Below are positions 1 to 64,000 of a stretch of DNA of 64,000 bases, in pieces. The notes below the pieces were generated by a model. That model saw only the letters and a program-made list of their open reading frames with translations, searched no databases and was not told where the DNA came from. Positions within the stretch are counted from its first letter, which is position 1, and every line of letters begins with the position of its first letter. Position numbers and translations under genes: made by a program. Source of the stretch: Bacilli bacterium (GTDB taxonomy: Bacteria; Bacillota_I; Bacilli_A; RF39; UBA660); NCBI GenBank assembly GCA_045649455.1, contig JAZRPV010000058.1, positions 66,552-130,551 of the forward strand, written 5' to 3'.

Positions 1-4
1 TTTT

Positions 5-34
5 GTAAAAAAAAAGAAGACTTGGTCTTCTTTT
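5..34 (-). terminator. Rho-independent terminator after the 34..735 gene
   Basis: Inverted repeat GAAGAC/GTCTTC (16-21 / 25-30, extendable by A:T pairs). A U-run follows on the minus strand (A-run 7-15 on plus). Confidence 0.6.
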
Positions 35-735
35 TATTCTGTACAAATATATCCTGTTGATTGAAGCGCTGTTTTAATTGTTGTTTCATCAGCATCTAAA
101 TTATATTCAACATTTGTAAATTGATTTGCAGCATGATTATATGTTAATTGTCCTCTATCTAATTTCTTTAAATCTACTGTTATTGAGATTTTTAAAGATT
201 GGTTTTCAGATTCAGGTTTTAATTCATATCCATTAACATTGCTTGCTACAAATGGTTGATAAATATTTAAAATATTTTGTACTGCAAGAGCTCCATTTTG
301 ATTTCCTACAGTAGGTGCAACAGTTAATGTTTTTACATATGTTTGTAGTTTTTGTTCATTAAAGAATAGTTCATATGTTTTTGATCTATCAGTACCATCT
401 GGTTGAGTTGGTTGTAATAATGTACATGTAACTTTCTTTGTTGATACTGGTGTTGCTGAGTCGTATTGACTATCTAAATCAATTCTGTATGTATTTTCAG
501 ATTGTTCAGTAAAATCTATATTATCTAAGGCCATCATAATATTATTATATGAGAATCCTAGAGTTAAAGCTAAAAGTCCTGCTATTGCGAATAATACGGC
601 AGGTCTTTTGCTAGTTTTTCTTTCAAATTTTGCTACGCGTTCTAATTCTTGTAAATTTAGAACTTGAGTTTTAGTTAGTTCTTCACGTGTCATTTCTTGA
701 CTTTGTAGTTGTTGTTGTCCTTGTTGTTGATTCAT
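34..735 (-). CDS. Single-pass membrane protein, Gln-rich cytoplasmic N-terminus, about 170-aa extracytoplasmic domain; function unknown
   Basis: 233-aa ORF with GAGGTGG SD upstream. Hydrophobic helix AVLFAIAGLLALTLGF follows MNQQQGQQQLQSQ. No recognisable catalytic motif. Confidence 0.6.
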   Translation of the reverse strand: MNQQQGQQQLQSQEMTREELTKTQVLNLQELERVAKFERKTSKRPAVLFAIAGLLALTLGFSYNNIMMALDNIDFTEQSENTYRIDLDSQYDSATPVSTKKVTCTLLQPTQPDGTDRSKTYELFFNEQKLQTYVKTLTVAPTVGNQNGALAVQNILNIYQPFVASNVNGYELKPESENQSLKISITVDLKKLDRGQLTYNHAANQFTNVEYNLDADETTIKTALQSTGYICTE

Positions 736-815
736 TCAAACCACCTCATCTTCCTCTATCCTATATATACATTATAACAAAATATATTTTTTTAGCAAAC
801 AAAAAATAACTATTT

Positions 816-2633
816 CTAGTTATTTTTTATTCTTGCATCATATTTCTTTCTTTCTTCTGTATTTAAGATACGTTTACGAATACGAATATGGTTTGGTGTA
901 ACTTCTACTAATTCATCAGAATTAATGTAATCTAGTGCATATTCTAATGTGATTGGTCTTGGTCTTTTTAATACAACAGTATGGTCAGATCCAGCTGCAC
1001 GAGTATTAGTTAATTGTTTTCCTTTTACTACGTTTACTGCTAAATCGTTATCTCTGTTACATTCTCCAACTACCATTCCTTCATACACTTCTGTTCCAGG
1101 TTCAATAAACATAATTCCACGATCTTCTAAGTTACCGATTGAGTAAGCTGTTGATTGTCCATTTTCCATAGAAACAAGTACACCTAATTTTCTTTCTCCA
1201 ATTACTCCGTTTTCATATGGCATGTATTCTTTGAATGAGTGGTTCATAATTCCATAACCTTTTGTCATAGTCATGAAATCAGTTGAGAATCCTATTAATC
1301 CACGAGATGGGATTGTATAAATTAATCTAACTTGATTTTCAAAGTTAGTCATACTTTCCATTTTCCCACCACGAGTTCCTAATTGTTCAATAACTGTTCC
1401 TACTGATTCTTCTGGAACTTCAATTTGTAATTCTTCATATGGTTCATATTTTTGTCCATCAATTTCTTTAATAATTACATGTGGTTTTGATACTTCTAAT
1501 TCGAATCCTTCTCTTCTCATATTTTCAATTAAAATTCCTAAGTGAAGTTCTCCACGTCCACTTACTAAGAATGATTCATTAGTTGCAGGTTCAACTCTTA
1601 AACTTACGTCTTTTTGAGTTTCTTTATTTAATCTTTCTTCAATTTTTCTTGCTGTTACAATTTTTCCATCTTTTCCTACGAATGGAGATGAGTTTGTTCC
1701 GAATGTCATTTGAAGAGTTGGTTCATCTATGTGTAATAATGGTAATGGTTTAATATCATTATTATTACAGATTGTTTCTCCTACTGAAATATCAGCAAGT
1801 CCCGCGATGGCAATTAAATCTCCTGCTTCTGCTTCTTCAATTTCAATTCTTTTATATCCATAGAATCCGAATAATTTTTGAATTCTAAATTGTTTTGTTG
1901 TTCCATCTAAACGGCAACATGTTACCATTTCACCTGTTTTGATTTTTCCGTTTTGTACACGTCCAATCCCGATTCTTCCTACAAATTCATTATAGTCTAA
2001 TAACGCAGGTTGGAATTGTAATGATTCAGTAGCACTTCCTGTTGGTGCAGGTATTTCTTCTAAGATTGTATCTAAAATTTCATTAAATCCTTCAGTTTGA
2101 GTTGATAAATCATCACTTAATGAACAAGTTCCATTTACTGCTGATGCATAAATAACTTTAAAATCTAACGCTTCATCATCTGCACCTAATTCAATAAATA
2201 AATCTAATACTTCATCTACTACTTGTTTACATCTTGCAGCAGGTTTATCAACTTTATTAATAATAACAATTGGTTTTACTTTTGCTTCGAAAGCTTTCTT
2301 TAATACGAATCTTGTTTGTGGCATTGCTCCTTCGTAAGCATCTACTACTAAAAGAACACCATCAACCATGTTCATGATACGTTCAACTTCTCCACCAAAG
2401 TCAGCATGTCCTGGAGTATCTAAAATATTAATTCTTACTCCATTATAATCGATTGCTGTTGTTTTAGCTAAGATAGTGATTCCTCTTTCTCTTTCTAAAG
2501 CATTTGAATCCATTGATACATCTGATACATCTTCATTTTCTCTAAACATTCCTGAGTGTTTAATAATACCGTCTACTAATGTTGTTTTCCCATGGTCAAC
2601 GTGTGCTATAATCGCTATATTTCTCTTTTCCAT
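816..2633 (-). CDS. typA: Translational GTPase TypA/BipA
   Basis: 605 aa. G1 [10 protein letters not shown]3 DTPGH, G4 NKVD. EF-G-like domain order and typical BipA C-terminus. Confidence 0.95.
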
Positions 2634-2664
2634 TTATATACACCTCTTTTTTTCGTCCTTGCTG

Positions 2665-2693
2665 ATTATACCACTATTTTGTTTAAATTGCTA
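2665..2693 (-). promoter_or_regulatory. Sigma-A type promoter for typA with extended -10
   Basis: Minus strand reads TAGCAA-17 nt-TATAAT, and the spacer ends in TGG (TGnTATAAT). About 30 nt upstream of the typA SD. Confidence 0.45.
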
Positions 2694-2722
2694 GGTATTT
2701 TGTTATATTTTTATATTTTTTC

Positions 2723-2754
2723 ACAAAAAAAGAATTAAATTTTCATTAATTCTT
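2723..2754 (-). terminator. Rho-independent terminator of the HAD gene
   Basis: Perfect 9-bp inverted repeat AAGAATTAA/TTAATTCTT (2730-2738 / 2746-2754) spanning the stop codon. U-run on minus (A-run 2725-2731). Confidence 0.6.
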
Positions 2755-3427
2755 GTATATATTCTTCAACAGATTCGCATACTTTAGGATGTAATATTTC
2801 TAACTCTTTATTATATTTTTTTACAACAGCACTATTATAGGCTTCGATCATTCCATAATCATTTATCGAATCACCTATTACATAAAAATTATCTAGTGAA
2901 ATATTTATTATTTTTGATAAATCAACTACTGCTTGTCTTTTATGATTTTGAGGATTATTTACATTAATATGAATTCTACTGGCATATGCATATACATCTA
3001 ATGTATCATTTAATATCTTCACTACTCTTTTTGCATCTTCTTTATCTTTACAATATTCAGCTGATATTTTTATACAATTTACTACTGTATCTGTAATTTC
3101 ATAACCATTTTCTATATATGGCTCATATTCATTATCTTGTAAGATTTTTATAGCTTTAAGTGCAATATCTCGATCTAGAGTTTTAAGTTTTATACATTTT
3201 AGTTCTTTATTAAAAATCATAGCTCCGTCAGCGCATACTAAGTAATCAAAAGATAAATTTAATTCTTTTACAATATCTTTTGTTTCCATGAAAGTTCTTC
3301 CTGTTATTAAACAGAAAATATTACCTTCTTGTCTAAATTTATTAATAGCATCTACATTCTTTTTTGTTTGAATCGGATCATTTAGAAAAAATATTGTATT
3401 ATCAAAATCACTACCTAATACTTTCAT
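2735..3427 (-). CDS. HAD-superfamily Cof-type (IIB) sugar/phosphate phosphatase
   Basis: DFDNT motif I at the N-terminus, ITGR motif II, GDSINDYGM motif IV. I prefer ATG at 3427 (GGGTGA SD) over the TTG at 3439 used by the ORF track. Confidence 0.8.
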   Translation of the reverse strand: MKVLGSDFDNTIFFLNDPIQTKKNVDAINKFRQEGNIFCLITGRTFMETKDIVKELNLSFDYLVCADGAMIFNKELKCIKLKTLDRDIALKAIKILQDNEYEPYIENGYEITDTVVNCIKISAEYCKDKEDAKRVVKILNDTLDVYAYASRIHINVNNPQNHKRQAVVDLSKIINISLDNFYVIGDSINDYGMIEAYNSAVVKKYNKELEILHPKVCESVEEYIQELMKI

Positions 3428-3443
3428 ATTATCACCCAACTTT

Positions 3444-3472
3444 ATTATATATAAATTTTCTTTTTCTTACAA
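3444..3472 (-). promoter_or_regulatory. Sigma-A type promoter of the HAD gene
   Basis: Minus strand reads TTGTAA-17 nt-TATAAT, immediately upstream of the SD and start. Confidence 0.5.
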
Positions 3473-3555
3473 TAAAAGATGTCGTGAATAAACACAACAC
3501 CTTTTTATTTCCCGTGCGGCATAAACCTGGTAAACAAGCTGTCTCGTGGGTTGAA

Positions 3556-3584
3556 CAAAAAAAAGAACCATCAAACGATGATTC
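3556..3584 (-). terminator. Rho-independent terminator after tRNA-Gly
   Basis: 8-bp stem GAAUCAUC/GAUGGUUC (one G:U pair), 4-nt loop, then U8 on the minus strand. Confidence 0.7.
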
Positions 3585-3596
3585 CTTATCTTCTTA

Positions 3597-3670
3597 TGGA
3601 GCGGATGATGGGAATCGAACCCACGTAGTCAGCTTGGAAGGCTGAGGTTCTACCATTAAACTACATCCGC
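3597..3670 (-). tRNA. tRNA-Gly (anticodon UCC), CCA encoded
   Basis: The reverse complement GCGGATGTAGTTTAATGGTAGAACCTCAGCCTTCCAAGCTGACTACGTGGGTTCGATTCCCATCATCCGCTCCA folds as a cloverleaf. It has a 7-bp acceptor stem, anticodon stem TCAGC/GCTGA with loop CTTCCAA, and a GGTTCGATTCC T-arm. Confidence 0.93.
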
Positions 3671-3741
3671 ATATGTCATTAATCGAACCTCAGCACTAAT
3701 TCCGATTTGCTAAAGTCGACTAAATCAAGTAGACATTTTCA

Positions 3742-3769
3742 ATTATACTATAATTAGAACTAAAGTCAA
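3742..3769 (-). promoter_or_regulatory. Sigma-A type promoter of tRNA-Gly
   Basis: Minus strand reads TTGACT-16 nt-TATAAT, about 70 nt upstream of the mature tRNA 5' end. Confidence 0.6.
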
Positions 3770-3787
3770 CACTTTTTTTAAAAAAAA

Positions 3788-4546
3788 TTAATTTTTTTTA
3801 TTTTTTTTGTGTTTTTCTACTCTTTTGTTCATAATTTCTATAATATCGTCATAAATATTATACCATTTTACTTGAAAATAATGACGACAATATTCATATT
3901 TTGGATTTCTTTTAATATTTTTATTCCACGATTGAATATATAAATTACTTACTGATAGACCATTTTCTTTTATGTTTAAATCTTTATTCATTAAATGTTC
4001 TAAAACTTCGTCAGTTGTTGCCCATATAAAATCTTCATATTCTCCATGAATAAAAGCATCTACTGGTACAGTATATTTTATATCTGCAATAATTAGAAAT
4101 CTTATTAGTAATTTTAATTTCATTTTATTAAGTCTTTGTTTTATATAATATACATCTTCATAATTCTTTTCAATATATTCTTTTGCATTTAATCTTTCTA
4201 GACCTGTATTATTTGTAGTACCATCTGCATAAATATATTTTAAAAATAAATTTTTAAATTTTCTTGGTAAATACCAATATCTTGTTAAGAACTTATTTAC
4301 ATGTTCTAGATGAACAGAATTTTTAATTCCTTTTTTTATACTTATTCCTTTCTTTTTACCATTTACTTCTAACACCATATCAGTCTTTGCATATTTACCA
4401 TACTTATATGCATATACAATATCTTCATCTTTTATTTTCGGAAATAATTCCTTTAATAAATCTTGTAATAATAAATTTTGAATCTTATATGGTCTTCCAT
4501 TTATATTAGAAATAAATATTTGTTCATTTTGAAATCCATTTACCAT
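3788..4546 (-). CDS. PD-(D/E)XK nuclease-like protein resembling MspI/HinP1I-type type II restriction endonucleases; no partner methyltransferase nearby
   Basis: 252 aa with GGAGGTG SD. N-terminal NGFQNEQ and KTDMVLEV-x8-ISIKKG-x5-HLEHVNKFL recall the D...(S/Q/N)xK core of that family. Assigned by eye only. Confidence 0.45.
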   Translation of the reverse strand: MVNGFQNEQIFISNINGRPYKIQNLLLQDLLKELFPKIKDEDIVYAYKYGKYAKTDMVLEVNGKKKGISIKKGIKNSVHLEHVNKFLTRYWYLPRKFKNLFLKYIYADGTTNNTGLERLNAKEYIEKNYEDVYYIKQRLNKMKLKLLIRFLIIADIKYTVPVDAFIHGEYEDFIWATTDEVLEHLMNKDLNIKENGLSVSNLYIQSWNKNIKRNPKYEYCRHYFQVKWYNIYDDIIEIMNKRVEKHKKNKKN

Positions 4547-4571
4547 ATTACACCTCCAATTATATTATTCA

Positions 4572-4602
4572 CAAAAAAAAAGAAATTTGTTTAACAAATT
4601 CC
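4572..4602 (-). terminator. Rho-independent terminator of pyrH
   Basis: Stem GGAAUUUG/CAAAUUUC (one G:U pair), 5-nt loop, then U9 on the minus strand. Confidence 0.7.
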
Positions 4603-4611
4603 TTATTATCT

Positions 4612-5328
4612 TTATTTATTTTCTACGATTGTTCCTATTTTTTTGCCATCTATTAATTTCTTTAAATTTCCTTTTTCATTAATATCAAATACTATTATTG
4701 GAATATTATTATCCATACATAGAGATGTTGCAGTTGTATCCATAACATTTAGTTTTTGATTTAATACTTCTAGATATGTTATTCTATCTATTTTTTCTGC
4801 ATCATCATATTTCTTAGGATCCTTTGTATAAATACCATCTACGTTAGTTGCTTTTAATACAGCTTCTGCACCTACTTCTGCTGCTCTTAGAGCGGCTGCT
4901 GTATCTGTGGAGAAGAATGGCGAACCTGTTCCACATCCAAATACAACTACTCTATTTTTAGTTAAATGTTTAATAGCTCTATCCTTTATATAATATTCTG
5001 CTATTTGTCTCATCTCAACACCAGTTTGTACTCTTACATCTTGATTTAATTGTTTAAAGGCATCTCCTATTGCTAGAGCATTCATTGTTGTTCCTAACAT
5101 ACCAATATAGTCAGATGTACATCTATCCATTTGTTGATTGCTTCTTCCTCTCCAGAAGTTTCCGCCACCTACTACAATAGCAACTTCAACTCCTTTTGAA
5201 GCTATTTCTTTTATTTCACTACATATTTCTAATACTTTATCAAAATCAATTCCAGTTTTCTTTTCTCCTGCTAGAGATTCACCACTTAATTTAATTAATA
5301 TTCTTTTGTATTTCATATTTTCCTCCAA
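4612..5328 (-). CDS. pyrH: UMP kinase
   Basis: 238 aa. KRILIKLSGE, VVGGGNFWRG and GTGSPFFSTDTAAALRA are hallmark amino-acid-kinase/PyrH motifs. Confidence 0.95.
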   Translation of the reverse strand: MEENMKYKRILIKLSGESLAGEKKTGIDFDKVLEICSEIKEIASKGVEVAIVVGGGNFWRGRSNQQMDRCTSDYIGMLGTTMNALAIGDAFKQLNQDVRVQTGVEMRQIAEYYIKDRAIKHLTKNRVVVFGCGTGSPFFSTDTAAALRAAEVGAEAVLKATNVDGIYTKDPKKYDDAEKIDRITYLEVLNQKLNVMDTTATSLCMDNNIPIIVFDINEKGNLKKLIDGKKIGTIVENK

Positions 5329-5364
5329 AAAAAGACTTATTACTCAAAATAGAATAATAAGTCT
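5327..5364 (-). terminator. Intrinsic terminator hairpin immediately upstream of the pyrH SD (candidate attenuator)
   Basis: Perfect 10-bp inverted repeat AGACTTATTA/TAATAAGTCT (5333-5342 / 5355-5364) with a 12-nt loop. U7 on minus runs directly into GGAGGA-N6-ATG of pyrH. Confidence 0.6.
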
Positions 5365-5408
5365 AAATAATAAAAAGAAGATAATCGTTGAATAGTTGTT
5401 TTCATCAT
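5340..5408 (-). CDS. Candidate 22-codon leader ORF (MMKTTIQRLSSFYYLDLLFYFE) ending inside the terminator stem
   Basis: GGAGGAG SD 7 nt before ATGATG. The ORF covers the 5' arm and loop of the hairpin, and its UAA lies in the 3' arm. Hand-translated, not in the ORF track. Confidence 0.3.
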   Translation of the reverse strand: MMKTTIQRLSSFYYLDLLFYFE

Positions 5409-5449
5409 ATTATCTCCTCCTTTTTTATATCATACCCTAAATATATAAA

Positions 5450-6295
5450 TTATTCAAATATTTTATTAAGGATTGATAAATCATCTATCATTATATTATT
5501 TTTACCTAAACCTAAAAATATATCTGGTTTAGTTATAGGTCCATGATAATCAGAACCTCCACTTATTAATAATTTATATTTATTTGCTAAATACAAATAA
5601 TATTCTTCTTCCTCTTTTGTATTATTGGAATGATATACTTCAATTCCTTTTAGACCTTGTTTTATCATTTTACGAAGAAGAATTTCTAATTGTTTATTAT
5701 CTAATTCTAGAGAGTGTGGATGGGCTAATACTGGTATACCTCCACTATTTAATATTAATTTTATACATTCTTCTGGTTTTAAGTTTTTATTTACTTTTCT
5801 TGTTTTATCATATGCTGCAATTAAATATTTATCAAAAGCTTCTTGGACTGTTTTTACATATCCTTTCTTTATTAATAATCTTGCAAGATCTGGTCTTCCT
5901 AAATTATGATTAGCATTTATTAATTCTTTTATTTCTTCATGAGTAAAATATATTTTATAATCTTTTTTTAGTTGTTCTATTAGTGAAATAACTGAATTAG
6001 TACTTTTGTCTTTTAGCCAGGACATTTTATTGTTTAGTTCTTCATTATTTATATCTATGTTGTATCCTAGAATATGCATTCTTCCTTTTGATACTTTGGC
6101 TGTTAGTTCAATACCATGTATTACTTTTATACCTTTAATATTTTTTGGAACATTTTTTATCCCTTCTAATGTATCGTGATCTGTAATACCTAGTATTTTT
6201 ATATTTTGTTTTTTTGCTAGTTCAATTAATTCTGTTGGACTGTAATCTCCATCTGAGTAATTTGTATGTGTATGCATATCTATTAATTTTTTCAT
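5450..6295 (-). CDS. PHP-domain phosphoesterase (COG0613 / TrpH-YciV-like, candidate 3',5'-nucleotide bisphosphate phosphatase)
   Basis: 281 aa. MHTHTNYSDG and ITDHD metal motifs, C-terminal GGSDYHG. Confidence 0.75.
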   Translation of the reverse strand: MKKLIDMHTHTNYSDGDYSPTELIELAKKQNIKILGITDHDTLEGIKNVPKNIKGIKVIHGIELTAKVSKGRMHILGYNIDINNEELNNKMSWLKDKSTNSVISLIEQLKKDYKIYFTHEEIKELINANHNLGRPDLARLLIKKGYVKTVQEAFDKYLIAAYDKTRKVNKNLKPEECIKLILNSGGIPVLAHPHSLELDNKQLEILLRKMIKQGLKGIEVYHSNNTKEEEEYYLYLANKYKLLISGGSDYHGPITKPDIFLGLGKNNIMIDDLSILNKIFE

Positions 6296-7125
6296 ATTTG
6301 CCTCCTTAATACTAATTTTTTATTTTCTTCTGCAAGTTGAGTGTTTTCAAATACTTCTTGTGCTTCTTGTAAATATAATTGTCTTTCTACTTCTGGATAT
6401 AGATGTGTTAATAATAATTGGTCAACATTGGCCTCTTTGGCAATTGTTGCTGCTTCATAGGCATATAGATGATTATCAGAATAACGATGTTGCCCTCTTA
6501 TAAAAGATGATTCACAAATAAGTATATCTGCATCTTTTGAGAAGTTTGTTAAAGTGTTATTTTTATATCCTGTATCTGCTGAATATACTATTACCCCATC
6601 TTGTGTTTCTAATTTTATACTGTGTGTTACTAATTGATGAGGATTTCTTTTGAATGATATTTTTATTTTACCACATTGTATTTTATCTTGTTCTTTATAA
6701 GGTATAAATTCTAAAAAGTGTTCTTGTCCAAAGTTAGTTAAATAATCAAAATCTGGTAAATTTCTTTTTACTTTTCTACTACACGACCATCCCTCGTTAT
6801 CTTTATAGTCTTCTGTTGCATCTACTTTGTCTCCTTCTGGAATATATACTTTTATTCTATGTTGTAAATACCCTAGATTTTTATTTACAAATGATGCATA
6901 TGCTAATGCTGATAAATCACCATAATGATCTTTATGTAGATGTGAAATTATTACAATTAAATTTTCTAAATCTTTTGGAATATTTAAATACCTTGTTATT
7001 CCATTTCCACAATCTAGAAGAACTTTTTGAGAATTTTCTTCTACTAGAAAGCCTGGGCAATTTCTTTCATCTTTACAATATGGCGAGATTGTTCCTAATG
7101 GGGTTATTGTTGTCATACTAGTCAC
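6292..7125 (-). CDS. MBL-fold metallo-hydrolase
   Basis: 277 aa. HLHKDHYGD (HxHxDH) motif plus downstream His/Asp ligands. Overlaps both neighbours (4 nt and 8 nt). Confidence 0.8.
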   Translation of the reverse strand: MTSMTTITPLGTISPYCKDERNCPGFLVEENSQKVLLDCGNGITRYLNIPKDLENLIVIISHLHKDHYGDLSALAYASFVNKNLGYLQHRIKVYIPEGDKVDATEDYKDNEGWSCSRKVKRNLPDFDYLTNFGQEHFLEFIPYKEQDKIQCGKIKISFKRNPHQLVTHSIKLETQDGVIVYSADTGYKNNTLTNFSKDADILICESSFIRGQHRYSDNHLYAYEAATIAKEANVDQLLLTHLYPEVERQLYLQEAQEVFENTQLAEENKKLVLRRQI

Positions 7126-8146
7126 CTTTTTCGTACATTTTTTGTTTTACATATGGATGGACATATGGAGTTATATCTTTATCTAAATTAAATACTTCTT
7201 TTACAACACTTGATGATATAAATTGATATTTTTGATCCGCAAAGAAACAAATTGTATTTACTTCTCCTTGAGAGATATCTTTATTTATTTGAGATAGTTG
7301 TACTTCATAATCATAATCACTTAATCCTCTAAGACCTCTTACAATTGCCTTACAATTATATAGCATTGCTAGGTCTACCGTTGCTCCTTCTCCTCGAATT
7401 ACTTTTATATTGTCTACTTTCTTATAAATTTCTTTTATTATTTTTACTCTTTCTTCTGGTGTAAAAAAAGACTTCTTCTTTGAGGAATTACTTGCTACAG
7501 CAACGACTACTTCATCAAATAAAAGTGCTGCTTGTTCAATAATATTCATGTGACCTAGAGTTATTGGATCAAAACTACCTGGATACAATACTCTTTTTTT
7601 GTTTAGGCCAAGAACTTCCTTTATGTCATAATTATCACTTGATATAATAAAATCAAATTCATCTTTATCATACTCAATACTTGATGAGTCTCTTAAATCA
7701 AATTTATCTTCTGTGATATTATCTCTTTTTAAAATTCTTTGCTTTCTTATATCTTTTGGAATATCTAATAATATTTTTAAATCAGATTGTTCAAAATATT
7801 TTGTTTTTGGTAGTAATAGATAATCTAAAATTATAATTTTATCTTTATTTTCACTTATAATTCTATCTATTTCTTGTTCCATATGAGGCCATGTTATCCG
7901 AGTTAGAATATCCATATTTTTTGTTGATGAGAAAACTATGGGTCCTAGTTTTTTTCTGTCCACTTCATTGTCTGTTAAAACATCTTTAAATTGTTCTTGT
8001 AGTTGCTGTTTTACTATTGGAATAGTTAGTACTTGATGAGCAATTTTATCTATATCGATATGAATGACATTTTTCCTTTCTTCAATAATTCTTTTAGCTA
8101 GTGTTGATTTACCACTGCCTGATTTTCCACATATACTTATAATCAT
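7118..8146 (-). CDS. coaE/coaD: Bifunctional dephospho-CoA kinase (N-terminal, CoaE) / phosphopantetheine adenylyltransferase (C-terminal, CoaD) fusion
   Basis: N-terminal half: P-loop GKSGSGKST, IDIDKIAHQV, DRKKLGPIVF, ILDYLLLPK, RILKRD (CoaE pattern). C-terminal half: YPGSFDPITLGHMNII (T/HxGH), GLRGLSDYDYE, ISSSVVKEV (CoaD pattern). Confidence 0.8.
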   Translation of the reverse strand: MIISICGKSGSGKSTLAKRIIEERKNVIHIDIDKIAHQVLTIPIVKQQLQEQFKDVLTDNEVDRKKLGPIVFSSTKNMDILTRITWPHMEQEIDRIISENKDKIIILDYLLLPKTKYFEQSDLKILLDIPKDIRKQRILKRDNITEDKFDLRDSSSIEYDKDEFDFIISSDNYDIKEVLGLNKKRVLYPGSFDPITLGHMNIIEQAALLFDEVVVAVASNSSKKKSFFTPEERVKIIKEIYKKVDNIKVIRGEGATVDLAMLYNCKAIVRGLRGLSDYDYEVQLSQINKDISQGEVNTICFFADQKYQFISSSVVKEVFNLDKDITPYVHPYVKQKMYEKGD

Positions 8147-8163
8147 CTATATCCCTCCTCTAC

Positions 8164-8192
8164 TTGTAGTATAGCTCTTCTTTTGTTATAAT
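8164..8192 (+). promoter_or_regulatory. Sigma-A type promoter of the LysR gene with extended -10
   Basis: TTGTAG-17 nt-TATAAT, with TGt directly before the -10 (TGTTATAAT at 8184-8192). Confidence 0.5.
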
Positions 8193-8236
8193 AAAAATAT
8201 CAATTTGTTATCTTTATCATAACTGGAGGTTATAAT

Positions 8237-9127
8237 ATGAATGTTAATTTTGAATTATATAGAATCTTTTATACTGTTGCTAATCATGGTAATATTACTA
8301 AAGCAAGTGAGGAATTACTTATTTCACAACCAGCGATTAGTAAGGCTATCAAAAATTTAGAAGACCAATTAGGTGGTCAGTTGTTTGTTAGAACTAAACG
8401 TGGAGTGTTTCTTACCGAAGAAGGAAAAGAATTTTATAATTATATAAAAAAAGCGATGGAATATATTCATCGTGCTGAAAATAAATTTACTGATTTAATG
8501 AATTTAGAAGAAGGAAATATACGTATTGGGGTTAGTACTACTCTTGTTAAAGAATTTTTGCTTCCTTATTTAGAAGAATTTCATAATACTTATCCTAATA
8601 TTACAATTGAGATTGTTACTGATTTAGCAAGCGTTTTAATACCAAAACTTCGTAATGGATTAATTGATATAATTATTCTTAATCTTAATGGTAAAGAAGA
8701 TTTTGAAGATATAGAATTTATTAAATGTAGAGAAATCCATGATGTTTTTGTAGTTGGTAAAAAGTATGAGTATTTAATTAATAAAAAACTTAGTCTTGCT
8801 GACTTAAATAATTATCCTTTAATTTTACAATCAAAAACTGCTAATACACGTAAGTTTTTGGATGACGTAGTATCAAAATATAATGTTGTTTTAAATCCTT
8901 GTATAGAACTTGCAAGCTATTCTTTAGTTGTACAGTTTGCCAAGATTGGTATGGGAATTGGTTATGCAACTGTAGAATACATACAAAATGAACTTGATAA
9001 TAAAAAATTATTTAAATTAGATATTTGTGATATACCAAGTCGTTTTATTGCAATTGGTCTTTGTAAAAATACAGTACCTAATTTTAGTACTAAAAAGTTA
9101 TTAGAAATAATAAATAAAAAAAGATAA
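8237..9127 (+). CDS. LysR-family transcriptional regulator
   Basis: 296 aa. N-terminal wHTH (FYTVANHGNITKASEELLISQPAISKAIKNLE) and a C-terminal substrate-binding domain. Confidence 0.9.
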   Translation: MNVNFELYRIFYTVANHGNITKASEELLISQPAISKAIKNLEDQLGGQLFVRTKRGVFLTEEGKEFYNYIKKAMEYIHRAENKFTDLMNLEEGNIRIGVSTTLVKEFLLPYLEEFHNTYPNITIEIVTDLASVLIPKLRNGLIDIIILNLNGKEDFEDIEFIKCREIHDVFVVGKKYEYLINKKLSLADLNNYPLILQSKTANTRKFLDDVVSKYNVVLNPCIELASYSLVVQFAKIGMGIGYATVEYIQNELDNKKLFKLDICDIPSRFIAIGLCKNTVPNFSTKKLLEIINKKR

Positions 9128-9129
9128 TC

Positions 9130-10992
9130 TTAAAGATTATCTTTTATTTTGTTATAAATAGAATCTACATCTAATTCTAGTTTTTCTAATACTTTATTTC
9201 TATTTCCTTGTTCTATAAATTTATCATCTATTGCATAACATTTTATATTAGCTTTATAGTTATTATTTTGGGCATAAGTACAAAGTCTTTCTCCAAGAGA
9301 ACCAATACTTGATACTTCTTCATAGATAAAGATTGGTTTGTTTGTACTTAATATTTCATTAAACATAGATTTATCAAATGGTTTTATGAATCGTGCATTT
9401 ACAATACTAATATCTATTTTATCTTGTTTTAATTTTTCTCTTATTTCTAAGGCATTTTCTATAAAATCACCATATGTAATAAGAGTGGCATCTTTTCCTT
9501 CTTCTAATATTTCCCATGTACCTAATTTTATTTTTTTTGGTGTTGCTTCATTATACTCTACTTTTGATCTTGAATATCTTATTGCGACTGGTTTGTTTAG
9601 TTCAAAAGCAGTATATAATAAATCATTTGATTCTTTTGCATTATGAGGTGCCATTATAACTAAATTAGGAATATGTTGTAAGAAGGCAATATCATAAATA
9701 CCTTGATGAGTTTCTCCATCATCACCAACGATTCCCGCTCTATCTATTCCAATTACAACAGGTTGATTCATCCTAGCAATATCTTGCTGTACTTGATCAT
9801 ATCCTCTTTGTAGGAATGTTGAATAAATAGAGACAAATGGTTTCTTTCCTTCTATTGCCATAGCATTTGCAAGTACTAGAGCATGTTCTTCCGCTATCCC
9901 AACATCTATAAATCTTTTTGGATAAGTTTCTTTAAAATTATTAAGTTTTGCACCATTAGCCATGGCTGGTGTTATAGCGATAATATCTTCATCTTTTTTT
10001 GCAAGATTAATTAATTGTTTTGAAATAACTTCACTCCAACTTATCTTATCTGTATTATTGGAAATAGTTTTTCCTGTTTCTATATCGAATGCAGATATGC
10101 CATGCCATTTGCCTTCTTTGTCATTTTCTGCATGTATATATCCTTTTCCTTTTTCAGTTATTACATGTAATAGTACAGGATGGTCTGCTTTTTTTGCAAT
10201 TTCTAAATATGTTTGCATTTCGTCAAAATCATGTCCATTAATTGGTCCGAAATAGTCAAAGCCAAATTCTTCAAATAAAGCTCCTTCTTTTACATACATT
10301 TTCTTTAAAGTATCTTTTGTAAAACTTACAAAATTATTTAATGGATTACCAATTATTGGAATCATTTTAATTATATTTTTTGTACGATTTTTTGCTTTAG
10401 CATATTTAAAATTACTTCTAATTTTATCAAGCATATTATTGATTGCGCCGACATTTTTGGAAATACTCATTTCATTATCGTTAAGTATTACAATTAATGG
10501 GGTTTCAAGACTTCCGATATGATTTAGCGCTTCATATGCTAAACCATTTCCGATGGAACCATCACCTATTACAGCAATTACATTATATTTCTTTTTATTT
10601 AGGTCTCTTGCCATCGCAAATCCTAATGCTGCAGATAAACTTGTTGATGAATGTCCCGCTTCATACACATCATGAATACTTTCTTTTCTTTTTTGAAATC
10701 CTGATAGTCCATTCATTTGACGTAGTTTATCAAATTCTTTAGCTCTTCCTGTTAATATTTTATGTGTATATGATTGATGGCCTACATCAAAAATTATTTT
10801 ATCTTTTGGACTATCAAACACTTTATGAATCGCAATCGTTAAATCAACTATTCCTAAATTAGAAGAAACATGTCCTCCTGTTTTAGAAATTTTTTCTATT
10901 AGAAATTGTCTTATATCTGTACTTAATTGTTCTAATTCTTTCTTTTTTAATTTCTTTAAAAATTTGGGATTTTGTATATCAAGTATATTCAT
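9130..10992 (-). CDS. dxs: 1-deoxy-D-xylulose-5-phosphate synthase
   Basis: 620 aa. GGHVSSNLG, GHQSYTHKILTGR, GDGSIGNGLAYEALN (ThDP motif) and transketolase-like C-terminal domains. Confidence 0.95.
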   Translation of the reverse strand: MNILDIQNPKFLKKLKKKELEQLSTDIRQFLIEKISKTGGHVSSNLGIVDLTIAIHKVFDSPKDKIIFDVGHQSYTHKILTGRAKEFDKLRQMNGLSGFQKRKESIHDVYEAGHSSTSLSAALGFAMARDLNKKKYNVIAVIGDGSIGNGLAYEALNHIGSLETPLIVILNDNEMSISKNVGAINNMLDKIRSNFKYAKAKNRTKNIIKMIPIIGNPLNNFVSFTKDTLKKMYVKEGALFEEFGFDYFGPINGHDFDEMQTYLEIAKKADHPVLLHVITEKGKGYIHAENDKEGKWHGISAFDIETGKTISNNTDKISWSEVISKQLINLAKKDEDIIAITPAMANGAKLNNFKETYPKRFIDVGIAEEHALVLANAMAIEGKKPFVSIYSTFLQRGYDQVQQDIARMNQPVVIGIDRAGIVGDDGETHQGIYDIAFLQHIPNLVIMAPHNAKESNDLLYTAFELNKPVAIRYSRSKVEYNEATPKKIKLGTWEILEEGKDATLITYGDFIENALEIREKLKQDKIDISIVNARFIKPFDKSMFNEILSTNKPIFIYEEVSSIGSLGERLCTYAQNNNYKANIKCYAIDDKFIEQGNRNKVLEKLELDVDSIYNKIKDNL

Positions 10993-11017
10993 ATTTCCTC
11001 CTGTTCCCCCTACTTTT

Positions 11018-11626
11018 TTATTTCTTTTTAAAATGTGTATGGTCTACTCCACAGATAGGGCAAATAAATCCTTCTGGTACTTCTCCTTTATGTTGATATC
11101 CACATATGTCACATACATATACATCTTCTTCTACTTTTTCTTCAATATATGTTGGTGCATTTTTTGGAGCTTTTCCTTTTACCACTTCATGATAATATTT
11201 ATAAGTCATTGGTGGATTATCATTTAATTTCTTTGTATCAATTACTCTTCCTAAGAAAATATCATGTGTTTCACAATCAATAATATTAATTACTTCGCAA
11301 ATTAAGTATCCTGTTGTTTCTTCTTTTAATACTTTAATGTTGTTTAATTCTTCATAGTCAAAGTTTTCAAATTTATCTTTTTCTTTTGATGAAGAGAATC
11401 CAAATACTGAGATTAGATTTGGATTTGTTTTTTCTGAAATTATTGATACTGCAAATTTATTTTCTTCTTTTATTTTTTCATTTGTATAATTGTTTTTATT
11501 TAAACTGATAGAAACAATAGGATTTTCACTTGTAATTTGTGTCATTGTATTTATAACACAACCTGCAGTTTGTGTAGTTACTACATACATTCCGTATGAT
11601 ACATCTCTAAAAATATTTTTATCCAT
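11018..11626 (-). CDS. Flavin-reductase-like domain fused to a C-terminal rubredoxin
   Basis: 202 aa. N-terminal FMN-binding split-barrel pattern (GMYVVTT...), C-terminal CDICGY...CPICG rubredoxin knuckles. Confidence 0.8.
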   Translation of the reverse strand: MDKNIFRDVSYGMYVVTTQTAGCVINTMTQITSENPIVSISLNKNNYTNEKIKEENKFAVSIISEKTNPNLISVFGFSSSKEKDKFENFDYEELNNIKVLKEETTGYLICEVINIIDCETHDIFLGRVIDTKKLNDNPPMTYKYYHEVVKGKAPKNAPTYIEEKVEEDVYVCDICGYQHKGEVPEGFICPICGVDHTHFKKK

Positions 11627-11627
11627 A

Positions 11628-12377
11628 TTACATCACTAAGCCTCCGTCTACTTGAATAATTGTTCCTGTTGTGAATTTTGATAAGTCACTTGCAAGATAT
11701 AAGTATGCTCCTGCTAAGTCTGTTGGTTCTGCCATTCTATTTAGGGGAGTCATTCTTAAAAGTCCTTGTTTCATTTCTTCTGTTACAATACTCATCATAT
11801 CTGTTGCGACAACTCCTGGCGCAACTGCATTTACTCTTATGTTATACATACCTAATTCTTTTGCTAAAGATTTAGTTAACCCGTTGATTGCAAATTTACT
11901 TGAAGCATAGGCAGCTTGGTTTCTTGCTCCAAAATTTGCTACCATTGATGATGTATTAATAATGCTTCCACCTGTTTCTTTCATATGTTTAACTACTTCT
12001 CTAGTTAATGAAACAACACCAAAGAAATTTATTTGGAACATTTCCATAAAATCTTCATCTGTTGAATCTAATAAAGATACATTTGATGTAATACCAGCAT
12101 TGTTTACTAATACATCAATTTTTTTCCATTTCTTTATAACTTCATCTACCGATGATTTCATACTACTTGAATCTTTCATATTTAAACCAATTCCCATGAT
12201 ATCATCATCTGTTAGATTTAGTTCTTCTTTCATTTTTGATACTGCCTTTTCAGCATTTTCTTTTGTAGAGCCACAGATAACAACTTTTGCTTTATTTTCT
12301 AAAAACAATTTAGCAATTGAGTTTCCTATACCTCTTGTACTTCCTGTTATTATAGCTACTTTATTTTCTAAATTCAT
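11628..12377 (-). CDS. SDR-family oxidoreductase (FabG-like)
   Basis: 249 aa. TGSTRGIG, NNAG, S...YASSK catalytic motif. One nt from the downstream gene. Confidence 0.85.
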   Translation of the reverse strand: MNLENKVAIITGSTRGIGNSIAKLFLENKAKVVICGSTKENAEKAVSKMKEELNLTDDDIMGIGLNMKDSSSMKSSVDEVIKKWKKIDVLVNNAGITSNVSLLDSTDEDFMEMFQINFFGVVSLTREVVKHMKETGGSIINTSSMVANFGARNQAAYASSKFAINGLTKSLAKELGMYNIRVNAVAPGVVATDMMSIVTEEMKQGLLRMTPLNRMAEPTDLAGAYLYLASDLSKFTTGTIIQVDGGLVM

Positions 12378-12455
12378 ATTAATCCTCCTTATTTGTCTTT
12401 TTTATTATACCATAGATTTTTTTATTGTTATGATATAATTATTATGAGGTGTAAT

Positions 12456-13703
12456 ATGAAAAGAACAATTGATAAGAATTTATTTTTTGTTAAGAATAAA
12501 GATTTTCATACTATTACGATGAGAGTAGTTTTTCCAACGTATGATGAAGAAAAAGATTTAGCAAATGCTATATTACTTCCGGCATTAGTTGGATATATGA
12601 ATGAAGAATATGATACAGAAGATAAATTTCATAGAGAAAAACAAAAAAGATATATTTTATCTACAGGTGTTACTAGAAATATTGTTGGTAATAATGCTTT
12701 TATTTCTTATAATATGGTAATTCCTGATGTTGAAAGTTTAAAAGAAGATCATCTTGATGAGCAATTTGAATTATTTGAAAAGATGATTTATCACCCTAAA
12801 GTTATTGATGGTGGATTTGACGAATTTGAGTTTGAAAGAGAAAGAAAAGATTTAAGAAAACGTATTGCCAATGGAATGAAAAATTTAAAAGTTTATCATC
12901 CTATTAAATTAGTTGAACATGTTGATACCGAAGGTACTTTATCTAGAAATATTAGTAATCATCAATGGTTAATTGATGAATGTACAAGACAAGGTGTTTA
13001 TGAGTATTACAAAAATAATATTCTGAATAATAATCCTGTTGTGTTTATATTTGGAAATTTTGATGATGATAAAGTAACTTCTTTATGTAAAAAATATTTA
13101 TTAAAAGAAGATATTATATCTTATGATGAAGATTATAATCATTTCTTACAACCTAGAGATGAAGTAAATGATGTTCATGAAAAAAGTGAATTTAAAGATT
13201 CTGCGTTATCACTTGTATATAAAGTCAAGGATATGAAAGAAGAAGATTTTCATAAGTTAGCACTTGTTAGTGGGTTACTTTCATCAGCGTCATCTAGATT
13301 ATTAATGAAAAAACTTAGAGATGAAGAAGAAATTGTATACTCTGCTTTTTCAAGTAGTCATATACGAGCAGGTACTTTATTTATAGATTGTTATATAAAT
13401 AAAAATAATAAAGACTTGGCAATGTCTAAAATAAAAGAAGTTATTAGTTCATTAAAAGATACTAACTTTATTAAACCGTTTTTAGATAATATTATTGAAA
13501 GATCTAGATTAAATTTACTTAGATTATTAGATGATAAAAATATTTTATTAGATGAAGTTGTTGTTAAGACATTGGGATTTGATATTACAAATAAAGAAAA
13601 ACACGAATTAATAAAAAATATTTCCAGTGAAGATATTAGTAAGTTTGTAGATAGACTAGTTTTAGATACTGTTTATTTTCTTGAGGAGGAAGAACATGAG
13701 TAA
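12456..13703 (+). CDS. M16-family (pitrilysin-like) peptidase subunit lacking the HxxEH zinc motif
   Basis: I prefer ATG at 12456 with GAGGTG SD. Length and layout match M16B non-catalytic subunits, and no HxxEH is present. Confidence 0.6.
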   Translation: MKRTIDKNLFFVKNKDFHTITMRVVFPTYDEEKDLANAILLPALVGYMNEEYDTEDKFHREKQKRYILSTGVTRNIVGNNAFISYNMVIPDVESLKEDHLDEQFELFEKMIYHPKVIDGGFDEFEFERERKDLRKRIANGMKNLKVYHPIKLVEHVDTEGTLSRNISNHQWLIDECTRQGVYEYYKNNILNNNPVVFIFGNFDDDKVTSLCKKYLLKEDIISYDEDYNHFLQPRDEVNDVHEKSEFKDSALSLVYKVKDMKEEDFHKLALVSGLLSSASSRLLMKKLRDEEEIVYSAFSSSHIRAGTLFIDCYINKNNKDLAMSKIKEVISSLKDTNFIKPFLDNIIERSRLNLLRLLDDKNILLDEVVVKTLGFDITNKEKHELIKNISSEDISKFVDRLVLDTVYFLEEEEHE

Positions 13704-14940
13704 AATTGAAAAAGTTACTTTAGATAATGGTTTAGATATTTACTTTTATTTAGACAAAAAAAGACATTCAGTCTTCTTCCAACATATTACTAAGTTTGGT
13801 GGTGTTACTAAGGATTTTATTAGTAATGGTAAAACTTATCATATTCAAGATGGTATTGCTCATATATTAGAACATTATATTGTCGAAGAAAATAAATATG
13901 GAAACTTTTTAAAGTTATTAGGAGAAGCTCAAATGAGCACGAATGCTTCTACTCATTTAGATATGACTAGATTTTATTTTAGTGCAGTTGAAAATGTAGA
14001 GTTTGGTATAAGAACATTATTACGAGGTATTTATGCTCCCCTTTTTGATGAGGAAAGACTTAATAGAATAAAAGGTCCTATTTATCAAGAACTTAGGGGT
14101 CGTTCAAATAATAAGTTTTATAACTTAAGCATGAAAACATATGATACTTTATTTAATCAATATAAATTTAAAAGTGTTGGAGGTTCTTTAGAAGAAGTTG
14201 AAAAAACAACTCTTGATGATCTTAAACTTTGTTTTGAAACTTTTTATCAACCAAGTAATCAATTTATTGTAGTTGGTGGTAATTTTGATAAAGATGAGAT
14301 ACTTGAAATTATTAAAGATGAATATGAAAAATTAGATATAAAGAAAGTTGATTTTGAAGTTTTAAAGTTAGAAGAAAAAGATGAAGTTAATAATACTTCT
14401 TATGAGATTGAATTTCCAACTGGAGAAAATTATTTAGAAGTTAATTATAAGATTAATTTAGATAAATATACTAATGATGAGACATTAAAATTAGATTTTT
14501 ATTTTAACTTTTTCTTTACAATGTTTTTTAGTTTAACTTCTCCTTTATATAACAAGTTAGTTAAAGAAGAAATTATTACAGATGGTATTTCTTGTGGACT
14601 TAGTAAGATTAACAACTATGTTGTTATTACATTTGGAGCTCATAGTAGTAAATTAGATAGATTAAAAGAAGAAATCATGAAAACTGTAAACGAATTAAAA
14701 GACTTTGATGAAGAGAAATTTGAGTTGGATAAAAAACAAACAATTTTAGGTATTATTTTAAGAGAAGAAAATATTGGTTCTACAGTTATGCCTTTTGTTA
14801 ATAATATAATTATGTATAATTGTGATTACCCTGATAGTGTTGAACAAATAATGAGTTATACTTATGAAGATTTTGTTAAAACTATGAAGGATATTGATTT
14901 TAGTAATTATAGTGTTGGAGTTATAAAAAATAAAGAATAA
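13696..14940 (+). CDS. M16-family zinc peptidase, catalytic subunit
   Basis: AHILEHYIVEE contains the inverted zinc motif HxxEH. ATG at 13696 behind GAGGAGG, overlapping the upstream gene end. Confidence 0.75.
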   Translation: MSKIEKVTLDNGLDIYFYLDKKRHSVFFQHITKFGGVTKDFISNGKTYHIQDGIAHILEHYIVEENKYGNFLKLLGEAQMSTNASTHLDMTRFYFSAVENVEFGIRTLLRGIYAPLFDEERLNRIKGPIYQELRGRSNNKFYNLSMKTYDTLFNQYKFKSVGGSLEEVEKTTLDDLKLCFETFYQPSNQFIVVGGNFDKDEILEIIKDEYEKLDIKKVDFEVLKLEEKDEVNNTSYEIEFPTGENYLEVNYKINLDKYTNDETLKLDFYFNFFFTMFFSLTSPLYNKLVKEEIITDGISCGLSKINNYVVITFGAHSSKLDRLKEEIMKTVNELKDFDEEKFELDKKQTILGIILREENIGSTVMPFVNNIIMYNCDYPDSVEQIMSYTYEDFVKTMKDIDFSNYSVGVIKNKE

Positions 14941-14952
14941 TCATTAATTTGA

Positions 14953-15489
14953 TTATTCTTTTTTTAATAATATGTCTTCTATTTCTTTCCATGATGATAC
15001 TCTTATTTCATCATTTAATTCATCATTGTAGTTGTGCCATGCTGTAAAAAGATATTTTTCTTTGGCATTTTGTAAATTCTTTTTACGATCATCAATAGCA
15101 ATATCAAAATTTAATAAAGTTTTATTGGTTGTAAAAATATATTTAGATACTGGAATGAAAGGAAGATTTTCTCTTAAGTATTCATATTTATATTTTAAAT
15201 TAGATGCAGATATATCATGTTCTTGATCCCAAAGATAAGATGTAACAATATAAATATCATAAACTTGATTTAATTTTTCTAATACTTCATATGCATCTTT
15301 TATAAGAGGTGCCCCTTCATATAAATTATTTTTTCTTAATTTATTCCAAAATGATTCTTTATTTTCAATTAGATTTTGTAAATAAAATGTATCCCCTATT
15401 TCAATGTCTCTGCCGATTTCATCACTGATTATTTGTAAGACATTTCCATCAGTTATTACATTATCCATATCTATCATTAATGTTTTCAT
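14953..15489 (-). CDS. HAD-family 5'(3')-deoxyribonucleotidase-like (NT5C/YorS-type) protein
   Basis: 178 aa. N-terminal MIDMDNVITDG (DxDxV/T) and a C-terminal IDD motif. Confidence 0.6.
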   Translation of the reverse strand: MKTLMIDMDNVITDGNVLQIISDEIGRDIEIGDTFYLQNLIENKESFWNKLRKNNLYEGAPLIKDAYEVLEKLNQVYDIYIVTSYLWDQEHDISASNLKYKYEYLRENLPFIPVSKYIFTTNKTLLNFDIAIDDRKKNLQNAKEKYLFTAWHNYNDELNDEIRVSSWKEIEDILLKKE

Positions 15490-15624
15490 GTTGCCTCCTT
15501 AATTTGTTTTATTATAACATACGATTATTATAATTCTAGGTATTATTGACAAGTTTACATCTTGATTTACTTTATGTATTGTTTAAAAAATAGATTTATT
15601 TTATTATATTATTAAGGTGATAAT

Positions 15625-16455
15625 ATGAGTTATAAAGATGAATTAGTTGTTGATAAGAAGACAAAGAAACGTAAGAAGAAAAGAAAATCAAATGAAGCTT
15701 TAAATGTTTTTATAGTTTTATTTATTTTTGTTGCATGTATGAGTGCTTTTTACTTTGTTATTACTAGATTAGAAGATACTAATAATGATGGTAGACTAAT
15801 TGATGAATTATTTAGAGGTAAGATGAAAGAACTTGATTTAAATAATAAAGATGTTGGTATGCTTTATAATATATTTGTTGAAGATAATCAATTAAAATTA
15901 GAATATGGTGAAAAGTTAAATAAAAGTATTCATTCTAAATTATTCTTTACTTATAATGCTTTAAGAGATGAGTTTGAAGAAGTAAGTTGTGATGAAATGG
16001 GATTAGTTATTTTATATGATGAATCTAACTATGTAAGTGGAATGTGTTCTATAGTTCCTAAGTCTGAGAAGATTGAAGATATGGAAAAAGAAATTAGAAC
16101 AAAAACTTCTTTTGGTATTTCAGAAAAGAAATTTAAAAAGAAATTTAAAGAATTATTTGGAAAAGATGCAGAATATGAAAAATTAGATTTTGAATATAGT
16201 TTAGGTCAAATAATGCATTATGATTCTAGAAGTGACCTTTATGTAAAATATTATGATGATACTGAAGAAGTTGATGATGTTATTAGTGCTGCTTTTAAAG
16301 ATGCAACATTAAGAGGAAATAAATTAATCCTTGGTATTAATTATGTTACTACTACTCTTGCAGGTGCTAAGAGAGAATATTATGTAAATTATATATTTAA
16401 AAAGGTAAATGATAATAAGTATGTCTTTGTAAGTAGAGAAGAATTTGATAACTAG
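15625..16455 (+). CDS. Single-pass membrane protein with Lys-rich cytoplasmic tail; unknown function
   Basis: 276 aa with AAGGTGA SD. KKTKKRKKKRK followed by the TM helix VFIVLFIFVACMSAFYFVI. Confidence 0.55.
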   Translation: MSYKDELVVDKKTKKRKKKRKSNEALNVFIVLFIFVACMSAFYFVITRLEDTNNDGRLIDELFRGKMKELDLNNKDVGMLYNIFVEDNQLKLEYGEKLNKSIHSKLFFTYNALRDEFEEVSCDEMGLVILYDESNYVSGMCSIVPKSEKIEDMEKEIRTKTSFGISEKKFKKKFKELFGKDAEYEKLDFEYSLGQIMHYDSRSDLYVKYYDDTEEVDDVISAAFKDATLRGNKLILGINYVTTTLAGAKREYYVNYIFKKVNDNKYVFVSREEFDN

Positions 16456-16519
16456 AAATAGTTATCTTTTTTTGTATATTTATTTTATTTTGTTTAATAC
16501 TATTATTGGAGGATTAAAT

Positions 16520-16957
16520 ATGAAAAATGAAGATAATATTAAAGTATTAGATGAAGCTAATAAAGGTTGTTGTATGGGAAGAGATGCTCTTGAAGTGATT
16601 ATGGAAAAAACGGATGATAAAGAGTTTAAAGAATGTTTAAAAAAGTATTATGATAAATACGATAAAATAAGCAATAAGATGGAAGACTTATATGATGAGT
16701 TTAGTGAAGATGAAATAGATGAAACTTCTAAAATGGAAAAGACAATGACTTGGTATGGTATTAATATGAGGACAATGATGGATGACTCTACTTCTAAGTT
16801 TGCAGAATTAATTTTACAAGGTGCAAATATGGGAATAATTGAAGGAAGAAGATTATTAAATCATAATAAAGATATTAATAATGAAGTTAATAAAGTTGTA
16901 GATGAGTTTGTAAAGATGCAAGAAAAGATGGTTGAAGAATTAAAAGAATATTTGTAG
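16520..16957 (+). CDS. Small acidic all-helical protein (possible four-helix-bundle family); unknown function
   Basis: I prefer ATG at 16520 behind GGAGGA. The 25 upstream codons of the ORF-track model start at TTG with no SD. Confidence 0.5.
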   Translation: MKNEDNIKVLDEANKGCCMGRDALEVIMEKTDDKEFKECLKKYYDKYDKISNKMEDLYDEFSEDEIDETSKMEKTMTWYGINMRTMMDDSTSKFAELILQGANMGIIEGRRLLNHNKDINNEVNKVVDEFVKMQEKMVEELKEYL

Positions 16958-16980
16958 AGTTTACCACTCTACTTTTTATT
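16954..16980 (+). terminator. Rho-independent terminator
   Basis: Perfect 7-bp stem GTAGAGT/ACTCTAC with a 5-nt loop, followed by TTTTTATTT. The stop codon lies in the stem. Confidence 0.65.
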
Positions 16981-17016
16981 TGTCTTAATATGATATAATC
17001 TTTATAGGTGATTTGA

Positions 17017-17697
17017 ATGTATACAATTCAAAAAAATTTAAATAGACTTAGTAATTATCAGCCTACTTTCTTTTTAGATCCTAAAGAGCAAAAAGAATTA
17101 AGAAGTAAATTAAAAAAAGATGAATACAAAATATTTAGTCCATTTGATGATAGCGAAAAAGTTATATTTTATATAGATGAAGTACCAGAAGTAATTTTAT
17201 ACGAGATTAAATCTAAACAAGAGTTGAGACATCAAGATATACTTGGAACAATGTATTCTTTAAATATTTCTCCAGAGATGTTTGGTGACATTATTCTTTA
17301 TGATAATAGATATTTCATATATGTACTTAAGTTGTTTCAAAATTACTTTGAAATGAATTTTACTAAAGTTAGAAATAGTTCTGTTGAATTAGTTAGTTTA
17401 GATATTTCATATTTAGAAGATTATAAAAGAGATTATGAAGAAGTTGAATTAATTGTTTCTAGTGAAAGAATCGATACAGTTATAAGTAGTATTATTCATT
17501 CTAATAGAAATGTTATTAAAGATAAGATTAAAGATAAAGAAATATTATTAAATCATGATTTATTAAAAAATAATTCTTATGTATTAAAATCTGGAGATAT
17601 ATTTAGTATTAGGAAATTTGGCAAATATAAATATATTGGTATTATTAAAAGTACAAAAAAAGATAACTATATTGTTAAGTGTTTAAAATACTTATAA
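17017..17697 (+). CDS. YlmH-like RNA-binding protein with C-terminal S4 domain
   Basis: 226 aa. The C-terminal RIDTVISSIIHSNRNVIKDKIKDKEILLNH...GDIFSIRKFGKYKY matches the S4 pattern. Confidence 0.55.
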   Translation: MYTIQKNLNRLSNYQPTFFLDPKEQKELRSKLKKDEYKIFSPFDDSEKVIFYIDEVPEVILYEIKSKQELRHQDILGTMYSLNISPEMFGDIILYDNRYFIYVLKLFQNYFEMNFTKVRNSSVELVSLDISYLEDYKRDYEEVELIVSSERIDTVISSIIHSNRNVIKDKIKDKEILLNHDLLKNNSYVLKSGDIFSIRKFGKYKYIGIIKSTKKDNYIVKCLKYL

Positions 17698-17700
17698 TAG

Positions 17701-18528
17701 TTATCTTTTTTTAGTGTATACAAATATTCCTGCTTTAGATTCCGAAAATTGTTCAAATGTCATATTTTCATCTTGGAAGAAATCTCTAACTTTGTCGGAT
17801 AAATCATATGCATATGATATAGCTTCTCCACCTACTCTTAATGGTAATTTTTTTAGAAGTGATTTGTGGTCATGTGGATTGTTATAGTTCCAAATATTTG
17901 ATAAGTTTATAAAATCATATTCTTGATCAAAATCCATTGTATAAATATTCCCTTCTTTTGTTTGAAGATTTATTGTTGGGATTAAGTCTCTTAATTTATA
18001 ATAATTTTCTTTTGTAAGGTATGGGTTTTGAGTTATATGATATGAAGTGATTACTGTTTCTCTTGAGAACATTGATGATTCATAAATATCATACCAGTCA
18101 AAATATGAAAATAGACTATCCCAGAATTCTTTATCATCTGTTGGAAGAGATTTAGATATTTTATCATACATTTCATCATATATTTCAGATGTTGTTGTTG
18201 ATTCAAAAAAGAAATCTAAGAATTCTTCATATGAAAGATTTAATACAGCCGCTAGTTTTAAATATAAAAAGTATTTCGGAAAACGACTAATATCAAATGC
18301 TGTAATTGTATTAGGATTTACAAGCATACTATTTAACACTTGGTCAGATGAACCTAATGTTGTAAGAATATCTCTTTTACCAAGCAAATGATGATGGTAA
18401 TCTACTTGTCTTTCATTAGTTCCTTTATAAATAACAGATGTATTATGAAAGGCAGTTCCACTTATATTTGTTTTTGAACCACTCACAAGTTGTTGAGCCA
18501 TTACAATATCTTGGTGTAATTTATCCAT
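17701..18528 (-). CDS. DUF3419/BtaA-like (SAM-dependent transferase fold) protein
   Basis: 275 aa with AGGAGGAG SD. ILTTLGSSDQVLNSMLVNPNTITAFDISRFPKYFLYLKLAAVLNLSYEEFLDFFF parallels the DUF3419 core pattern (recalled, not searched). Confidence 0.4.
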   Translation of the reverse strand: MDKLHQDIVMAQQLVSGSKTNISGTAFHNTSVIYKGTNERQVDYHHHLLGKRDILTTLGSSDQVLNSMLVNPNTITAFDISRFPKYFLYLKLAAVLNLSYEEFLDFFFESTTTSEIYDEMYDKISKSLPTDDKEFWDSLFSYFDWYDIYESSMFSRETVITSYHITQNPYLTKENYYKLRDLIPTINLQTKEGNIYTMDFDQEYDFINLSNIWNYNNPHDHKSLLKKLPLRVGGEAISYAYDLSDKVRDFFQDENMTFEQFSESKAGIFVYTKKR

Positions 18529-18582
18529 ATACTCTCCTCCTTTTTAGTGGTTATTATAACATATTAAGACAAATAAAAAAAC

Positions 18583-19095
18583 TTATTTTAGTTTTCTGCT
18601 GTGTAAGCACCAGAAATAAAATAAGTTACAATTAAATCTAATTGGAGGTTTTAAATATGAATAAAATTCCATGTTAGATTTATCATATTCTCCTTTAGTG
18701 AAATCTTCAAAATTATTTCTAAAGAAATCTAAAATTTCACTTAATGAGTTATATTCATGAATACCTTTTTGATTTTGCCATGAGGCTTCAAACCAATACC
18801 ATTTATTATTATAATTAAATACTGAGAATGTATGACATGGTAATTTTCTATGTTTTTTTAGTACAGCAAAAATTGTTTTATGTTTAATTTTTCTTTTCTT
18901 AAAATATTTTCTTTGTAATTCACACATTTCCCAACAAATAGCATGATTTGTTTTTTCAATATTCTTTATAGATTGCATTTTATAATCTTTTGAGAAGTTT
19001 CCTTCTGTTAGTTTTTCATGCAGTTGACCATTCTTTGTATGCCATCCATATTTTATATCTTTTATATCATTATAAAACTTTTTTATATTTATCAT
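18583..19095 (-). CDS. Transglutaminase-like / papain-fold Cys-His protein
   Basis: 170 aa. HAICWEMCELQRKYF...CHTFSVFNYNNKWYWFEASW fits the Cys...His...acidic transglutaminase-core pattern. 4-nt overlap with the upstream gene. Confidence 0.4.
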   Translation of the reverse strand: MINIKKFYNDIKDIKYGWHTKNGQLHEKLTEGNFSKDYKMQSIKNIEKTNHAICWEMCELQRKYFKKRKIKHKTIFAVLKKHRKLPCHTFSVFNYNNKWYWFEASWQNQKGIHEYNSLSEILDFFRNNFEDFTKGEYDKSNMEFYSYLKPPIRFNCNLFYFWCLHSRKLK

Positions 19096-19352
19096 TTTAC
19101 TAAAGATTCTTCCTTTATCTTTATTAATGCTTGTGCTAGTTGGTCACCACATGATGTCTTTTTAAAATTACATGTTATTCCTTGTAATTTATTTATCACA
19201 GTATCAATATCTTGTCCTTCAACCAATGAAGATACTGCTTTTAAATTCCCATTACATCCACCTGTGTATTTAACATTATAGATTTTATTATCTTCAATAT
19301 CAAAATCAATTAGTGTTGAACATACACCTGATGTTTTATATGTATGATGCAT
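19092..19352 (-). CDS. TSCPD-domain protein (TIGR03905-like)
   Basis: 86 aa. GVCS...GGCNGN...GITC...TSCGDQLA four-Cys pattern. Confidence 0.7.
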   Translation of the reverse strand: MHHTYKTSGVCSTLIDFDIEDNKIYNVKYTGGCNGNLKAVSSLVEGQDIDTVINKLQGITCNFKKTSCGDQLAQALIKIKEESLVK

Positions 19353-20584
19353 TATTTACCTCCTTTTAATTTTTTTAATAATTTAATTAGGTAATACTCC
19401 TTTTTAAGTGGTAATTCAAATTCACCGATTAGTTCTTCTACATAACCATTAAATCCTTTTTTAAATTCATATATTCCATAGTCTTTTGGATGTTCATTTA
19501 TGTTTGCTGGAATACCATAGAAATTGTGTTTTTTGAAATTATTTTTTATTCCATATTTAATTAATTCCCATTGAATTAAATATTGAGAGTTAAATCTCAT
19601 ATATTCTTCATAGTTTCCACTTGATAAATAGATTATTTCAGGATCAATTAAGATAAACATTGAACCTGATAAAGTAATAATATCTTTTTTTGTTTTTTCT
19701 CTTATTTCTTCAGCGTCATCTATTCTTTTCTTTAAGCTTTCAATTTCACTAGTTATATTTTTTCTTTGACCATCATTGTACTTAGCATCTCCTAAGTTTG
19801 ATAGTTTTTCTTCTTTTTCCTTTATTTCATTATTTAATCTCTTTATATATTCTTTTAGATTAAGTTCTGTTACATAGTATTTAACTTCATTAGAATCATG
19901 GAATAAATTATACATATTTTGGAAGTATTCTACATTACGTACAGCGAAGTTTTTTCTTTCTCCTGTTTCTTCCATAATATTTTGGAATCTATCTAATTCA
20001 TCGTAAGATAGTTCTGTCATTGTTATTCCAAGTTTTTCTGCTTTACGAATAGTATTTCTAGTATTAGGTTTCATTTCTTTTAGAATTTGTTCTTCTGTTT
20101 TTCCTTCTAATCCTAAAGAGAACATCCACCCTACTTGTTCCATATTTTCTGTTTTAACTTTTTTAAATCCAAGTGATGTTAGGTGGTCTACTACATGAGT
20201 ATTATCTTCTCCACCTTCTACTATGTCACCGTTAATATCTCTTTGTTTGTAGATTACATAAGGATCAATTCTTAGGATATATCCATTTTTTGATTTTGCA
20301 AACTCTTTTACTTTTTCCACAAAGAATGTTAATAACTCTTTATTATTGTAATCTAGTAGAAATCCTCTTGGTGAATAAAATTCATTGACATTAAATTTTC
20401 TTTTATGGGATAAAAGTAATGCTGCTGCAACTACTTTTTTATTTTCCTTTACTCCTACAAAGTATGATTTCCAGTTTGACTTTTCTCTTAACTTGGCAAT
20501 CTTAGGAGCGGAAAGGAAAGTTTTTAGTGGATGATTTTCCCAAAATTTTTGATATTCTTTTTCTGTTAATTCTACAAAGTCCAT
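19352..20584 (-). CDS. FemAB-family aminoacyl-tRNA-dependent peptidoglycan aminoacyltransferase
   Basis: 410 aa. Two GNAT-like halves split by a coiled-coil insert (LKEYIKRLNNEIKEKEEKLSNL...), C-terminal YNFYGI and YEFKKGF motifs. Confidence 0.8.
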   Translation of the reverse strand: MDFVELTEKEYQKFWENHPLKTFLSAPKIAKLREKSNWKSYFVGVKENKKVVAAALLLSHKRKFNVNEFYSPRGFLLDYNNKELLTFFVEKVKEFAKSKNGYILRIDPYVIYKQRDINGDIVEGGEDNTHVVDHLTSLGFKKVKTENMEQVGWMFSLGLEGKTEEQILKEMKPNTRNTIRKAEKLGITMTELSYDELDRFQNIMEETGERKNFAVRNVEYFQNMYNLFHDSNEVKYYVTELNLKEYIKRLNNEIKEKEEKLSNLGDAKYNDGQRKNITSEIESLKKRIDDAEEIREKTKKDIITLSGSMFILIDPEIIYLSSGNYEEYMRFNSQYLIQWELIKYGIKNNFKKHNFYGIPANINEHPKDYGIYEFKKGFNGYVEELIGEFELPLKKEYYLIKLLKKLKGGK

Positions 20585-20585
20585 A

Positions 20586-21524
20586 TTAAATAATCTCCTC
20601 GTCCTCTAAGTCTACTTCCCTTTTTACTTCTTTTTTCTTTGGTTCTTCTTTCTTAACTTCAACTTTCTTAGTCTCAGTTTTCTTTGGTTCTATTTTTTTA
20701 GGTTCTTCTTTTTTTGATTCAACCTTTTTAGGTTCTGTTTTCTTTGGTTCTTCTTTTGTTGTTTTCTTTTTAGTTTTCTTTAGTTCTTCTTTCTTAGGTG
20801 TTTTCTTTACTTCTGGAACCATTTTAGCTAGTTTATCTAGTTTCTTCTTAGTACTTTTTACTGTTTCATCTATTACATCATCTAGATTATCTACTATTTT
20901 ATCTTTATCTAATATAGTAAATATTAATAAGAAAATCATAATCATTAAAAGTATTAATGTAGCGAATAATATAATGTTAAAATATTCTCTTTTATCTTGT
21001 GTTGTATCTAAATAACTATTTGTTAGATATTGTTCAAAGTTCTCAGATGTTATTTCTATTTTGTTTTCTTTTGGTAAGAAATTATCAATATTATTTAGAG
21101 CCATTTCTTTTAACTCTTCACTTATTATTGATGGATATCCATATACCTTTAATGGTTCTGGCTCTTCTGTTGTTCTTTCATATGAGAAATCTATTACATC
21201 TTTATATTTAGCATAGTTATCTTCATCTATAGCGATTAAATAGGTTCTCCATTCTCCTGTGTCATCCATTTCTATTACAAAGTGTATACCAATATTTTCT
21301 TCTTCATAATAAGCGAATTTTTCGGACATTCTTGATATTTCAATATATGAATATTGTTCTACTGATTCTACTTCTGACCATGGAACCATATTACTTTTTT
21401 GTTCAAATAACTTGTATGAGCATACGAATAGTATCATTATTACTATTAAATATACTGTACATGCTAAAAATTTAATTATTAATCTTTTTTCATCAACCTT
21501 TTTTTTCTTTTTTGTTTTTTTCAT
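20586..21524 (-). CDS. Two-TM membrane protein with a cytoplasmic Lys/Glu/Pro repeat tail
   Basis: 312 aa. MKKTKKKKK plus TM1, about 140-aa outside domain, TM2, then a (E/T)PKK(V/I/T)E-type repeat. Its stop is 1 nt from the femAB-like start. Confidence 0.6.
   Translation of the reverse strand: MKKTKKKKKVDEKRLIIKFLACTVYLIVIMILFVCSYKLFEQKSNMVPWSEVESVEQYSYIEISRMSEKFAYYEEENIGIHFVIEMDDTGEWRTYLIAIDEDNYAKYKDVIDFSYERTTEEPEPLKVYGYPSIISEELKEMALNNIDNFLPKENKIEITSENFEQYLTNSYLDTTQDKREYFNIILFATLILLMIMIFLLIFTILDKDKIVDNLDDVIDETVKSTKKKLDKLAKMVPEVKKTPKKEELKKTKKKTTKEEPKKTEPKKVESKKEEPKKIEPKKTETKKVEVKKEEPKKKEVKREVDLEDEEII
20613..20816 (-). repeat. In-frame imperfect tandem repeat encoding about 68 aa of KK-x-E-P-KK units
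   Basis: Protein: KEEPKKTEPKKVESKKEEPKKIEPKKTETKKVEVKKEEPKKKEV. DNA shows recurring CTTTGGTTCTTC / TTTAGGTTCT units on the plus strand. Confidence 0.7.
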
Positions 21525-21556
21525 ATTTATTTACCTCTACTATTTAATAATATCAT

Positions 21557-21586
21557 AAAAATAAAAATCTAGGAATATCCTAGACT
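21557..21586 (-). terminator. Rho-independent terminator
   Basis: 7-bp stem TCTAGGA/TCCTAGA (21568-21574 / 21578-21584), 3-nt loop, U-rich run on minus. Confidence 0.55.
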
Positions 21587-21596
21587 TAATATTTAT

Positions 21597-22397
21597 TTAT
21601 TCTGTTACTTTTTTCAATTTAAGTATGAATCTTTCTATCCATTTGTGTTCATCTCTATCTTTGATATATAAATATCCAAATACAGAAAATATTACGGCTC
21701 CTATGAAGTTTACGAATAAATCTTTCATAGTATCAATTATTCCAATATCAAGGTATCCATCAATTACAATTTGTTTTCCATTATTATATGTAATTTCAGT
21801 TTTATCTATATCATTCATGACAATCATTTCATTATTTTCATCTAGATATTTTGTTTGGAATACTTCAACTATACGATCTTTTTGCATATCTTGATTAAAA
21901 TAGTAGTCAGCCGTAAATTCAAAGAATTCCCACATTACTCCCACTGTCATTGAAAAACAAAATGATACTAATGCGACAAAGACAGGTGTCATCTTAATAT
22001 GAAATTTATCTGTTCTATTTAAAATATCAACTGTAGAGAAGCCTACGGCTGCACATAAGAAACCGTTTAATGTATGAAGCATAGTATCCCAATGTTCAAA
22101 TATTCCGTAGAAGTTTTGAATTTCTCCACAAATCTCTGCTGCGTATATAAATAAGTAAACAATTATTTCTAGTGTTTGTGGAAGTTCTATTTTAAATGTT
22201 CTTGAGAATAATCCAGGGAATGTAAATAATATAAGCGTTAGAACACATAAAAAGACGTTATTCCAGTTTCCATGTATTGCTTGTGCAACTGCTGATACTA
22301 TTACTAAAAATCTTAGTACAATGTAAACAATTATAGTAGTTCTTCTATTTTGAAGTTCTTTTTTTATTTCTTGTTTCTTCTGCTCTGATTTTTTCAT
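21597..22397 (-). CDS. Polytopic membrane protein (possibly YjdF/DUF2238-like); unknown function
   Basis: 266 aa with about 6 hydrophobic helices and a HWDTMLHTLNGF motif. 1-nt overlap with the upstream lipid kinase gene. Confidence 0.45.
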   Translation of the reverse strand: MKKSEQKKQEIKKELQNRRTTIIVYIVLRFLVIVSAVAQAIHGNWNNVFLCVLTLILFTFPGLFSRTFKIELPQTLEIIVYLFIYAAEICGEIQNFYGIFEHWDTMLHTLNGFLCAAVGFSTVDILNRTDKFHIKMTPVFVALVSFCFSMTVGVMWEFFEFTADYYFNQDMQKDRIVEVFQTKYLDENNEMIVMNDIDKTEITYNNGKQIVIDGYLDIGIIDTMKDLFVNFIGAVIFSVFGYLYIKDRDEHKWIERFILKLKKVTE

Positions 22398-23329
22398 TAC
22401 TCCATTTCTTCTCCTTCAAATAAATATACTAAATTATCTTTAGGTGTCATCATTTTCATACATTTCTCGACATCAAATTTAAACTTTGTTGTAGCGGTTT
22501 TATACTCTTCTCCATCAATACACCAAGATGTTTTTGGTGGATCTAAGAATTCTATTTCAAAATTATCTGTTGAATAATATGTAATTCCAGGTACATCTTT
22601 TATATCTCTTGTACTTATCATTACTAATAATTTTAATATTTCTTTTTTATTTTTTGCACTTGCCATGGCAACTTCAAATTTGTTGTCATCAAGTTTCATA
22701 TCATAATAAATGTCATTTACTCCAGCAACTCTTGAAGAATTTGTTATAAAGAAGAATGAATAGTTTCCTTCATGAGTTTCTCCGTCAACTGTATATTTAA
22801 CATCGTATGTGTGAATTCTATTTCGTAATTGTTTTAATCCATACATTACATATGCAATTTTTCCATATTTCTTTTTTAATTCTCTTGGAGTATTGTATGC
22901 CATATCTATATAATCTCCTAGACAGGCAACATATATAAATGGTGTATCATTAACTGAACATACATCTATTTTTTTAGGTTTTCCACTTAAAAGTAATTCT
23001 AAGTTTTTTATAAGGTTGTTTGTATATCCATACATATTAGCAACATCGTTAGTACTTCCCATTGGTAAATTGGCAATAACTAGTTTTTTATGACGTCTCA
23101 TATTTCCAGTTACTACTTCATTTAATGTTCCGTCTCCTCCTGCACTAATTACTAAATCTATATCATTTGGTAAATTTTCAATTATTTCAGAAGCATGATT
23201 CTTGCGTTCAGTAAATATAATTTCAGTTTCGTAACTATATTTTCTTAAAATGTCATAAAATTCTTTGTATCCATTAAGTTTCTTGGCTTTTCCACTTTCT
23301 GGGTTCATTATAATTACACTTTTTTTCAT
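22397..23329 (-). CDS. Diacylglycerol/lipid kinase family protein (DagK/YegS-like)
   Basis: IIMNPESGK and SAGGDGTLNEVV motifs. I prefer ATG at 23329 (GAGGG SD) over the upstream TTG at 23350. Confidence 0.8.
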   Translation of the reverse strand: MKKSVIIMNPESGKAKKLNGYKEFYDILRKYSYETEIIFTERKNHASEIIENLPNDIDLVISAGGDGTLNEVVTGNMRRHKKLVIANLPMGSTNDVANMYGYTNNLIKNLELLLSGKPKKIDVCSVNDTPFIYVACLGDYIDMAYNTPRELKKKYGKIAYVMYGLKQLRNRIHTYDVKYTVDGETHEGNYSFFFITNSSRVAGVNDIYYDMKLDDNKFEVAMASAKNKKEILKLLVMISTRDIKDVPGITYYSTDNFEIEFLDPPKTSWCIDGEEYKTATTKFKFDVEKCMKMMTPKDNLVYLFEGEEME

Positions 23330-23425
23330 GAATCCCTCAACTCCTAACAAGATTATTATATCATTATTTTTTATTTTTACTATATTTTTACATTATTTCA
23401 CATAATCATAAAAAAAGAATTATGA

Positions 23426-23806
23426 TTATTCATCATAATTCCATAGTCCTAGTTTTCCTTTTATGTATATTGGCTTGTCATATTTCTTTATATTTTCTAA
23501 TTTCCAAGCATATGTTTCTACATGATTACTTCTTCCATATACTATTGGATCTATATCTCGTAATTCTTTATTAAACTTTTCATCTACTAAGATACAATCT
23601 ACAAGTTCTGCTTCTCCGATAATTGCACCTAATTCATAATTACAGTTATATGATTCAAATCTTTTTACCATATCTTTTTCTAGGGACATACCTGCATGAA
23701 TTAGAAATTTACCGCGATATTTTGTTTTCCAACTTCTAAATTCATATTTTTTATATCCATCCACTATTAGAGATGCCCATGGTTGTTTTATTGTTAGTAC
23801 TTTCAT
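23426..23806 (-). CDS. ASCH-domain protein
   Basis: 126 aa. The N-terminal KVLTIKQPWASLIVDGYKKYEFRSW is the typical ASCH beta-barrel signature. Confidence 0.7.
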   Translation of the reverse strand: MKVLTIKQPWASLIVDGYKKYEFRSWKTKYRGKFLIHAGMSLEKDMVKRFESYNCNYELGAIIGEAELVDCILVDEKFNKELRDIDPIVYGRSNHVETYAWKLENIKKYDKPIYIKGKLGLWNYDE

Positions 23807-23830
23807 TTAAATCACCTATATTTATTATAT

Positions 23831-23855
23831 CAAAAAAGATGATATTAATCATCTT
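23831..23855 (-). terminator. Rho-independent terminator ending the glycopolymer locus
   Basis: Perfect 8-bp stem AAGATGAT/ATCATCTT (23836-23843 / 23848-23855), 4-nt loop, U6 on minus. Confidence 0.65.
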
Positions 23856-23868
23856 CTTATATTTTGTA

Positions 23869-25911
23869 TCATTTTATATTTAGATACGCATCAATTTTTG
23901 CAAATTGTTCTTTAGCATTAAATACTTTATTTATTTTGTAGTAATTTAATTTGCTTTTCTCATTCTTTATATGTTTTATATTTACAACTTTTATACTTTC
24001 ATCATATTGTTTTAAATAATTATCAGTTTTTTTACTATATGAAATAGGAATAAATTCTTGTCCATTTGCAATAGCCAATACAATTGAATGAAATCTAGAA
24101 CCAATTACATATTTATTTTTTCTCCATTCTTTCATAAATCTATCTATATCTGTTTTATATTTAACAACTCTTAGTTTCTTTCTTGTTTCATCAGGCAATT
24201 TGTCCATTAATTCTTTTATTGCTTTTTCATCACCTTCGGCTTTACAAAAGGAAAATAAAGTTATTTTATAGTTCTTTGATTGAAGTTTTTTTATTACATT
24301 TATAATATATTTATAATAATGTTTTTTTTCGGCCGCTAAATCTTTTCTACCGTCCAAGTCAATTAGTGAGATTGCTACATTCTTATTATTTTCTACCATA
24401 TTAGTATCAATTAATACAATATCATCGCTATGCCTTGAATTTGGCAAATGTTTAAATTTATTATATGATTCCTTGTCTCTAAAGCACACGTCATCAAATT
24501 CTTTAAACCAGTTATAAAAGTATTGTTCATACTTTTTATCCCCTGGTCCAAAATTACATCCGATAATAAATGATGGTTTGTTACCTAGGTGTTTTTTTAT
24601 TGTAAATCTGTCATCATTTTGCCAATTTTTATTTTGTATGAAGATTGATCCACCTATGTTAATAAAGAAGTCTACTTTTTCAGCACGTTCACATATCATT
24701 GGAAACAAATTTATTTCTTCTGGTTTATAATATTTTCGCAAATTTTTGTAATATTTTTCTTTGTTATAAAAAATTACATTTTTAAACTTACTATATTTTT
24801 TTCTATATATATTTAATAATTTTGCTGGTGGGTAAAAATAGAAATCTACATTAGGATATCTTTTAAATAAAATATTAAAAAATAAATCATCACCTAAATT
24901 ATTAAAAATATAACCATTAACTAAACATGATTTTTTTTCGGTTTTTCTTTTTTTTTTAATTTTTTCTTTTATTGTTTCTTTATATATTCTTTTAAACTCT
25001 TTTATTTTTTGTTTATTATTAACATTTTTATCATACCATTTTAATATTTTATAAAAATTTATGATATTTGGTTTTGAACCTCTTATAAAATATGAAATAG
25101 TAATATCTAGTTGTTCTTCCAACCATTTTTCTTTTTCTTCTTGTGAAAAATTTAATTTTTTTGAATTTTCGATTTTTCTATATATTCTGATCTTCTCATC
25201 TAAATTATCTATAATAAAAGATGTTTTACAATTAAATGAAATATTATTTCCATGTACTAAATACTCAGCTATGTCCTTATTTATAAATCCCATCGGTCCA
25301 TATAAAAGTGCACGTAAGAAGATTGTTGTATCATTTAGTATTTTCATTTCATGATAATTTGTTTTTTCTAAAGCTTCCTTCTTAATAATTGCTACACTAA
25401 TTATTGGTTTTGGATATTTTTCATTGCCAAAGTTTAATATAAATTCTCGATTATTTACTATTTGCTTATACGGATATTTTCTTTTTGTAATTGTGTTAGT
25501 AGTGATATCATTAATTAAATCACCACCGCAAACCATCGATAATTTTTTTTCTTTATTAAATAGATTAATAGCCATTTCAAAATATTTATTATTAATAAAT
25601 TTGTCATCATCATCTAAAAATATTACATATTTTCCTGTTGCGTATTTATCTAATGCATACTTTCTACTTAGACCGCAGCCCTTATTTTTTTCGTTTCTAT
25701 GATAGATTATTTTTTTTGATTTTATGTTTTCAACAACTGCTTTGGTATTATCTTGAGAACAATCATCAATTACTATAATTTCATAGTTATTATATGTTTG
25801 ACTTAAGACACTTTCAATCGCAACTTTTAAATAATTTTCTCTATTGTATGTAGAAATTATAACTGATATTTTTTCATTTTTACCTTTATTCACCCGTACC
25901 ACCTCAATCAT
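23869..25911 (-). CDS. Fusion: GT2 glycosyltransferase (N-terminal) + polysaccharide pyruvyl transferase (C-terminal)
   Basis: N-terminal VIISTYNRENYL...IIVIDDCSQDNT...FLDDDD. C-terminal LGDDLFFNILFKRYP, NIGGSIF, GSRFHSIVLAIANGQEFIPISY (CsaB/PF04230-like). The start may be GTG at 25893 (GAGGTGG SD) rather than ATG at 25911. Confidence 0.75.
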   Translation of the reverse strand: MIEVVRVNKGKNEKISVIISTYNRENYLKVAIESVLSQTYNNYEIIVIDDCSQDNTKAVVENIKSKKIIYHRNEKNKGCGLSRKYALDKYATGKYVIFLDDDDKFINNKYFEMAINLFNKEKKLSMVCGGDLINDITTNTITKRKYPYKQIVNNREFILNFGNEKYPKPIISVAIIKKEALEKTNYHEMKILNDTTIFLRALLYGPMGFINKDIAEYLVHGNNISFNCKTSFIIDNLDEKIRIYRKIENSKKLNFSQEEKEKWLEEQLDITISYFIRGSKPNIINFYKILKWYDKNVNNKQKIKEFKRIYKETIKEKIKKKRKTEKKSCLVNGYIFNNLGDDLFFNILFKRYPNVDFYFYPPAKLLNIYRKKYSKFKNVIFYNKEKYYKNLRKYYKPEEINLFPMICERAEKVDFFINIGGSIFIQNKNWQNDDRFTIKKHLGNKPSFIIGCNFGPGDKKYEQYFYNWFKEFDDVCFRDKESYNKFKHLPNSRHSDDIVLIDTNMVENNKNVAISLIDLDGRKDLAAEKKHYYKYIINVIKKLQSKNYKITLFSFCKAEGDEKAIKELMDKLPDETRKKLRVVKYKTDIDRFMKEWRKNKYVIGSRFHSIVLAIANGQEFIPISYSKKTDNYLKQYDESIKVVNIKHIKNEKSKLNYYKINKVFNAKEQFAKIDAYLNIK

Positions 25912-25978
25912 TATATTTTTATTATAACAAAGAATAATTTATGTTGTAAATAATAGGCATTAATAGTATTATTTTTCA

Positions 25979-26005
25979 ACAAAAAAAGAACTTATTAAAG
26001 TTCTT
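25979..26005 (-). terminator. Rho-independent terminator after tagG
   Basis: Perfect 8-bp stem AAGAACTT/AAGTTCTT (25986-25993 / 25998-26005) spanning the stop, with a U-run on minus. Confidence 0.6.
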
Positions 26006-26768
26006 CTACAAAGCTTTTTTCTAACTTTTTGAAAATCATGTATCCTATAACTAGTACTGCTAAACTTCCAAGTCCCCATATTGTCAACATAACCATATCT
26101 GGTAGTTGATGATAATAAAGAATCGAACGATATGCTTCTACTAGTTGAGCCATAGGATTGATTTTTAAGAAAATTTGAAATTTTTCTGGTAACATATTTG
26201 CTTGATATACAATTGGAGTAGCATAAAAACCTAACATGATTATTACGCTTACAAAATGTGATACATCTTGAGCAAAAACTGTTAACGCTGATAATATAAA
26301 TGTAATTCCAAGTGTAAGAATATATTGAATTAATACTAGTAGTGGAAATAATAGTATATGTATTGAAAACCCTACTCCACTAAATAATATAAATACAACC
26401 ATTATTAAACATGTTATTAAAAAATTAACTAATTGACTTGTTGTTGTTGAAATAGGAATGATTTCTCTTGGAAAATATACTTTCTTTAATATATTACCAT
26501 TTGCAACTACACTTCCTGTTCCTGTTTGAACTGCTGTTGTAAAGAAGTTCCATGGGATTAAGGCAACAATCATAAAGATTGTATAATTATCAACTTTTAC
26601 TCTTAAAATATAAGGAAAAACTAATGCATATACAGCTAACATTAATAAAGGATTTAGGAAGGTCCATAAAATTCCTAACCAAGAACCTTTATACTTTCCT
26701 CTTATTTCTTTTTTTATATTTGTTTTTAATAGTTCTCTATAATTATATAATTCTGTAAATACTTTCAT
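25995..26768 (-). CDS. tagG: ABC-2 type polysaccharide/teichoic-acid export permease
   Basis: 257 aa, 6 TM helices. The N-terminal YRELLKTNIKKEIRGKYKGSWLGILW is the typical TagG/Wzm signature. Confidence 0.85.
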   Translation of the reverse strand: MKVFTELYNYRELLKTNIKKEIRGKYKGSWLGILWTFLNPLLMLAVYALVFPYILRVKVDNYTIFMIVALIPWNFFTTAVQTGTGSVVANGNILKKVYFPREIIPISTTTSQLVNFLITCLIMVVFILFSGVGFSIHILLFPLLVLIQYILTLGITFILSALTVFAQDVSHFVSVIIMLGFYATPIVYQANMLPEKFQIFLKINPMAQLVEAYRSILYYHQLPDMVMLTIWGLGSLAVLVIGYMIFKKLEKSFVEEL

Positions 26769-26772
26769 TTAA

Positions 26773-27516
26773 TCACCCACAAATCTCCAAGTATTTTTCA
26801 AGAACTTTATCAACTTCTCCGTCCATTTTTATTTCACCTTTATATAACCATACTGCTCTGTTGCAGAATTGTTTAACTTGATCCATATTATGTGTAACGA
26901 TTACGATAGTTTTTCCAGAATTTTTAAGCTCTCTTAATTTATTAAAACATTTTTCTTGGAAATGTTTATCACCTACTGCAAGAATTTCATCAATAAGTAG
27001 GATTTCTGCTTGTACATTTATTGCTACTGAAAAAGCAAGTCTCATATACATTCCCGAAGAATACGTTCTTACAGGATTATCAATAAAATCTTTTAACTCA
27101 GAAAATTCAATTATTTCATCTACTTTGGCATCTATTTCTTTTCTTGTTAGTCCAAAAATTGATGCATTGAAATATATATTTTCTCTTCCAGTAAAATCAT
27201 CATGGAATCCTGCACCTAATTCTAATAGTGATGTCAGTTTTCCATTTGTAATAATTTTACCTTTGTTAGGATAAATTATTTTTGTCATTAGTTTTAATAG
27301 TGTTGATTTTCCAGAACCGTTTGTACCTATTAAAGCTACACTTTCACCTTTTTTTATTTCTAAATTTAAATTTTTCAATACATGATGAATTGAATCTTTA
27401 CTTCTATTTTTCTTTGAGAAGAATAAGATTTTTTCTTTTAATGTATTTGCTTTATCATAATATAGTTTAAAATCTTTTGATACATTTTTAACTAATATCG
27501 CTGTGTCTTTTTCCAC
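26773..27516 (-). CDS. tagH: Polysaccharide/teichoic-acid export ATP-binding protein (short form, no C-terminal wall-binding domain)
   Basis: 247 aa. Walker A GTNGSGKST, signature YSSGM, Walker B LLIDE. Confidence 0.85.
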   Translation of the reverse strand: MEKDTAILVKNVSKDFKLYYDKANTLKEKILFFSKKNRSKDSIHHVLKNLNLEIKKGESVALIGTNGSGKSTLLKLMTKIIYPNKGKIITNGKLTSLLELGAGFHDDFTGRENIYFNASIFGLTRKEIDAKVDEIIEFSELKDFIDNPVRTYSSGMYMRLAFSVAINVQAEILLIDEILAVGDKHFQEKCFNKLRELKNSGKTIVIVTHNMDQVKQFCNRAVWLYKGEIKMDGEVDKVLEKYLEICG

Positions 27517-27601
27517 TTCTATTCCTCATTTCAAAAATTATATATTTATAATATATGTCTTTGTATATTATAATAAAATTCGACATTTTTTACAATATTT
27601 A

Positions 27602-29851
27602 TTATTTTCTAATTATTGATAATACTGTTTGTTTAATAATGGATAATATTTTTCTTATTAATTTGAAGATTATTCTTATAACATTTAGAGTTAATGGAAC
27701 AATCATTATTATTGATGTAAATAAATTCTTTATAAATTCAACAAAATTAGAGATTGTTGTCTTAATATTTCTTAACCAGTTTAGTCCATATGCCATTTCT
27801 GTTTCCATATGATTTTTTATCGCAAATGTTCTAAGTTTTTTTGTTATAGAAATTGGTCCTCTATCTACATCTTCTCTTGGAATAATATTATGATATTTAC
27901 TATAGTAACTTAGATAATTAGCATTATATTCATTACGTAGCTCATTTTCATATTGTGTATAAACTTCATACATAAATGTTTTTTCATCCATTGATAATTT
28001 TTTATCTTTTATTGTCTTTTTAATACTCATTACTAAACTATCATATTTATTACTTATTATTGTATACTCTTCTTTAACATTCTTTTTATATTTAGATAAT
28101 TCTTCTATTACTTCTTTAATTGCAGTTACATATTCACCATCAGTAACTAATTTTCCTATTTTTTCAGAAACTATCTCATCTTGGTTTTCTAGTATTGTTG
28201 AAACAACCGGCACTCCATTTTCAATTGCCTTATAGTTAGTTGATGAGACATCTTCTTTACAAGCACAATTTACAATAACATCACTTATTTTATAAATAAT
28301 GTCATATTCTTCTTGTTCCGGTATATAAATTAGATTTGAAATTTTCGAAAATTGTTTTTCTAAGTTTCTAACCATTAATCCATTACCATTAATTATAAAC
28401 ACGGCATCTTCAATTGATTTTGCCAAATTCATAAATAGTTGTGGATTTCTTTCATGTACTACATTGTCAATAAAAGATATAACTATTTTATCTTTTGGGA
28501 TATTATATTTTTCTTTTAGTGCTTTTATATTAATTTTTTCATTTTCTAATTTTTGTTTTGTATAATTAATTAATTCTATATTTTCAGATACTAATTCTTT
28601 ATTAGTTGTATATGTTTTATTAATTAAACTAATAATATTATTTGTTCTTATTGAAGGAATGTTGTTTTCTATAATATCAATTACTTTGATTTCAGGATTT
28701 GTTTGTTTTATTAAAGGTAACATTGCATATCCATATGAAGCATTATTTATTATTACTGAATTAACATTTCTTGATGTAATTAAATGACTTACATATAATG
28801 GATAATCTTTTGTATCTAGGAAGTTGCTTAAATCATGAATTTCTGAAACATAATCTTTAATATCTTGTCTCATATTATTTTTTGATGGTTCTGTTAAGAT
28901 TAAAATACAATTGCTATCTTGACTTAGTCTTTTTATCATTTCATATGTTGCTATTGAATTTTTACTTAAATTGATATTGTCTGCAATAAGCATTATTGTA
29001 TCTTTTTTTGTTTTCTTATATGTTGGTAAAGTCATTGTATCATGTGTATTTATTGTTGGTCCAACTTTACTAATTTGTGGAAATTGGATAACTTCTACGT
29101 TATTTTTTACTAATTTAGCAGTGCTATTAATTAGTTTTTGAGCTTTTTTATGATTTGATCTTGCTCTTGATAGTTCTCCAGATAAACTTGTTCTATACCA
29201 AAATAATGGTGAATTTAATCTGATTGGAGTTTTTCCTTTTGATAATAATTTTAGCCATAAATTCCAATCTTCATACATAGCTTTTTCTTTGATTCCAAAG
29301 CATCCTACTTCTAATAAATCCTCTTTTTTTATCATTGAACTAATACACATTGTATTTAAAACTAATTCTTCTTCTAATGTAAAATATGGTTCCCAGTAGT
29401 ATTCATTAGCACCAAAATTAATCATTGCTGCATATACCCAACTAGCATTTTTGTGAGTTTCTAAAGCCCAGTACATTTCTTCTAACATTGTATTTTCTAT
29501 CAAGTCATCACAATCTAAGAAATAAATATATTTTGCTGATGGTGATGATTTTGCAATACCAAAATCTCTAGCTTGAGATGGTCCTCCGTTTTCCTTATGG
29601 AATACTTTAATTCTTTTATCCCATTTGCTTACTTCGTCTAATTTTTTTAAACAACTTTCAGATTTTGAACCGTCATCTATAATAATCCATTCAAAGTATG
29701 GATATGTTTGACTCAAAATAGTATTAGCTGTCTCTTCTAATGTAGAACCTCCATTATAAAATGGTGTAATAATTGTAATTGTTGGTTCTTGATTATTAGA
29801 TAATTCCCCTATTCTTTTTATTTCTTTTCCTGGTTTGTTTAAAAATTTCAT
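27602..29851 (-). CDS. Fusion: GT2 (N-terminal) + GT4/GT1-like domain + C-terminal hydrophobic/amphipathic helix
   Basis: 749 aa with AGGAGG SD. IITPFYNGGSTLEE...IIIDDGS...DCDD, then a Rossmann-like region ending AIENGVPVVST, then the IIMIVPLTLNVIRIIFKLI tail. Confidence 0.7.
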   Translation of the reverse strand: MKFLNKPGKEIKRIGELSNNQEPTITIITPFYNGGSTLEETANTILSQTYPYFEWIIIDDGSKSESCLKKLDEVSKWDKRIKVFHKENGGPSQARDFGIAKSSPSAKYIYFLDCDDLIENTMLEEMYWALETHKNASWVYAAMINFGANEYYWEPYFTLEEELVLNTMCISSMIKKEDLLEVGCFGIKEKAMYEDWNLWLKLLSKGKTPIRLNSPLFWYRTSLSGELSRARSNHKKAQKLINSTAKLVKNNVEVIQFPQISKVGPTINTHDTMTLPTYKKTKKDTIMLIADNINLSKNSIATYEMIKRLSQDSNCILILTEPSKNNMRQDIKDYVSEIHDLSNFLDTKDYPLYVSHLITSRNVNSVIINNASYGYAMLPLIKQTNPEIKVIDIIENNIPSIRTNNIISLINKTYTTNKELVSENIELINYTKQKLENEKINIKALKEKYNIPKDKIVISFIDNVVHERNPQLFMNLAKSIEDAVFIINGNGLMVRNLEKQFSKISNLIYIPEQEEYDIIYKISDVIVNCACKEDVSSTNYKAIENGVPVVSTILENQDEIVSEKIGKLVTDGEYVTAIKEVIEELSKYKKNVKEEYTIISNKYDSLVMSIKKTIKDKKLSMDEKTFMYEVYTQYENELRNEYNANYLSYYSKYHNIIPREDVDRGPISITKKLRTFAIKNHMETEMAYGLNWLRNIKTTISNFVEFIKNLFTSIIMIVPLTLNVIRIIFKLIRKILSIIKQTVLSIIRK

Positions 29852-29867
29852 ATTTCCGTTCCTCCTA

Positions 29868-31109
29868 CTACTTTATGAATAATGATCTAATTTTTCTAGT
29901 AACTCTTCTAATAAAATTTATAATAGCCCTGTATGTTTTTATTGGCCATTTACTATTAATTCTATATATTTCATCAGAATAGCTATTTATTGTTGAAAAT
30001 ATATATTTATAATCTTTACTATAATCGCATGCTAATTTATCATTATATAAATTATTATCTACATTATACTTTTTATCAATATACTTATAATTTTCATTTA
30101 CTATTTTTTTATATTCTTTTTCTGTAATATTTTTTAAACATTCAAATATTTTTTCATCATTATCCAAATTCATCCCTGAAAAATTTTGATTACTAGCTTG
30201 TTCAATATTACTATTGTCTACTATATTCATAGTTCCTGTATAGCTACTAATAATTGTTAATCGTTTACAAGCAATAGCTTCTAGGACACATCGATCTACA
30301 CCCATAAAAACATCTATGTTTTGATAGAACTCAGGCATGTTTGTTACACTTCCTAGAAAGTCTATTTTTGAAGTTAAATCTTTTGACTTGGCATATCTTT
30401 CTAATTGTTTTTTTTCTGGTCCTGCTCCTGCTATTAATAATCTACTTGATGGTTCTATTTCTAAATATCTTGTAAATAAGTCTATAGCGTTTTTTATTGA
30501 ATCCACCTTTTCTTCAGAAAGTCTTGATGCTATACCAAATGTTTTAATTTTATTAGGTACTTTTCCTGTTGGAAAATCGTCCATATTAAGAGAATTAGGT
30601 ATAATCAAATATCTATCTTCTCCTAATTTATAAATATCTTCAATTTCTTGTTTAGTACTTTCAGCAATACAAACAATTTTAGAGGCATTTTCCAAAAGCA
30701 TTGGTATGGCAATCTTATATAATGGAAATTCTCTAGTAAACCACTCAATTGCTCCAGGAACGATTGAGTGTCCATAAAATACATATGGTATATGAAGTTT
30801 CATTAAAACAGGTAACCAATACATTGCACATGGGTATTGATGAATGTGCACTTCACTAATTTCTTTTTCTTTACAAAAATTAATTAGTTCTTCTTGTACT
30901 TCTAAGTGAAAATGATTATCTATTATATATTCTATTTTAAAAACTTCTATATCGTTTTTTTCTAATTCTTCTAAATATAATCCATTTGGTGCGGCTACAT
31001 ATACTTTATGTCCTGCTCTTTTATATCCTTTACATAATGTAACAACAGCTGTTTCAATTCCACCTATATCTAAATGTTCTAAACACATTAATATATTTCT
31101 TTTCTTCAT
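29868..31109 (-). CDS. GT4-family (GT-B) glycosyltransferase
   Basis: HLDIGGIETAVVTL start, and C-terminal ASRLSEEK...AGAGPEK...EAIACKRL pattern. ATG at 31109 behind AGAGGA. Confidence 0.75.
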   Translation of the reverse strand: MKKRNILMCLEHLDIGGIETAVVTLCKGYKRAGHKVYVAAPNGLYLEELEKNDIEVFKIEYIIDNHFHLEVQEELINFCKEKEISEVHIHQYPCAMYWLPVLMKLHIPYVFYGHSIVPGAIEWFTREFPLYKIAIPMLLENASKIVCIAESTKQEIEDIYKLGEDRYLIIPNSLNMDDFPTGKVPNKIKTFGIASRLSEEKVDSIKNAIDLFTRYLEIEPSSRLLIAGAGPEKKQLERYAKSKDLTSKIDFLGSVTNMPEFYQNIDVFMGVDRCVLEAIACKRLTIISSYTGTMNIVDNSNIEQASNQNFSGMNLDNDEKIFECLKNITEKEYKKIVNENYKYIDKKYNVDNNLYNDKLACDYSKDYKYIFSTINSYSDEIYRINSKWPIKTYRAIINFIRRVTRKIRSLFIK

Positions 31110-31271
31110 CAAATAATCCTCTTTCCTATTTTATAGTTAATAATTACTTCTTTTATAAAAAAGAATTTTGATTTGAATTCTTTAATTCTTATATATTAAT
31201 TATATTACATATGAAAAATTATGTAAAGTCGAGCACTTTTTGCAATGGCCTAACTTCATTATAAAATAAAC

Positions 31272-31295
31272 AAAAAAAGGCTTATTTAGCCTTTT
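31272..31295 (-). terminator. Rho-independent terminator after yfhO
   Basis: Stem AAAGGC/GCCTTT with a 7-nt loop spanning the stop. U7 on minus. Confidence 0.6.
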
Positions 31296-33495
31296 TTAAA
31301 TTTACTTTATAAAAATATATTCCATATACTAAAGCACTGATAATTGAAGAAATTATTCCTAAATTTAATCCCGGTGTTTTATATGTAAATTTTATTTCAT
31401 TTTGTCCTTGATTAATTTTTATTGCTATCATTCCATTATCTACTTTTTCTACTACTGCTGCTTTACCATTAATAGTTGCTCTCCATCCTTTGTCATATGG
31501 AATTGCGTAAATAGCCAAAGTTTCTCCACTACTATTAATTTTAGATGAAAAACCATTGATTTCAAAACTAAATTTATTACTTAAATAATTTACTTCATTA
31601 GAATATAATTTTTTATATTTTGAAATTTGTTTTTCATCTAAAATTATATGAGTATTTAATGTTTCTTTTTTGTCTTCATCTGATAGTTGATTAAATTCTT
31701 CATGTGACATATATTCATTTACATTAAATCCAAATTCTTTATAATCTTCGTTTAGATATATGTAATAGTTTTCTGTTTCTTTTACTAATTTGTAGTTATT
31801 CATTGGAATATCTACACGACTAATTACATATTTTATACCTAAAAAGTCATATAATTTATCATTTACTCCGTCTCTAACTGGTAATAATGTACTTACTGCT
31901 CTCTCGTATCCTATACTCTTATAAAATTCGAAATTGGTTCCATTCAAGTTTGAATTGAATGCTCTCATATTATTAAATCTTCCAATATATCCCATGTTTG
32001 CATAACATGAATAATCTCCAATTGTACGTACATCTTCGAATGATAATTCATTTTTAATATTCAAATATATTTTATAGTTATCATTTTTATATAAATTAAA
32101 ATCTATATAATGATAAGTCATATAATTTCCCCATAATGTAACAAATACAAATATTGAAATTATTAGATATTTAATTTTTTTATGAGTCATATTTTTACAT
32201 ATATAGAATGTTACAAATAAGCATATAATAGCCATTAAAACCATCACAATAAAATACACTTTATCGTAGAATATATAAATATTTTTTATTCTCCACATGT
32301 ATAATAATGTTCCTATTCCAGTTAATACAAATAGTCCAATATTTATAAATAATGGAATTTTTAAACTACACTTATCCTCTAGACATTTTATAGACATTAA
32401 TGACAATATTAATGTTGGCATGTAGAACCATCTAGCATAATAAGCTCCTACAAACATAAAGAAACTACTATTTAATACTGGTACACACATAAATATACCT
32501 AGTACTACAATTAAGATACTATACCATTTTTTAGGATGTTTGAAAAAGCACCCTAATGCTAATAATACTCCGACAACTGGTAAATAAGCTTCTATACTAG
32601 TGTAATTAGATTCTGTTATAAATGAACGTGCATTCATAACTTCGGCGGGAAATATAAATGCTCTTAATAATTCAATATAATTCTCAATTGGATGTTTAAT
32701 TAACTGAATTAAAGTTGATTCATTAGATACTCTCGGATTAGAAATAATAAATAATGCAGTTGGTAGTAATGCAATCATCGCAATACCTATTCCGCAAATC
32801 CCTTCAAATATTAAGTATCCTATTTTCTTCCATTCAAATTTATATTCTTTACATATTAATTTAATAACAAAATATAATATTAGGAAAATACCTTGTCCAA
32901 TAAAGAAAAACCAGTTAGTAAAAGCTAGTAATGCAACAACTAATCCAAACCAACCTTTCTTATTATCATACATGTAATTATCAAATGTATATAACAATAA
33001 TGGAAAGAATGCAACTACATCATGAAAATGATAGAACATGGTATTTGTTAGTTGAAATCCTGAAAAAGCATACAACAAAGATCCAATTATGGCATATTTA
33101 TCATTTTTTACATATCTTTTTAAAAATAAGTATGATGTTAAACCTGCAACTCCATATTTTAATATAAATATCCATCCAACTAAATATGGAAACCATGATG
33201 CAGGAAATATATATGCTATAAGATTAAATGGACTAAATAGATTGTAGAAAGTGAAAGTACCTATAAAATTACTTCCTAATTCATTAAACCATGTCCACAA
33301 AAAACTTCCCTCTTTTAATGATTCATTAATCATCATATTAAATGAAATTTCTTGAAGAGTAAAATCAGATAATAATGCATATTGTCCCTTGCCATATATC
33401 AGAGTTGGAAGAATGATTAATGCTCCTAAACATATTGAATAGAAAAATGCTAAAAATAATTTGTTTTTAAATATTTTTTTAATTTTTCCTTTCAT
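31282..33495 (-). CDS. yfhO: YfhO-family polytopic membrane glycosyltransferase (GT-C-like)
   Basis: 737 aa. More than 12 TM helices in the N-terminal two thirds, a large extracytoplasmic C-terminal domain and a final TM. Typical YfhO layout. Confidence 0.75.
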   Translation of the reverse strand: MKGKIKKIFKNKLFLAFFYSICLGALIILPTLIYGKGQYALLSDFTLQEISFNMMINESLKEGSFLWTWFNELGSNFIGTFTFYNLFSPFNLIAYIFPASWFPYLVGWIFILKYGVAGLTSYLFLKRYVKNDKYAIIGSLLYAFSGFQLTNTMFYHFHDVVAFFPLLLYTFDNYMYDNKKGWFGLVVALLAFTNWFFFIGQGIFLILYFVIKLICKEYKFEWKKIGYLIFEGICGIGIAMIALLPTALFIISNPRVSNESTLIQLIKHPIENYIELLRAFIFPAEVMNARSFITESNYTSIEAYLPVVGVLLALGCFFKHPKKWYSILIVVLGIFMCVPVLNSSFFMFVGAYYARWFYMPTLILSLMSIKCLEDKCSLKIPLFINIGLFVLTGIGTLLYMWRIKNIYIFYDKVYFIVMVLMAIICLFVTFYICKNMTHKKIKYLIISIFVFVTLWGNYMTYHYIDFNLYKNDNYKIYLNIKNELSFEDVRTIGDYSCYANMGYIGRFNNMRAFNSNLNGTNFEFYKSIGYERAVSTLLPVRDGVNDKLYDFLGIKYVISRVDIPMNNYKLVKETENYYIYLNEDYKEFGFNVNEYMSHEEFNQLSDEDKKETLNTHIILDEKQISKYKKLYSNEVNYLSNKFSFEINGFSSKINSSGETLAIYAIPYDKGWRATINGKAAVVEKVDNGMIAIKINQGQNEIKFTYKTPGLNLGIISSIISALVYGIYFYKVNLKKAK

Positions 33496-33546
33496 AAATT
33501 ACCTCCTATATTTATTAAATTTAACAATAAGAAAAAAACTATTTAA

Positions 33547-34506
33547 TTAGTTTTTTTCTTCTAAATTTTCTGAAATAATAAATCTTGGTCTTTGTTTTGT
33601 TTCATTATACATTTTCCCAATATATTCACCAATTATTCCAATACTGATCATTTGGAGTCCTCCAATAAACCAAATTGAAATTGATAAGAAGGTCCATCCT
33701 GTTACTGTATTTCCGAGAATTTTTTGAATTAATGAATAAACCATAATTATAATACTTACAAATAGTACTGCAAATCCTAATATACATATAAATCTTAACG
33801 GTTTAACACTAAATGATGTTATACCATCCCAAGCAAAATTTAACATTTTCTTTAAAGGATACTTAGATTCTCCTGCAAAGCGTTCATTTCTTTCATAGTA
33901 AACAACATCTGATTTATAGCCCACTAATGGGAACATTCCTCTTAAGAATAAATTAACTTCTTTAAAGTTTGCAAACTCTTCTAATACTCTTTTAGATGTT
34001 AAACGATAATCAGCATGATTATATACAATGTCAACTCCTAAGAATTTCATTACTTTATAAAAACCTTCTGCAGTTGTCTTTTTAAACCATGTATCAGTTT
34101 TTCTTGCACTTCTTACTCCATATACAATATCACATCCTTCGTGATATTTATCAATCATTCCTTCAATGGCATTAATGTCATCTTGTAAATCTGCATCCAT
34201 GCTTATTACTACATCTGCATAGTTTTTTGCCGTCATCAAACCTCCAAGTAAGGCATTTTGATGACCCCTATTTCTTGATAATGTTATACCTGTAAACAAT
34301 TCTTCTTTCTTGTTTATTTCTTTTATTATTTCCCATGTTTTATCTTTAGAGCCATCATTTACATACATCACTCTACTCTTATCAGATATCTTTTTGGCTT
34401 TAATCATTGATTGTAATTTGTTTTTTAGTTGCTTTGTTGTTTCTTCCAAAACTTGCTCTTCATTATAACAAGGAACTACTAGATATAATATTGTTTCTTT
34501 TTTCAT
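33547..34506 (-). CDS. csbB: GtrB/CsbB-like polyprenyl-phosphate hexosyltransferase (GT2 with two C-terminal TM helices)
   Basis: VVPCYNEE, VNDGSKDKT, SRNRGHQNA, SMDADLQDD, then two TM helices. ATG at 34506 behind GAGGTG; the ORF-track start is a GTG inside the SD. Confidence 0.8.
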   Translation of the reverse strand: MKKETILYLVVPCYNEEQVLEETTKQLKNKLQSMIKAKKISDKSRVMYVNDGSKDKTWEIIKEINKKEELFTGITLSRNRGHQNALLGGLMTAKNYADVVISMDADLQDDINAIEGMIDKYHEGCDIVYGVRSARKTDTWFKKTTAEGFYKVMKFLGVDIVYNHADYRLTSKRVLEEFANFKEVNLFLRGMFPLVGYKSDVVYYERNERFAGESKYPLKKMLNFAWDGITSFSVKPLRFICILGFAVLFVSIIIMVYSLIQKILGNTVTGWTFLSISIWFIGGLQMISIGIIGEYIGKMYNETKQRPRFIISENLEEKN

Positions 34507-34525
34507 TTCTCTCACCTCTACAAAG

Positions 34526-35083
34526 TTATTTCAACTTTTTAATTTTATTTTTCTTTACTAGGTATGCTGTTTCAGATATATCCATCATCGGCTTATCTGA
34601 CATAGAATCTGAGTAAAAACTTTTTAATTTCTTATGTTTGGTTTCTTGATAAAATCTTTTTACTTTTTCTATATCGTGACAATTTAGTGATTCAAATGTT
34701 CCTGTTTTTTTATTTACTTTTGTACCAATAATTTTAACTTTTAGTTTATTTTCTAATGGTTTTAATAAAAATTCAGGAGATGCCGATATAATAATATCAC
34801 TCTTTTCTTGTTGTTCAATATACCATTTTTTTATCTTAGTATAATTTCTTTTCCAAAACTTTTCAATATAATCATCAATATCATCTATTTCTTGAAGGAA
34901 AGAGAATACATACTCTTTGCATTTTGTTTTATCTATTTTCTTAATTATATAAAGTATTAGTCCATATATTTGATGAGGTAAAGTTAATAATATTTTTTTA
35001 TTTCTTTTTACAGAATATAGATAAAAATCTAAACTTGAATCTCCATCATAAATTGTACCATCAAAGTCATATCCGTTTATCAT
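34526..35083 (-). CDS. HAD-IB family phosphatase
   Basis: 185 aa. DFDGT motif I, SASP motif II, a YSDSMSDKPM motif IV-like region. 4-nt overlap with the ubiA-like gene. Confidence 0.7.
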   Translation of the reverse strand: MINGYDFDGTIYDGDSSLDFYLYSVKRNKKILLTLPHQIYGLILYIIKKIDKTKCKEYVFSFLQEIDDIDDYIEKFWKRNYTKIKKWYIEQQEKSDIIISASPEFLLKPLENKLKVKIIGTKVNKKTGTFESLNCHDIEKVKRFYQETKHKKLKSFYSDSMSDKPMMDISETAYLVKKNKIKKLK

Positions 35084-35952
35084 AATAAGTATAATAGTCC
35101 TCCCATAATTATTATATATAACACTATAGCTCCAATTAAAACTTTATCTTCAAGTATAACTTCTATTGGATCACCGTGAGAATCTTTTTCTATATTTAAA
35201 CTATATAGTTGTAGAATTACTAATACAAGTGGTACGGTCCAAAATAAATAGTCATTACCTATTCTTGTTATTGTAGTAGAATCTACACACCATAATGTAT
35301 AAGAAACTACAGCTAATGCAAGTGATACATACATGTTTTTATCTAAGAAATCTTTATTATACAGTTCAAGAACCTTACGACTTTTTTCACCATTTTTTAT
35401 AATTTCATTTCTTCTTTTACCAAACCCAAGATAGAAAGAACCAAAAATTATCATTAAATATAACCATTTTGAAACTTCGATATTATTGATTATGCCACCA
35501 TACATTACTCTAAATAAAAATCCTGAAACTAATATAACTACATCAATTATTGGAACATGTTTTAGCCATTTACTATATAAGATATTTAATATTAGATATA
35601 TTAGTGGAATAATAGCTATACCAATATTTTTATTTGATATGTAAGTAAGGATTATCATTGTTATAGTTAACAATGATATCACAAGTATTGTGATATAAGC
35701 ATTTTTTATACTTATATCTCCAGAAGCCAATGGTCTATTCTTTTTTATTGGATGTTTTTTATCTTTTTCAATATCATTTATATCATTTATAACATATACA
35801 ATTGATGATGTTAATGAAAATATAAAAAATGCAACAACTGTTGTTATAAAGTATTTGATATTAAATATATTTATGCTAAAGAAGATTGGTAAAAATACCA
35901 ATCCATTCTTTAACCAATGTTTTATTCTAATCAGTTTTAGATACTTCTTCAT
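35080..35952 (-). CDS. UbiA-superfamily polyprenyl-phosphate phosphoribosyltransferase-like protein (Rv3806c/DPPR-synthase-like)
   Basis: 290 aa, about 8-9 TM helices. IRIKHWLKN start and NDINDIEKD (NDxxDxxxD) followed by KNRPLASG. Confidence 0.7.
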   Translation of the reverse strand: MKKYLKLIRIKHWLKNGLVFLPIFFSINIFNIKYFITTVVAFFIFSLTSSIVYVINDINDIEKDKKHPIKKNRPLASGDISIKNAYITILVISLLTITMIILTYISNKNIGIAIIPLIYLILNILYSKWLKHVPIIDVVILVSGFLFRVMYGGIINNIEVSKWLYLMIIFGSFYLGFGKRRNEIIKNGEKSRKVLELYNKDFLDKNMYVSLALAVVSYTLWCVDSTTITRIGNDYLFWTVPLVLVILQLYSLNIEKDSHGDPIEVILEDKVLIGAIVLYIIIMGGLLYLL

Positions 35953-38638
35953 CTACTTCCACTCCCAATCTCCAATTATACATATATACAATGTCTTCAT
36001 CCGGAATTTCTCTTACAAGTCTGTAATCTATATTTCTATCTTGCAAGTTATATAAATATCCATATAAATCTAACATTGGTAATTTTATTTTAGGATTATC
36101 CATTTCATCAATTACTTCTAAATCTCTTTCTATTTGTATAAAAGATTTAGCTGTTAAATAATTAGGAATTGCAAATACTAATATATTCATGCTTAATGTA
36201 CCAACTATTAGTAACATACCTATGTATGGTATTATTTTCTTTTTAAAGTATTTAGCTGTTATTAATGCCAACAAAATTGTTCCTACTGTATATAAATACA
36301 TTTGCGGTACATATCTAGCCCACCAACTTTCACCTACTAATATCATTGATACAATAATAGTTAGTGCTGTTATTACTACATATTTACATTTTCTTTTTTC
36401 ATTTTTATACAATTTCGGTAAACATATAATGAATACTATAGTTGTAAATATAAATGCCAAAGCAAAAAATGGTCCAAATCCAGCAATTCTTACATCAGGT
36501 CCTTGCAATTGTTCTATTTCACTTCTATATATCATTATTGGCCATTTTAAAGTAGGTTCTTTTTTACTATATTGAGTAATGTTTTCTGTTTTTGAGAATA
36601 ATGACCAGACAAACTTTTGTGGAATTGATATCCTATTAAATACATCGGGTTGCATCGTTGTTATAATATCTACTTTATCTTTTCCAATTAATGGATATAG
36701 TGGATTTAAATGGTCAATTGTATTTTTTACATAAGAATTGGCTCCTACTAAAAAAACAGCAATTCCAAATACAATGATAAAGTTTCTTGTTGTTATTAAG
36801 AATTTGTTCCAAAATTCTTTTTCTTTTATATATTTTATTAACCAATAAAAATAGAATACTGCTGCTATAATACCTGAATATAATAATCCAGTAAATTTTA
36901 AATTAACAAATAAAGCAGCTGTTGCACATAACATTATCCAAATAAGTGTATTTTGTTTTCTCATTGGCTTTATTGTAAATAGCAATATTAGTTCAATTGC
37001 AAATAATATTCCCATTAAACTATCTAGATAGTAAGAAAATATTTGTGATAAAGTAATTGGATTTAACGCAACTAATAATGATATACCTAGTGAATATATT
37101 CTTGGTATAACTTGTTTTAAAATATTATATGATATTAACACAAGCACTATAGATAATACCAAGGTTATATACTTACCACTTTCAATATTTCCGGTCATAC
37201 TATATGTTGCTGCTGCGCTAACCCATGTTGCTTTTGGATAATGCTCCATCCATAAATCTAATTTACTCTCTTTTGCTATTGGAACAACATTTGTATTTGT
37301 TTTTTGAAATTCTCTAACATCCTCATATAGTGGATTCCATCCATTTTTTATATAAGCAATTGAGGACTTGTGATAACTGTTACCATCAACTGTTAAGTCA
37401 TATGTGTGACTATATAAAAATGGCAATGCTACCATTAATAGTAAATATATTATTGATACAATTATTTTTGATTTTTTTGTATTTTTGCTTTTCCACCAAT
37501 ACGCAAATAGTGGTACTAATAGTCCCAATACTTGTATAAGTAATAATGCATTATTTATATTAAATATTTGCAGTATTGAGTGTGATACTAGAACTACTAA
37601 GAAATATGATAAAAGCATTGCACTTAATTGAAACGAAGGTGCTTTGATTATATTTTTTATTTTATTATCATATGTATCTTTTTGTACCTTTTCATTAAAT
37701 AAATTATAAATAGTACAATATATTTTAGAAATAAATTTATTTTTTTCGATGGTTCTTCTTAAGAAATTTCTTCCTTCATAATATTTGTTATCTTTATAAT
37801 CAGGAACTTCTTTTTTCAAATAAGAAAAAGCTTCATTAATAAATTCCATTCCTGTTTTAATATTTTCTTGATTGCGTTGTTGGATTGTGTAATTAGTTAT
37901 TATTCTTACTGTTAATTTATCAACCACATCTTTCGCTTCTTGTAAACTTTTAAAACTTTTTCTGATCATATCAACAATTTTAATAATATCAAATATCTTT
38001 TCATTTCTAACTGTTGTTTCACTTTGTTCGTGAATGACATAAAAATGTAATAATTTATTTAACTTACCAATTTTTTTAGAGTTTTTTATTGTTTCGGCAA
38101 CAAATGGTGCATCTTCATATTTTAAATCTTCTACAAACTTTGTTTTATGTTTTGTTATGATCTCTCTTTTGTACAATTTATTACAAGGTCCTAAATTAAT
38201 ATCAATTAATAAATTAGGATTTTCTTTTAATGATGATGCTTTAAAATCATTAATTATTACTTCTTTTAGGCCATCTGGTTCTACTCTATAAAAATCAAAT
38301 ACAACCATATCTAACTTATTTTTTTCTGCTGTCTCATATAATTCATTACACGCATCTTTATCTAGATAATCGTCACTATCTAGAAACATAATATATTTTC
38401 CAGTAGCTTTTTCAATACCAAAATTTCTAGTCTTACCTATTCCTTGATTATTATTTTTGAAATACTTTATTCTTTTGTCTTTATATTCTTTTATAATTTT
38501 TTCAGAGCTATCTGTAGAACCATCATTTACTAGAATAAATTCTAATTCTTTTTTTGTTTGATTTACTAATGAATCAATACATTTATTTAAATATTTTTCC
38601 GCATTATATATTGGTACTACAATACTTATATCTGTCAT
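35927..38638 (-). CDS. Fusion: cytoplasmic GT2 + about 590-aa polytopic GT-C-like membrane domain
   Basis: 903 aa. VVPIYNAEKYL...VNDGSTDSS...LDSDD, then 10 or more hydrophobic helices whose first outside loop carries YDLTVDG. 26-nt overlap with the ubiA-like gene. Confidence 0.65.
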   Translation of the reverse strand: MTDISIVVPIYNAEKYLNKCIDSLVNQTKKELEFILVNDGSTDSSEKIIKEYKDKRIKYFKNNNQGIGKTRNFGIEKATGKYIMFLDSDDYLDKDACNELYETAEKNKLDMVVFDFYRVEPDGLKEVIINDFKASSLKENPNLLIDINLGPCNKLYKREIITKHKTKFVEDLKYEDAPFVAETIKNSKKIGKLNKLLHFYVIHEQSETTVRNEKIFDIIKIVDMIRKSFKSLQEAKDVVDKLTVRIITNYTIQQRNQENIKTGMEFINEAFSYLKKEVPDYKDNKYYEGRNFLRRTIEKNKFISKIYCTIYNLFNEKVQKDTYDNKIKNIIKAPSFQLSAMLLSYFLVVLVSHSILQIFNINNALLLIQVLGLLVPLFAYWWKSKNTKKSKIIVSIIYLLLMVALPFLYSHTYDLTVDGNSYHKSSIAYIKNGWNPLYEDVREFQKTNTNVVPIAKESKLDLWMEHYPKATWVSAAATYSMTGNIESGKYITLVLSIVLVLISYNILKQVIPRIYSLGISLLVALNPITLSQIFSYYLDSLMGILFAIELILLFTIKPMRKQNTLIWIMLCATAALFVNLKFTGLLYSGIIAAVFYFYWLIKYIKEKEFWNKFLITTRNFIIVFGIAVFLVGANSYVKNTIDHLNPLYPLIGKDKVDIITTMQPDVFNRISIPQKFVWSLFSKTENITQYSKKEPTLKWPIMIYRSEIEQLQGPDVRIAGFGPFFALAFIFTTIVFIICLPKLYKNEKRKCKYVVITALTIIVSMILVGESWWARYVPQMYLYTVGTILLALITAKYFKKKIIPYIGMLLIVGTLSMNILVFAIPNYLTAKSFIQIERDLEVIDEMDNPKIKLPMLDLYGYLYNLQDRNIDYRLVREIPDEDIVYMYNWRLGVEVDEEVSKTD

Positions 38639-38639
38639 G

Positions 38640-39569
38640 TTATACCCACTTTCCTAATGTTTTATAATATAATTTTGGTGATATCTTTAATAATAATTTT
38701 TTTATTTTTCGTGGAAGTGTATCATCTAAAACATTATCATATGCTTTTTCTTGTTTTAAACATTTTTGATATTTTCGATAATCTTTTCCTTTTAATGTAC
38801 ATGACTTTAAAATAATACTATTTGCTACAAAACTTTTAAATGCTTTACTATTTATGTTTGTTTTATCAATTTCACTTATTAGGAATCTATAATGTTCTAA
38901 CATATCTAAAGCTTTTTTCTTTGTCTTTTCATAACTAGTTGAATTCATTGTACTACCAGTTCTTTGGATATAGTTATATCCAATATATTCAATACTATTT
39001 ACTAATTCTGCTTTTATAATTATTAATGGTATAAGCCCATAATCTTCATGTACTAGTCCTGGTTTAAATTGAAATTTATTTTTATTCCAATATTCTCTTT
39101 TTATTGCATATGGACATGCTGCATCAACAATGTGATATTTACAAATTTCTTCAAATGCTTTTTCACCAGTCAAACCTTTAAATCCCTTTTCTTTATACTC
39201 AATAATTCCATCTTGTTCTTCATAAATTTCTTTCATTTGAAATCTTACAACGTCTGGCTTATTTTTTAGGCTCTTATTAATTTGATTTAATAAGTCTTTT
39301 TCCCAATAGTCATCCGAGTCTAAGAAAATAAGGTATTCTCCTTTTGCTTTTTTTATACCATTATTTCTAGCAGTACTTTGTCCTTGATTTTTTTGTTCAA
39401 TCACTTTGACATCATAATTCTTTACTATATCCATACTTTTATCTGGTGTTCCATCATTTATAATGATCACTTCAAAATCTTTAAAACTTTGATTAAATAC
39501 ACTTTCAAGACATTTTTTGATATACTTTTCTACCTTATATACTGGAATTATAATACTGAATTTTGGCAT
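38640..39569 (-). CDS. GT2-family glycosyltransferase
   Basis: 309 aa. IIIPVYKVEKYIKKCLESV...IIINDGTPDKS...LDSDD. Confidence 0.85.
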   Translation of the reverse strand: MPKFSIIIPVYKVEKYIKKCLESVFNQSFKDFEVIIINDGTPDKSMDIVKNYDVKVIEQKNQGQSTARNNGIKKAKGEYLIFLDSDDYWEKDLLNQINKSLKNKPDVVRFQMKEIYEEQDGIIEYKEKGFKGLTGEKAFEEICKYHIVDAACPYAIKREYWNKNKFQFKPGLVHEDYGLIPLIIIKAELVNSIEYIGYNYIQRTGSTMNSTSYEKTKKKALDMLEHYRFLISEIDKTNINSKAFKSFVANSIILKSCTLKGKDYRKYQKCLKQEKAYDNVLDDTLPRKIKKLLLKISPKLYYKTLGKWV

Positions 39570-41887
39570 TATATCACCTCATCAAATACTTCTTCAATTT
39601 TAAGCATTCTCTTCTTTTGAATTTCTTCTAAATCAACTTTTTTAAAATTTTTCTTTATCTTATTATCTAGAATATCTTTAACTTCTTTAGCCATTTTCTT
39701 TTCGTCTTTTGATACAATATAAGCAAAATCTTTTCCAATATTCATTGCTTCATCAGACACATCTATTGTTGTAATAATTTTTGTACCTAATACTATTGAT
39801 TCTAAATAAACAACAGGATATCCTTCATAGTCAGAAGTTAATATTGTATAATCCGCTTGTTTCATATACGGATATGGATTTTGTTTTTTTCCAAAGAATG
39901 TTACTCTTGATGTTAATTTATTCTTCTTGACATATTCTTCATATAATTCTCTATCTGGTCCGTCTCCTATTACCCATAATTCTGTTCCATCTATTTCTTT
40001 TATTACATTTAACGCTCTTCTCATCTTCTTAGATGCATCTTCTAATCTTCCTACAAATATAAATAGTATAGTATTCTTCTTCTTTTTGGCATTTATTTTT
40101 TCTAAAGATCCTTTTTTTATGGATTCTATATCATTAAAATTATTAATTGTAATACACTTATTTTCATATTCAGGATATTTTTTTATGAAGTCTCTTCTTG
40201 CCTCATTTGCTACAAATATTATCTTTTTAAATTTACTAATATTTCTTGATTCAAAGAAACTTTTAAATTCATTTATATCCTCATAAATATATGTATAATT
40301 ACTATGAATATAAAATGCCGTATTTGTTGAAGCCATTAAAGATAACTTATTACCACTATAACTGTAAGTAGCATAGCATATACTACAGTCATAATTGTTA
40401 TATTCTAATATAGCAAATAATAATTTTCTGGACATGTTTATTAATTTTCTTAAAAATACATTTTTATTATTAGAAACTTTTACTTCTATAATATTAGCTT
40501 TAGGAGTTATTATTGGTAAGAATATACCTTTCTTTTCTTCTACTATTACATCTACATCATATTTTCTATAATCTATTCTATTTAGTAAATTAACTAAAGC
40601 CTTTTCTATTCCTCCGATATCAAAATTATATGTTGTGAATAAAACTCTCTTCTTATTTCTTTTTGCCAACATAATAATTAAAATTGCTGCAATAAGGCTT
40701 ACTGCTGGACCTGTTATTATGTGACCAGTAAACATTGATAAAACTAGTATTAATAATAGTGCTACTAATTGCATACATCTTGTATATGTTGTTTTTTGTT
40801 TTACTTTAAATATTTGTGATAATACATATAGATAAATTCCAAAGTATAATGCAAATCCAATTATTCCGTGTGAATAAAATATATCAAAATAATCCATTTC
40901 AATTGCTTTAGTTACTTTATTTTTATGAGTATATCCAATACCAAATATTTTTTCATATGCAGATGATTTTAAATATAAATCATTTTTGTTTTCTAAGAAA
41001 GTTAATCTTTGACTAAAGATAAAATGATCTACTAATTCATATTCAGTAAACACTTCAAATACATTGTCTACTTCTAAATAATCTAAATGTATTTCAATAT
41101 TTTTATAAAAGTTTGTTTTTGGTAAAACTAAAATTAGACTAGCAAATCCTACTAGGATTAATACTACAGAATAAATAATTGGTTTGTATGTTTTCTTCTT
41201 TATACAATGATACATATAATATATAAAGATAGAACCTAAAGTTATACATAATGATAATAATGGAGTTTTTGTTCCCATCATAAGAATAACAATTAAATAT
41301 ACTAATAACATTAAACCTTTAATTAAATATTTATTTTTTCCTAGTATTAAAATAAACATTATTGGTGTTAATAAAGATATAATTCCACTTATTTCATTTG
41401 CCGAATTATAAAAACCTAATGTACCAATTTTTGCAATTTGATATGTTTTAAATCCTATATTTAAAAGACTAGGTATAAAGATACACATTAAATATGTGAA
41501 TAATGTTATTACTAAAGTTAAGTTGCTTACTTTTATTTCATTTCTAATTTCATATAAAGATATTAATAATATTGGAAAATAGAAAGCTTTAACCAAACCT
41601 TGAATCTCTGCAAAATAACTTCCATCTTTATAAATAAATATTCCGATTAGATAAAGTATGGAGTAAAAAATAATACTTATATATATCCATAAACTTAATT
41701 TCTTTTTAAACACAAATGTTGTTACATACATTATTAATGCCAAGAATAAAATTCTTATAATAATTCCAATTGTAATATTAAAATCTAATAAGTTAACACA
41801 TAATCCGGTAATTAAATCTAAAATTGGTTGTAACAGTATAAAGATACTTACAATTTTACTAATATTTTTTTCAAGATATTTATTCAT
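39569..41887 (-). CDS. Fusion: O-antigen ligase/polymerase-like (Wzy_C-type) membrane domain + GT4 glycosyltransferase
   Basis: 772 aa. About 11 TM helices with an outside loop in the first ~400 aa, then FDIGGIEKALVNL...VGRLEDASK...GDGPDRE...EGYPVVYLES. Confidence 0.65.
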   Translation of the reverse strand: MNKYLEKNISKIVSIFILLQPILDLITGLCVNLLDFNITIGIIIRILFLALIMYVTTFVFKKKLSLWIYISIIFYSILYLIGIFIYKDGSYFAEIQGLVKAFYFPILLISLYEIRNEIKVSNLTLVITLFTYLMCIFIPSLLNIGFKTYQIAKIGTLGFYNSANEISGIISLLTPIMFILILGKNKYLIKGLMLLVYLIVILMMGTKTPLLSLCITLGSIFIYYMYHCIKKKTYKPIIYSVVLILVGFASLILVLPKTNFYKNIEIHLDYLEVDNVFEVFTEYELVDHFIFSQRLTFLENKNDLYLKSSAYEKIFGIGYTHKNKVTKAIEMDYFDIFYSHGIIGFALYFGIYLYVLSQIFKVKQKTTYTRCMQLVALLLILVLSMFTGHIITGPAVSLIAAILIIMLAKRNKKRVLFTTYNFDIGGIEKALVNLLNRIDYRKYDVDVIVEEKKGIFLPIITPKANIIEVKVSNNKNVFLRKLINMSRKLLFAILEYNNYDCSICYATYSYSGNKLSLMASTNTAFYIHSNYTYIYEDINEFKSFFESRNISKFKKIIFVANEARRDFIKKYPEYENKCITINNFNDIESIKKGSLEKINAKKKKNTILFIFVGRLEDASKKMRRALNVIKEIDGTELWVIGDGPDRELYEEYVKKNKLTSRVTFFGKKQNPYPYMKQADYTILTSDYEGYPVVYLESIVLGTKIITTIDVSDEAMNIGKDFAYIVSKDEKKMAKEVKDILDNKIKKNFKKVDLEEIQKKRMLKIEEVFDEVI

Positions 41888-41924
41888 CTACGTCACCCTC
41901 TAATAATAATCATTTCCTTTTTTA

Positions 41925-41953
41925 ATTATAACATTTATAAAATTGGTTGTAAA
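41925..41953 (-). promoter_or_regulatory. Sigma-A type promoter of the glycopolymer operon, extended -10
   Basis: Minus strand reads TTTACA-17 nt-TATAAT with TGt before the -10. About 35 nt upstream of the first gene. Confidence 0.5.
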
Positions 41954-42046
41954 ATTATTATTAACTACTAGTCTTTTTATTTATCTTTTATTCATTTTAT
42001 TATATAATGATAATATCAGATATTATATATAAGATTGAGGTGAAGC

Positions 42047-43990
42047 ATGAGTAAGAAAAAAAAGAAAAAGAATAAACAAAATACTTCTGTTAGTGAAGAA
42101 GTTAAAATAGAAGAAGAAATTCAAGAAACTGAAGAGTCAATCGAAGAGGATGACCTAACTGCAGTAGAAGAAGATTCTAGTGATGAGATTATTGCAAATG
42201 AGGAAATCATAGAATATGAAGAAGAAGTTCCTGAAGTTGTTGCTACTAAGGTAGTTAATAATAAGAAGAAATATGATCCTACTATTTGTAATATGTTACT
42301 TATATTTGTACTATTGTGTAGTTTAGGTCATTTAGTTGGTAAATTAATAATTGGAGATGATGTTGTTATGAACTTAATTGGTTCGATGATTTTACTTTTA
42401 TTCTCTATGGCATTTATTTTACTTGGATTTAATTCTGGTAAGAGAAAAAAGAAATATGTGATACTTGGTTCTTTCCTACTAATATTATTCTTTGTGTTTA
42501 GTTTAGGAAGTAGTTATTTTAGTATAAATAATCAAGTTATTAATTTCTCTAATATGAAGTTAACTGAGGCAGTTAAATGGTTTGAAAATAAAGATATAGA
42601 ATTAGTTCAAATATATGAGTATAGCGATATGATTGATGAGTATCACGTTATAAGTCAAGATGTTAAGGCTGGCAGTTTAATTAATAAAACTAAGTCAATT
42701 ACTCTATCTATTAGTGAAGGACCTAATCCGAATAAAATGGTTGCTATTCCTAGTATGGTTGGATGGACAAGTGATCAAGTATTAGAATTTGTACTAAATA
42801 ATAAATTATCAAATGTTAATGTTTCATTTGTTACTTCTGATGGTATGGCTGATACAGTTATTAAACAAAGTAAAGTTGGAAATCTTGCAAGAAATGAAAA
42901 ATTAGAAATTGAATTTTCTTTAGGAGAAGGAAATGCTTTAGAAGAAATTAAGTTAATTGATTTTAAAAAGAAATCTGAATTTGAAAGTATTTTCTACATG
43001 AAAAAAAATCAAGTTAAATATGAAATAAAATATGCTTTCTCTGATAGTATTAAGAAAGGATATGTAATTAAACAAAGTATTAATGCTGGTAAAACAGTTA
43101 ATATTAAAAACGATAAAGTTGTTATTACTATTAGTAAAGGTCCTGAAATTAAGATAGCTGAACTTAGAGGTATGTCAATGAGTGATATTACTGACTGGGT
43201 TATTGATAATAAATTAAAACTTGAATTTACTGATAAGTATGATGATAGTACAAAAGAAAATCATGTTATTAGTGCTAACTACTCTAATGGAGATGTTGTT
43301 GAAGAAGGTACTGTTATTAAGATTGTTATTTCTAAAGGTAAATTAACAATGCCTAAGTTTGAAACTCTTAATGAGTATAGAGAATGGGTTAATAAATATA
43401 ATATTAATTCTGAAGAAAAACATGAATTTAGTGATACAGTTGCTGTTGGTAATATTATTAGATTCTCTCATAAAGAAGGAGATGTTATTAAGAATACTGA
43501 TACAGTTGTAGTAACAATTAGTGATGGTAAAAGGATTAGTGTTCCTAACGTTGTTGGTATCAGTAAAGATAGTGCTGCTAGTAAATTAAAAAATGCTGGC
43601 TTAGGGTATAATTTTGTTTATAGTTATAGTGATAGTGTTGCAAAAGGGAATACAATTAGACAATCAATTAGTGCTGGTTCTGGAGTTAGTCAAGGAACAG
43701 TAGTTACAGTTACAGTAAGTAATGGTAAGAAACCTTATACTCCACCTACTCCAACTGCTCCAAGTTGTGATAAATCTAAAGGTTCTGCTTTAAATATCCA
43801 ATATGGTTCATCTGGAAGCCAAACAGTATCTATGATTAAACAAATGAATCCAAATCACAAGTTCTCATTTAATTATGTTACATCATGTCCTAATGGAAGT
43901 ATTGCTCCTGGTTCTGTATGTAATGGAGCTAGTTTAGATGGTGTATGGAAAAACTATTGTGATACTATAACAGTTACAGTTATTAAATAA
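42047..43990 (+). CDS. Membrane-anchored protein with about six PASTA-like repeats and a 4-Cys C-terminal domain; no kinase or transpeptidase domain
   Basis: 647 aa. KKKKKKNKQ plus an acidic tail, 3 hydrophobic helices, then repeats each ending (I/V)S(E/K/D/N)G(P/K). The last repeat (VPNVVGISKDSAASKLKNAGL...VTVSNG) is near-canonical PASTA. Confidence 0.7.
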   Translation: MSKKKKKKNKQNTSVSEEVKIEEEIQETEESIEEDDLTAVEEDSSDEIIANEEIIEYEEEVPEVVATKVVNNKKKYDPTICNMLLIFVLLCSLGHLVGKLIIGDDVVMNLIGSMILLLFSMAFILLGFNSGKRKKKYVILGSFLLILFFVFSLGSSYFSINNQVINFSNMKLTEAVKWFENKDIELVQIYEYSDMIDEYHVISQDVKAGSLINKTKSITLSISEGPNPNKMVAIPSMVGWTSDQVLEFVLNNKLSNVNVSFVTSDGMADTVIKQSKVGNLARNEKLEIEFSLGEGNALEEIKLIDFKKKSEFESIFYMKKNQVKYEIKYAFSDSIKKGYVIKQSINAGKTVNIKNDKVVITISKGPEIKIAELRGMSMSDITDWVIDNKLKLEFTDKYDDSTKENHVISANYSNGDVVEEGTVIKIVISKGKLTMPKFETLNEYREWVNKYNINSEEKHEFSDTVAVGNIIRFSHKEGDVIKNTDTVVVTISDGKRISVPNVVGISKDSAASKLKNAGLGYNFVYSYSDSVAKGNTIRQSISAGSGVSQGTVVTVTVSNGKKPYTPPTPTAPSCDKSKGSALNIQYGSSGSQTVSMIKQMNPNHKFSFNYVTSCPNGSIAPGSVCNGASLDGVWKNYCDTITVTVIK

Positions 43991-43992
43991 TA

Positions 43993-44022
43993 AAAAGATA
44001 GATTAATTTCTATCTTTTTTTT
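43993..44022 (+). terminator. Rho-independent terminator of the PASTA gene
   Basis: Stem AGATAGA/TCTATCT (extendable by A:T pairs), 6-nt loop, T8. Confidence 0.7.
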
Positions 44023-44024
44023 GT

Positions 44025-44054
44025 ATAAAAAATAGAGGATTTCTCCTCTATTTT
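44025..44054 (-). terminator. Rho-independent terminator of the autolysin gene
   Basis: 8-bp stem ATAGAGGA/TCCTCTAT with a 4-nt loop, spanning the stop. U-run on minus. Confidence 0.7.
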
Positions 44055-47000
44055 GTCACTTTCATTTCTATTCTATTTCCTTTTGATAAGTTAATAGAGA
44101 ATGAATAGTTTTTACCATTAATTGTTTTCTTAACACTATCTAGACTTCTTCCAAGTTTTTCAGTAAATTCAGAATAATCTGTAATGTTAGAGCTTGTTGT
44201 AATATAAATAACATACTCTCCTACTGGAATGTCTGAAATATCTATTTTCTTATCAAACCAAGCTTTTGTTTTATCTAATTTATCATCTACTGGTAAGAAT
44301 ACTTGATAATTTCCATTAGTAATACTATCTAATGCTTTAGTATATTTCTTATATGTTGTTTTTTCTTCAAACACAATATTTCTTGTTACTTTAGTATCTT
44401 TTGATAAGTTCATTCCATATGAATAACTGTTACCTCTTAGATATAAGTAATTATCCTTAAATTCAAAGTTTGTATATTTTGTATATTGATTATAAATATA
44501 AGAACTGTTTTTGTCAGCAATCGCTTCATCTCTTACTTTTAATTCTACATATGAAGTTGCAGTATCATAATTATTACTGATTGTTGCTTCATTTGTTTTA
44601 CTTGCTACTTTTGTTGCTTGTTGTTTATAAGCATTGTTATTTACTAATTCTTTTACATAGTATTTATCTGTTTCAGCATAAGCATAGAATTGATAATTAC
44701 CTACTGGTAAGTTATCTACATCTACTTCTGCATTAAACCATGAGTATGTATAATCTTTTCCATCCGGACTATAAACAGCTTTAGGAATATCTGCTTTATT
44801 AGTTATTCTTGTTCCTGTTACTTTTACTTCTTCTTTTGTATCAATATTTACAAAAATTAAAGTGTATTTAATATCTACATTTAAATTATTATCTATTCCA
44901 TAGATTGCTTCATATCCTTGAATTAGAAGTTTATTATTTTGTGTCTTAATATAATTTAAATTGAATAGTCCATTTGCTTCTACTTTTTGTTGTTCTTTAA
45001 CTGTAATTTTTACTGTCTTTGTTACTGTTTGATTGAAACTATCAGTTACTTGATATGTTACTGAATATGTTCCAACTACTTTAGTATTAACATTATTACT
45101 TGTTACTTTAATATTAGTTATTTTTCCATCTTCTGGATCTGTTGCAGTTACTCCATCTAATGCATTAAATGTTGAATTTAAATTAATTGTTTTATCTTTT
45201 GCATTAATTGATGGTTTTTGATTTTGTGTAACTGTTACAGTTATTTCTTTTATTGTTGTTTCTTTACTTGAATCTGTTACTTGATATTTTACTTTGTATG
45301 TTCCAACAACTTTATTATTTACATTAGTTTCTACTACTTGAATACTCGATGTTAAATTACCATCTTCTTCGTCAGTTGCAGTTACATCTTTTTTAGCATC
45401 AAATGTTTGTCCTTGAACGATTGTTTTGTTTGAGGCATTAATTACCGGTGCTTTATTGGCAACTGTTGTTGTATGAACTTCATGCGTTACATATTGGGCA
45501 GCTGCTAAAGTCCATCCAAATTCATTTGATGTTCCACTTAAATTATATGGAATCTTATACCATGAGTATCCATCTACTTGTTTTGTTTCAAGAATTGGTA
45601 CAATTGCATATTTATATAATCCACCTATTTTTGTAGATGCTGAATCAACTGTGTTGTAGTTTACCCATGTATAAGCATTTTGATTTGGAACATCAACTGA
45701 TACTTTAGAATATTTACCGGCTACTTCTTTTATTGTATCTGCTGGTACCCAATGTTCATCATTATTCATATAATCTGATGTTACTAAATATGATACTGCT
45801 TTTTTAGTTTCATCATATGCAATGGCATGAATAATTACATATCTATTATTTAATAACTTTTGATTTTTTACTTGTGTTAAAGTTGAATCATAATAATATG
45901 ATGTTTCTTTTACTGATAATCCTATTTTTGGAGATAGAACTGTATCTTTAATCATTAAATCGTATGTATAGCTTTTATCTTGATATTCAAATACATCATT
46001 AGGAGATTTATATCCATCTTTTGCTGTATTTATTTTCTTTACATATGCTGCTGGTACGTAGGCATATGAATTCCAGTTATAGTTTGAACCTGCTGGTAAT
46101 TCATTAAAGTTGGCATCTAAATTTATATCACTAACTATTTTATACCAAGTAGCATCACCATTTACTGTATGTCCTTCTTTTTCTCCGATGATAACAACTG
46201 CATCATCTTTTTCCGGATATGTATATAAGAATTTTGATGATGGTGTAGCGTCTGCTCTAGCATCAACAGGAGCAACTACAACACCTAATTGATAATAGTC
46301 ATAGTCTTGTAAACCTAATGCTGCATCCATTGCATAATAGTTAGCAGCCATCTTTTCACTCCAATAAGTATCAGATGCATATTTAACATTCATACCTATT
46401 CCTTTGTCACCAAATTGTGGTCCAAAGTAACGCCAATCTCTAGCATGTGCATATCCATAAGTTATCCATTTACTTGCATAACCTAAAATACTGCTTGAGA
46501 ATGTTGCATACCATTTTGCAGATTCTCCTGGTGAGGAATCAACTGCATCTAATCCAAATCCATTATTTTTATTTATACTGATTGGACTTTTTCCATTACC
46601 TGTTTCATTTCTACTTAAACTTAGTGATAATAAAGCATTTGCTCCTCCCGCTTCTTGAGCGTGATAGAAGTATGTTCCCATTCCATATAGTTTTGATCTT
46701 CCGCCACCGGCTGCTGAACCATACACATCTCCTGTATATCCTAAGTTCTCCCTAATATATTTATCAATATTAATACTAGAATAGTTTGTTTTAGTATGAT
46801 TTGATAAATACATATAATAGTTAAAATATTCTTTATCTTTATTTACTGCATTATTAAAGTTACCTGCTTTGTAATCTTTAATCATTGTTTTTATATCTTT
46901 ATAAAAGTAATGTCCATCATAACTATAATAAGTTCCTGCTTCTAACATACTTGGTTTAGGACCAATTACACTTCCTCTTGTACCAGTGTATGTTTCTTGA

Positions 47001-47572
47001 ATTTTATCAACATAATTATGTTTTATGCTACTACTTGTTACTGTATAACTACTTGATGATTTTACCCAAGTAATTGGAACAATTTCATATGTTGATTGTC
47101 TTATCCATCCTGTAAAGTTTCCAATTTTTACTTTTACATTCCATCCATAATTATTATAAACTGTTTCAATATGTGCACCATCTACTCCACCATATAAGGA
47201 ACCTGTATCCATATAAGTGTAAGTTCTATTGTTGTCTCCAGCATTTTCATAAAAATATGTTAACGTTTCCGGATTAACAGTTAAATCTAGTAATGCAACA
47301 TTAGCATCAATGATTTTTACTTTGCCATTAACCATAGTCATGATTGCTAAATCATCTGCTCCATTTTCTTTCATGACTTTTTTAGCTTCATCATAACTGG
47401 CATAACATCCTACTTGAGCAATTACACCATCACTATGAAAACCTGCTAGTTCATAAGCAGCACATAGATTTCTGTTACTATAATTATTTGCTGAGTAGGC
47501 ATCTACTTCTTTTATATTAAAACAGAATATCGTTAGAATAAAAGTTGTCATTAATAATAATCTTTTGTTCAT
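44048..47572 (-). CDS. Secreted multidomain cell-wall hydrolase with N-acetylglucosaminidase (GH73-like) domain, two Ig-like modules and duplicated C-terminal modules
   Basis: 1174 aa with a signal peptide. ALLSLSLSRNETGNGKSPISINKNNGFGLDA...KWITYGY fits the glucosaminidase pattern. Tandem TATDxEDG...VVGTY.V.YQVTDS units are present. Confidence 0.7.
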   Translation of the reverse strand: MNKRLLLMTTFILTIFCFNIKEVDAYSANNYSNRNLCAAYELAGFHSDGVIAQVGCYASYDEAKKVMKENGADDLAIMTMVNGKVKIIDANVALLDLTVNPETLTYFYENAGDNNRTYTYMDTGSLYGGVDGAHIETVYNNYGWNVKVKIGNFTGWIRQSTYEIVPITWVKSSSSYTVTSSSIKHNYVDKIQETYTGTRGSVIGPKPSMLEAGTYYSYDGHYFYKDIKTMIKDYKAGNFNNAVNKDKEYFNYYMYLSNHTKTNYSSINIDKYIRENLGYTGDVYGSAAGGGRSKLYGMGTYFYHAQEAGGANALLSLSLSRNETGNGKSPISINKNNGFGLDAVDSSPGESAKWYATFSSSILGYASKWITYGYAHARDWRYFGPQFGDKGIGMNVKYASDTYWSEKMAANYYAMDAALGLQDYDYYQLGVVVAPVDARADATPSSKFLYTYPEKDDAVVIIGEKEGHTVNGDATWYKIVSDINLDANFNELPAGSNYNWNSYAYVPAAYVKKINTAKDGYKSPNDVFEYQDKSYTYDLMIKDTVLSPKIGLSVKETSYYYDSTLTQVKNQKLLNNRYVIIHAIAYDETKKAVSYLVTSDYMNNDEHWVPADTIKEVAGKYSKVSVDVPNQNAYTWVNYNTVDSASTKIGGLYKYAIVPILETKQVDGYSWYKIPYNLSGTSNEFGWTLAAAQYVTHEVHTTTVANKAPVINASNKTIVQGQTFDAKKDVTATDEEDGNLTSSIQVVETNVNNKVVGTYKVKYQVTDSSKETTIKEITVTVTQNQKPSINAKDKTINLNSTFNALDGVTATDPEDGKITNIKVTSNNVNTKVVGTYSVTYQVTDSFNQTVTKTVKITVKEQQKVEANGLFNLNYIKTQNNKLLIQGYEAIYGIDNNLNVDIKYTLIFVNIDTKEEVKVTGTRITNKADIPKAVYSPDGKDYTYSWFNAEVDVDNLPVGNYQFYAYAETDKYYVKELVNNNAYKQQATKVASKTNEATISNNYDTATSYVELKVRDEAIADKNSSYIYNQYTKYTNFEFKDNYLYLRGNSYSYGMNLSKDTKVTRNIVFEEKTTYKKYTKALDSITNGNYQVFLPVDDKLDKTKAWFDKKIDISDIPVGEYVIYITTSSNITDYSEFTEKLGRSLDSVKKTINGKNYSFSINLSKGNRIEMKVTK
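44991..45451 (-). repeat. Two tandem ~77-aa Ig-like (DUF5011-type) coding repeats inside the autolysin
   Basis: APVINASNKTIVQGQTFDAKKDVTATDEEDGNLTS...VVGTYKVKYQVTDSS... is followed by KPSINAKDKTINLNSTFNALDGVTATDPEDGKITN...VVGTYSVTYQVTDSF... Confidence 0.65.
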
Positions 47573-47608
47573 TAACCAATATCCTCCATCATATTTTATC
47601 TCAATTAT

Positions 47609-47617
47609 ATTATAACA
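47609..47617 (-). promoter_or_regulatory. Extended -10 element (TGTTATAAT) upstream of the autolysin gene
   Basis: Minus strand reads TGtTATAAT about 35 nt before the start codon. The -35 is poor. Confidence 0.35.
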
Positions 47618-47704
47618 TTTTTGTCTATATAATTATTTTCTTTTCTTTATTTATAAAGAAATTTTACATATTTTTACATGATGGTAATTTATATTTTAAC
47701 AACC

Positions 47705-47733
47705 TTGATAAATTGTGTTAAATTAGATATAAT
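47705..47733 (+). promoter_or_regulatory. Sigma-A type promoter of the LCP gene
   Basis: TTGATA-17 nt-TATAAT, 22 nt upstream of the AAGGAGG SD. Confidence 0.6.
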
Positions 47734-47767
47734 TTAAAGTAAGAGTATAGGCTTAAGGAGGATGATT

Positions 47768-49855
47768 ATGGCTAAGACAAAAGAAGAAAAACTTCAAGCT
47801 AAAGAAGAAAAGAAAAAAGTAAAAGCAGCTAAAAAAGAAGAAAAAAAATCAAAGAAGAATAAAACTGCTAAGACAGATACTAAAGAGATTAAAACACTAA
47901 CTGAAGTAAAAGATAATTCTACTGAAGAGGTACTTGAAAAGGTTAAAGAGAAGAAATCTATATTTAATTTCTTTTTAAAATTAATATTATTTATTACTAT
48001 TATTTCTAGTGTTTATACTATTTATAGTTTAACTTTATTAGATACTATTGAAAATACTCTTCGTTATATTGTAATGGGAATTATTGCTTTTATAGATTTA
48101 ATATTAGTACTTAGAGTATTCCTTAAGAGTAAGAAAAAGAAAAAACGTAAGAAAAAAATTGGTACATTGATATTTATGATTTTCTATACAATTATTTGTA
48201 TTGCTGTTGGTATACTAATTAACTTTATATATAATGAGATATCTAAAATTAATAAGGATGTTGTAACTTACTCTTCTAGTTTAGTTACTATGGCTACTAA
48301 TAGTGCTCATAAGATTGAAGATATTAAAAATTATAAGATTGCAATATTAGATGATGAAAAATCTCCTGAAGGATATATTATTCCACAAGAGATTGTTAGT
48401 GAATATAATTTAAATGATGAAAATCAACTAGTTAAGTATTCTGACTACTCTACTATGGTTGTAGATTTATATGCTGATGAAATTGATGCAATGCTTATTT
48501 CTAGTGGTTATGTTGAGATGTTTGAAGTAATTACTGGTTATGAAAATATCGCTACTGATACTAAAGTAATTGTACATAAAGAAAAAGATATGAAGAAAAC
48601 TGAAACTTCAGAAAAAGAAATTGCTTCTGCTAATAAATCAGTTACTGAACCATTTACTATATTATTAATGGGAATTGATTCTACTGCTGAAGTATTAACA
48701 AAAAATGCAGTAGCTTGTGGAGACACTTTAATTCTTATTACATTTAATCCTAAGACATTAAATGCAACAATGGTATCTATTCCAAGAGATAGTTACTTAC
48801 CTATTGCATGTTGGCCTGGCAAAGATGAAAATAAAATTACTCATGCTGCAGCATATGGAAATGATTGTATGATGAATACAATCCAAGATTTCTTTGGAAT
48901 AAACATTGATTATTATGCAAAAATCAATTTCAAAGGATTAGTTAAATTAGTTGATGCTGTTGGTGGAGTTGAAGTAGATGTCCCTCACACTTTGTGTACA
49001 GACAACTCTAATCGTGAAGATACTGTTTGTATTCAAGCTGGTAGACAAACACTTAATGGTGAACAAGCATTAACATTTGCAAGAAACAGAAAACAACTTT
49101 CTAATGGTGATTTTGGTAGAGCTGAACATCAACAAGAAATTATTATGGCTTTAATTAATAAGATGAGAACAATTACTGAAGTGTCTAAATTTAGAACAAT
49201 TTTAGATACTGTTTCAAATAGTTTAGATACTAACCTAACTACTAAACAAATATTAGAATTCTATAATGTTGGAAAAGATATTATTAAACGTAGTAGTGAG
49301 CAATCAGATCTAATTAATATTCAACAAATGTTCTTAAGTGGTGCAGATCAAATGATTTATGATGAACGTATGAGAATGGTTCTTTATAACTATGTACCTA
49401 ATACTAGAAGTAGAGATGCAATTGTACAAGCTATGAAAGAAAACCTTGAATTAGTTCCTCATAAAAATATTACTGAATTTAATTTTTCAATTAACAGAAC
49501 ATATGAAAAAACAATTGTTGGTAAAGGATATGCAACTGCAGGTACTTATAGTTTACTTCCTAGATTTATAGGAATGTCTAAGGCTCAAGCGGCTGCAAGA
49601 GCTGAATCACTTGGATTAAATTATGAATTTGTTGGTAATGGTGAAACTGTTATTGATCAAAGTTATCCTGAAAGAAAAAGAATTGATAAGATTGGTAAAA
49701 ACAAATTAGTATTAACATTAAATACTAAAGTTGTTATTGAAGAAGATGAAGAAGACGAAGAAGTTGAAGAAGAAAATACTTCACCTGAAGATAATACTTC
49801 TAGTGATACTCCTTCTAGTGAATCTACTCCATCTGATACACCTGAAACAGAATAA
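47768..49855 (+). CDS. LytR-CpsA-Psr (LCP) family glycopolymer phosphotransferase with Lys-rich N-tail, C-terminal PASTA-like domain and acidic/Ser-Thr-Pro tail
   Basis: ILLMGIDS...DTLILITFNP...SIPRDSY...R.R...GDFGR LCP core. The C-terminal LPRFIGMSKAQAAARAESLGLNYEFVG...VIDQSYP fits PASTA. ATG at 47768 has correct SD spacing; 47762 abuts the SD. Confidence 0.8.
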   Translation: MAKTKEEKLQAKEEKKKVKAAKKEEKKSKKNKTAKTDTKEIKTLTEVKDNSTEEVLEKVKEKKSIFNFFLKLILFITIISSVYTIYSLTLLDTIENTLRYIVMGIIAFIDLILVLRVFLKSKKKKKRKKKIGTLIFMIFYTIICIAVGILINFIYNEISKINKDVVTYSSSLVTMATNSAHKIEDIKNYKIAILDDEKSPEGYIIPQEIVSEYNLNDENQLVKYSDYSTMVVDLYADEIDAMLISSGYVEMFEVITGYENIATDTKVIVHKEKDMKKTETSEKEIASANKSVTEPFTILLMGIDSTAEVLTKNAVACGDTLILITFNPKTLNATMVSIPRDSYLPIACWPGKDENKITHAAAYGNDCMMNTIQDFFGINIDYYAKINFKGLVKLVDAVGGVEVDVPHTLCTDNSNREDTVCIQAGRQTLNGEQALTFARNRKQLSNGDFGRAEHQQEIIMALINKMRTITEVSKFRTILDTVSNSLDTNLTTKQILEFYNVGKDIIKRSSEQSDLINIQQMFLSGADQMIYDERMRMVLYNYVPNTRSRDAIVQAMKENLELVPHKNITEFNFSINRTYEKTIVGKGYATAGTYSLLPRFIGMSKAQAAARAESLGLNYEFVGNGETVIDQSYPERKRIDKIGKNKLVLTLNTKVVIEEDEEDEEVEEENTSPEDNTSSDTPSSESTPSDTPETE

Positions 49856-49856
49856 T

Positions 49857-49883
49857 AAAAAGATGACTAAGTCATCTTTTTTT
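49857..49883 (+). terminator. Rho-independent terminator of the LCP gene
   Basis: Stem AGATGAC/GTCATCT with flanking A:T pairs, then T7. Confidence 0.65.
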
Positions 49884-49898
49884 ATGTCTTTTAATACA

Positions 49899-49926
49899 TA
49901 AAAAAATAGGCCTTGTAGCCTATTTT
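49899..49926 (-). terminator. Rho-independent terminator of the ltaS operon
   Basis: Stem AATAGGC/GCCTATT with a 6-nt loop, overlapping the stop. U-run on minus. Confidence 0.65.
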
Positions 49927-50543
49927 AATTCTACTAGATATAATTTAATATCATCTTTAATAAAGATTAATGCTGCGTTCTTTTGATATGATGAGAACTC
50001 TTCTGATGTATAAGTCCATCCTGCATTTATCTTATAAGCTTCATATTCAGTATTATTATAAATATATGTAGTTTTTGTAGTGGCATTTATTAATACTTCA
50101 TCTACTTCTGGTAATTTTTGTGTTCTATCACCATAGATATTATTTTCTACATATTTATAATAAGTATCTTCAGCATTTACTAAGAAATTTTGAACAGCAT
50201 TTGGATGCACGAAGTCTAATCCTCCAACATCTGTTTTTGTACTTTTATCTGCTAGAGAATAGAAATCATAAATAAACATTTCTGTTATTTTTTGGACATA
50301 TAATTCTTCATCTACTTCTTTAGCAGTTAAAATATCTTCTAATTCTCTAAACATCTTTTTATATTTTTTTGATTTAGTATCTTTTAGATGATAATCATAT
50401 TTTTCAATTGAATTTAATATTTTTACTTCTTGTACTTTTGAAGTTTTAGGTTTTAACATTATAAATAATGCTATACCTGCAGCGATTATTAATAATAATG
50501 TAATTATAATTAATGCAATCTTTGGTCCTTTTTTTAATTTCAT
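49920..50543 (-). CDS. Single-pass membrane protein with extracytoplasmic domain, co-transcribed with ltaS; unknown function
   Basis: 207 aa. N-terminal TM helix IALIIITLLLIIAAGIALFIM. Only 13 nt downstream of ltaS. Confidence 0.55.
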   Translation of the reverse strand: MKLKKGPKIALIIITLLLIIAAGIALFIMLKPKTSKVQEVKILNSIEKYDYHLKDTKSKKYKKMFRELEDILTAKEVDEELYVQKITEMFIYDFYSLADKSTKTDVGGLDFVHPNAVQNFLVNAEDTYYKYVENNIYGDRTQKLPEVDEVLINATTKTTYIYNNTEYEAYKINAGWTYTSEEFSSYQKNAALIFIKDDIKLYLVELK

Positions 50544-50556
50544 AAAGTTCTCCTTT

Positions 50557-52632
50557 CTATTCTTGGATATTTTTCATTTGACTTTCTTCTTTAGGATTTA
50601 ATAAGTCAAATACTATTATGTCATTGGATACATCTAATAATTCAGTTGTATAAGCGTTGTTGTTTTTAATTTCTTCTTCACTTATAGCTTCACCTGTTAG
50701 AGATAGATACTCTCCTTTTTGACTATTATAATACACTTTATTTGTTACCCAGTTTCCGTTAGGGAAAACTACTATGTTATTTTCTTTTATATTGAAAATA
50801 TCATGACCTAGTTGATATTTGTTATAGAATCCTAACATATTACCAAGTGTTGGCATTACGTCATACATTCCCATAACATTTGTTACTTCTTTATTCATTT
50901 CAGTTCCGTCCATATCTTTTGTCCAGATAATGAATGGTACTTTTCTACCTAATTCATATTGATATGAATCATATTCTTTATAATTTGGATCATCTTCATC
51001 TAAGATTTCATCTTTTTCTTTATCATAGTTATAAAGTAAATTATAATCTTTCTTTGATAAACGTGCATCATGGTCTCCATAAATTACAAGTACTGTATTT
51101 TCTAATAGACCTTCAGCATCTAATTTTTGAATGAATTCACCTAGAGCTTCATCAGCATAGTGATATGACTTAAAGTAATTTCCTAGTTTAGTTCCTTCCA
51201 TGTATGGATAAGTTACTTCTACTGGTATTCCATTTTGGTCTGGAACTGTTTCTTTTATATCCACAGGGAATTCTCCATATTTATCTGTATCTGAGAATGG
51301 TGTATGGTTTGTTAACATGATTAATAATCCATACCATGATTCATGTTTCTTAGCGACTTTTTTGATTTTTGTAATTGATTGATCGAAGAATGATTTATCG
51401 TTTAAACCTAATCCAATTACATCTTCTTCTGTAACTTTGTAATCTGATTTACTATAGAATCTATCATATCCTAAACTTTGATGCATTGTTCTTCTATTCC
51501 AGAAGTCTCCGTTGTTGGCATGCATACTAAATGTATAATATCCTTTTTCTTTTAAAAGACTTGGTATTGATACATATTTTCTATTTGAATATGAAACGAA
51601 TGCTGTTCCACTCTTTGTAGGCATTAATGATGTATTATAAGTTAATTCTGCATCACTACTTGTACCTACACTTACTTGTGAATAGAAGTTTGAAAAATAC
51701 ATTCCTTCACTTACTAATTTATTTAAAGTTGGTGTTACTTCTTGACCATTAAATGTCATACCGATAGCATTTGTTTGCATACTTTCTGCATGGATTGCAA
51801 TAACATTTTTACCTTCAAATATATTTGTATATTTATTTGTTTGTACTTCATCTTTTCCTTCAAAGTATTGTTCAAATTTGGTTTTAGCTTTATCGTATCC
51901 AAACATTGAATTTATCTTTGGTTGAATTGATACAATTAAGTCATTTCCTTGATATACGTAGATACCAAAACGCATTACTATATATTCTTTGTTCCATTGT
52001 TTTGCAAATCTTGATACATCTAGAGGTGTCATTGTTACTAAGAAAAGAATAACAAATGCTAACCCTACTGTTGCTGTCTTTAGAGTACGTTTTTTTCTTT
52101 CTGATCTTACTTCTACTCTTTTATAATAATTTGTTTTCTTTAATTTTAAATGTACATAATACATTACTATTGGTGAAAGAATATAAATTAAATCCTTTAA
52201 TTGTAAAACATTTTCTACTACAGCATCTCCTACCGCTCCTACATATTGTGTTAATGATAACATAGAAATTGATGCAAATGATGTATAGAATGTATAATAA
52301 ACAGAATTTATCATACATATTGCTGTTAAGAAAATATTCATTCCCATATAATATGAAAAACGATGTTTTGGTTTAAATAAATATCCTAATGCTCCTAATA
52401 TAATTACAACTGCTAAATCTGCTATTATTGGTTTTATTGATAAGTAATTTTCTAAGGTGTTCATGCAGAAGAATCTTAATAAAGTTGAAGATAAAACAGT
52501 TGTTAAAACAAAAGTTATAAATAAGATATTATTTTTAAAATATTCTTTATGTAAGTTTTCAGTTTTTACTCTTTTTATATATTTTTTTATCTTATCTTTT
52601 GTTTTCTTTAAGCTAATTTTTAATCTCTTCAT
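50557..52632 (-). CDS. ltaS: Lipoteichoic acid synthase family protein (5 TM + sulfatase-like domain)
   Basis: 691 aa. N-terminal polytopic region, then VIAIHAESMQ and VGTSSDAELTYNTSLMP (catalytic Thr region), and GDHD near the C-terminus. Confidence 0.85.
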   Translation of the reverse strand: MKRLKISLKKTKDKIKKYIKRVKTENLHKEYFKNNILFITFVLTTVLSSTLLRFFCMNTLENYLSIKPIIADLAVVIILGALGYLFKPKHRFSYYMGMNIFLTAICMINSVYYTFYTSFASISMLSLTQYVGAVGDAVVENVLQLKDLIYILSPIVMYYVHLKLKKTNYYKRVEVRSERKKRTLKTATVGLAFVILFLVTMTPLDVSRFAKQWNKEYIVMRFGIYVYQGNDLIVSIQPKINSMFGYDKAKTKFEQYFEGKDEVQTNKYTNIFEGKNVIAIHAESMQTNAIGMTFNGQEVTPTLNKLVSEGMYFSNFYSQVSVGTSSDAELTYNTSLMPTKSGTAFVSYSNRKYVSIPSLLKEKGYYTFSMHANNGDFWNRRTMHQSLGYDRFYSKSDYKVTEEDVIGLGLNDKSFFDQSITKIKKVAKKHESWYGLLIMLTNHTPFSDTDKYGEFPVDIKETVPDQNGIPVEVTYPYMEGTKLGNYFKSYHYADEALGEFIQKLDAEGLLENTVLVIYGDHDARLSKKDYNLLYNYDKEKDEILDEDDPNYKEYDSYQYELGRKVPFIIWTKDMDGTEMNKEVTNVMGMYDVMPTLGNMLGFYNKYQLGHDIFNIKENNIVVFPNGNWVTNKVYYNSQKGEYLSLTGEAISEEEIKNNNAYTTELLDVSNDIIVFDLLNPKEESQMKNIQE

Positions 52633-52693
52633 TATCTTATACCTCGCTTATTTTATTATATCACTAGGCATGTCTTTTTTCAATTATTTATAT

Positions 52694-52722
52694 AAAAAGA
52701 AAAAGAATCAAAAGATTCTTTT
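52694..52722 (-). terminator. Rho-independent terminator after yihY
   Basis: 8-bp stem AAAGAATC/GATTCTTT with a 4-nt loop. U-rich run on minus. Confidence 0.6.
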
Positions 52723-53548
52723 ATTCAATATTTTCTTGTTGTTTTAAGTTATATTCTCCGGCATTTAAACCCATACCTAAAACAAAGATATATGATAAGA
52801 TATAAACCCATAATAGCAATACTATGATATTAGAAATACTTCCATAGAATAATGAATAACTTGCAAAAGTTCCAATATAGAACGAATATATTTCTGTTGC
52901 TAAAACCCACCCTATCGTAGTAAATATTGCTCCTTTTCTAGTTGTTATACTTTCAATTTTTTCATCTGGGGCAATTATATATAATAAGCGTATATTTCCA
53001 TATAATATAAATATAATAATTGGGTATTTTAGCAATTGATATATTTGATAAATTATTTCTATTGGTTTAAAGTCTTCTAAATAGTATCTTAATAATGCAA
53101 AGATTGTATCTCCACATACAGGGACTATAAATAAGAATAAGAATAATCCAAGCATAATAAATGACATCATTATAGCTTTTAATCTTCTTTTTAATATACT
53201 ATCTGGATCTAATTTATATATTTCATTTGATGTTATAATCATCGAGTGTGTTCCGTTGGATGCTAAGATAAATGCTGATATAAAGAAGACAGCAATGTTG
53301 AAATTGAATCCTTGTCCACTTAATAAATCTGTTAACATTTTAGCAATATCTTTTGGAATTGATGAAGATATTGTTAGTTTCACTGCATCCATTGGAATAT
53401 TCAAACTATTTGTAATTACTCCAACTAAGGCTATTGTTGGAATTATTGACATAACAAGAAAAAAAGCAAGCTGACCAGGTAAAATCCTCATCTCCGGCTT
53501 TCTTATTATCTTGATAAGTTCTTTTAAAAAGCCTCTTGCTTGCTCCAT
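52721..53548 (-). CDS. YihY/BrkB-family membrane protein
   Basis: 275 aa. The LPGQLAFFLVMSIIPTIAL signature and about 6 TM helices. Confidence 0.8.
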   Translation of the reverse strand: MEQARGFLKELIKIIRKPEMRILPGQLAFFLVMSIIPTIALVGVITNSLNIPMDAVKLTISSSIPKDIAKMLTDLLSGQGFNFNIAVFFISAFILASNGTHSMIITSNEIYKLDPDSILKRRLKAIMMSFIMLGLFLFLFIVPVCGDTIFALLRYYLEDFKPIEIIYQIYQLLKYPIIIFILYGNIRLLYIIAPDEKIESITTRKGAIFTTIGWVLATEIYSFYIGTFASYSLFYGSISNIIVLLLWVYILSYIFVLGMGLNAGEYNLKQQENIE

Positions 53549-53559
53549 AATACTTTTTC

Positions 53560-55602
53560 CTATCTATATTCTTCTTTATTTGTAATCATTTCTAATGTAG
53601 CTTCGTTAATTGCATCATCTAATGTTTTAATTTCATCAGTGATCATACTATATCCGATAGCAGCTCCAAATTCATGTGGAAGTGATTTCATTTCTTTTTC
53701 TAATTTCTTAGTATATGTTGCGATTTGTCTATCACTATATCCTACTAAGTAAATTAAGAATTCATTTCCATCTGTTCTGATTACTTCACTATTTTCTAAT
53801 TGAGTATTAACTAAAATACTTGCGGCTTTAATGATTAATTGGTCTCCTTCTTCGTGACCATAGTTGTCATTAACATATTTAACATTGTTTAAGTCAACCA
53901 TAACGATTGATTGTGGGAATACTTTGCAATCTTCCCATTCATTCATTTTAGCATTTAAATAATTTCTATTTTTTAATGAAGTTAACATATCTGTATATTT
54001 ATGTCTATCAGATGCTTTAATTTTCTTAACTTCATTTTTCTTTTTAATAATTAACCAAATAATTCCAAATGAAATTAATGGTATAAAGATAATTGCTAAA
54101 ACGATTGTATATACTTGTTCAAATGTAGAATCTTCTAAGATTGAAGCATTCATTCTTTCAATACCAGTATTTCTATAATTATAATAAGAATTTGTATTGA
54201 TTATATAATTGAATAAATTAAAGAATGCTTTGTTGTCTGATTTTACCATAAACTTATAATCATTCATCATTGTATCTTTATAAATTAAGTTATAATCTTT
54301 AAATTTAGAATTTTGATAATGAGAATAAATTTCATAATCTACTACTAAAAGATAATTTTCTGCTTTTTTTACTAAATCATTTAAATTGTCATATGTTTTT
54401 ATTTTAGCACGTGAATTGTTACTAAAATAATGATATAAAGAATTATCTTCTAACATGATAATTTTTTGTCCTTTTAGACTTTCGAATGATGTTACTACGT
54501 GATTATCTTTTTGTTTTCCTAATACAACATAGTCTTCAATAAATGTTGATACTGTTGGAGTATATTTATTGTTTGAGATGTTGTAATAATCAAAGAATAC
54601 ATCTACTTCTCCTTTTTTTACTGCTTTTTCTAAAGCTTCTGGAGATGAATATTTTTTATATTTGAAATTGATATTTGCAAGACGAGCAATTCTATCTACA
54701 TATTCTCCTGCAATACCAGCAACTTTTCCATTTACTTTGATTTCATATGGTTCATTTTCAATAAATCCATATACATAGTTTTTAGATATTAGTGATGCTT
54801 TTTCTTTAGCATTTAATTTATTAACATCTAAATAGAAATCTAAGTAAGCAGCATTATATTCTTCTACATATTTAGTTAAACGCCATTTATTATAATATTT
54901 AGTTACAATCTTATTTAATTTTTCATTATTATTACTTAGTGTTAATACGATAGTTTTTTGCATTTCATTAAAGTAGTAATTAATTGAATATTTATCATTT
55001 TCAATTATGTAATTTAAGTACATAATGTTTGGAACGATAATCATATTAACTTCATTTTTATCTAATGCTGAATATAGTTCTTCAATCTTACCATATTTTT
55101 TATATGATAAGTTTGTTCCACTTTTTAAGTAATAACTTACATCTGATGCATCTTGATCAAATACACCAATTGTCATATTTTTCATATCTTTAATATGACT
55201 AATTCTTTGATATTCTTTACCTACTGCAATGTAATTATCAGTAAATAAATATAAATCTTTTTCTGATGGTTCTTCTCCATTTTCTAGAATTCTTATTCTA
55301 AAACTATCAGTTGTTGTTTCTGAACCTTTTAAGTATGGAATTAAATTAAATTCTAAATCGATATCTTTTTGGAAATCTTCTACAAAATTAAAAATTAATC
55401 CTGATCCATTTAGTCCATATAATGGATAATCATTTACTACTTCAAAGTCATATGTTTGATCTTTGTTTGATTGAACCCATTGTTTTTCTTGAACCGTTAA
55501 GGTTGTCGTTTTATCTTGTTTATTATAATAACGATAGACAAAAAAGAAGGCTACTACAGCTATTATAAAAGCAAAGATTACTATATATAATTTTTTCTTC
55601 AT
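53560..55602 (-). CDS. Membrane sensor: two periplasmic solute-binding-like domains + TM + degenerate GGDEF domain (DGNEF)
   Basis: 680 aa. DMLTSLKNRNYL...VDLNNVKYVNDNYGHEEGDQLI...IRTDGNEFLIY. I verified the codons GAT GGA AAT GAA TTC at 53758-53772. Confidence 0.75.
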   Translation of the reverse strand: MKKKLYIVIFAFIIAVVAFFFVYRYYNKQDKTTTLTVQEKQWVQSNKDQTYDFEVVNDYPLYGLNGSGLIFNFVEDFQKDIDLEFNLIPYLKGSETTTDSFRIRILENGEEPSEKDLYLFTDNYIAVGKEYQRISHIKDMKNMTIGVFDQDASDVSYYLKSGTNLSYKKYGKIEELYSALDKNEVNMIIVPNIMYLNYIIENDKYSINYYFNEMQKTIVLTLSNNNEKLNKIVTKYYNKWRLTKYVEEYNAAYLDFYLDVNKLNAKEKASLISKNYVYGFIENEPYEIKVNGKVAGIAGEYVDRIARLANINFKYKKYSSPEALEKAVKKGEVDVFFDYYNISNNKYTPTVSTFIEDYVVLGKQKDNHVVTSFESLKGQKIIMLEDNSLYHYFSNNSRAKIKTYDNLNDLVKKAENYLLVVDYEIYSHYQNSKFKDYNLIYKDTMMNDYKFMVKSDNKAFFNLFNYIINTNSYYNYRNTGIERMNASILEDSTFEQVYTIVLAIIFIPLISFGIIWLIIKKKNEVKKIKASDRHKYTDMLTSLKNRNYLNAKMNEWEDCKVFPQSIVMVDLNNVKYVNDNYGHEEGDQLIIKAASILVNTQLENSEVIRTDGNEFLIYLVGYSDRQIATYTKKLEKEMKSLPHEFGAAIGYSMITDEIKTLDDAINEATLEMITNKEEYR

Positions 55603-55616
55603 CTACTGTACTCCTT

Positions 55617-56063
55617 CTACGCTCTATCTTTTGTCCATGTAAATTTATCTTTATTTTGATGTTTGTATCCAATAATTGGGAAATCTGTTGCATCTGTTTC
55701 TTTCTTTAAGAATACTTGTATATCATAGTAATTTAATTGTTTTTCAGCAAATAATTCTAAGATTTTTTTAGAGTTATCTTTAGCAACTGATGCAGATACA
55801 TCACCATTAACTGTCATTGTAATATTAACAATTCTTCCTGATGTTCTTACTTCTACTTTTGATACAATATCTTTTAGTTTTTCTTGAATTTGTTTATCTA
55901 GATTTTCTGCTAGTTTAACTTCTTCAATTCCTTCTAAACGATTACCATATATAGCTCCACCACTTGGGTAAAGGATATTTTTTAGTTGAATTCCTGCAAC
56001 TAACGCTACTAAAAATACAGTAATAACTACAAGTAATTTTTTATTTCTTTTAATAAAATTCAT
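55617..56063 (-). CDS. Small membrane-anchored protein (possibly YhcN/YlaJ-like); unknown function
   Basis: 148 aa. N-terminal TM helix LLVVITVFLVALVAGI and an extracytoplasmic alpha/beta-looking domain. Confidence 0.45.
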   Translation of the reverse strand: MNFIKRNKKLLVVITVFLVALVAGIQLKNILYPSGGAIYGNRLEGIEEVKLAENLDKQIQEKLKDIVSKVEVRTSGRIVNITMTVNGDVSASVAKDNSKKILELFAEKQLNYYDIQVFLKKETDATDFPIIGYKHQNKDKFTWTKDRA

Positions 56064-56118
56064 ATCATCACATCCTAGTATTTTTATTATACACTATGTA
56101 TTTTTCTTTTTCAATTAA

Positions 56119-57555
56119 CTATTTGTTCGATAATTCTTCTTTAAGAATTTCAGTTGCAATTTGTGGATTTGCAGATCCTTTTGTTTCTTTCATTACTTGT
56201 CCCATAAAGAATTTTAATGCTCTATCTGGACGTTCTTTGTAATCAGCAATACCTTGTGGATTTGCTTCAATTATTTTTACAATTACTTCTCTAATTGCAG
56301 AATCATCAGTTATATTTTCAATACCTGAGTCTTTAATTATCTTTTCAATTGAATCATTTGATTCTAAGATCTTATCAATAATATCTTTTAAGTTTTTACT
56401 TGTTAAAGTATTATCTTCCATATTCTTGATAAGTTCAATAAATCTTTCTTTTGTAAGAGTTGTATCTGTAATTACTTTTTCATTTTTATTTAAGTATGCA
56501 GATATATCTCCTAATAATAAGTTAGATGCAATTTTAAAGTTTGTATCATCTTCTAACATTGTATTGAAATAATCACTAAGTGGTCTATTTTGAATTAGTT
56601 TATTAGCATTTATTTCTGATACTCCTTTAGATACATATACTTCTCTTCTTTCATCTGGTAACATTGGGATTGTTTTCTTAACTTCTTCAATCATTTCATC
56701 TGTTACATATAGATATGGAATATCTGGTTCCGGGAAATAACGATAATCATTTCCAGTTTCTTTAACTCTCATTAGAACAGTATTTCCAATTTTGTCATCA
56801 TATCTTCTTGTTTGTTCTTGGAATGTTTCTCCTTTATCAAGAAGTTCTGCTTGACGAATAATTTCTTTTTCAATACTAATTCCTACATTAGAGATTGAAC
56901 CGATATTTTTAATTTCGCATTTTGTTCCGTATGGATCTGATTCATTTTTTCTGATGGATACGTTGGCATCCGCTCTCATTGAACCTTCTTCCATCTTACA
57001 ATCACTTATATCACTATAGAATAATAATTCTTTTAGTTTTTCTAAGTATAATTTAGCTTCTTCTGCTGTTGCAATACATGGTTTAGTTACTATTTCAATT
57101 AGAGGTACTCCTGCTCTATTAAAGTCTAGAAGTGTTTTTGTTCCTCTATGAGTAGACTTACATGTATCTTCTTCTATGTGCATTTCTAAGATTTCAATTT
57201 TTTTCTTTGTACCATTTACATCAATTTCAACATATCCATCGTATCCGATTGGTGTTCTAGATTGAGTAATTTGATAATTCTTTGAATTATCTGGATAGAA
57301 ATAATTTTTTCTATCGAAATGCATTTCTCTTCTAATCTTACAATTTAAAACAGTTGCTGCTTTAATTGCTAGATTTACTACTTCTTTATTTAAAGTTGGT
57401 AGTGTTCCTGGATAACCTAAGTCAATAACATTTGTTAATGAGTTAGCCATTTCTCCATAACCATTTGTTGATGGTGAAAATATTTTTGTTTTTGTTTTTA
57501 ATTCTACGTGTACTTCAATACCGATTGTTGGAATGTAATTAGTCATTATTTTCAC
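56119..57555 (-). CDS. gatB: Asp/Glu-tRNA amidotransferase subunit B
   Basis: 478 aa. IGIEVHVEL, NRAGVPLIEIV, MRADANVSIR, and a YqeY-like tail. Confidence 0.95.
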   Translation of the reverse strand: MKIMTNYIPTIGIEVHVELKTKTKIFSPSTNGYGEMANSLTNVIDLGYPGTLPTLNKEVVNLAIKAATVLNCKIRREMHFDRKNYFYPDNSKNYQITQSRTPIGYDGYVEIDVNGTKKKIEILEMHIEEDTCKSTHRGTKTLLDFNRAGVPLIEIVTKPCIATAEEAKLYLEKLKELLFYSDISDCKMEEGSMRADANVSIRKNESDPYGTKCEIKNIGSISNVGISIEKEIIRQAELLDKGETFQEQTRRYDDKIGNTVLMRVKETGNDYRYFPEPDIPYLYVTDEMIEEVKKTIPMLPDERREVYVSKGVSEINANKLIQNRPLSDYFNTMLEDDTNFKIASNLLLGDISAYLNKNEKVITDTTLTKERFIELIKNMEDNTLTSKNLKDIIDKILESNDSIEKIIKDSGIENITDDSAIREVIVKIIEANPQGIADYKERPDRALKFFMGQVMKETKGSANPQIATEILKEELSNK

Positions 57556-58993
57556 CTCTTACTTCTAAATTTAAGTTTAATTCTTTTTCAATGAAACTTG
57601 CTAACTTATAGATAGTTGCTTCATCAAATGCTTTTCCAATTATGTGTAGACCAATTGGCATATGATCTTTATCAAATCCTACTGGTACATTTAAACCAGG
57701 TAATCCCGCCATGTTTACCGGAATTACTAAAACATCATCCATGAATGTTTTTCTAGGATCATCCATTGAATCAGTTAAATCATAAGCTGTTGTTGTTGTA
57801 GTTGGTCCAATGATTAAATCATAATTTTCAAATACTTTTAAGAATTCTTTTTTCATATCATCTCTAATTGATAGAGCTTTATTATAATATGTTTTTGCAT
57901 TTTCTCCACTTAGTAAATATGAACCAACCATGATTCTTCTTTTTACTTCGTTTCCGAATCCTTCTTGTCTTGTTCCATAATATAAGTCTTCAATATTTTC
58001 TGGATTTTCTTTTGAATGACCATATCTTATTCCATCAAATCTTGCTAAGTTTGAACTTGCTTCTCCCATTGCAATAATTTGATATAGTGTAACAGCATTT
58101 TCTAAGTATTTAACATCTACATAATCAACTATTGCACCTTTATCTTTTAACATTTCAATTGTTTCTTCAATTTTAATACGAATATTTTCTTCTACGATAT
58201 CACTCATGAAATAGTTTGGAACAGCTATCTTCATACCTTTAATATCTTGTCCGATTAATCTTGTGAAATCTTCTTCTGGTTTGTTTGCTGATGTTAAGTC
58301 TTTTTCATCTTTTCCTACAATAGCATTTAATAATAAGGCATTTTCATAAACATTTCTTGTCATTGGACCAATTTGGTCTAAGCTTGATGCGAATGCTACT
58401 AAACCATATCTTGAAATTCTACCGTATGTTGGTTTCATTCCTACGATTCCACAGTAACTTGCTGGTTGTCTAATTGAACCACCTGTGTCACTACCTAAAG
58501 CAAATGGTACATCACGAGATGCTATTGTTGTTGCAGATCCTCCTGATGAACCTCCAGAAATCTTTTCATTATTCCATGGATTTTTTGGCGCTCCAAAATA
58601 ACTTGTTCTACTTGATGAACCCATAGCAAATTCATCCATGTTTGTTTTACCGATAATAATCATATTTTTTTCTTTTAATTTTTCAACAATTGTAGCATCA
58701 TATATTGGAGTAAAATTATCTAACATATGAGATGCACATGTTGTTCTTAATCCTTTAGTTACGATATTATCTTTAACTGCAATTGGTAATCCGAATAAAA
58801 CATTATCTACTTCTTTATCTTCTAATTCTTTAGCTTGTTTTAATGCTTCTTCTTTATTTAAAGTTATATACGCATTTAAATCTTTATTTTCTTCAATTCT
58901 TGCAAATGCTTCTTCTACTAAATCAATTGGCTTAATTGTTTTACTTTTTAATAGTTCGTGTAATTCTTCTATGCCTTTATCTAAATATCTCAT
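57539..58993 (-). CDS. gatA: Asp/Glu-tRNA amidotransferase subunit A
   Basis: Amidase signature GGSSGGSA...GSDTGGSIRQPA. ATG at 58993 lies 6 nt after GAGGAGG and overlaps the gatC stop. Confidence 0.95.
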   Translation of the reverse strand: MRYLDKGIEELHELLKSKTIKPIDLVEEAFARIEENKDLNAYITLNKEEALKQAKELEDKEVDNVLFGLPIAVKDNIVTKGLRTTCASHMLDNFTPIYDATIVEKLKEKNMIIIGKTNMDEFAMGSSSRTSYFGAPKNPWNNEKISGGSSGGSATTIASRDVPFALGSDTGGSIRQPASYCGIVGMKPTYGRISRYGLVAFASSLDQIGPMTRNVYENALLLNAIVGKDEKDLTSANKPEEDFTRLIGQDIKGMKIAVPNYFMSDIVEENIRIKIEETIEMLKDKGAIVDYVDVKYLENAVTLYQIIAMGEASSNLARFDGIRYGHSKENPENIEDLYYGTRQEGFGNEVKRRIMVGSYLLSGENAKTYYNKALSIRDDMKKEFLKVFENYDLIIGPTTTTTAYDLTDSMDDPRKTFMDDVLVIPVNMAGLPGLNVPVGFDKDHMPIGLHIIGKAFDEATIYKLASFIEKELNLNLEVRGENND

Positions 58994-58994
58994 G

Positions 58995-59297
58995 TTAAGC
59001 CTCCTCACTAATTACAACTGGAACTTCAATATAATTTCCACTGTGACGTGGAGCGTTTTCCACTACTTCTTTTGGATTTAACATTTCTTTTGATGAATCA
59101 TCTCTTAATGTAGTTGGTGCGTCCCAATTAGCGATTAAGATATCATCATCGTATCCTTCAACGTCATTTATTTTTTCAACATCATTTAAAAGCTGCTTTA
59201 ACTGTACTTGGTATCTCTCTATCTCTTCTTCTGTAATTTTTATACGAGCTAGTTCAGCTACGTGTAGTACTTCTTCTCTTGTTAACTTTTCTTCCAT
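58995..59297 (-). CDS. gatC: Asp/Glu-tRNA amidotransferase subunit C
   Basis: 100 aa. VLHVAELARIKITEEE start, positioned directly upstream of gatA. Confidence 0.9.
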   Translation of the reverse strand: MEEKLTREEVLHVAELARIKITEEEIERYQVQLKQLLNDVEKINDVEGYDDDILIANWDAPTTLRDDSSKEMLNPKEVVENAPRHSGNYIEVPVVISEEA

Positions 59298-59323
59298 GAT
59301 GGTTTCCTCCCTTAACTTTCCTT

Positions 59324-59351
59324 ATTATATCATAATTTTATTATATTCCAA
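59324..59351 (-). promoter_or_regulatory. Sigma-A type promoter of gatCAB, extended -10
   Basis: Minus strand reads TTGGAA-16 nt-TATAAT, with TGa before the -10. Confidence 0.45.
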
Positions 59352-59371
59352 ATGAGATATAGGTATTTTTT

Positions 59372-59402
59372 CAAAAAAAATAAGAGTTTTTCAACTCTTA
59401 TT
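59372..59402 (-). terminator. Rho-independent terminator
   Basis: Perfect 10-bp stem AATAAGAGTT/AACTCTTATT with a 4-nt loop. U8 on minus. Confidence 0.7.
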
Positions 59403-60204
59403 ATTCAATTATTCCTTTAATGAAGCATCCTTCTAATTCAATAGTGTTTGGCTCAGTTTCAGTTTTTGCTTTGAATACTTTTGCTGTTCCTAATAAATGA
59501 ACCTTTTCTCCTTCTTTATAAGAAGCCATAATTACTTCATCTGTTAAATTTCCTTTTACTAATAAAGTATATTTTCCATCAGCATCTACATATTCAATTT
59601 CTACTAACTTATTAGTTTCATCTATTTTTGAAATTTCTCCTACTACTGCAAGATATTGATTATAGAATTTATTACTTACAGCATTTTTATCTCTTTCAAA
59701 TTCTAAAGCTAAGTCAAGAACATCAATTTTTGTAGATACAGTTGAGTATGGCATAAACCAAGAACCTACAACTTTACCTTTTCTTCCTTCAGTAACATTA
59801 TAGTTAATTACTTTATACCCTAATCCATAATATACTTTAGTTCCACCATCTTTATATGTTTTTAAATTAATTGCAAAGAATGGCCCTGAATCATATCTAG
59901 CTACTGCAATTACATCTACTGCAGTCATAATTAATAATACAACAATAATTCCAAATACGGCATTAATAATTTTTCTAATAAAAGCATTCTTCGCTTCTAA
60001 TTGTTTTTTACTTTTTCTACGAGTAGATTTTTTCTTCTTTTTTGGTTTTTCTTCTACTTCTTCTTCGTCTTCTAAATCTAGTTCTTCGTAATCTTCATCT
60101 AGATCTAGTTCATCATCTTTATATTCTTCTAATCCTTTGATTTTTGTTGATTTTTTAGGTTTTAGTGTCTTTGTAGTTTTCTTTTTAGTTGCTACTTTTT
60201 TCAT
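59401..60204 (-). CDS. Single-pass membrane protein with Lys-rich/acidic cytoplasmic tail; unknown function
   Basis: 267 aa. KKVATKKKTTKTLKPKKSTK, then a DE-rich run, KPKKKKKSTRRKSKK, the TM helix VFGIIVVLLIMTAVDVIAV, and a ~160-aa outside domain. Confidence 0.55.
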   Translation of the reverse strand: MKKVATKKKTTKTLKPKKSTKIKGLEEYKDDELDLDEDYEELDLEDEEEVEEKPKKKKKSTRRKSKKQLEAKNAFIRKIINAVFGIIVVLLIMTAVDVIAVARYDSGPFFAINLKTYKDGGTKVYYGLGYKVINYNVTEGRKGKVVGSWFMPYSTVSTKIDVLDLALEFERDKNAVSNKFYNQYLAVVGEISKIDETNKLVEIEYVDADGKYTLLVKGNLTDEVIMASYKEGEKVHLLGTAKVFKAKTETEPNTIELEGCFIKGIIE

Positions 60205-60263
60205 AATTTCACCTCTCTAGTATAGGCTCATTGTACCATACTTTTTTTATTATTACAATGTAA

Positions 60264-62249
<1,986 letters not shown>

Positions 62250-63443
62250 TTATCCTCTTTGTCTTTCTCTTTTTATATCTCCTAATGTATCATGTGAATG
62301 ATAATCAGGAGCCATAATATCTATAATTTCATCTAAGTTAGTATTATTCAAATAGAAGTCGGCATTTTCAGCAGAAAAGACACCTCTATTAGTATCAATA
62401 ATTCTTATATTATTATCTTCAATATCTAGTAATGCTCCTTCTGAAAAGCATATTTCTTGATTTACAAAAATATCAGCATGCATAAGTTTATTTGCTTTAT
62501 ATTCGTCTTCCGATATTTTTCCTTGATCTAATAATTTTCTTTGTTTTCTTAAATAAATTTCAGCAATACGTTTTCTTAATGCTTTAAATTCTTTTTCTTT
62601 ATTTTCCATTGGAACTGGTTTATTGTGTAATTTATCAAAGTCTCTTAAAAAACCAATTACTTCTTCTAGTGAAGCATACTTAGTTAATTCTTTAATTACT
62701 CCATATAAATCTGCTTCGAAATATAATTGTTCCATTTTGCTTCGACCAACTATTTTTTCTATTTCATAGGCAATACTTTGTTCATGTAGATAGGAATCTT
62801 CAAAGTAATCTGGGAAAAAATGTTGTTGATTTATATGTTCTGTGTATCCTTCATTTAACGCTGTTCCAATAAGTGTTTTTGTCTTTTTATTATATTGTTG
62901 AAATCCACAACACATCGCAAAATCATCTTCTTTGCTTGTTGCCATATGTAATAGTTCATGTGCAATTACATTTTTTAATTTATGTTGTTTTTTTTCAACT
63001 ACGTACATTCTATTTCTTTTTTGATCATATTCAGCAGCTGCAGATGCTCCTGATACTGCAATATTTAAATAATCTAAAATGTTTCTTCTTCTATCTCTTA
63101 TTTGTAAATTTTTAAAGTTTTGATAAAAGATAGATAAATTACAATGACCAAAATTACTATCTAGAATATCATAAAACTCAGATATCATTTGATTATATTT
63201 ATTAAAATGTAAATATTGATTAATTTGATAATTACCATGGTATACATATGTAGTTTGAGTTACAATCTTACCTAATTTTGCTTCTTTGCTGATTGTTGTA
63301 TTTTGTGGTATATGAGAGAAAACTTCTCTTATTATTTCTAATACTACAGGTAAGTCTCTATCGCTTATATTTCCTTGCTTTACCATGTTATCACCTATTA
63401 ATATTATACCATTTTTAGCATATAAAAAGAAGATATTTGACAT
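62250..63443 (-). CDS. Cytoplasmic gluzincin-like metallopeptidase-fold protein (HExxH ... NEGxTE)
   Basis: AHELLHM followed 31 residues later by ALNEGYTEH. No signal peptide or TM helix. Alternative start at 63386 (GGTGA SD). Its stop is 3 nt from the ligA start. Confidence 0.5.
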   Translation of the reverse strand: MSNIFFLYAKNGIILIGDNMVKQGNISDRDLPVVLEIIREVFSHIPQNTTISKEAKLGKIVTQTTYVYHGNYQINQYLHFNKYNQMISEFYDILDSNFGHCNLSIFYQNFKNLQIRDRRRNILDYLNIAVSGASAAAEYDQKRNRMYVVEKKQHKLKNVIAHELLHMATSKEDDFAMCCGFQQYNKKTKTLIGTALNEGYTEHINQQHFFPDYFEDSYLHEQSIAYEIEKIVGRSKMEQLYFEADLYGVIKELTKYASLEEVIGFLRDFDKLHNKPVPMENKEKEFKALRKRIAEIYLRKQRKLLDQGKISEDEYKANKLMHADIFVNQEICFSEGALLDIEDNNIRIIDTNRGVFSAENADFYLNNTNLDEIIDIMAPDYHSHDTLGDIKRERQRG

Positions 63444-63457
63444 ATCTTCTTATAGTT

Positions 63458-64000
63458 TTATTCATCCCATAAATGATTTGGATATTCATTAGTATCAACT
63501 AAGTTTTTGATTGATGCTTTTACACTATCCATATCTTCACGATATGTTACTCCATACCATGTTGCAGTTGTTTTTAGGGCTTTACATGTTGCGTATTTAT
63601 CTTCAATTGCATCGAATAATACATCTGGAATTAAATATTCACATTTTTCTAAATTGTCTTTAGAAGCATCTAAGAATGCTGGGAATCCATCTTCAATATA
63701 TTCAAAAATACTTGGAGTGAATAATAACATGTTCATTGATACAGTATCATCTTCTTGTACTTCAAAAGCAGGTTGTCCACTTAATGGAGAAGCTATGATC
63801 TTACCATCAATTCTTTCTACTGTACTTTCTGTTAATTTTACTAAATCATCTCCTGATACTTCGCATACTCCACGTTTTACTGAACCATTTTCAGTAATTG
63901 TATTTTTTACTAAGTATCCTACCATTCCATATGGATAAGGTCTTTCATCTTTTAATTCTTTTAAGAATTTTGCACCTTGCATAAATGCATCTCTTCCATA
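63458..64000 (-). CDS. C-terminal part of a sugar-phosphate nucleotidyltransferase-like protein (truncated by the window edge)
   Basis: The frame stays open upstream of the tracked Met to position 64000 (..YGRDAFMQGAK..). The family call rests on weak recall of the CEYLIPDV / WYGVTYRED pattern. Confidence 0.35.
   Translation of the reverse strand, partial: YGRDAFMQGAKFLKELKDERPYPYGMVGYLVKNTITENGSVKRGVCEVSGDDLVKLTESTVERIDGKIIASPLSGQPAFEVQEDDTVSMNMLLFTPSIFEYIEDGFPAFLDASKDNLEKCEYLIPDVLFDAIEDKYATCKALKTTATWYGVTYREDMDSVKASIKNLVDTNEYPNHLWDE

Follow-up and report, generated by a model that had tools for sequence, protein, structure and literature searches.

A putative lipid-linked ribofuranose glycosylation module in a wall-polysaccharide operon of a Bacilli bacterium

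In mycobacteria and corynebacteria, the decaprenyl-phospho-arabinose pathway, comprising Rv3806c, Rv3807c, DprE1/DprE2 and Rv3789, supplies a lipid-linked donor to the GT-C enzymes AftA-D and EmbA-C, which act on the outer side of the membrane. Three-component systems attach hexoses to Gram-positive wall polymers and proteins, as is the case of CsbB/YfhO in B. subtilis, GtlA/GtlB in Listeria and PgfS/PgfM in S. mutans; in these, a polyprenyl-phosphate sugar is made inside, flipped and then used by an outer GT-C enzyme. As regards pentofuranose side chains, the Citrobacter youngae O1/O2 loci encode ORF15 (PRP-PPPRS), the flippase ORF14 and the GT-C enzyme ORF12, founding member of GT136 (Kelly et al., PNAS 2024, PMC11127046). 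There, the combination of a HAD-type phosphatase, a UbiA phosphoribosyltransferase and a GT-C enzyme with retention of ribofuranose has been characterised, and Gram-positive candidates, including a Bacillus one, as well as one system with a separate HAD protein, were already listed (PMC11127046). In addition, the cytoplasmic ribofuranosyltransferases of Kelly et al. 2022, as summarised in PMC11127046, couple a gPRT domain to a HAD PRP domain and are presented as soluble enzymes acting on a glycan acceptor in the cytoplasm to give beta-Ribf.

The 64-kb stretch of DNA analysed here (the window), from an uncultured gut bacterium of the Bacilli, contains three overlapping genes which, in our assessment, are probably the central part of a system for pentofuranose glycosylation outside the cytoplasm, located within an ABC-transporter-dependent wall-polysaccharide operon, taking ribose from PRPP by way of a lipid. 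All three lie on the minus strand and encode a GT2–GT-C fusion protein of 903 aa (35927..38638), a UbiA-superfamily protein of 290 aa (35080..35952) and a soluble HAD-IB phosphatase of 185 aa (34526..35083). The UbiA start codon (ATG, 35952) is situated 26 nt inside the 903-aa reading frame, whose TAG stop occupies 35927-35929, while the UbiA gene ends and the HAD gene begins within a shared ATGA at 35080-35083, giving a 4-nt overlap. The overlaps read from the sequence in the original prediction were thus confirmed, every motif quoted there (VVPIYNAEKYL, NDGSTDSS, DSDD, YDLTVDG, NDINDIEKD and DFDGT) is present in the reading frames, and the GT2, UbiA and HAD assignments were borne out by Pfam, with HAD-IB given by NCBIfam.

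The context genes of the module described below, likewise on the minus strand, fit a glycan operon. Only 10 nt past the HAD gene begins a gene for a GtrB/PgfS-like GT2 of the polyprenyl-phosphate hexose synthase type (33547..34515; NF047588 PgfS 245 bits, ArnC 136 bits) with two C-terminal hydrophobic segments, followed by a YfhO-family GT-C gene (31282..33495; Pfam YfhO E=4e-81), likely its partner in a second, hexose-type decoration system. A pair of the CsbB/YfhO kind stands directly downstream in the same operon. The module itself shares the scheme of such pairs, but its donor synthase would be a PRPP-dependent UbiA-family enzyme plus a phosphatase instead of a UDP-sugar GT2, and its sugar a pentofuranose. 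An ABC-2 permease and ATPase (25995..27516; Pfam ABC2_membrane and ABC_tran), which recur in syntenic loci, are likely the exporter of the decorated polymer. Since the window also includes an LCP gene, this polymer may be linked to the wall.

The UbiA protein is identified by its sequence as a polyprenyl-phosphate 5-phosphoribosyltransferase of the PPPRS/DPPRS type, and would form polyprenyl-P-ribose-5-P from PRPP. It scores 211.0 bits against NCBIfam NF008978 (cut-off 207), the next prenyltransferase model reaching 46 bits, and aligns over residues 5-284 with M. tuberculosis Rv3806c (PDB 8j8j, E=5e-38), which makes the first enzyme homologous to that of the decaprenyl-phospho-arabinose pathway. 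Moreover, 10 of the 12 PRPP/Mg-site residues of Rv3806c are identical (R22, K28, Y70, N73, D77, K87, R90, Y138, K143 and K208), the two substitutions being Q135 to N and Y157 to F, and the PRPP-site positions are invariant or nearly so among 66 UbiA neighbours of the GT-C family. The Rv3806c type proposed for this gene was thereby upheld.

That the phosphatase is a HAD protein and not of the PAP2 type, as in the mycobacterial pathway, was likewise substantiated (Pfam HAD; TIGR01490/TIGR01488), and its AF2 model (pLDDT 95) has a phosphoserine-phosphatase-like fold. From its linkage and fusions, it would act as the 5'-phosphatase converting polyprenyl-P-ribose-5-P into polyprenyl-P-ribofuranose. 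Other genomes have fusions of the HAD protein with a GT-C family member or with GtrA, and in Brevibacillus PAP2 takes its place. Whereas in Citrobacter the phosphatase is a domain of ORF15, here it is separate, comes from a different HAD subfamily and does not significantly resemble an ORF15-type PRP domain: in BLASTP (E=0.002 over 31 residues) no kinship was detectable beyond motif I, and NF006088 gave no match in the NCBIfam scan.

The membrane part of the fusion protein (residues 327-903, 577 aa; 35930..37660, minus strand) was modelled by AF2 with high confidence (pLDDT 91, pTM 0.93), and the best 17 Foldseek matches of this model are all GT-C enzymes, the DPA-dependent AftA being first and STT3, Pmt4, PglB, DPY19, ALG9 and EmbB standing among the top names, with modest TM-scores of 0.38-0.45 against the solved structures. 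The GT-C fold is accordingly supported, as are the 10 or more hydrophobic helices expected, since a Kyte-Doolittle scan gives about 10 segments and the AF2 model about 13-14 membrane helices. The YDLTVDG loop does lie outside, as predicted, but it is not the first outer loop: it is preceded by a short outer turn of four residues (NINN) and by an inner loop rich in lysine (KSKNTKKSK), so that it is the first large outer loop, after TM helix 3. Family-invariant residues include D414 and D418 (YDLTVDGNSYHK), WxEHYPK and ExWWARY, and YDLTVDG with its two aspartates is probably the catalytic loop of this putative polyprenyl-phosphate-ribofuranose-dependent glycosyltransferase. Clustered at 50% identity, the family amounts to about 2,900 clusters; it has no Pfam model of its own, PMT_2 being matched weakly by 23 of 57 relatives.

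The N-terminal GT2 domain (GT-A fold, about residues 1-300, Pfam GT2 at residues 5-160; 37739..38638, minus strand) matches GalT1, chondroitin synthase, TarS and TarP among PDB sequences, its best NCBIfam models being PRK10073 (133 bits) and TuaG (77 bits), with merely 31 bits for ArnC; it resembles GT2s that build or decorate polymers, not the GtrB/ArnC type. The predicted joining of GT2 to a membrane domain is real, since independent assemblies also encode fusions of 899-904 aa (for instance L007), with 63-82% identity over the membrane domain, and an assembly artefact can be discarded. Nevertheless, only the closest relatives have the fusion; other genomes with synteny usually encode the parts in adjoining genes, and in loci L001-L005 a separate GT2 orthologue of 313-315 aa immediately precedes the GT-C gene.

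Comparative genomics gives strong support to the predicted module. A DPPRS (Rv3806c-like) gene lies at most 5 kb from a GT-C family gene in 66 of 79 loci from several phyla, and within 1.2 kb of 64 of the 84 GT-C-family genes, the taxa including uncultured Bacilli, Brevibacillus, Solibacillus, Desulfobacula, Pedobacter, Eggerthellaceae and Omnitrophota. HAD–GT-C family fusions occur in nine loci; Solibacillus combines UbiA, a HAD-GtrA fusion and GT-C, while Brevibacillus combines UbiA, SMR, a divergent PAP2 and GT-C, keeping the PAP2 and SMR arrangement of the mycobacterial pathway. The Lactococcus plasmid pF27D carries DPPRS, an orthologous HAD-IB (E=8e-50) and GtrA. A sub-branch of the GT-C family adjoins GtrB-like synthases in place of UbiA, so that the family as a whole is not tied to one type of donor.

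Three other explanations were weighed. Pfam places the UbiA protein in the general UbiA family only, which would leave room for an aromatic prenyltransferase (quinone, heme or similar) present in the operon by chance; this is strongly disfavoured and highly improbable, since DPPRS models score 211-217 bits against at most 46 bits for prenyltransferase and other UbiA models, the gene overlaps glycan genes at both ends, and the Rv3806c-specific phosphoribose-binding residues are conserved, a site that prenyltransferase UbiAs do not conserve according to the Rv3806c structure paper. It also seems quite improbable that the GT-C domain takes its sugar from a polyprenyl-P-hexose synthesised by the GtrB-like GT2, leaving the ribose donor to YfhO or a distant GT-C, even if only 10 nt separate the HAD and GtrB-like genes and, in L004/L012, L033 and L055, GT-C-family paralogues come right behind GtrB-like genes. 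In fact, the domain groups with the UbiA-adjacent orthologues (45-56% identity; about 500-640 bits versus about 250 bits for the GtrB-adjacent branch), HAD–GT-C fusions are known, the GtrB-like and YfhO proteins are an established pair and adjacent here, and the Brevibacillus loci with UbiA, SMR, PAP2 and GT-C have no GtrB-like phmmer match in their ±10-kb flanks.

The remaining alternative keeps the pathway but transfers arabinofuranose or xylofuranose, with DprE1/DprE2-like or ORF13-like epimerases elsewhere in a genome that was inspected over 64 kb. Citrobacter O2, Rhizobium and Corynebacteriales do epimerise this donor, and NAD-dependent epimerase-family genes come right after the GT-C gene in Solibacillus (L082). 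We regard it as unlikely: in agreement with the original prediction, phmmer with a Rhizobium DprE1-like query found no match in either the window or 85 related loci, and a Rhizobium DprE2-like query retrieved generic SDRs alone. No epimerase family appeared among the Pfam-scanned window ORFs of at least 148 aa (gatA/gatB, four ORFs of 58-126 aa and the cut ORF 63458-64000 lay outside the scan), and the sole SDR (11628-12377) is FabG-like and 23 kb distant. By contrast, epimerases adjoin the UbiA gene in the Araf system of Rhizobium (L088), and candidate Araf/Xylf systems contain theirs (Kelly et al., PMC11127046).

Under the ribofuranose reading, which the UbiA type, the GT-C fold, the lack of DprE1/E2 and the linkage jointly favour, the UbiA-family enzyme would move ribose-5-phosphate from PRPP to a lipid carrier on the cytoplasmic face. 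General Firmicute biology points to undecaprenyl phosphate as this carrier, presumably C55 and not the C50 of mycobacteria. The HAD-IB phosphatase would then strip the 5'-phosphate to give polyprenyl-P-beta-D-ribofuranose, as linkage and fusions suggest, and the donor would be flipped over the membrane by a protein encoded outside the window: no GtrA, SMR or MATE-like small membrane protein was found within it, so that the system is incomplete as seen. Finally, the GT-C domain would put ribofuranose on the exported polymer, a step based on its fold and linkage, with an alpha linkage if the domain inverts, as ORF12 of C. youngae does. Since no epimerase gene accompanies the module, the sugar would most likely remain ribofuranose. 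The GT2 domain would be a Leloir enzyme that serves the same polymer pathway in the cytoplasm and that, in one small clade, became joined to the GT-C encoded downstream of it; speculatively, this GT2 may build the acceptor residue.

The scheme has in common with the gPRT-PRP enzymes, as far as these are summarised in PMC11127046, ribose from PRPP and removal of the 5'-phosphate by a HAD phosphatase, but the first acceptor here would be a lipid phosphate and final transfer would occur outside the cell. Compared with the decaprenyl-phospho-arabinose pathway, the likely role is wall-polymer decoration and not arabinan polymerisation. The closest resemblance is to Citrobacter, with its PRPP-using UbiA-type phosphoribosyltransferase, its HAD-superfamily enzyme taking off the 5'-phosphate, its GT-C acting after ABC-transporter export of the polymer, and ribofuranose retained when the epimerase is absent; this precedent and the Bacillus candidate (PMC11127046) mean that the original prediction overrated the novelty of the HAD, UbiA and GT-C logic. 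Nevertheless, the GT-C here seems to be of another sequence family, with weak PMT_2-like matches, no EpsG match, no C-terminal CBM and a probable catalytic loop that follows TM3; moreover, it is joined to a Leloir GT2, the neighbourhood lacks a flippase gene, and the host is Gram-positive. The module is thus most likely a Gram-positive variant of the Citrobacter pathway first characterised in 2024, what is new being the different GT-C family, the rare joining of GT2 to GT-C and a HAD protein which stands alone and is of another subfamily.

The three ORFs of the module lie inside a run of minus-strand genes extending from 41887 to about 25995, in a window with a G+C content of about 25%. They encode, all on the minus strand, a GT2-GT-C fusion of 903 aa (35927-38638), a UbiA protein of 290 aa (35080-35952) and a HAD protein of 185 aa (34526-35083); Pfam places GT2 at residues 5-160 of the first and assigns UbiA and HAD to the other two. 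The gene overlaps of the original prediction were confirmed, the UbiA ATG falling 26 nt within the 903-aa ORF and an ATGA being common to the UbiA stop and the HAD start (a 4-nt overlap), and every motif quoted there was found in the window's ORFs. The observation itself therefore holds, and its interpretation as a lipid-linked ribofuranose module is supported. The genes for the predicted polyprenyl-phosphate 5-phosphoribosyltransferase (PPPRS/DPPRS, the Rv3806c type), 5'-phosphatase and GT-C enzyme thus overlap one another, and their operon also contains GT2 and GT4 genes and encodes an ABC transporter; an LCP gene lies near.

The UbiA protein was assigned to the DPPRS/PPPRS family, and PRPP-dependent transfer of ribose 5-phosphate to polyprenyl phosphate is predicted for it. 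It scores 211.0 bits with NCBIfam NF008978 (cut-off 207) and 217.5 bits with NF008977, just under the cut-off of 234, against 46.5 bits for the best prenyltransferase model, and its residues 5-284 align to the cryo-EM structure of M. tuberculosis Rv3806c with E=5e-38. The NDxxDxxxD Mg-binding motif (N73, D77 and D81 of Rv3806c) is present as N56-D57-I-N-D60-I-E-K-D64, while the KR..E motif of the second cytoplasmic loop aligns at K179-R180..E183. In Rv3806c, Mg is bound by N73 and D77, ribose is contacted by N73 and Q135, the 5'-phosphate by K28, Y70 and Y157, and the pyrophosphate by R22, K87, R90, Y138, K143 and K208 (PMC10994848). The counterparts in the UbiA protein are N56 and D60 at the Mg site; N56 and N123 (replacing Q135) at the ribose site; K15, Y53 and F145 (replacing Y157) at the 5'-phosphate site; and R9, K70, R73, Y126, K131 and K193, in the same order, at the pyrophosphate site. 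The Y to F replacement occurs in some mycobacteria too, and the Mg motifs and PRPP-site positions are invariant or nearly so across 66 related genes. A quinone or heme prenyltransferase would share the UbiA assignment; nevertheless, the phosphoribose site is not conserved among prenyltransferase UbiAs (PMC10994848), and since the protein keeps the Rv3806c-type site together with DPPRS model scores of 211-217 bits, this alternative was rejected.

The second enzyme of the proposed route is the HAD protein, and the claim that the phosphatase is a HAD rather than a PAP2 enzyme agrees with the Pfam assignment. Motif I reads DFDGT, in which D6 and D8 are invariant; the AF2 model is confident (pLDDT 95) and Foldseek returned HAD-IB, phosphoserine-phosphatase-like matches, which supports a HAD fold with the DxD nucleophile motif and a helical cap. 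A search of PDB sequences with the HAD profile A2 gave no match. Relatedness to the phosphoribose 5'-phosphatase (PRP) domain of fusions of the Citrobacter youngae ORF15 type was not detectable beyond motif I: BLASTP against the HAD domain of the Burkholderia fusion aligned 31 residues (E=0.002), phmmer with the Rhizobium and Burkholderia HAD-UbiA fusions matched no HAD ORF, and NF006088 matches the UbiA protein and not the HAD. Therefore, its role as the pathway's putative 5'-phosphatase is argued not from orthology but from genetic coupling and fusions. Of the 79 loci encoding the GT-C family, 40 have a HAD homologue no more than 5 kb away and 9 have HAD fused to the GT-C domain; in Solibacillus, HAD is fused to GtrA. 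In many syntenic loci, L001 (12608-14695) and also L007, L014, L015, L018, L022, L029, L032 and L043, a 695-aa protein has HAD as its first 190 aa. The C-terminal remainder of that protein, a polytopic membrane domain of about 505 aa, belongs to a family with no Pfam match and no homologue in the window, which stands alone in L020 (7834-9348), L046 (3703-5232) and L047 (170-1678). This domain may be a further transferase or the missing flippase.

As regards later steps, the absence of DprE1 and DprE2 from the window, as first noted, was borne out. With Rhizobium plasmid queries, phmmer found neither DprE1-like proteins nor GtrA in the window or in 85 comparison loci, and the DprE2-like query gave only generic SDR matches in both; the window's sole SDR (11628-12377) is FabG-like and lies 23 kb away. 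A Pfam scan of the window's ORFs of at least 148 aa, except gatA/gatB, revealed no epimerase and no flippase-type family. The window likewise holds no SMR homologue and no small four-TM ORF, the ORFs of 58-126 aa, outside the Pfam scan, having at most two predicted TM segments each. This argues that the transferred sugar most likely stays ribofuranose and that the flippase must be encoded elsewhere.

The membrane domain of the fusion (residues 327-903) has no Pfam match, the 903-aa protein has no relative among PDB sequences by phmmer beyond its GT2 part, and the profile of A1, the alignment of this domain with its relatives, matched no PDB sequence either. As modelled, it has a GT-C fold: the AF2 model built on A1 (pLDDT 91, pTM 0.93) contains about 13-14 membrane helices, and in a Foldseek search of the PDB only GT-C glycosyltransferases occupied the top 17 places. 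AftA, which is decaprenyl-phospho-arabinose-dependent, ranks first (E=7e-5), followed by STT3, Pmt4, PglB, DPY19, ALG9 and EmbB, these named matches all having a probability of at least 0.85; the TM-scores against solved GT-C enzymes are modest (0.38-0.45), so that the result shows the fold class and not a close relationship. Invariant in the 57 sequences of A1 are D414 and D418 (YDLTVDGNSYHK, YDLTVDG), together with WxEHYPK and ExWWARY. The proposal that YDLTVDG forms an acidic, GT-C-like outside loop held, since the K-rich loop between TM2 and TM3, together with the cytoplasmic location of the GT2, places it outside. Its description as the first outside loop did not, because it follows the third TM helix and is therefore the first large outside loop.

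Homologues of this domain number in the hundreds and are nearly all stand-alone proteins of about 560-590 aa; an exhaustive profile search gave 2,911 representatives (50% identity) at E<=1e-3 and 1,678 at E<=1e-30. Among 57 relatives, Pfam gave weak PMT_2 hits in 23 (best E=9e-7) and GtrII hits in 2. With hhalign, the family profile showed no similarity (probability at most 1.1%) to the GT-C candidates from the Rhizobium, Burkholderia and Lactococcus systems, nor to the window's YfhO or O-antigen-ligase-like domain. A paralogous branch is found directly after a GtrB-like GT2, and not after UbiA, in L004/L012 (16850-18592), L033 (16842-18587) and L055 (9941-11698); the donors used across the family therefore probably extend beyond pentofuranoses.

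The GT2-GT-C fusion is real, since proteins of 899-904 aa recur in independent assemblies with 63-82% identity over the membrane domain, the MAG JAEDES01 (L007) providing a further case. The GT2 half does not resemble GtrB or ArnC but rather TarS, TarP, GalT1 and TuaG-type enzymes. Its orthologue is encoded separately, just upstream, in L001-L005 and many other syntenic loci, and thus the fusion joins neighbouring genes. The arrangement is also topologically sensible, with the GT2 inside, three TM helices, and the catalytic loop outside.

A scan of one genome per species, with neighbours counted by script, yielded 79 loci encoding the GT-C family. An Rv3806c-like gene lies within 5 kb of the GT-C gene in 66 of them, and 64 of 84 GT-C family genes have a UbiA gene within 1.2 kb. 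The carriers include uncultured Bacilli from the gut (under the labels Bacilli bacterium, 'Mycoplasma sp. CAG:877' and Ca. Fimihabitans) as well as Brevibacillus, Solibacillus, Desulfobacula, Pedobacter, Eggerthellaceae and Omnitrophota. Cultured Firmicutes supply the parts that the window lacks. In the Brevibacillus reuszeri locus, UbiA and the GT-C are accompanied by an SMR protein and a divergent PAP2, and in that of Solibacillus they are accompanied by a HAD-GtrA fusion. In the EPS cluster of Lactococcus cremoris plasmid pF27D (L086, 10596-13715), a hypothetical membrane protein of 462 aa, whose sequence is unrelated to that of the window's GT-C, accompanies DPPRS, a HAD-IB protein orthologous to the window's HAD (E=8e-50) and a short GtrA of 83 aa. 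A HAD or PAP2 phosphatase and a GtrA or SMR candidate flippase thus fill the same slots beside UbiA in these three lineages, which is strong comparative evidence that UbiA, phosphatase, flippase and the GT-C family would act as one pathway.

Two plasmids deserve separate mention. The dairy EPS plasmid pF27D represents a cultured, plasmid-borne candidate pentofuranose system. Plasmid pRspN324b of Rhizobium sp. N324 (L088, 7323-14588) carries a complete arabinofuranose-type cluster, in which a HAD-UbiA fusion and GtrA are encoded together with a FAD oxidoreductase resembling DprE1, an SDR resembling DprE2 and two hypothetical membrane proteins (543 and 519 aa). A phage-borne seroconversion reading was also considered and found unsupported: phage collections gave a single weak UbiA match (31.8% identity) and none for the GT-C domain, and no relative of the GT-C family was present in IMG/VR.

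The operon is headed by a gene for a 772-aa protein with an O-antigen-ligase-like (PF13425) membrane domain and a GT4 (39569-41887, minus strand), conserved in syntenic loci, which adjoins a divergent PASTA-domain gene (42047-43990). Directly after HAD come a GtrB/PgfS-like GT2 synthase (33547-34515, minus) and then a YfhO GT-C (31282-33495, minus), a pair that would constitute a second, hexose-type extracytoplasmic decoration system in the same operon. A terminator-like hairpin (31297-31273) overlaps the YfhO stop codon (31282-31284); promoter and terminator scans were overall no better than shuffled sequence, giving a weak hint of the operon limits only. Further GT2s, among them one with a GT1-family domain (27602-29851), a GT4 and an ABC-2 exporter are also encoded in the operon, with PASTA proteins near. 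A GT2-polysaccharide pyruvyl transferase fusion (23869-25911, minus), likewise encoded in the operon, suggests that the wall polymer would be pyruvylated. Between the glycan genes and FemAB lie two minus-strand ORFs with no significant Pfam match, one of 312 aa (20586-21524) and one of 266 aa with about four hydrophobic segments (21597-22397). On the other side, an LCP-family protein with a C-terminal PASTA domain is encoded at 47762-49855 (plus), while an LtaS-like sulfatase-family enzyme (50557-52632, minus) and a GGDEF protein that also contains a solute-binding domain (53560-55602, minus) flank the glycan locus. From this gene content we infer that the polymer would be built on the cytoplasmic side of the membrane and exported through the ABC transporter; outside, both GT-C systems would decorate it before it is linked to peptidoglycan.

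The same logic has been characterised in Citrobacter youngae, where a HAD (PRP)-UbiA (PPPRS) fusion, a small transporter and the GT-C ORF12, founding member of GT136, add alpha-Ribf after ABC export, optional epimerases leading to Xylf or Araf; the authors also list a candidate from Bacillus and, from a phage, a system whose PRP is separate (Kelly et al., PNAS 2024; PMC11127046). Therefore, the window's module is not a new kind of system, and PPPRS, 5'-phosphatase and GT-C are encoded together in a glycan locus, as there. Nevertheless, the components differ. ORF12 is an EpsG-family protein by CDD, in which the catalytic Asp immediately follows TM1 and the C-terminus is formed by a beta-rich carbohydrate-binding module (PMC11127046), whereas in the window's GT-C the acidic loop follows TM3, the protein ends in a small alpha/beta element (about 55 residues) without an Ig-like module or CBM, and the relatives give weak PMT_2 matches, EpsG being reported for none of the 57. 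The window's family thus looks different from ORF12, being set apart by the latter's description. Moreover, the HAD is free-standing and of another subfamily than that of ORF15, no flippase gene lies near the module, unlike in the three-component system, and the GT-C is fused to a Leloir GT2. Compared with the decaprenyl-phospho-arabinose pathway of Corynebacteriales, the window has no DprE1-like match and a HAD in place of PAP2. A possible but rather doubtful extension is that the domain stands for a large family, so far unmodelled, whose members would be polyprenyl-phosphate-ribofuranose-dependent transferases and would form a CAZy-level family separate from GT136. In this gut Bacilli clade it would be fused to an acceptor-building Leloir GT2, so that one protein would act on the same polymer at both membrane faces.

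Literature searches on GT136 follow-ups, a Lactococcus link and UbiA in connection with ribofuranose wall polysaccharides turned up only the 2024 paper. Conceptually the advance is modest, the logic and its likely Gram-positive presence having already been published. The module would, in turn, carry the route from PRPP through lipid-phosphoribose to pentofuranose decoration by a GT-C into Gram-positive wall polymers, including those of abundant uncultured gut Bacilli. It gives a widespread unannotated GT-C family a testable function and points to cultured carriers, namely Brevibacillus, Solibacillus and the Lactococcus cremoris plasmid pF27D. Ribofuranose side chains would be surface epitopes that vary between strains, with relevance for host immunity and for the adsorption of phages.
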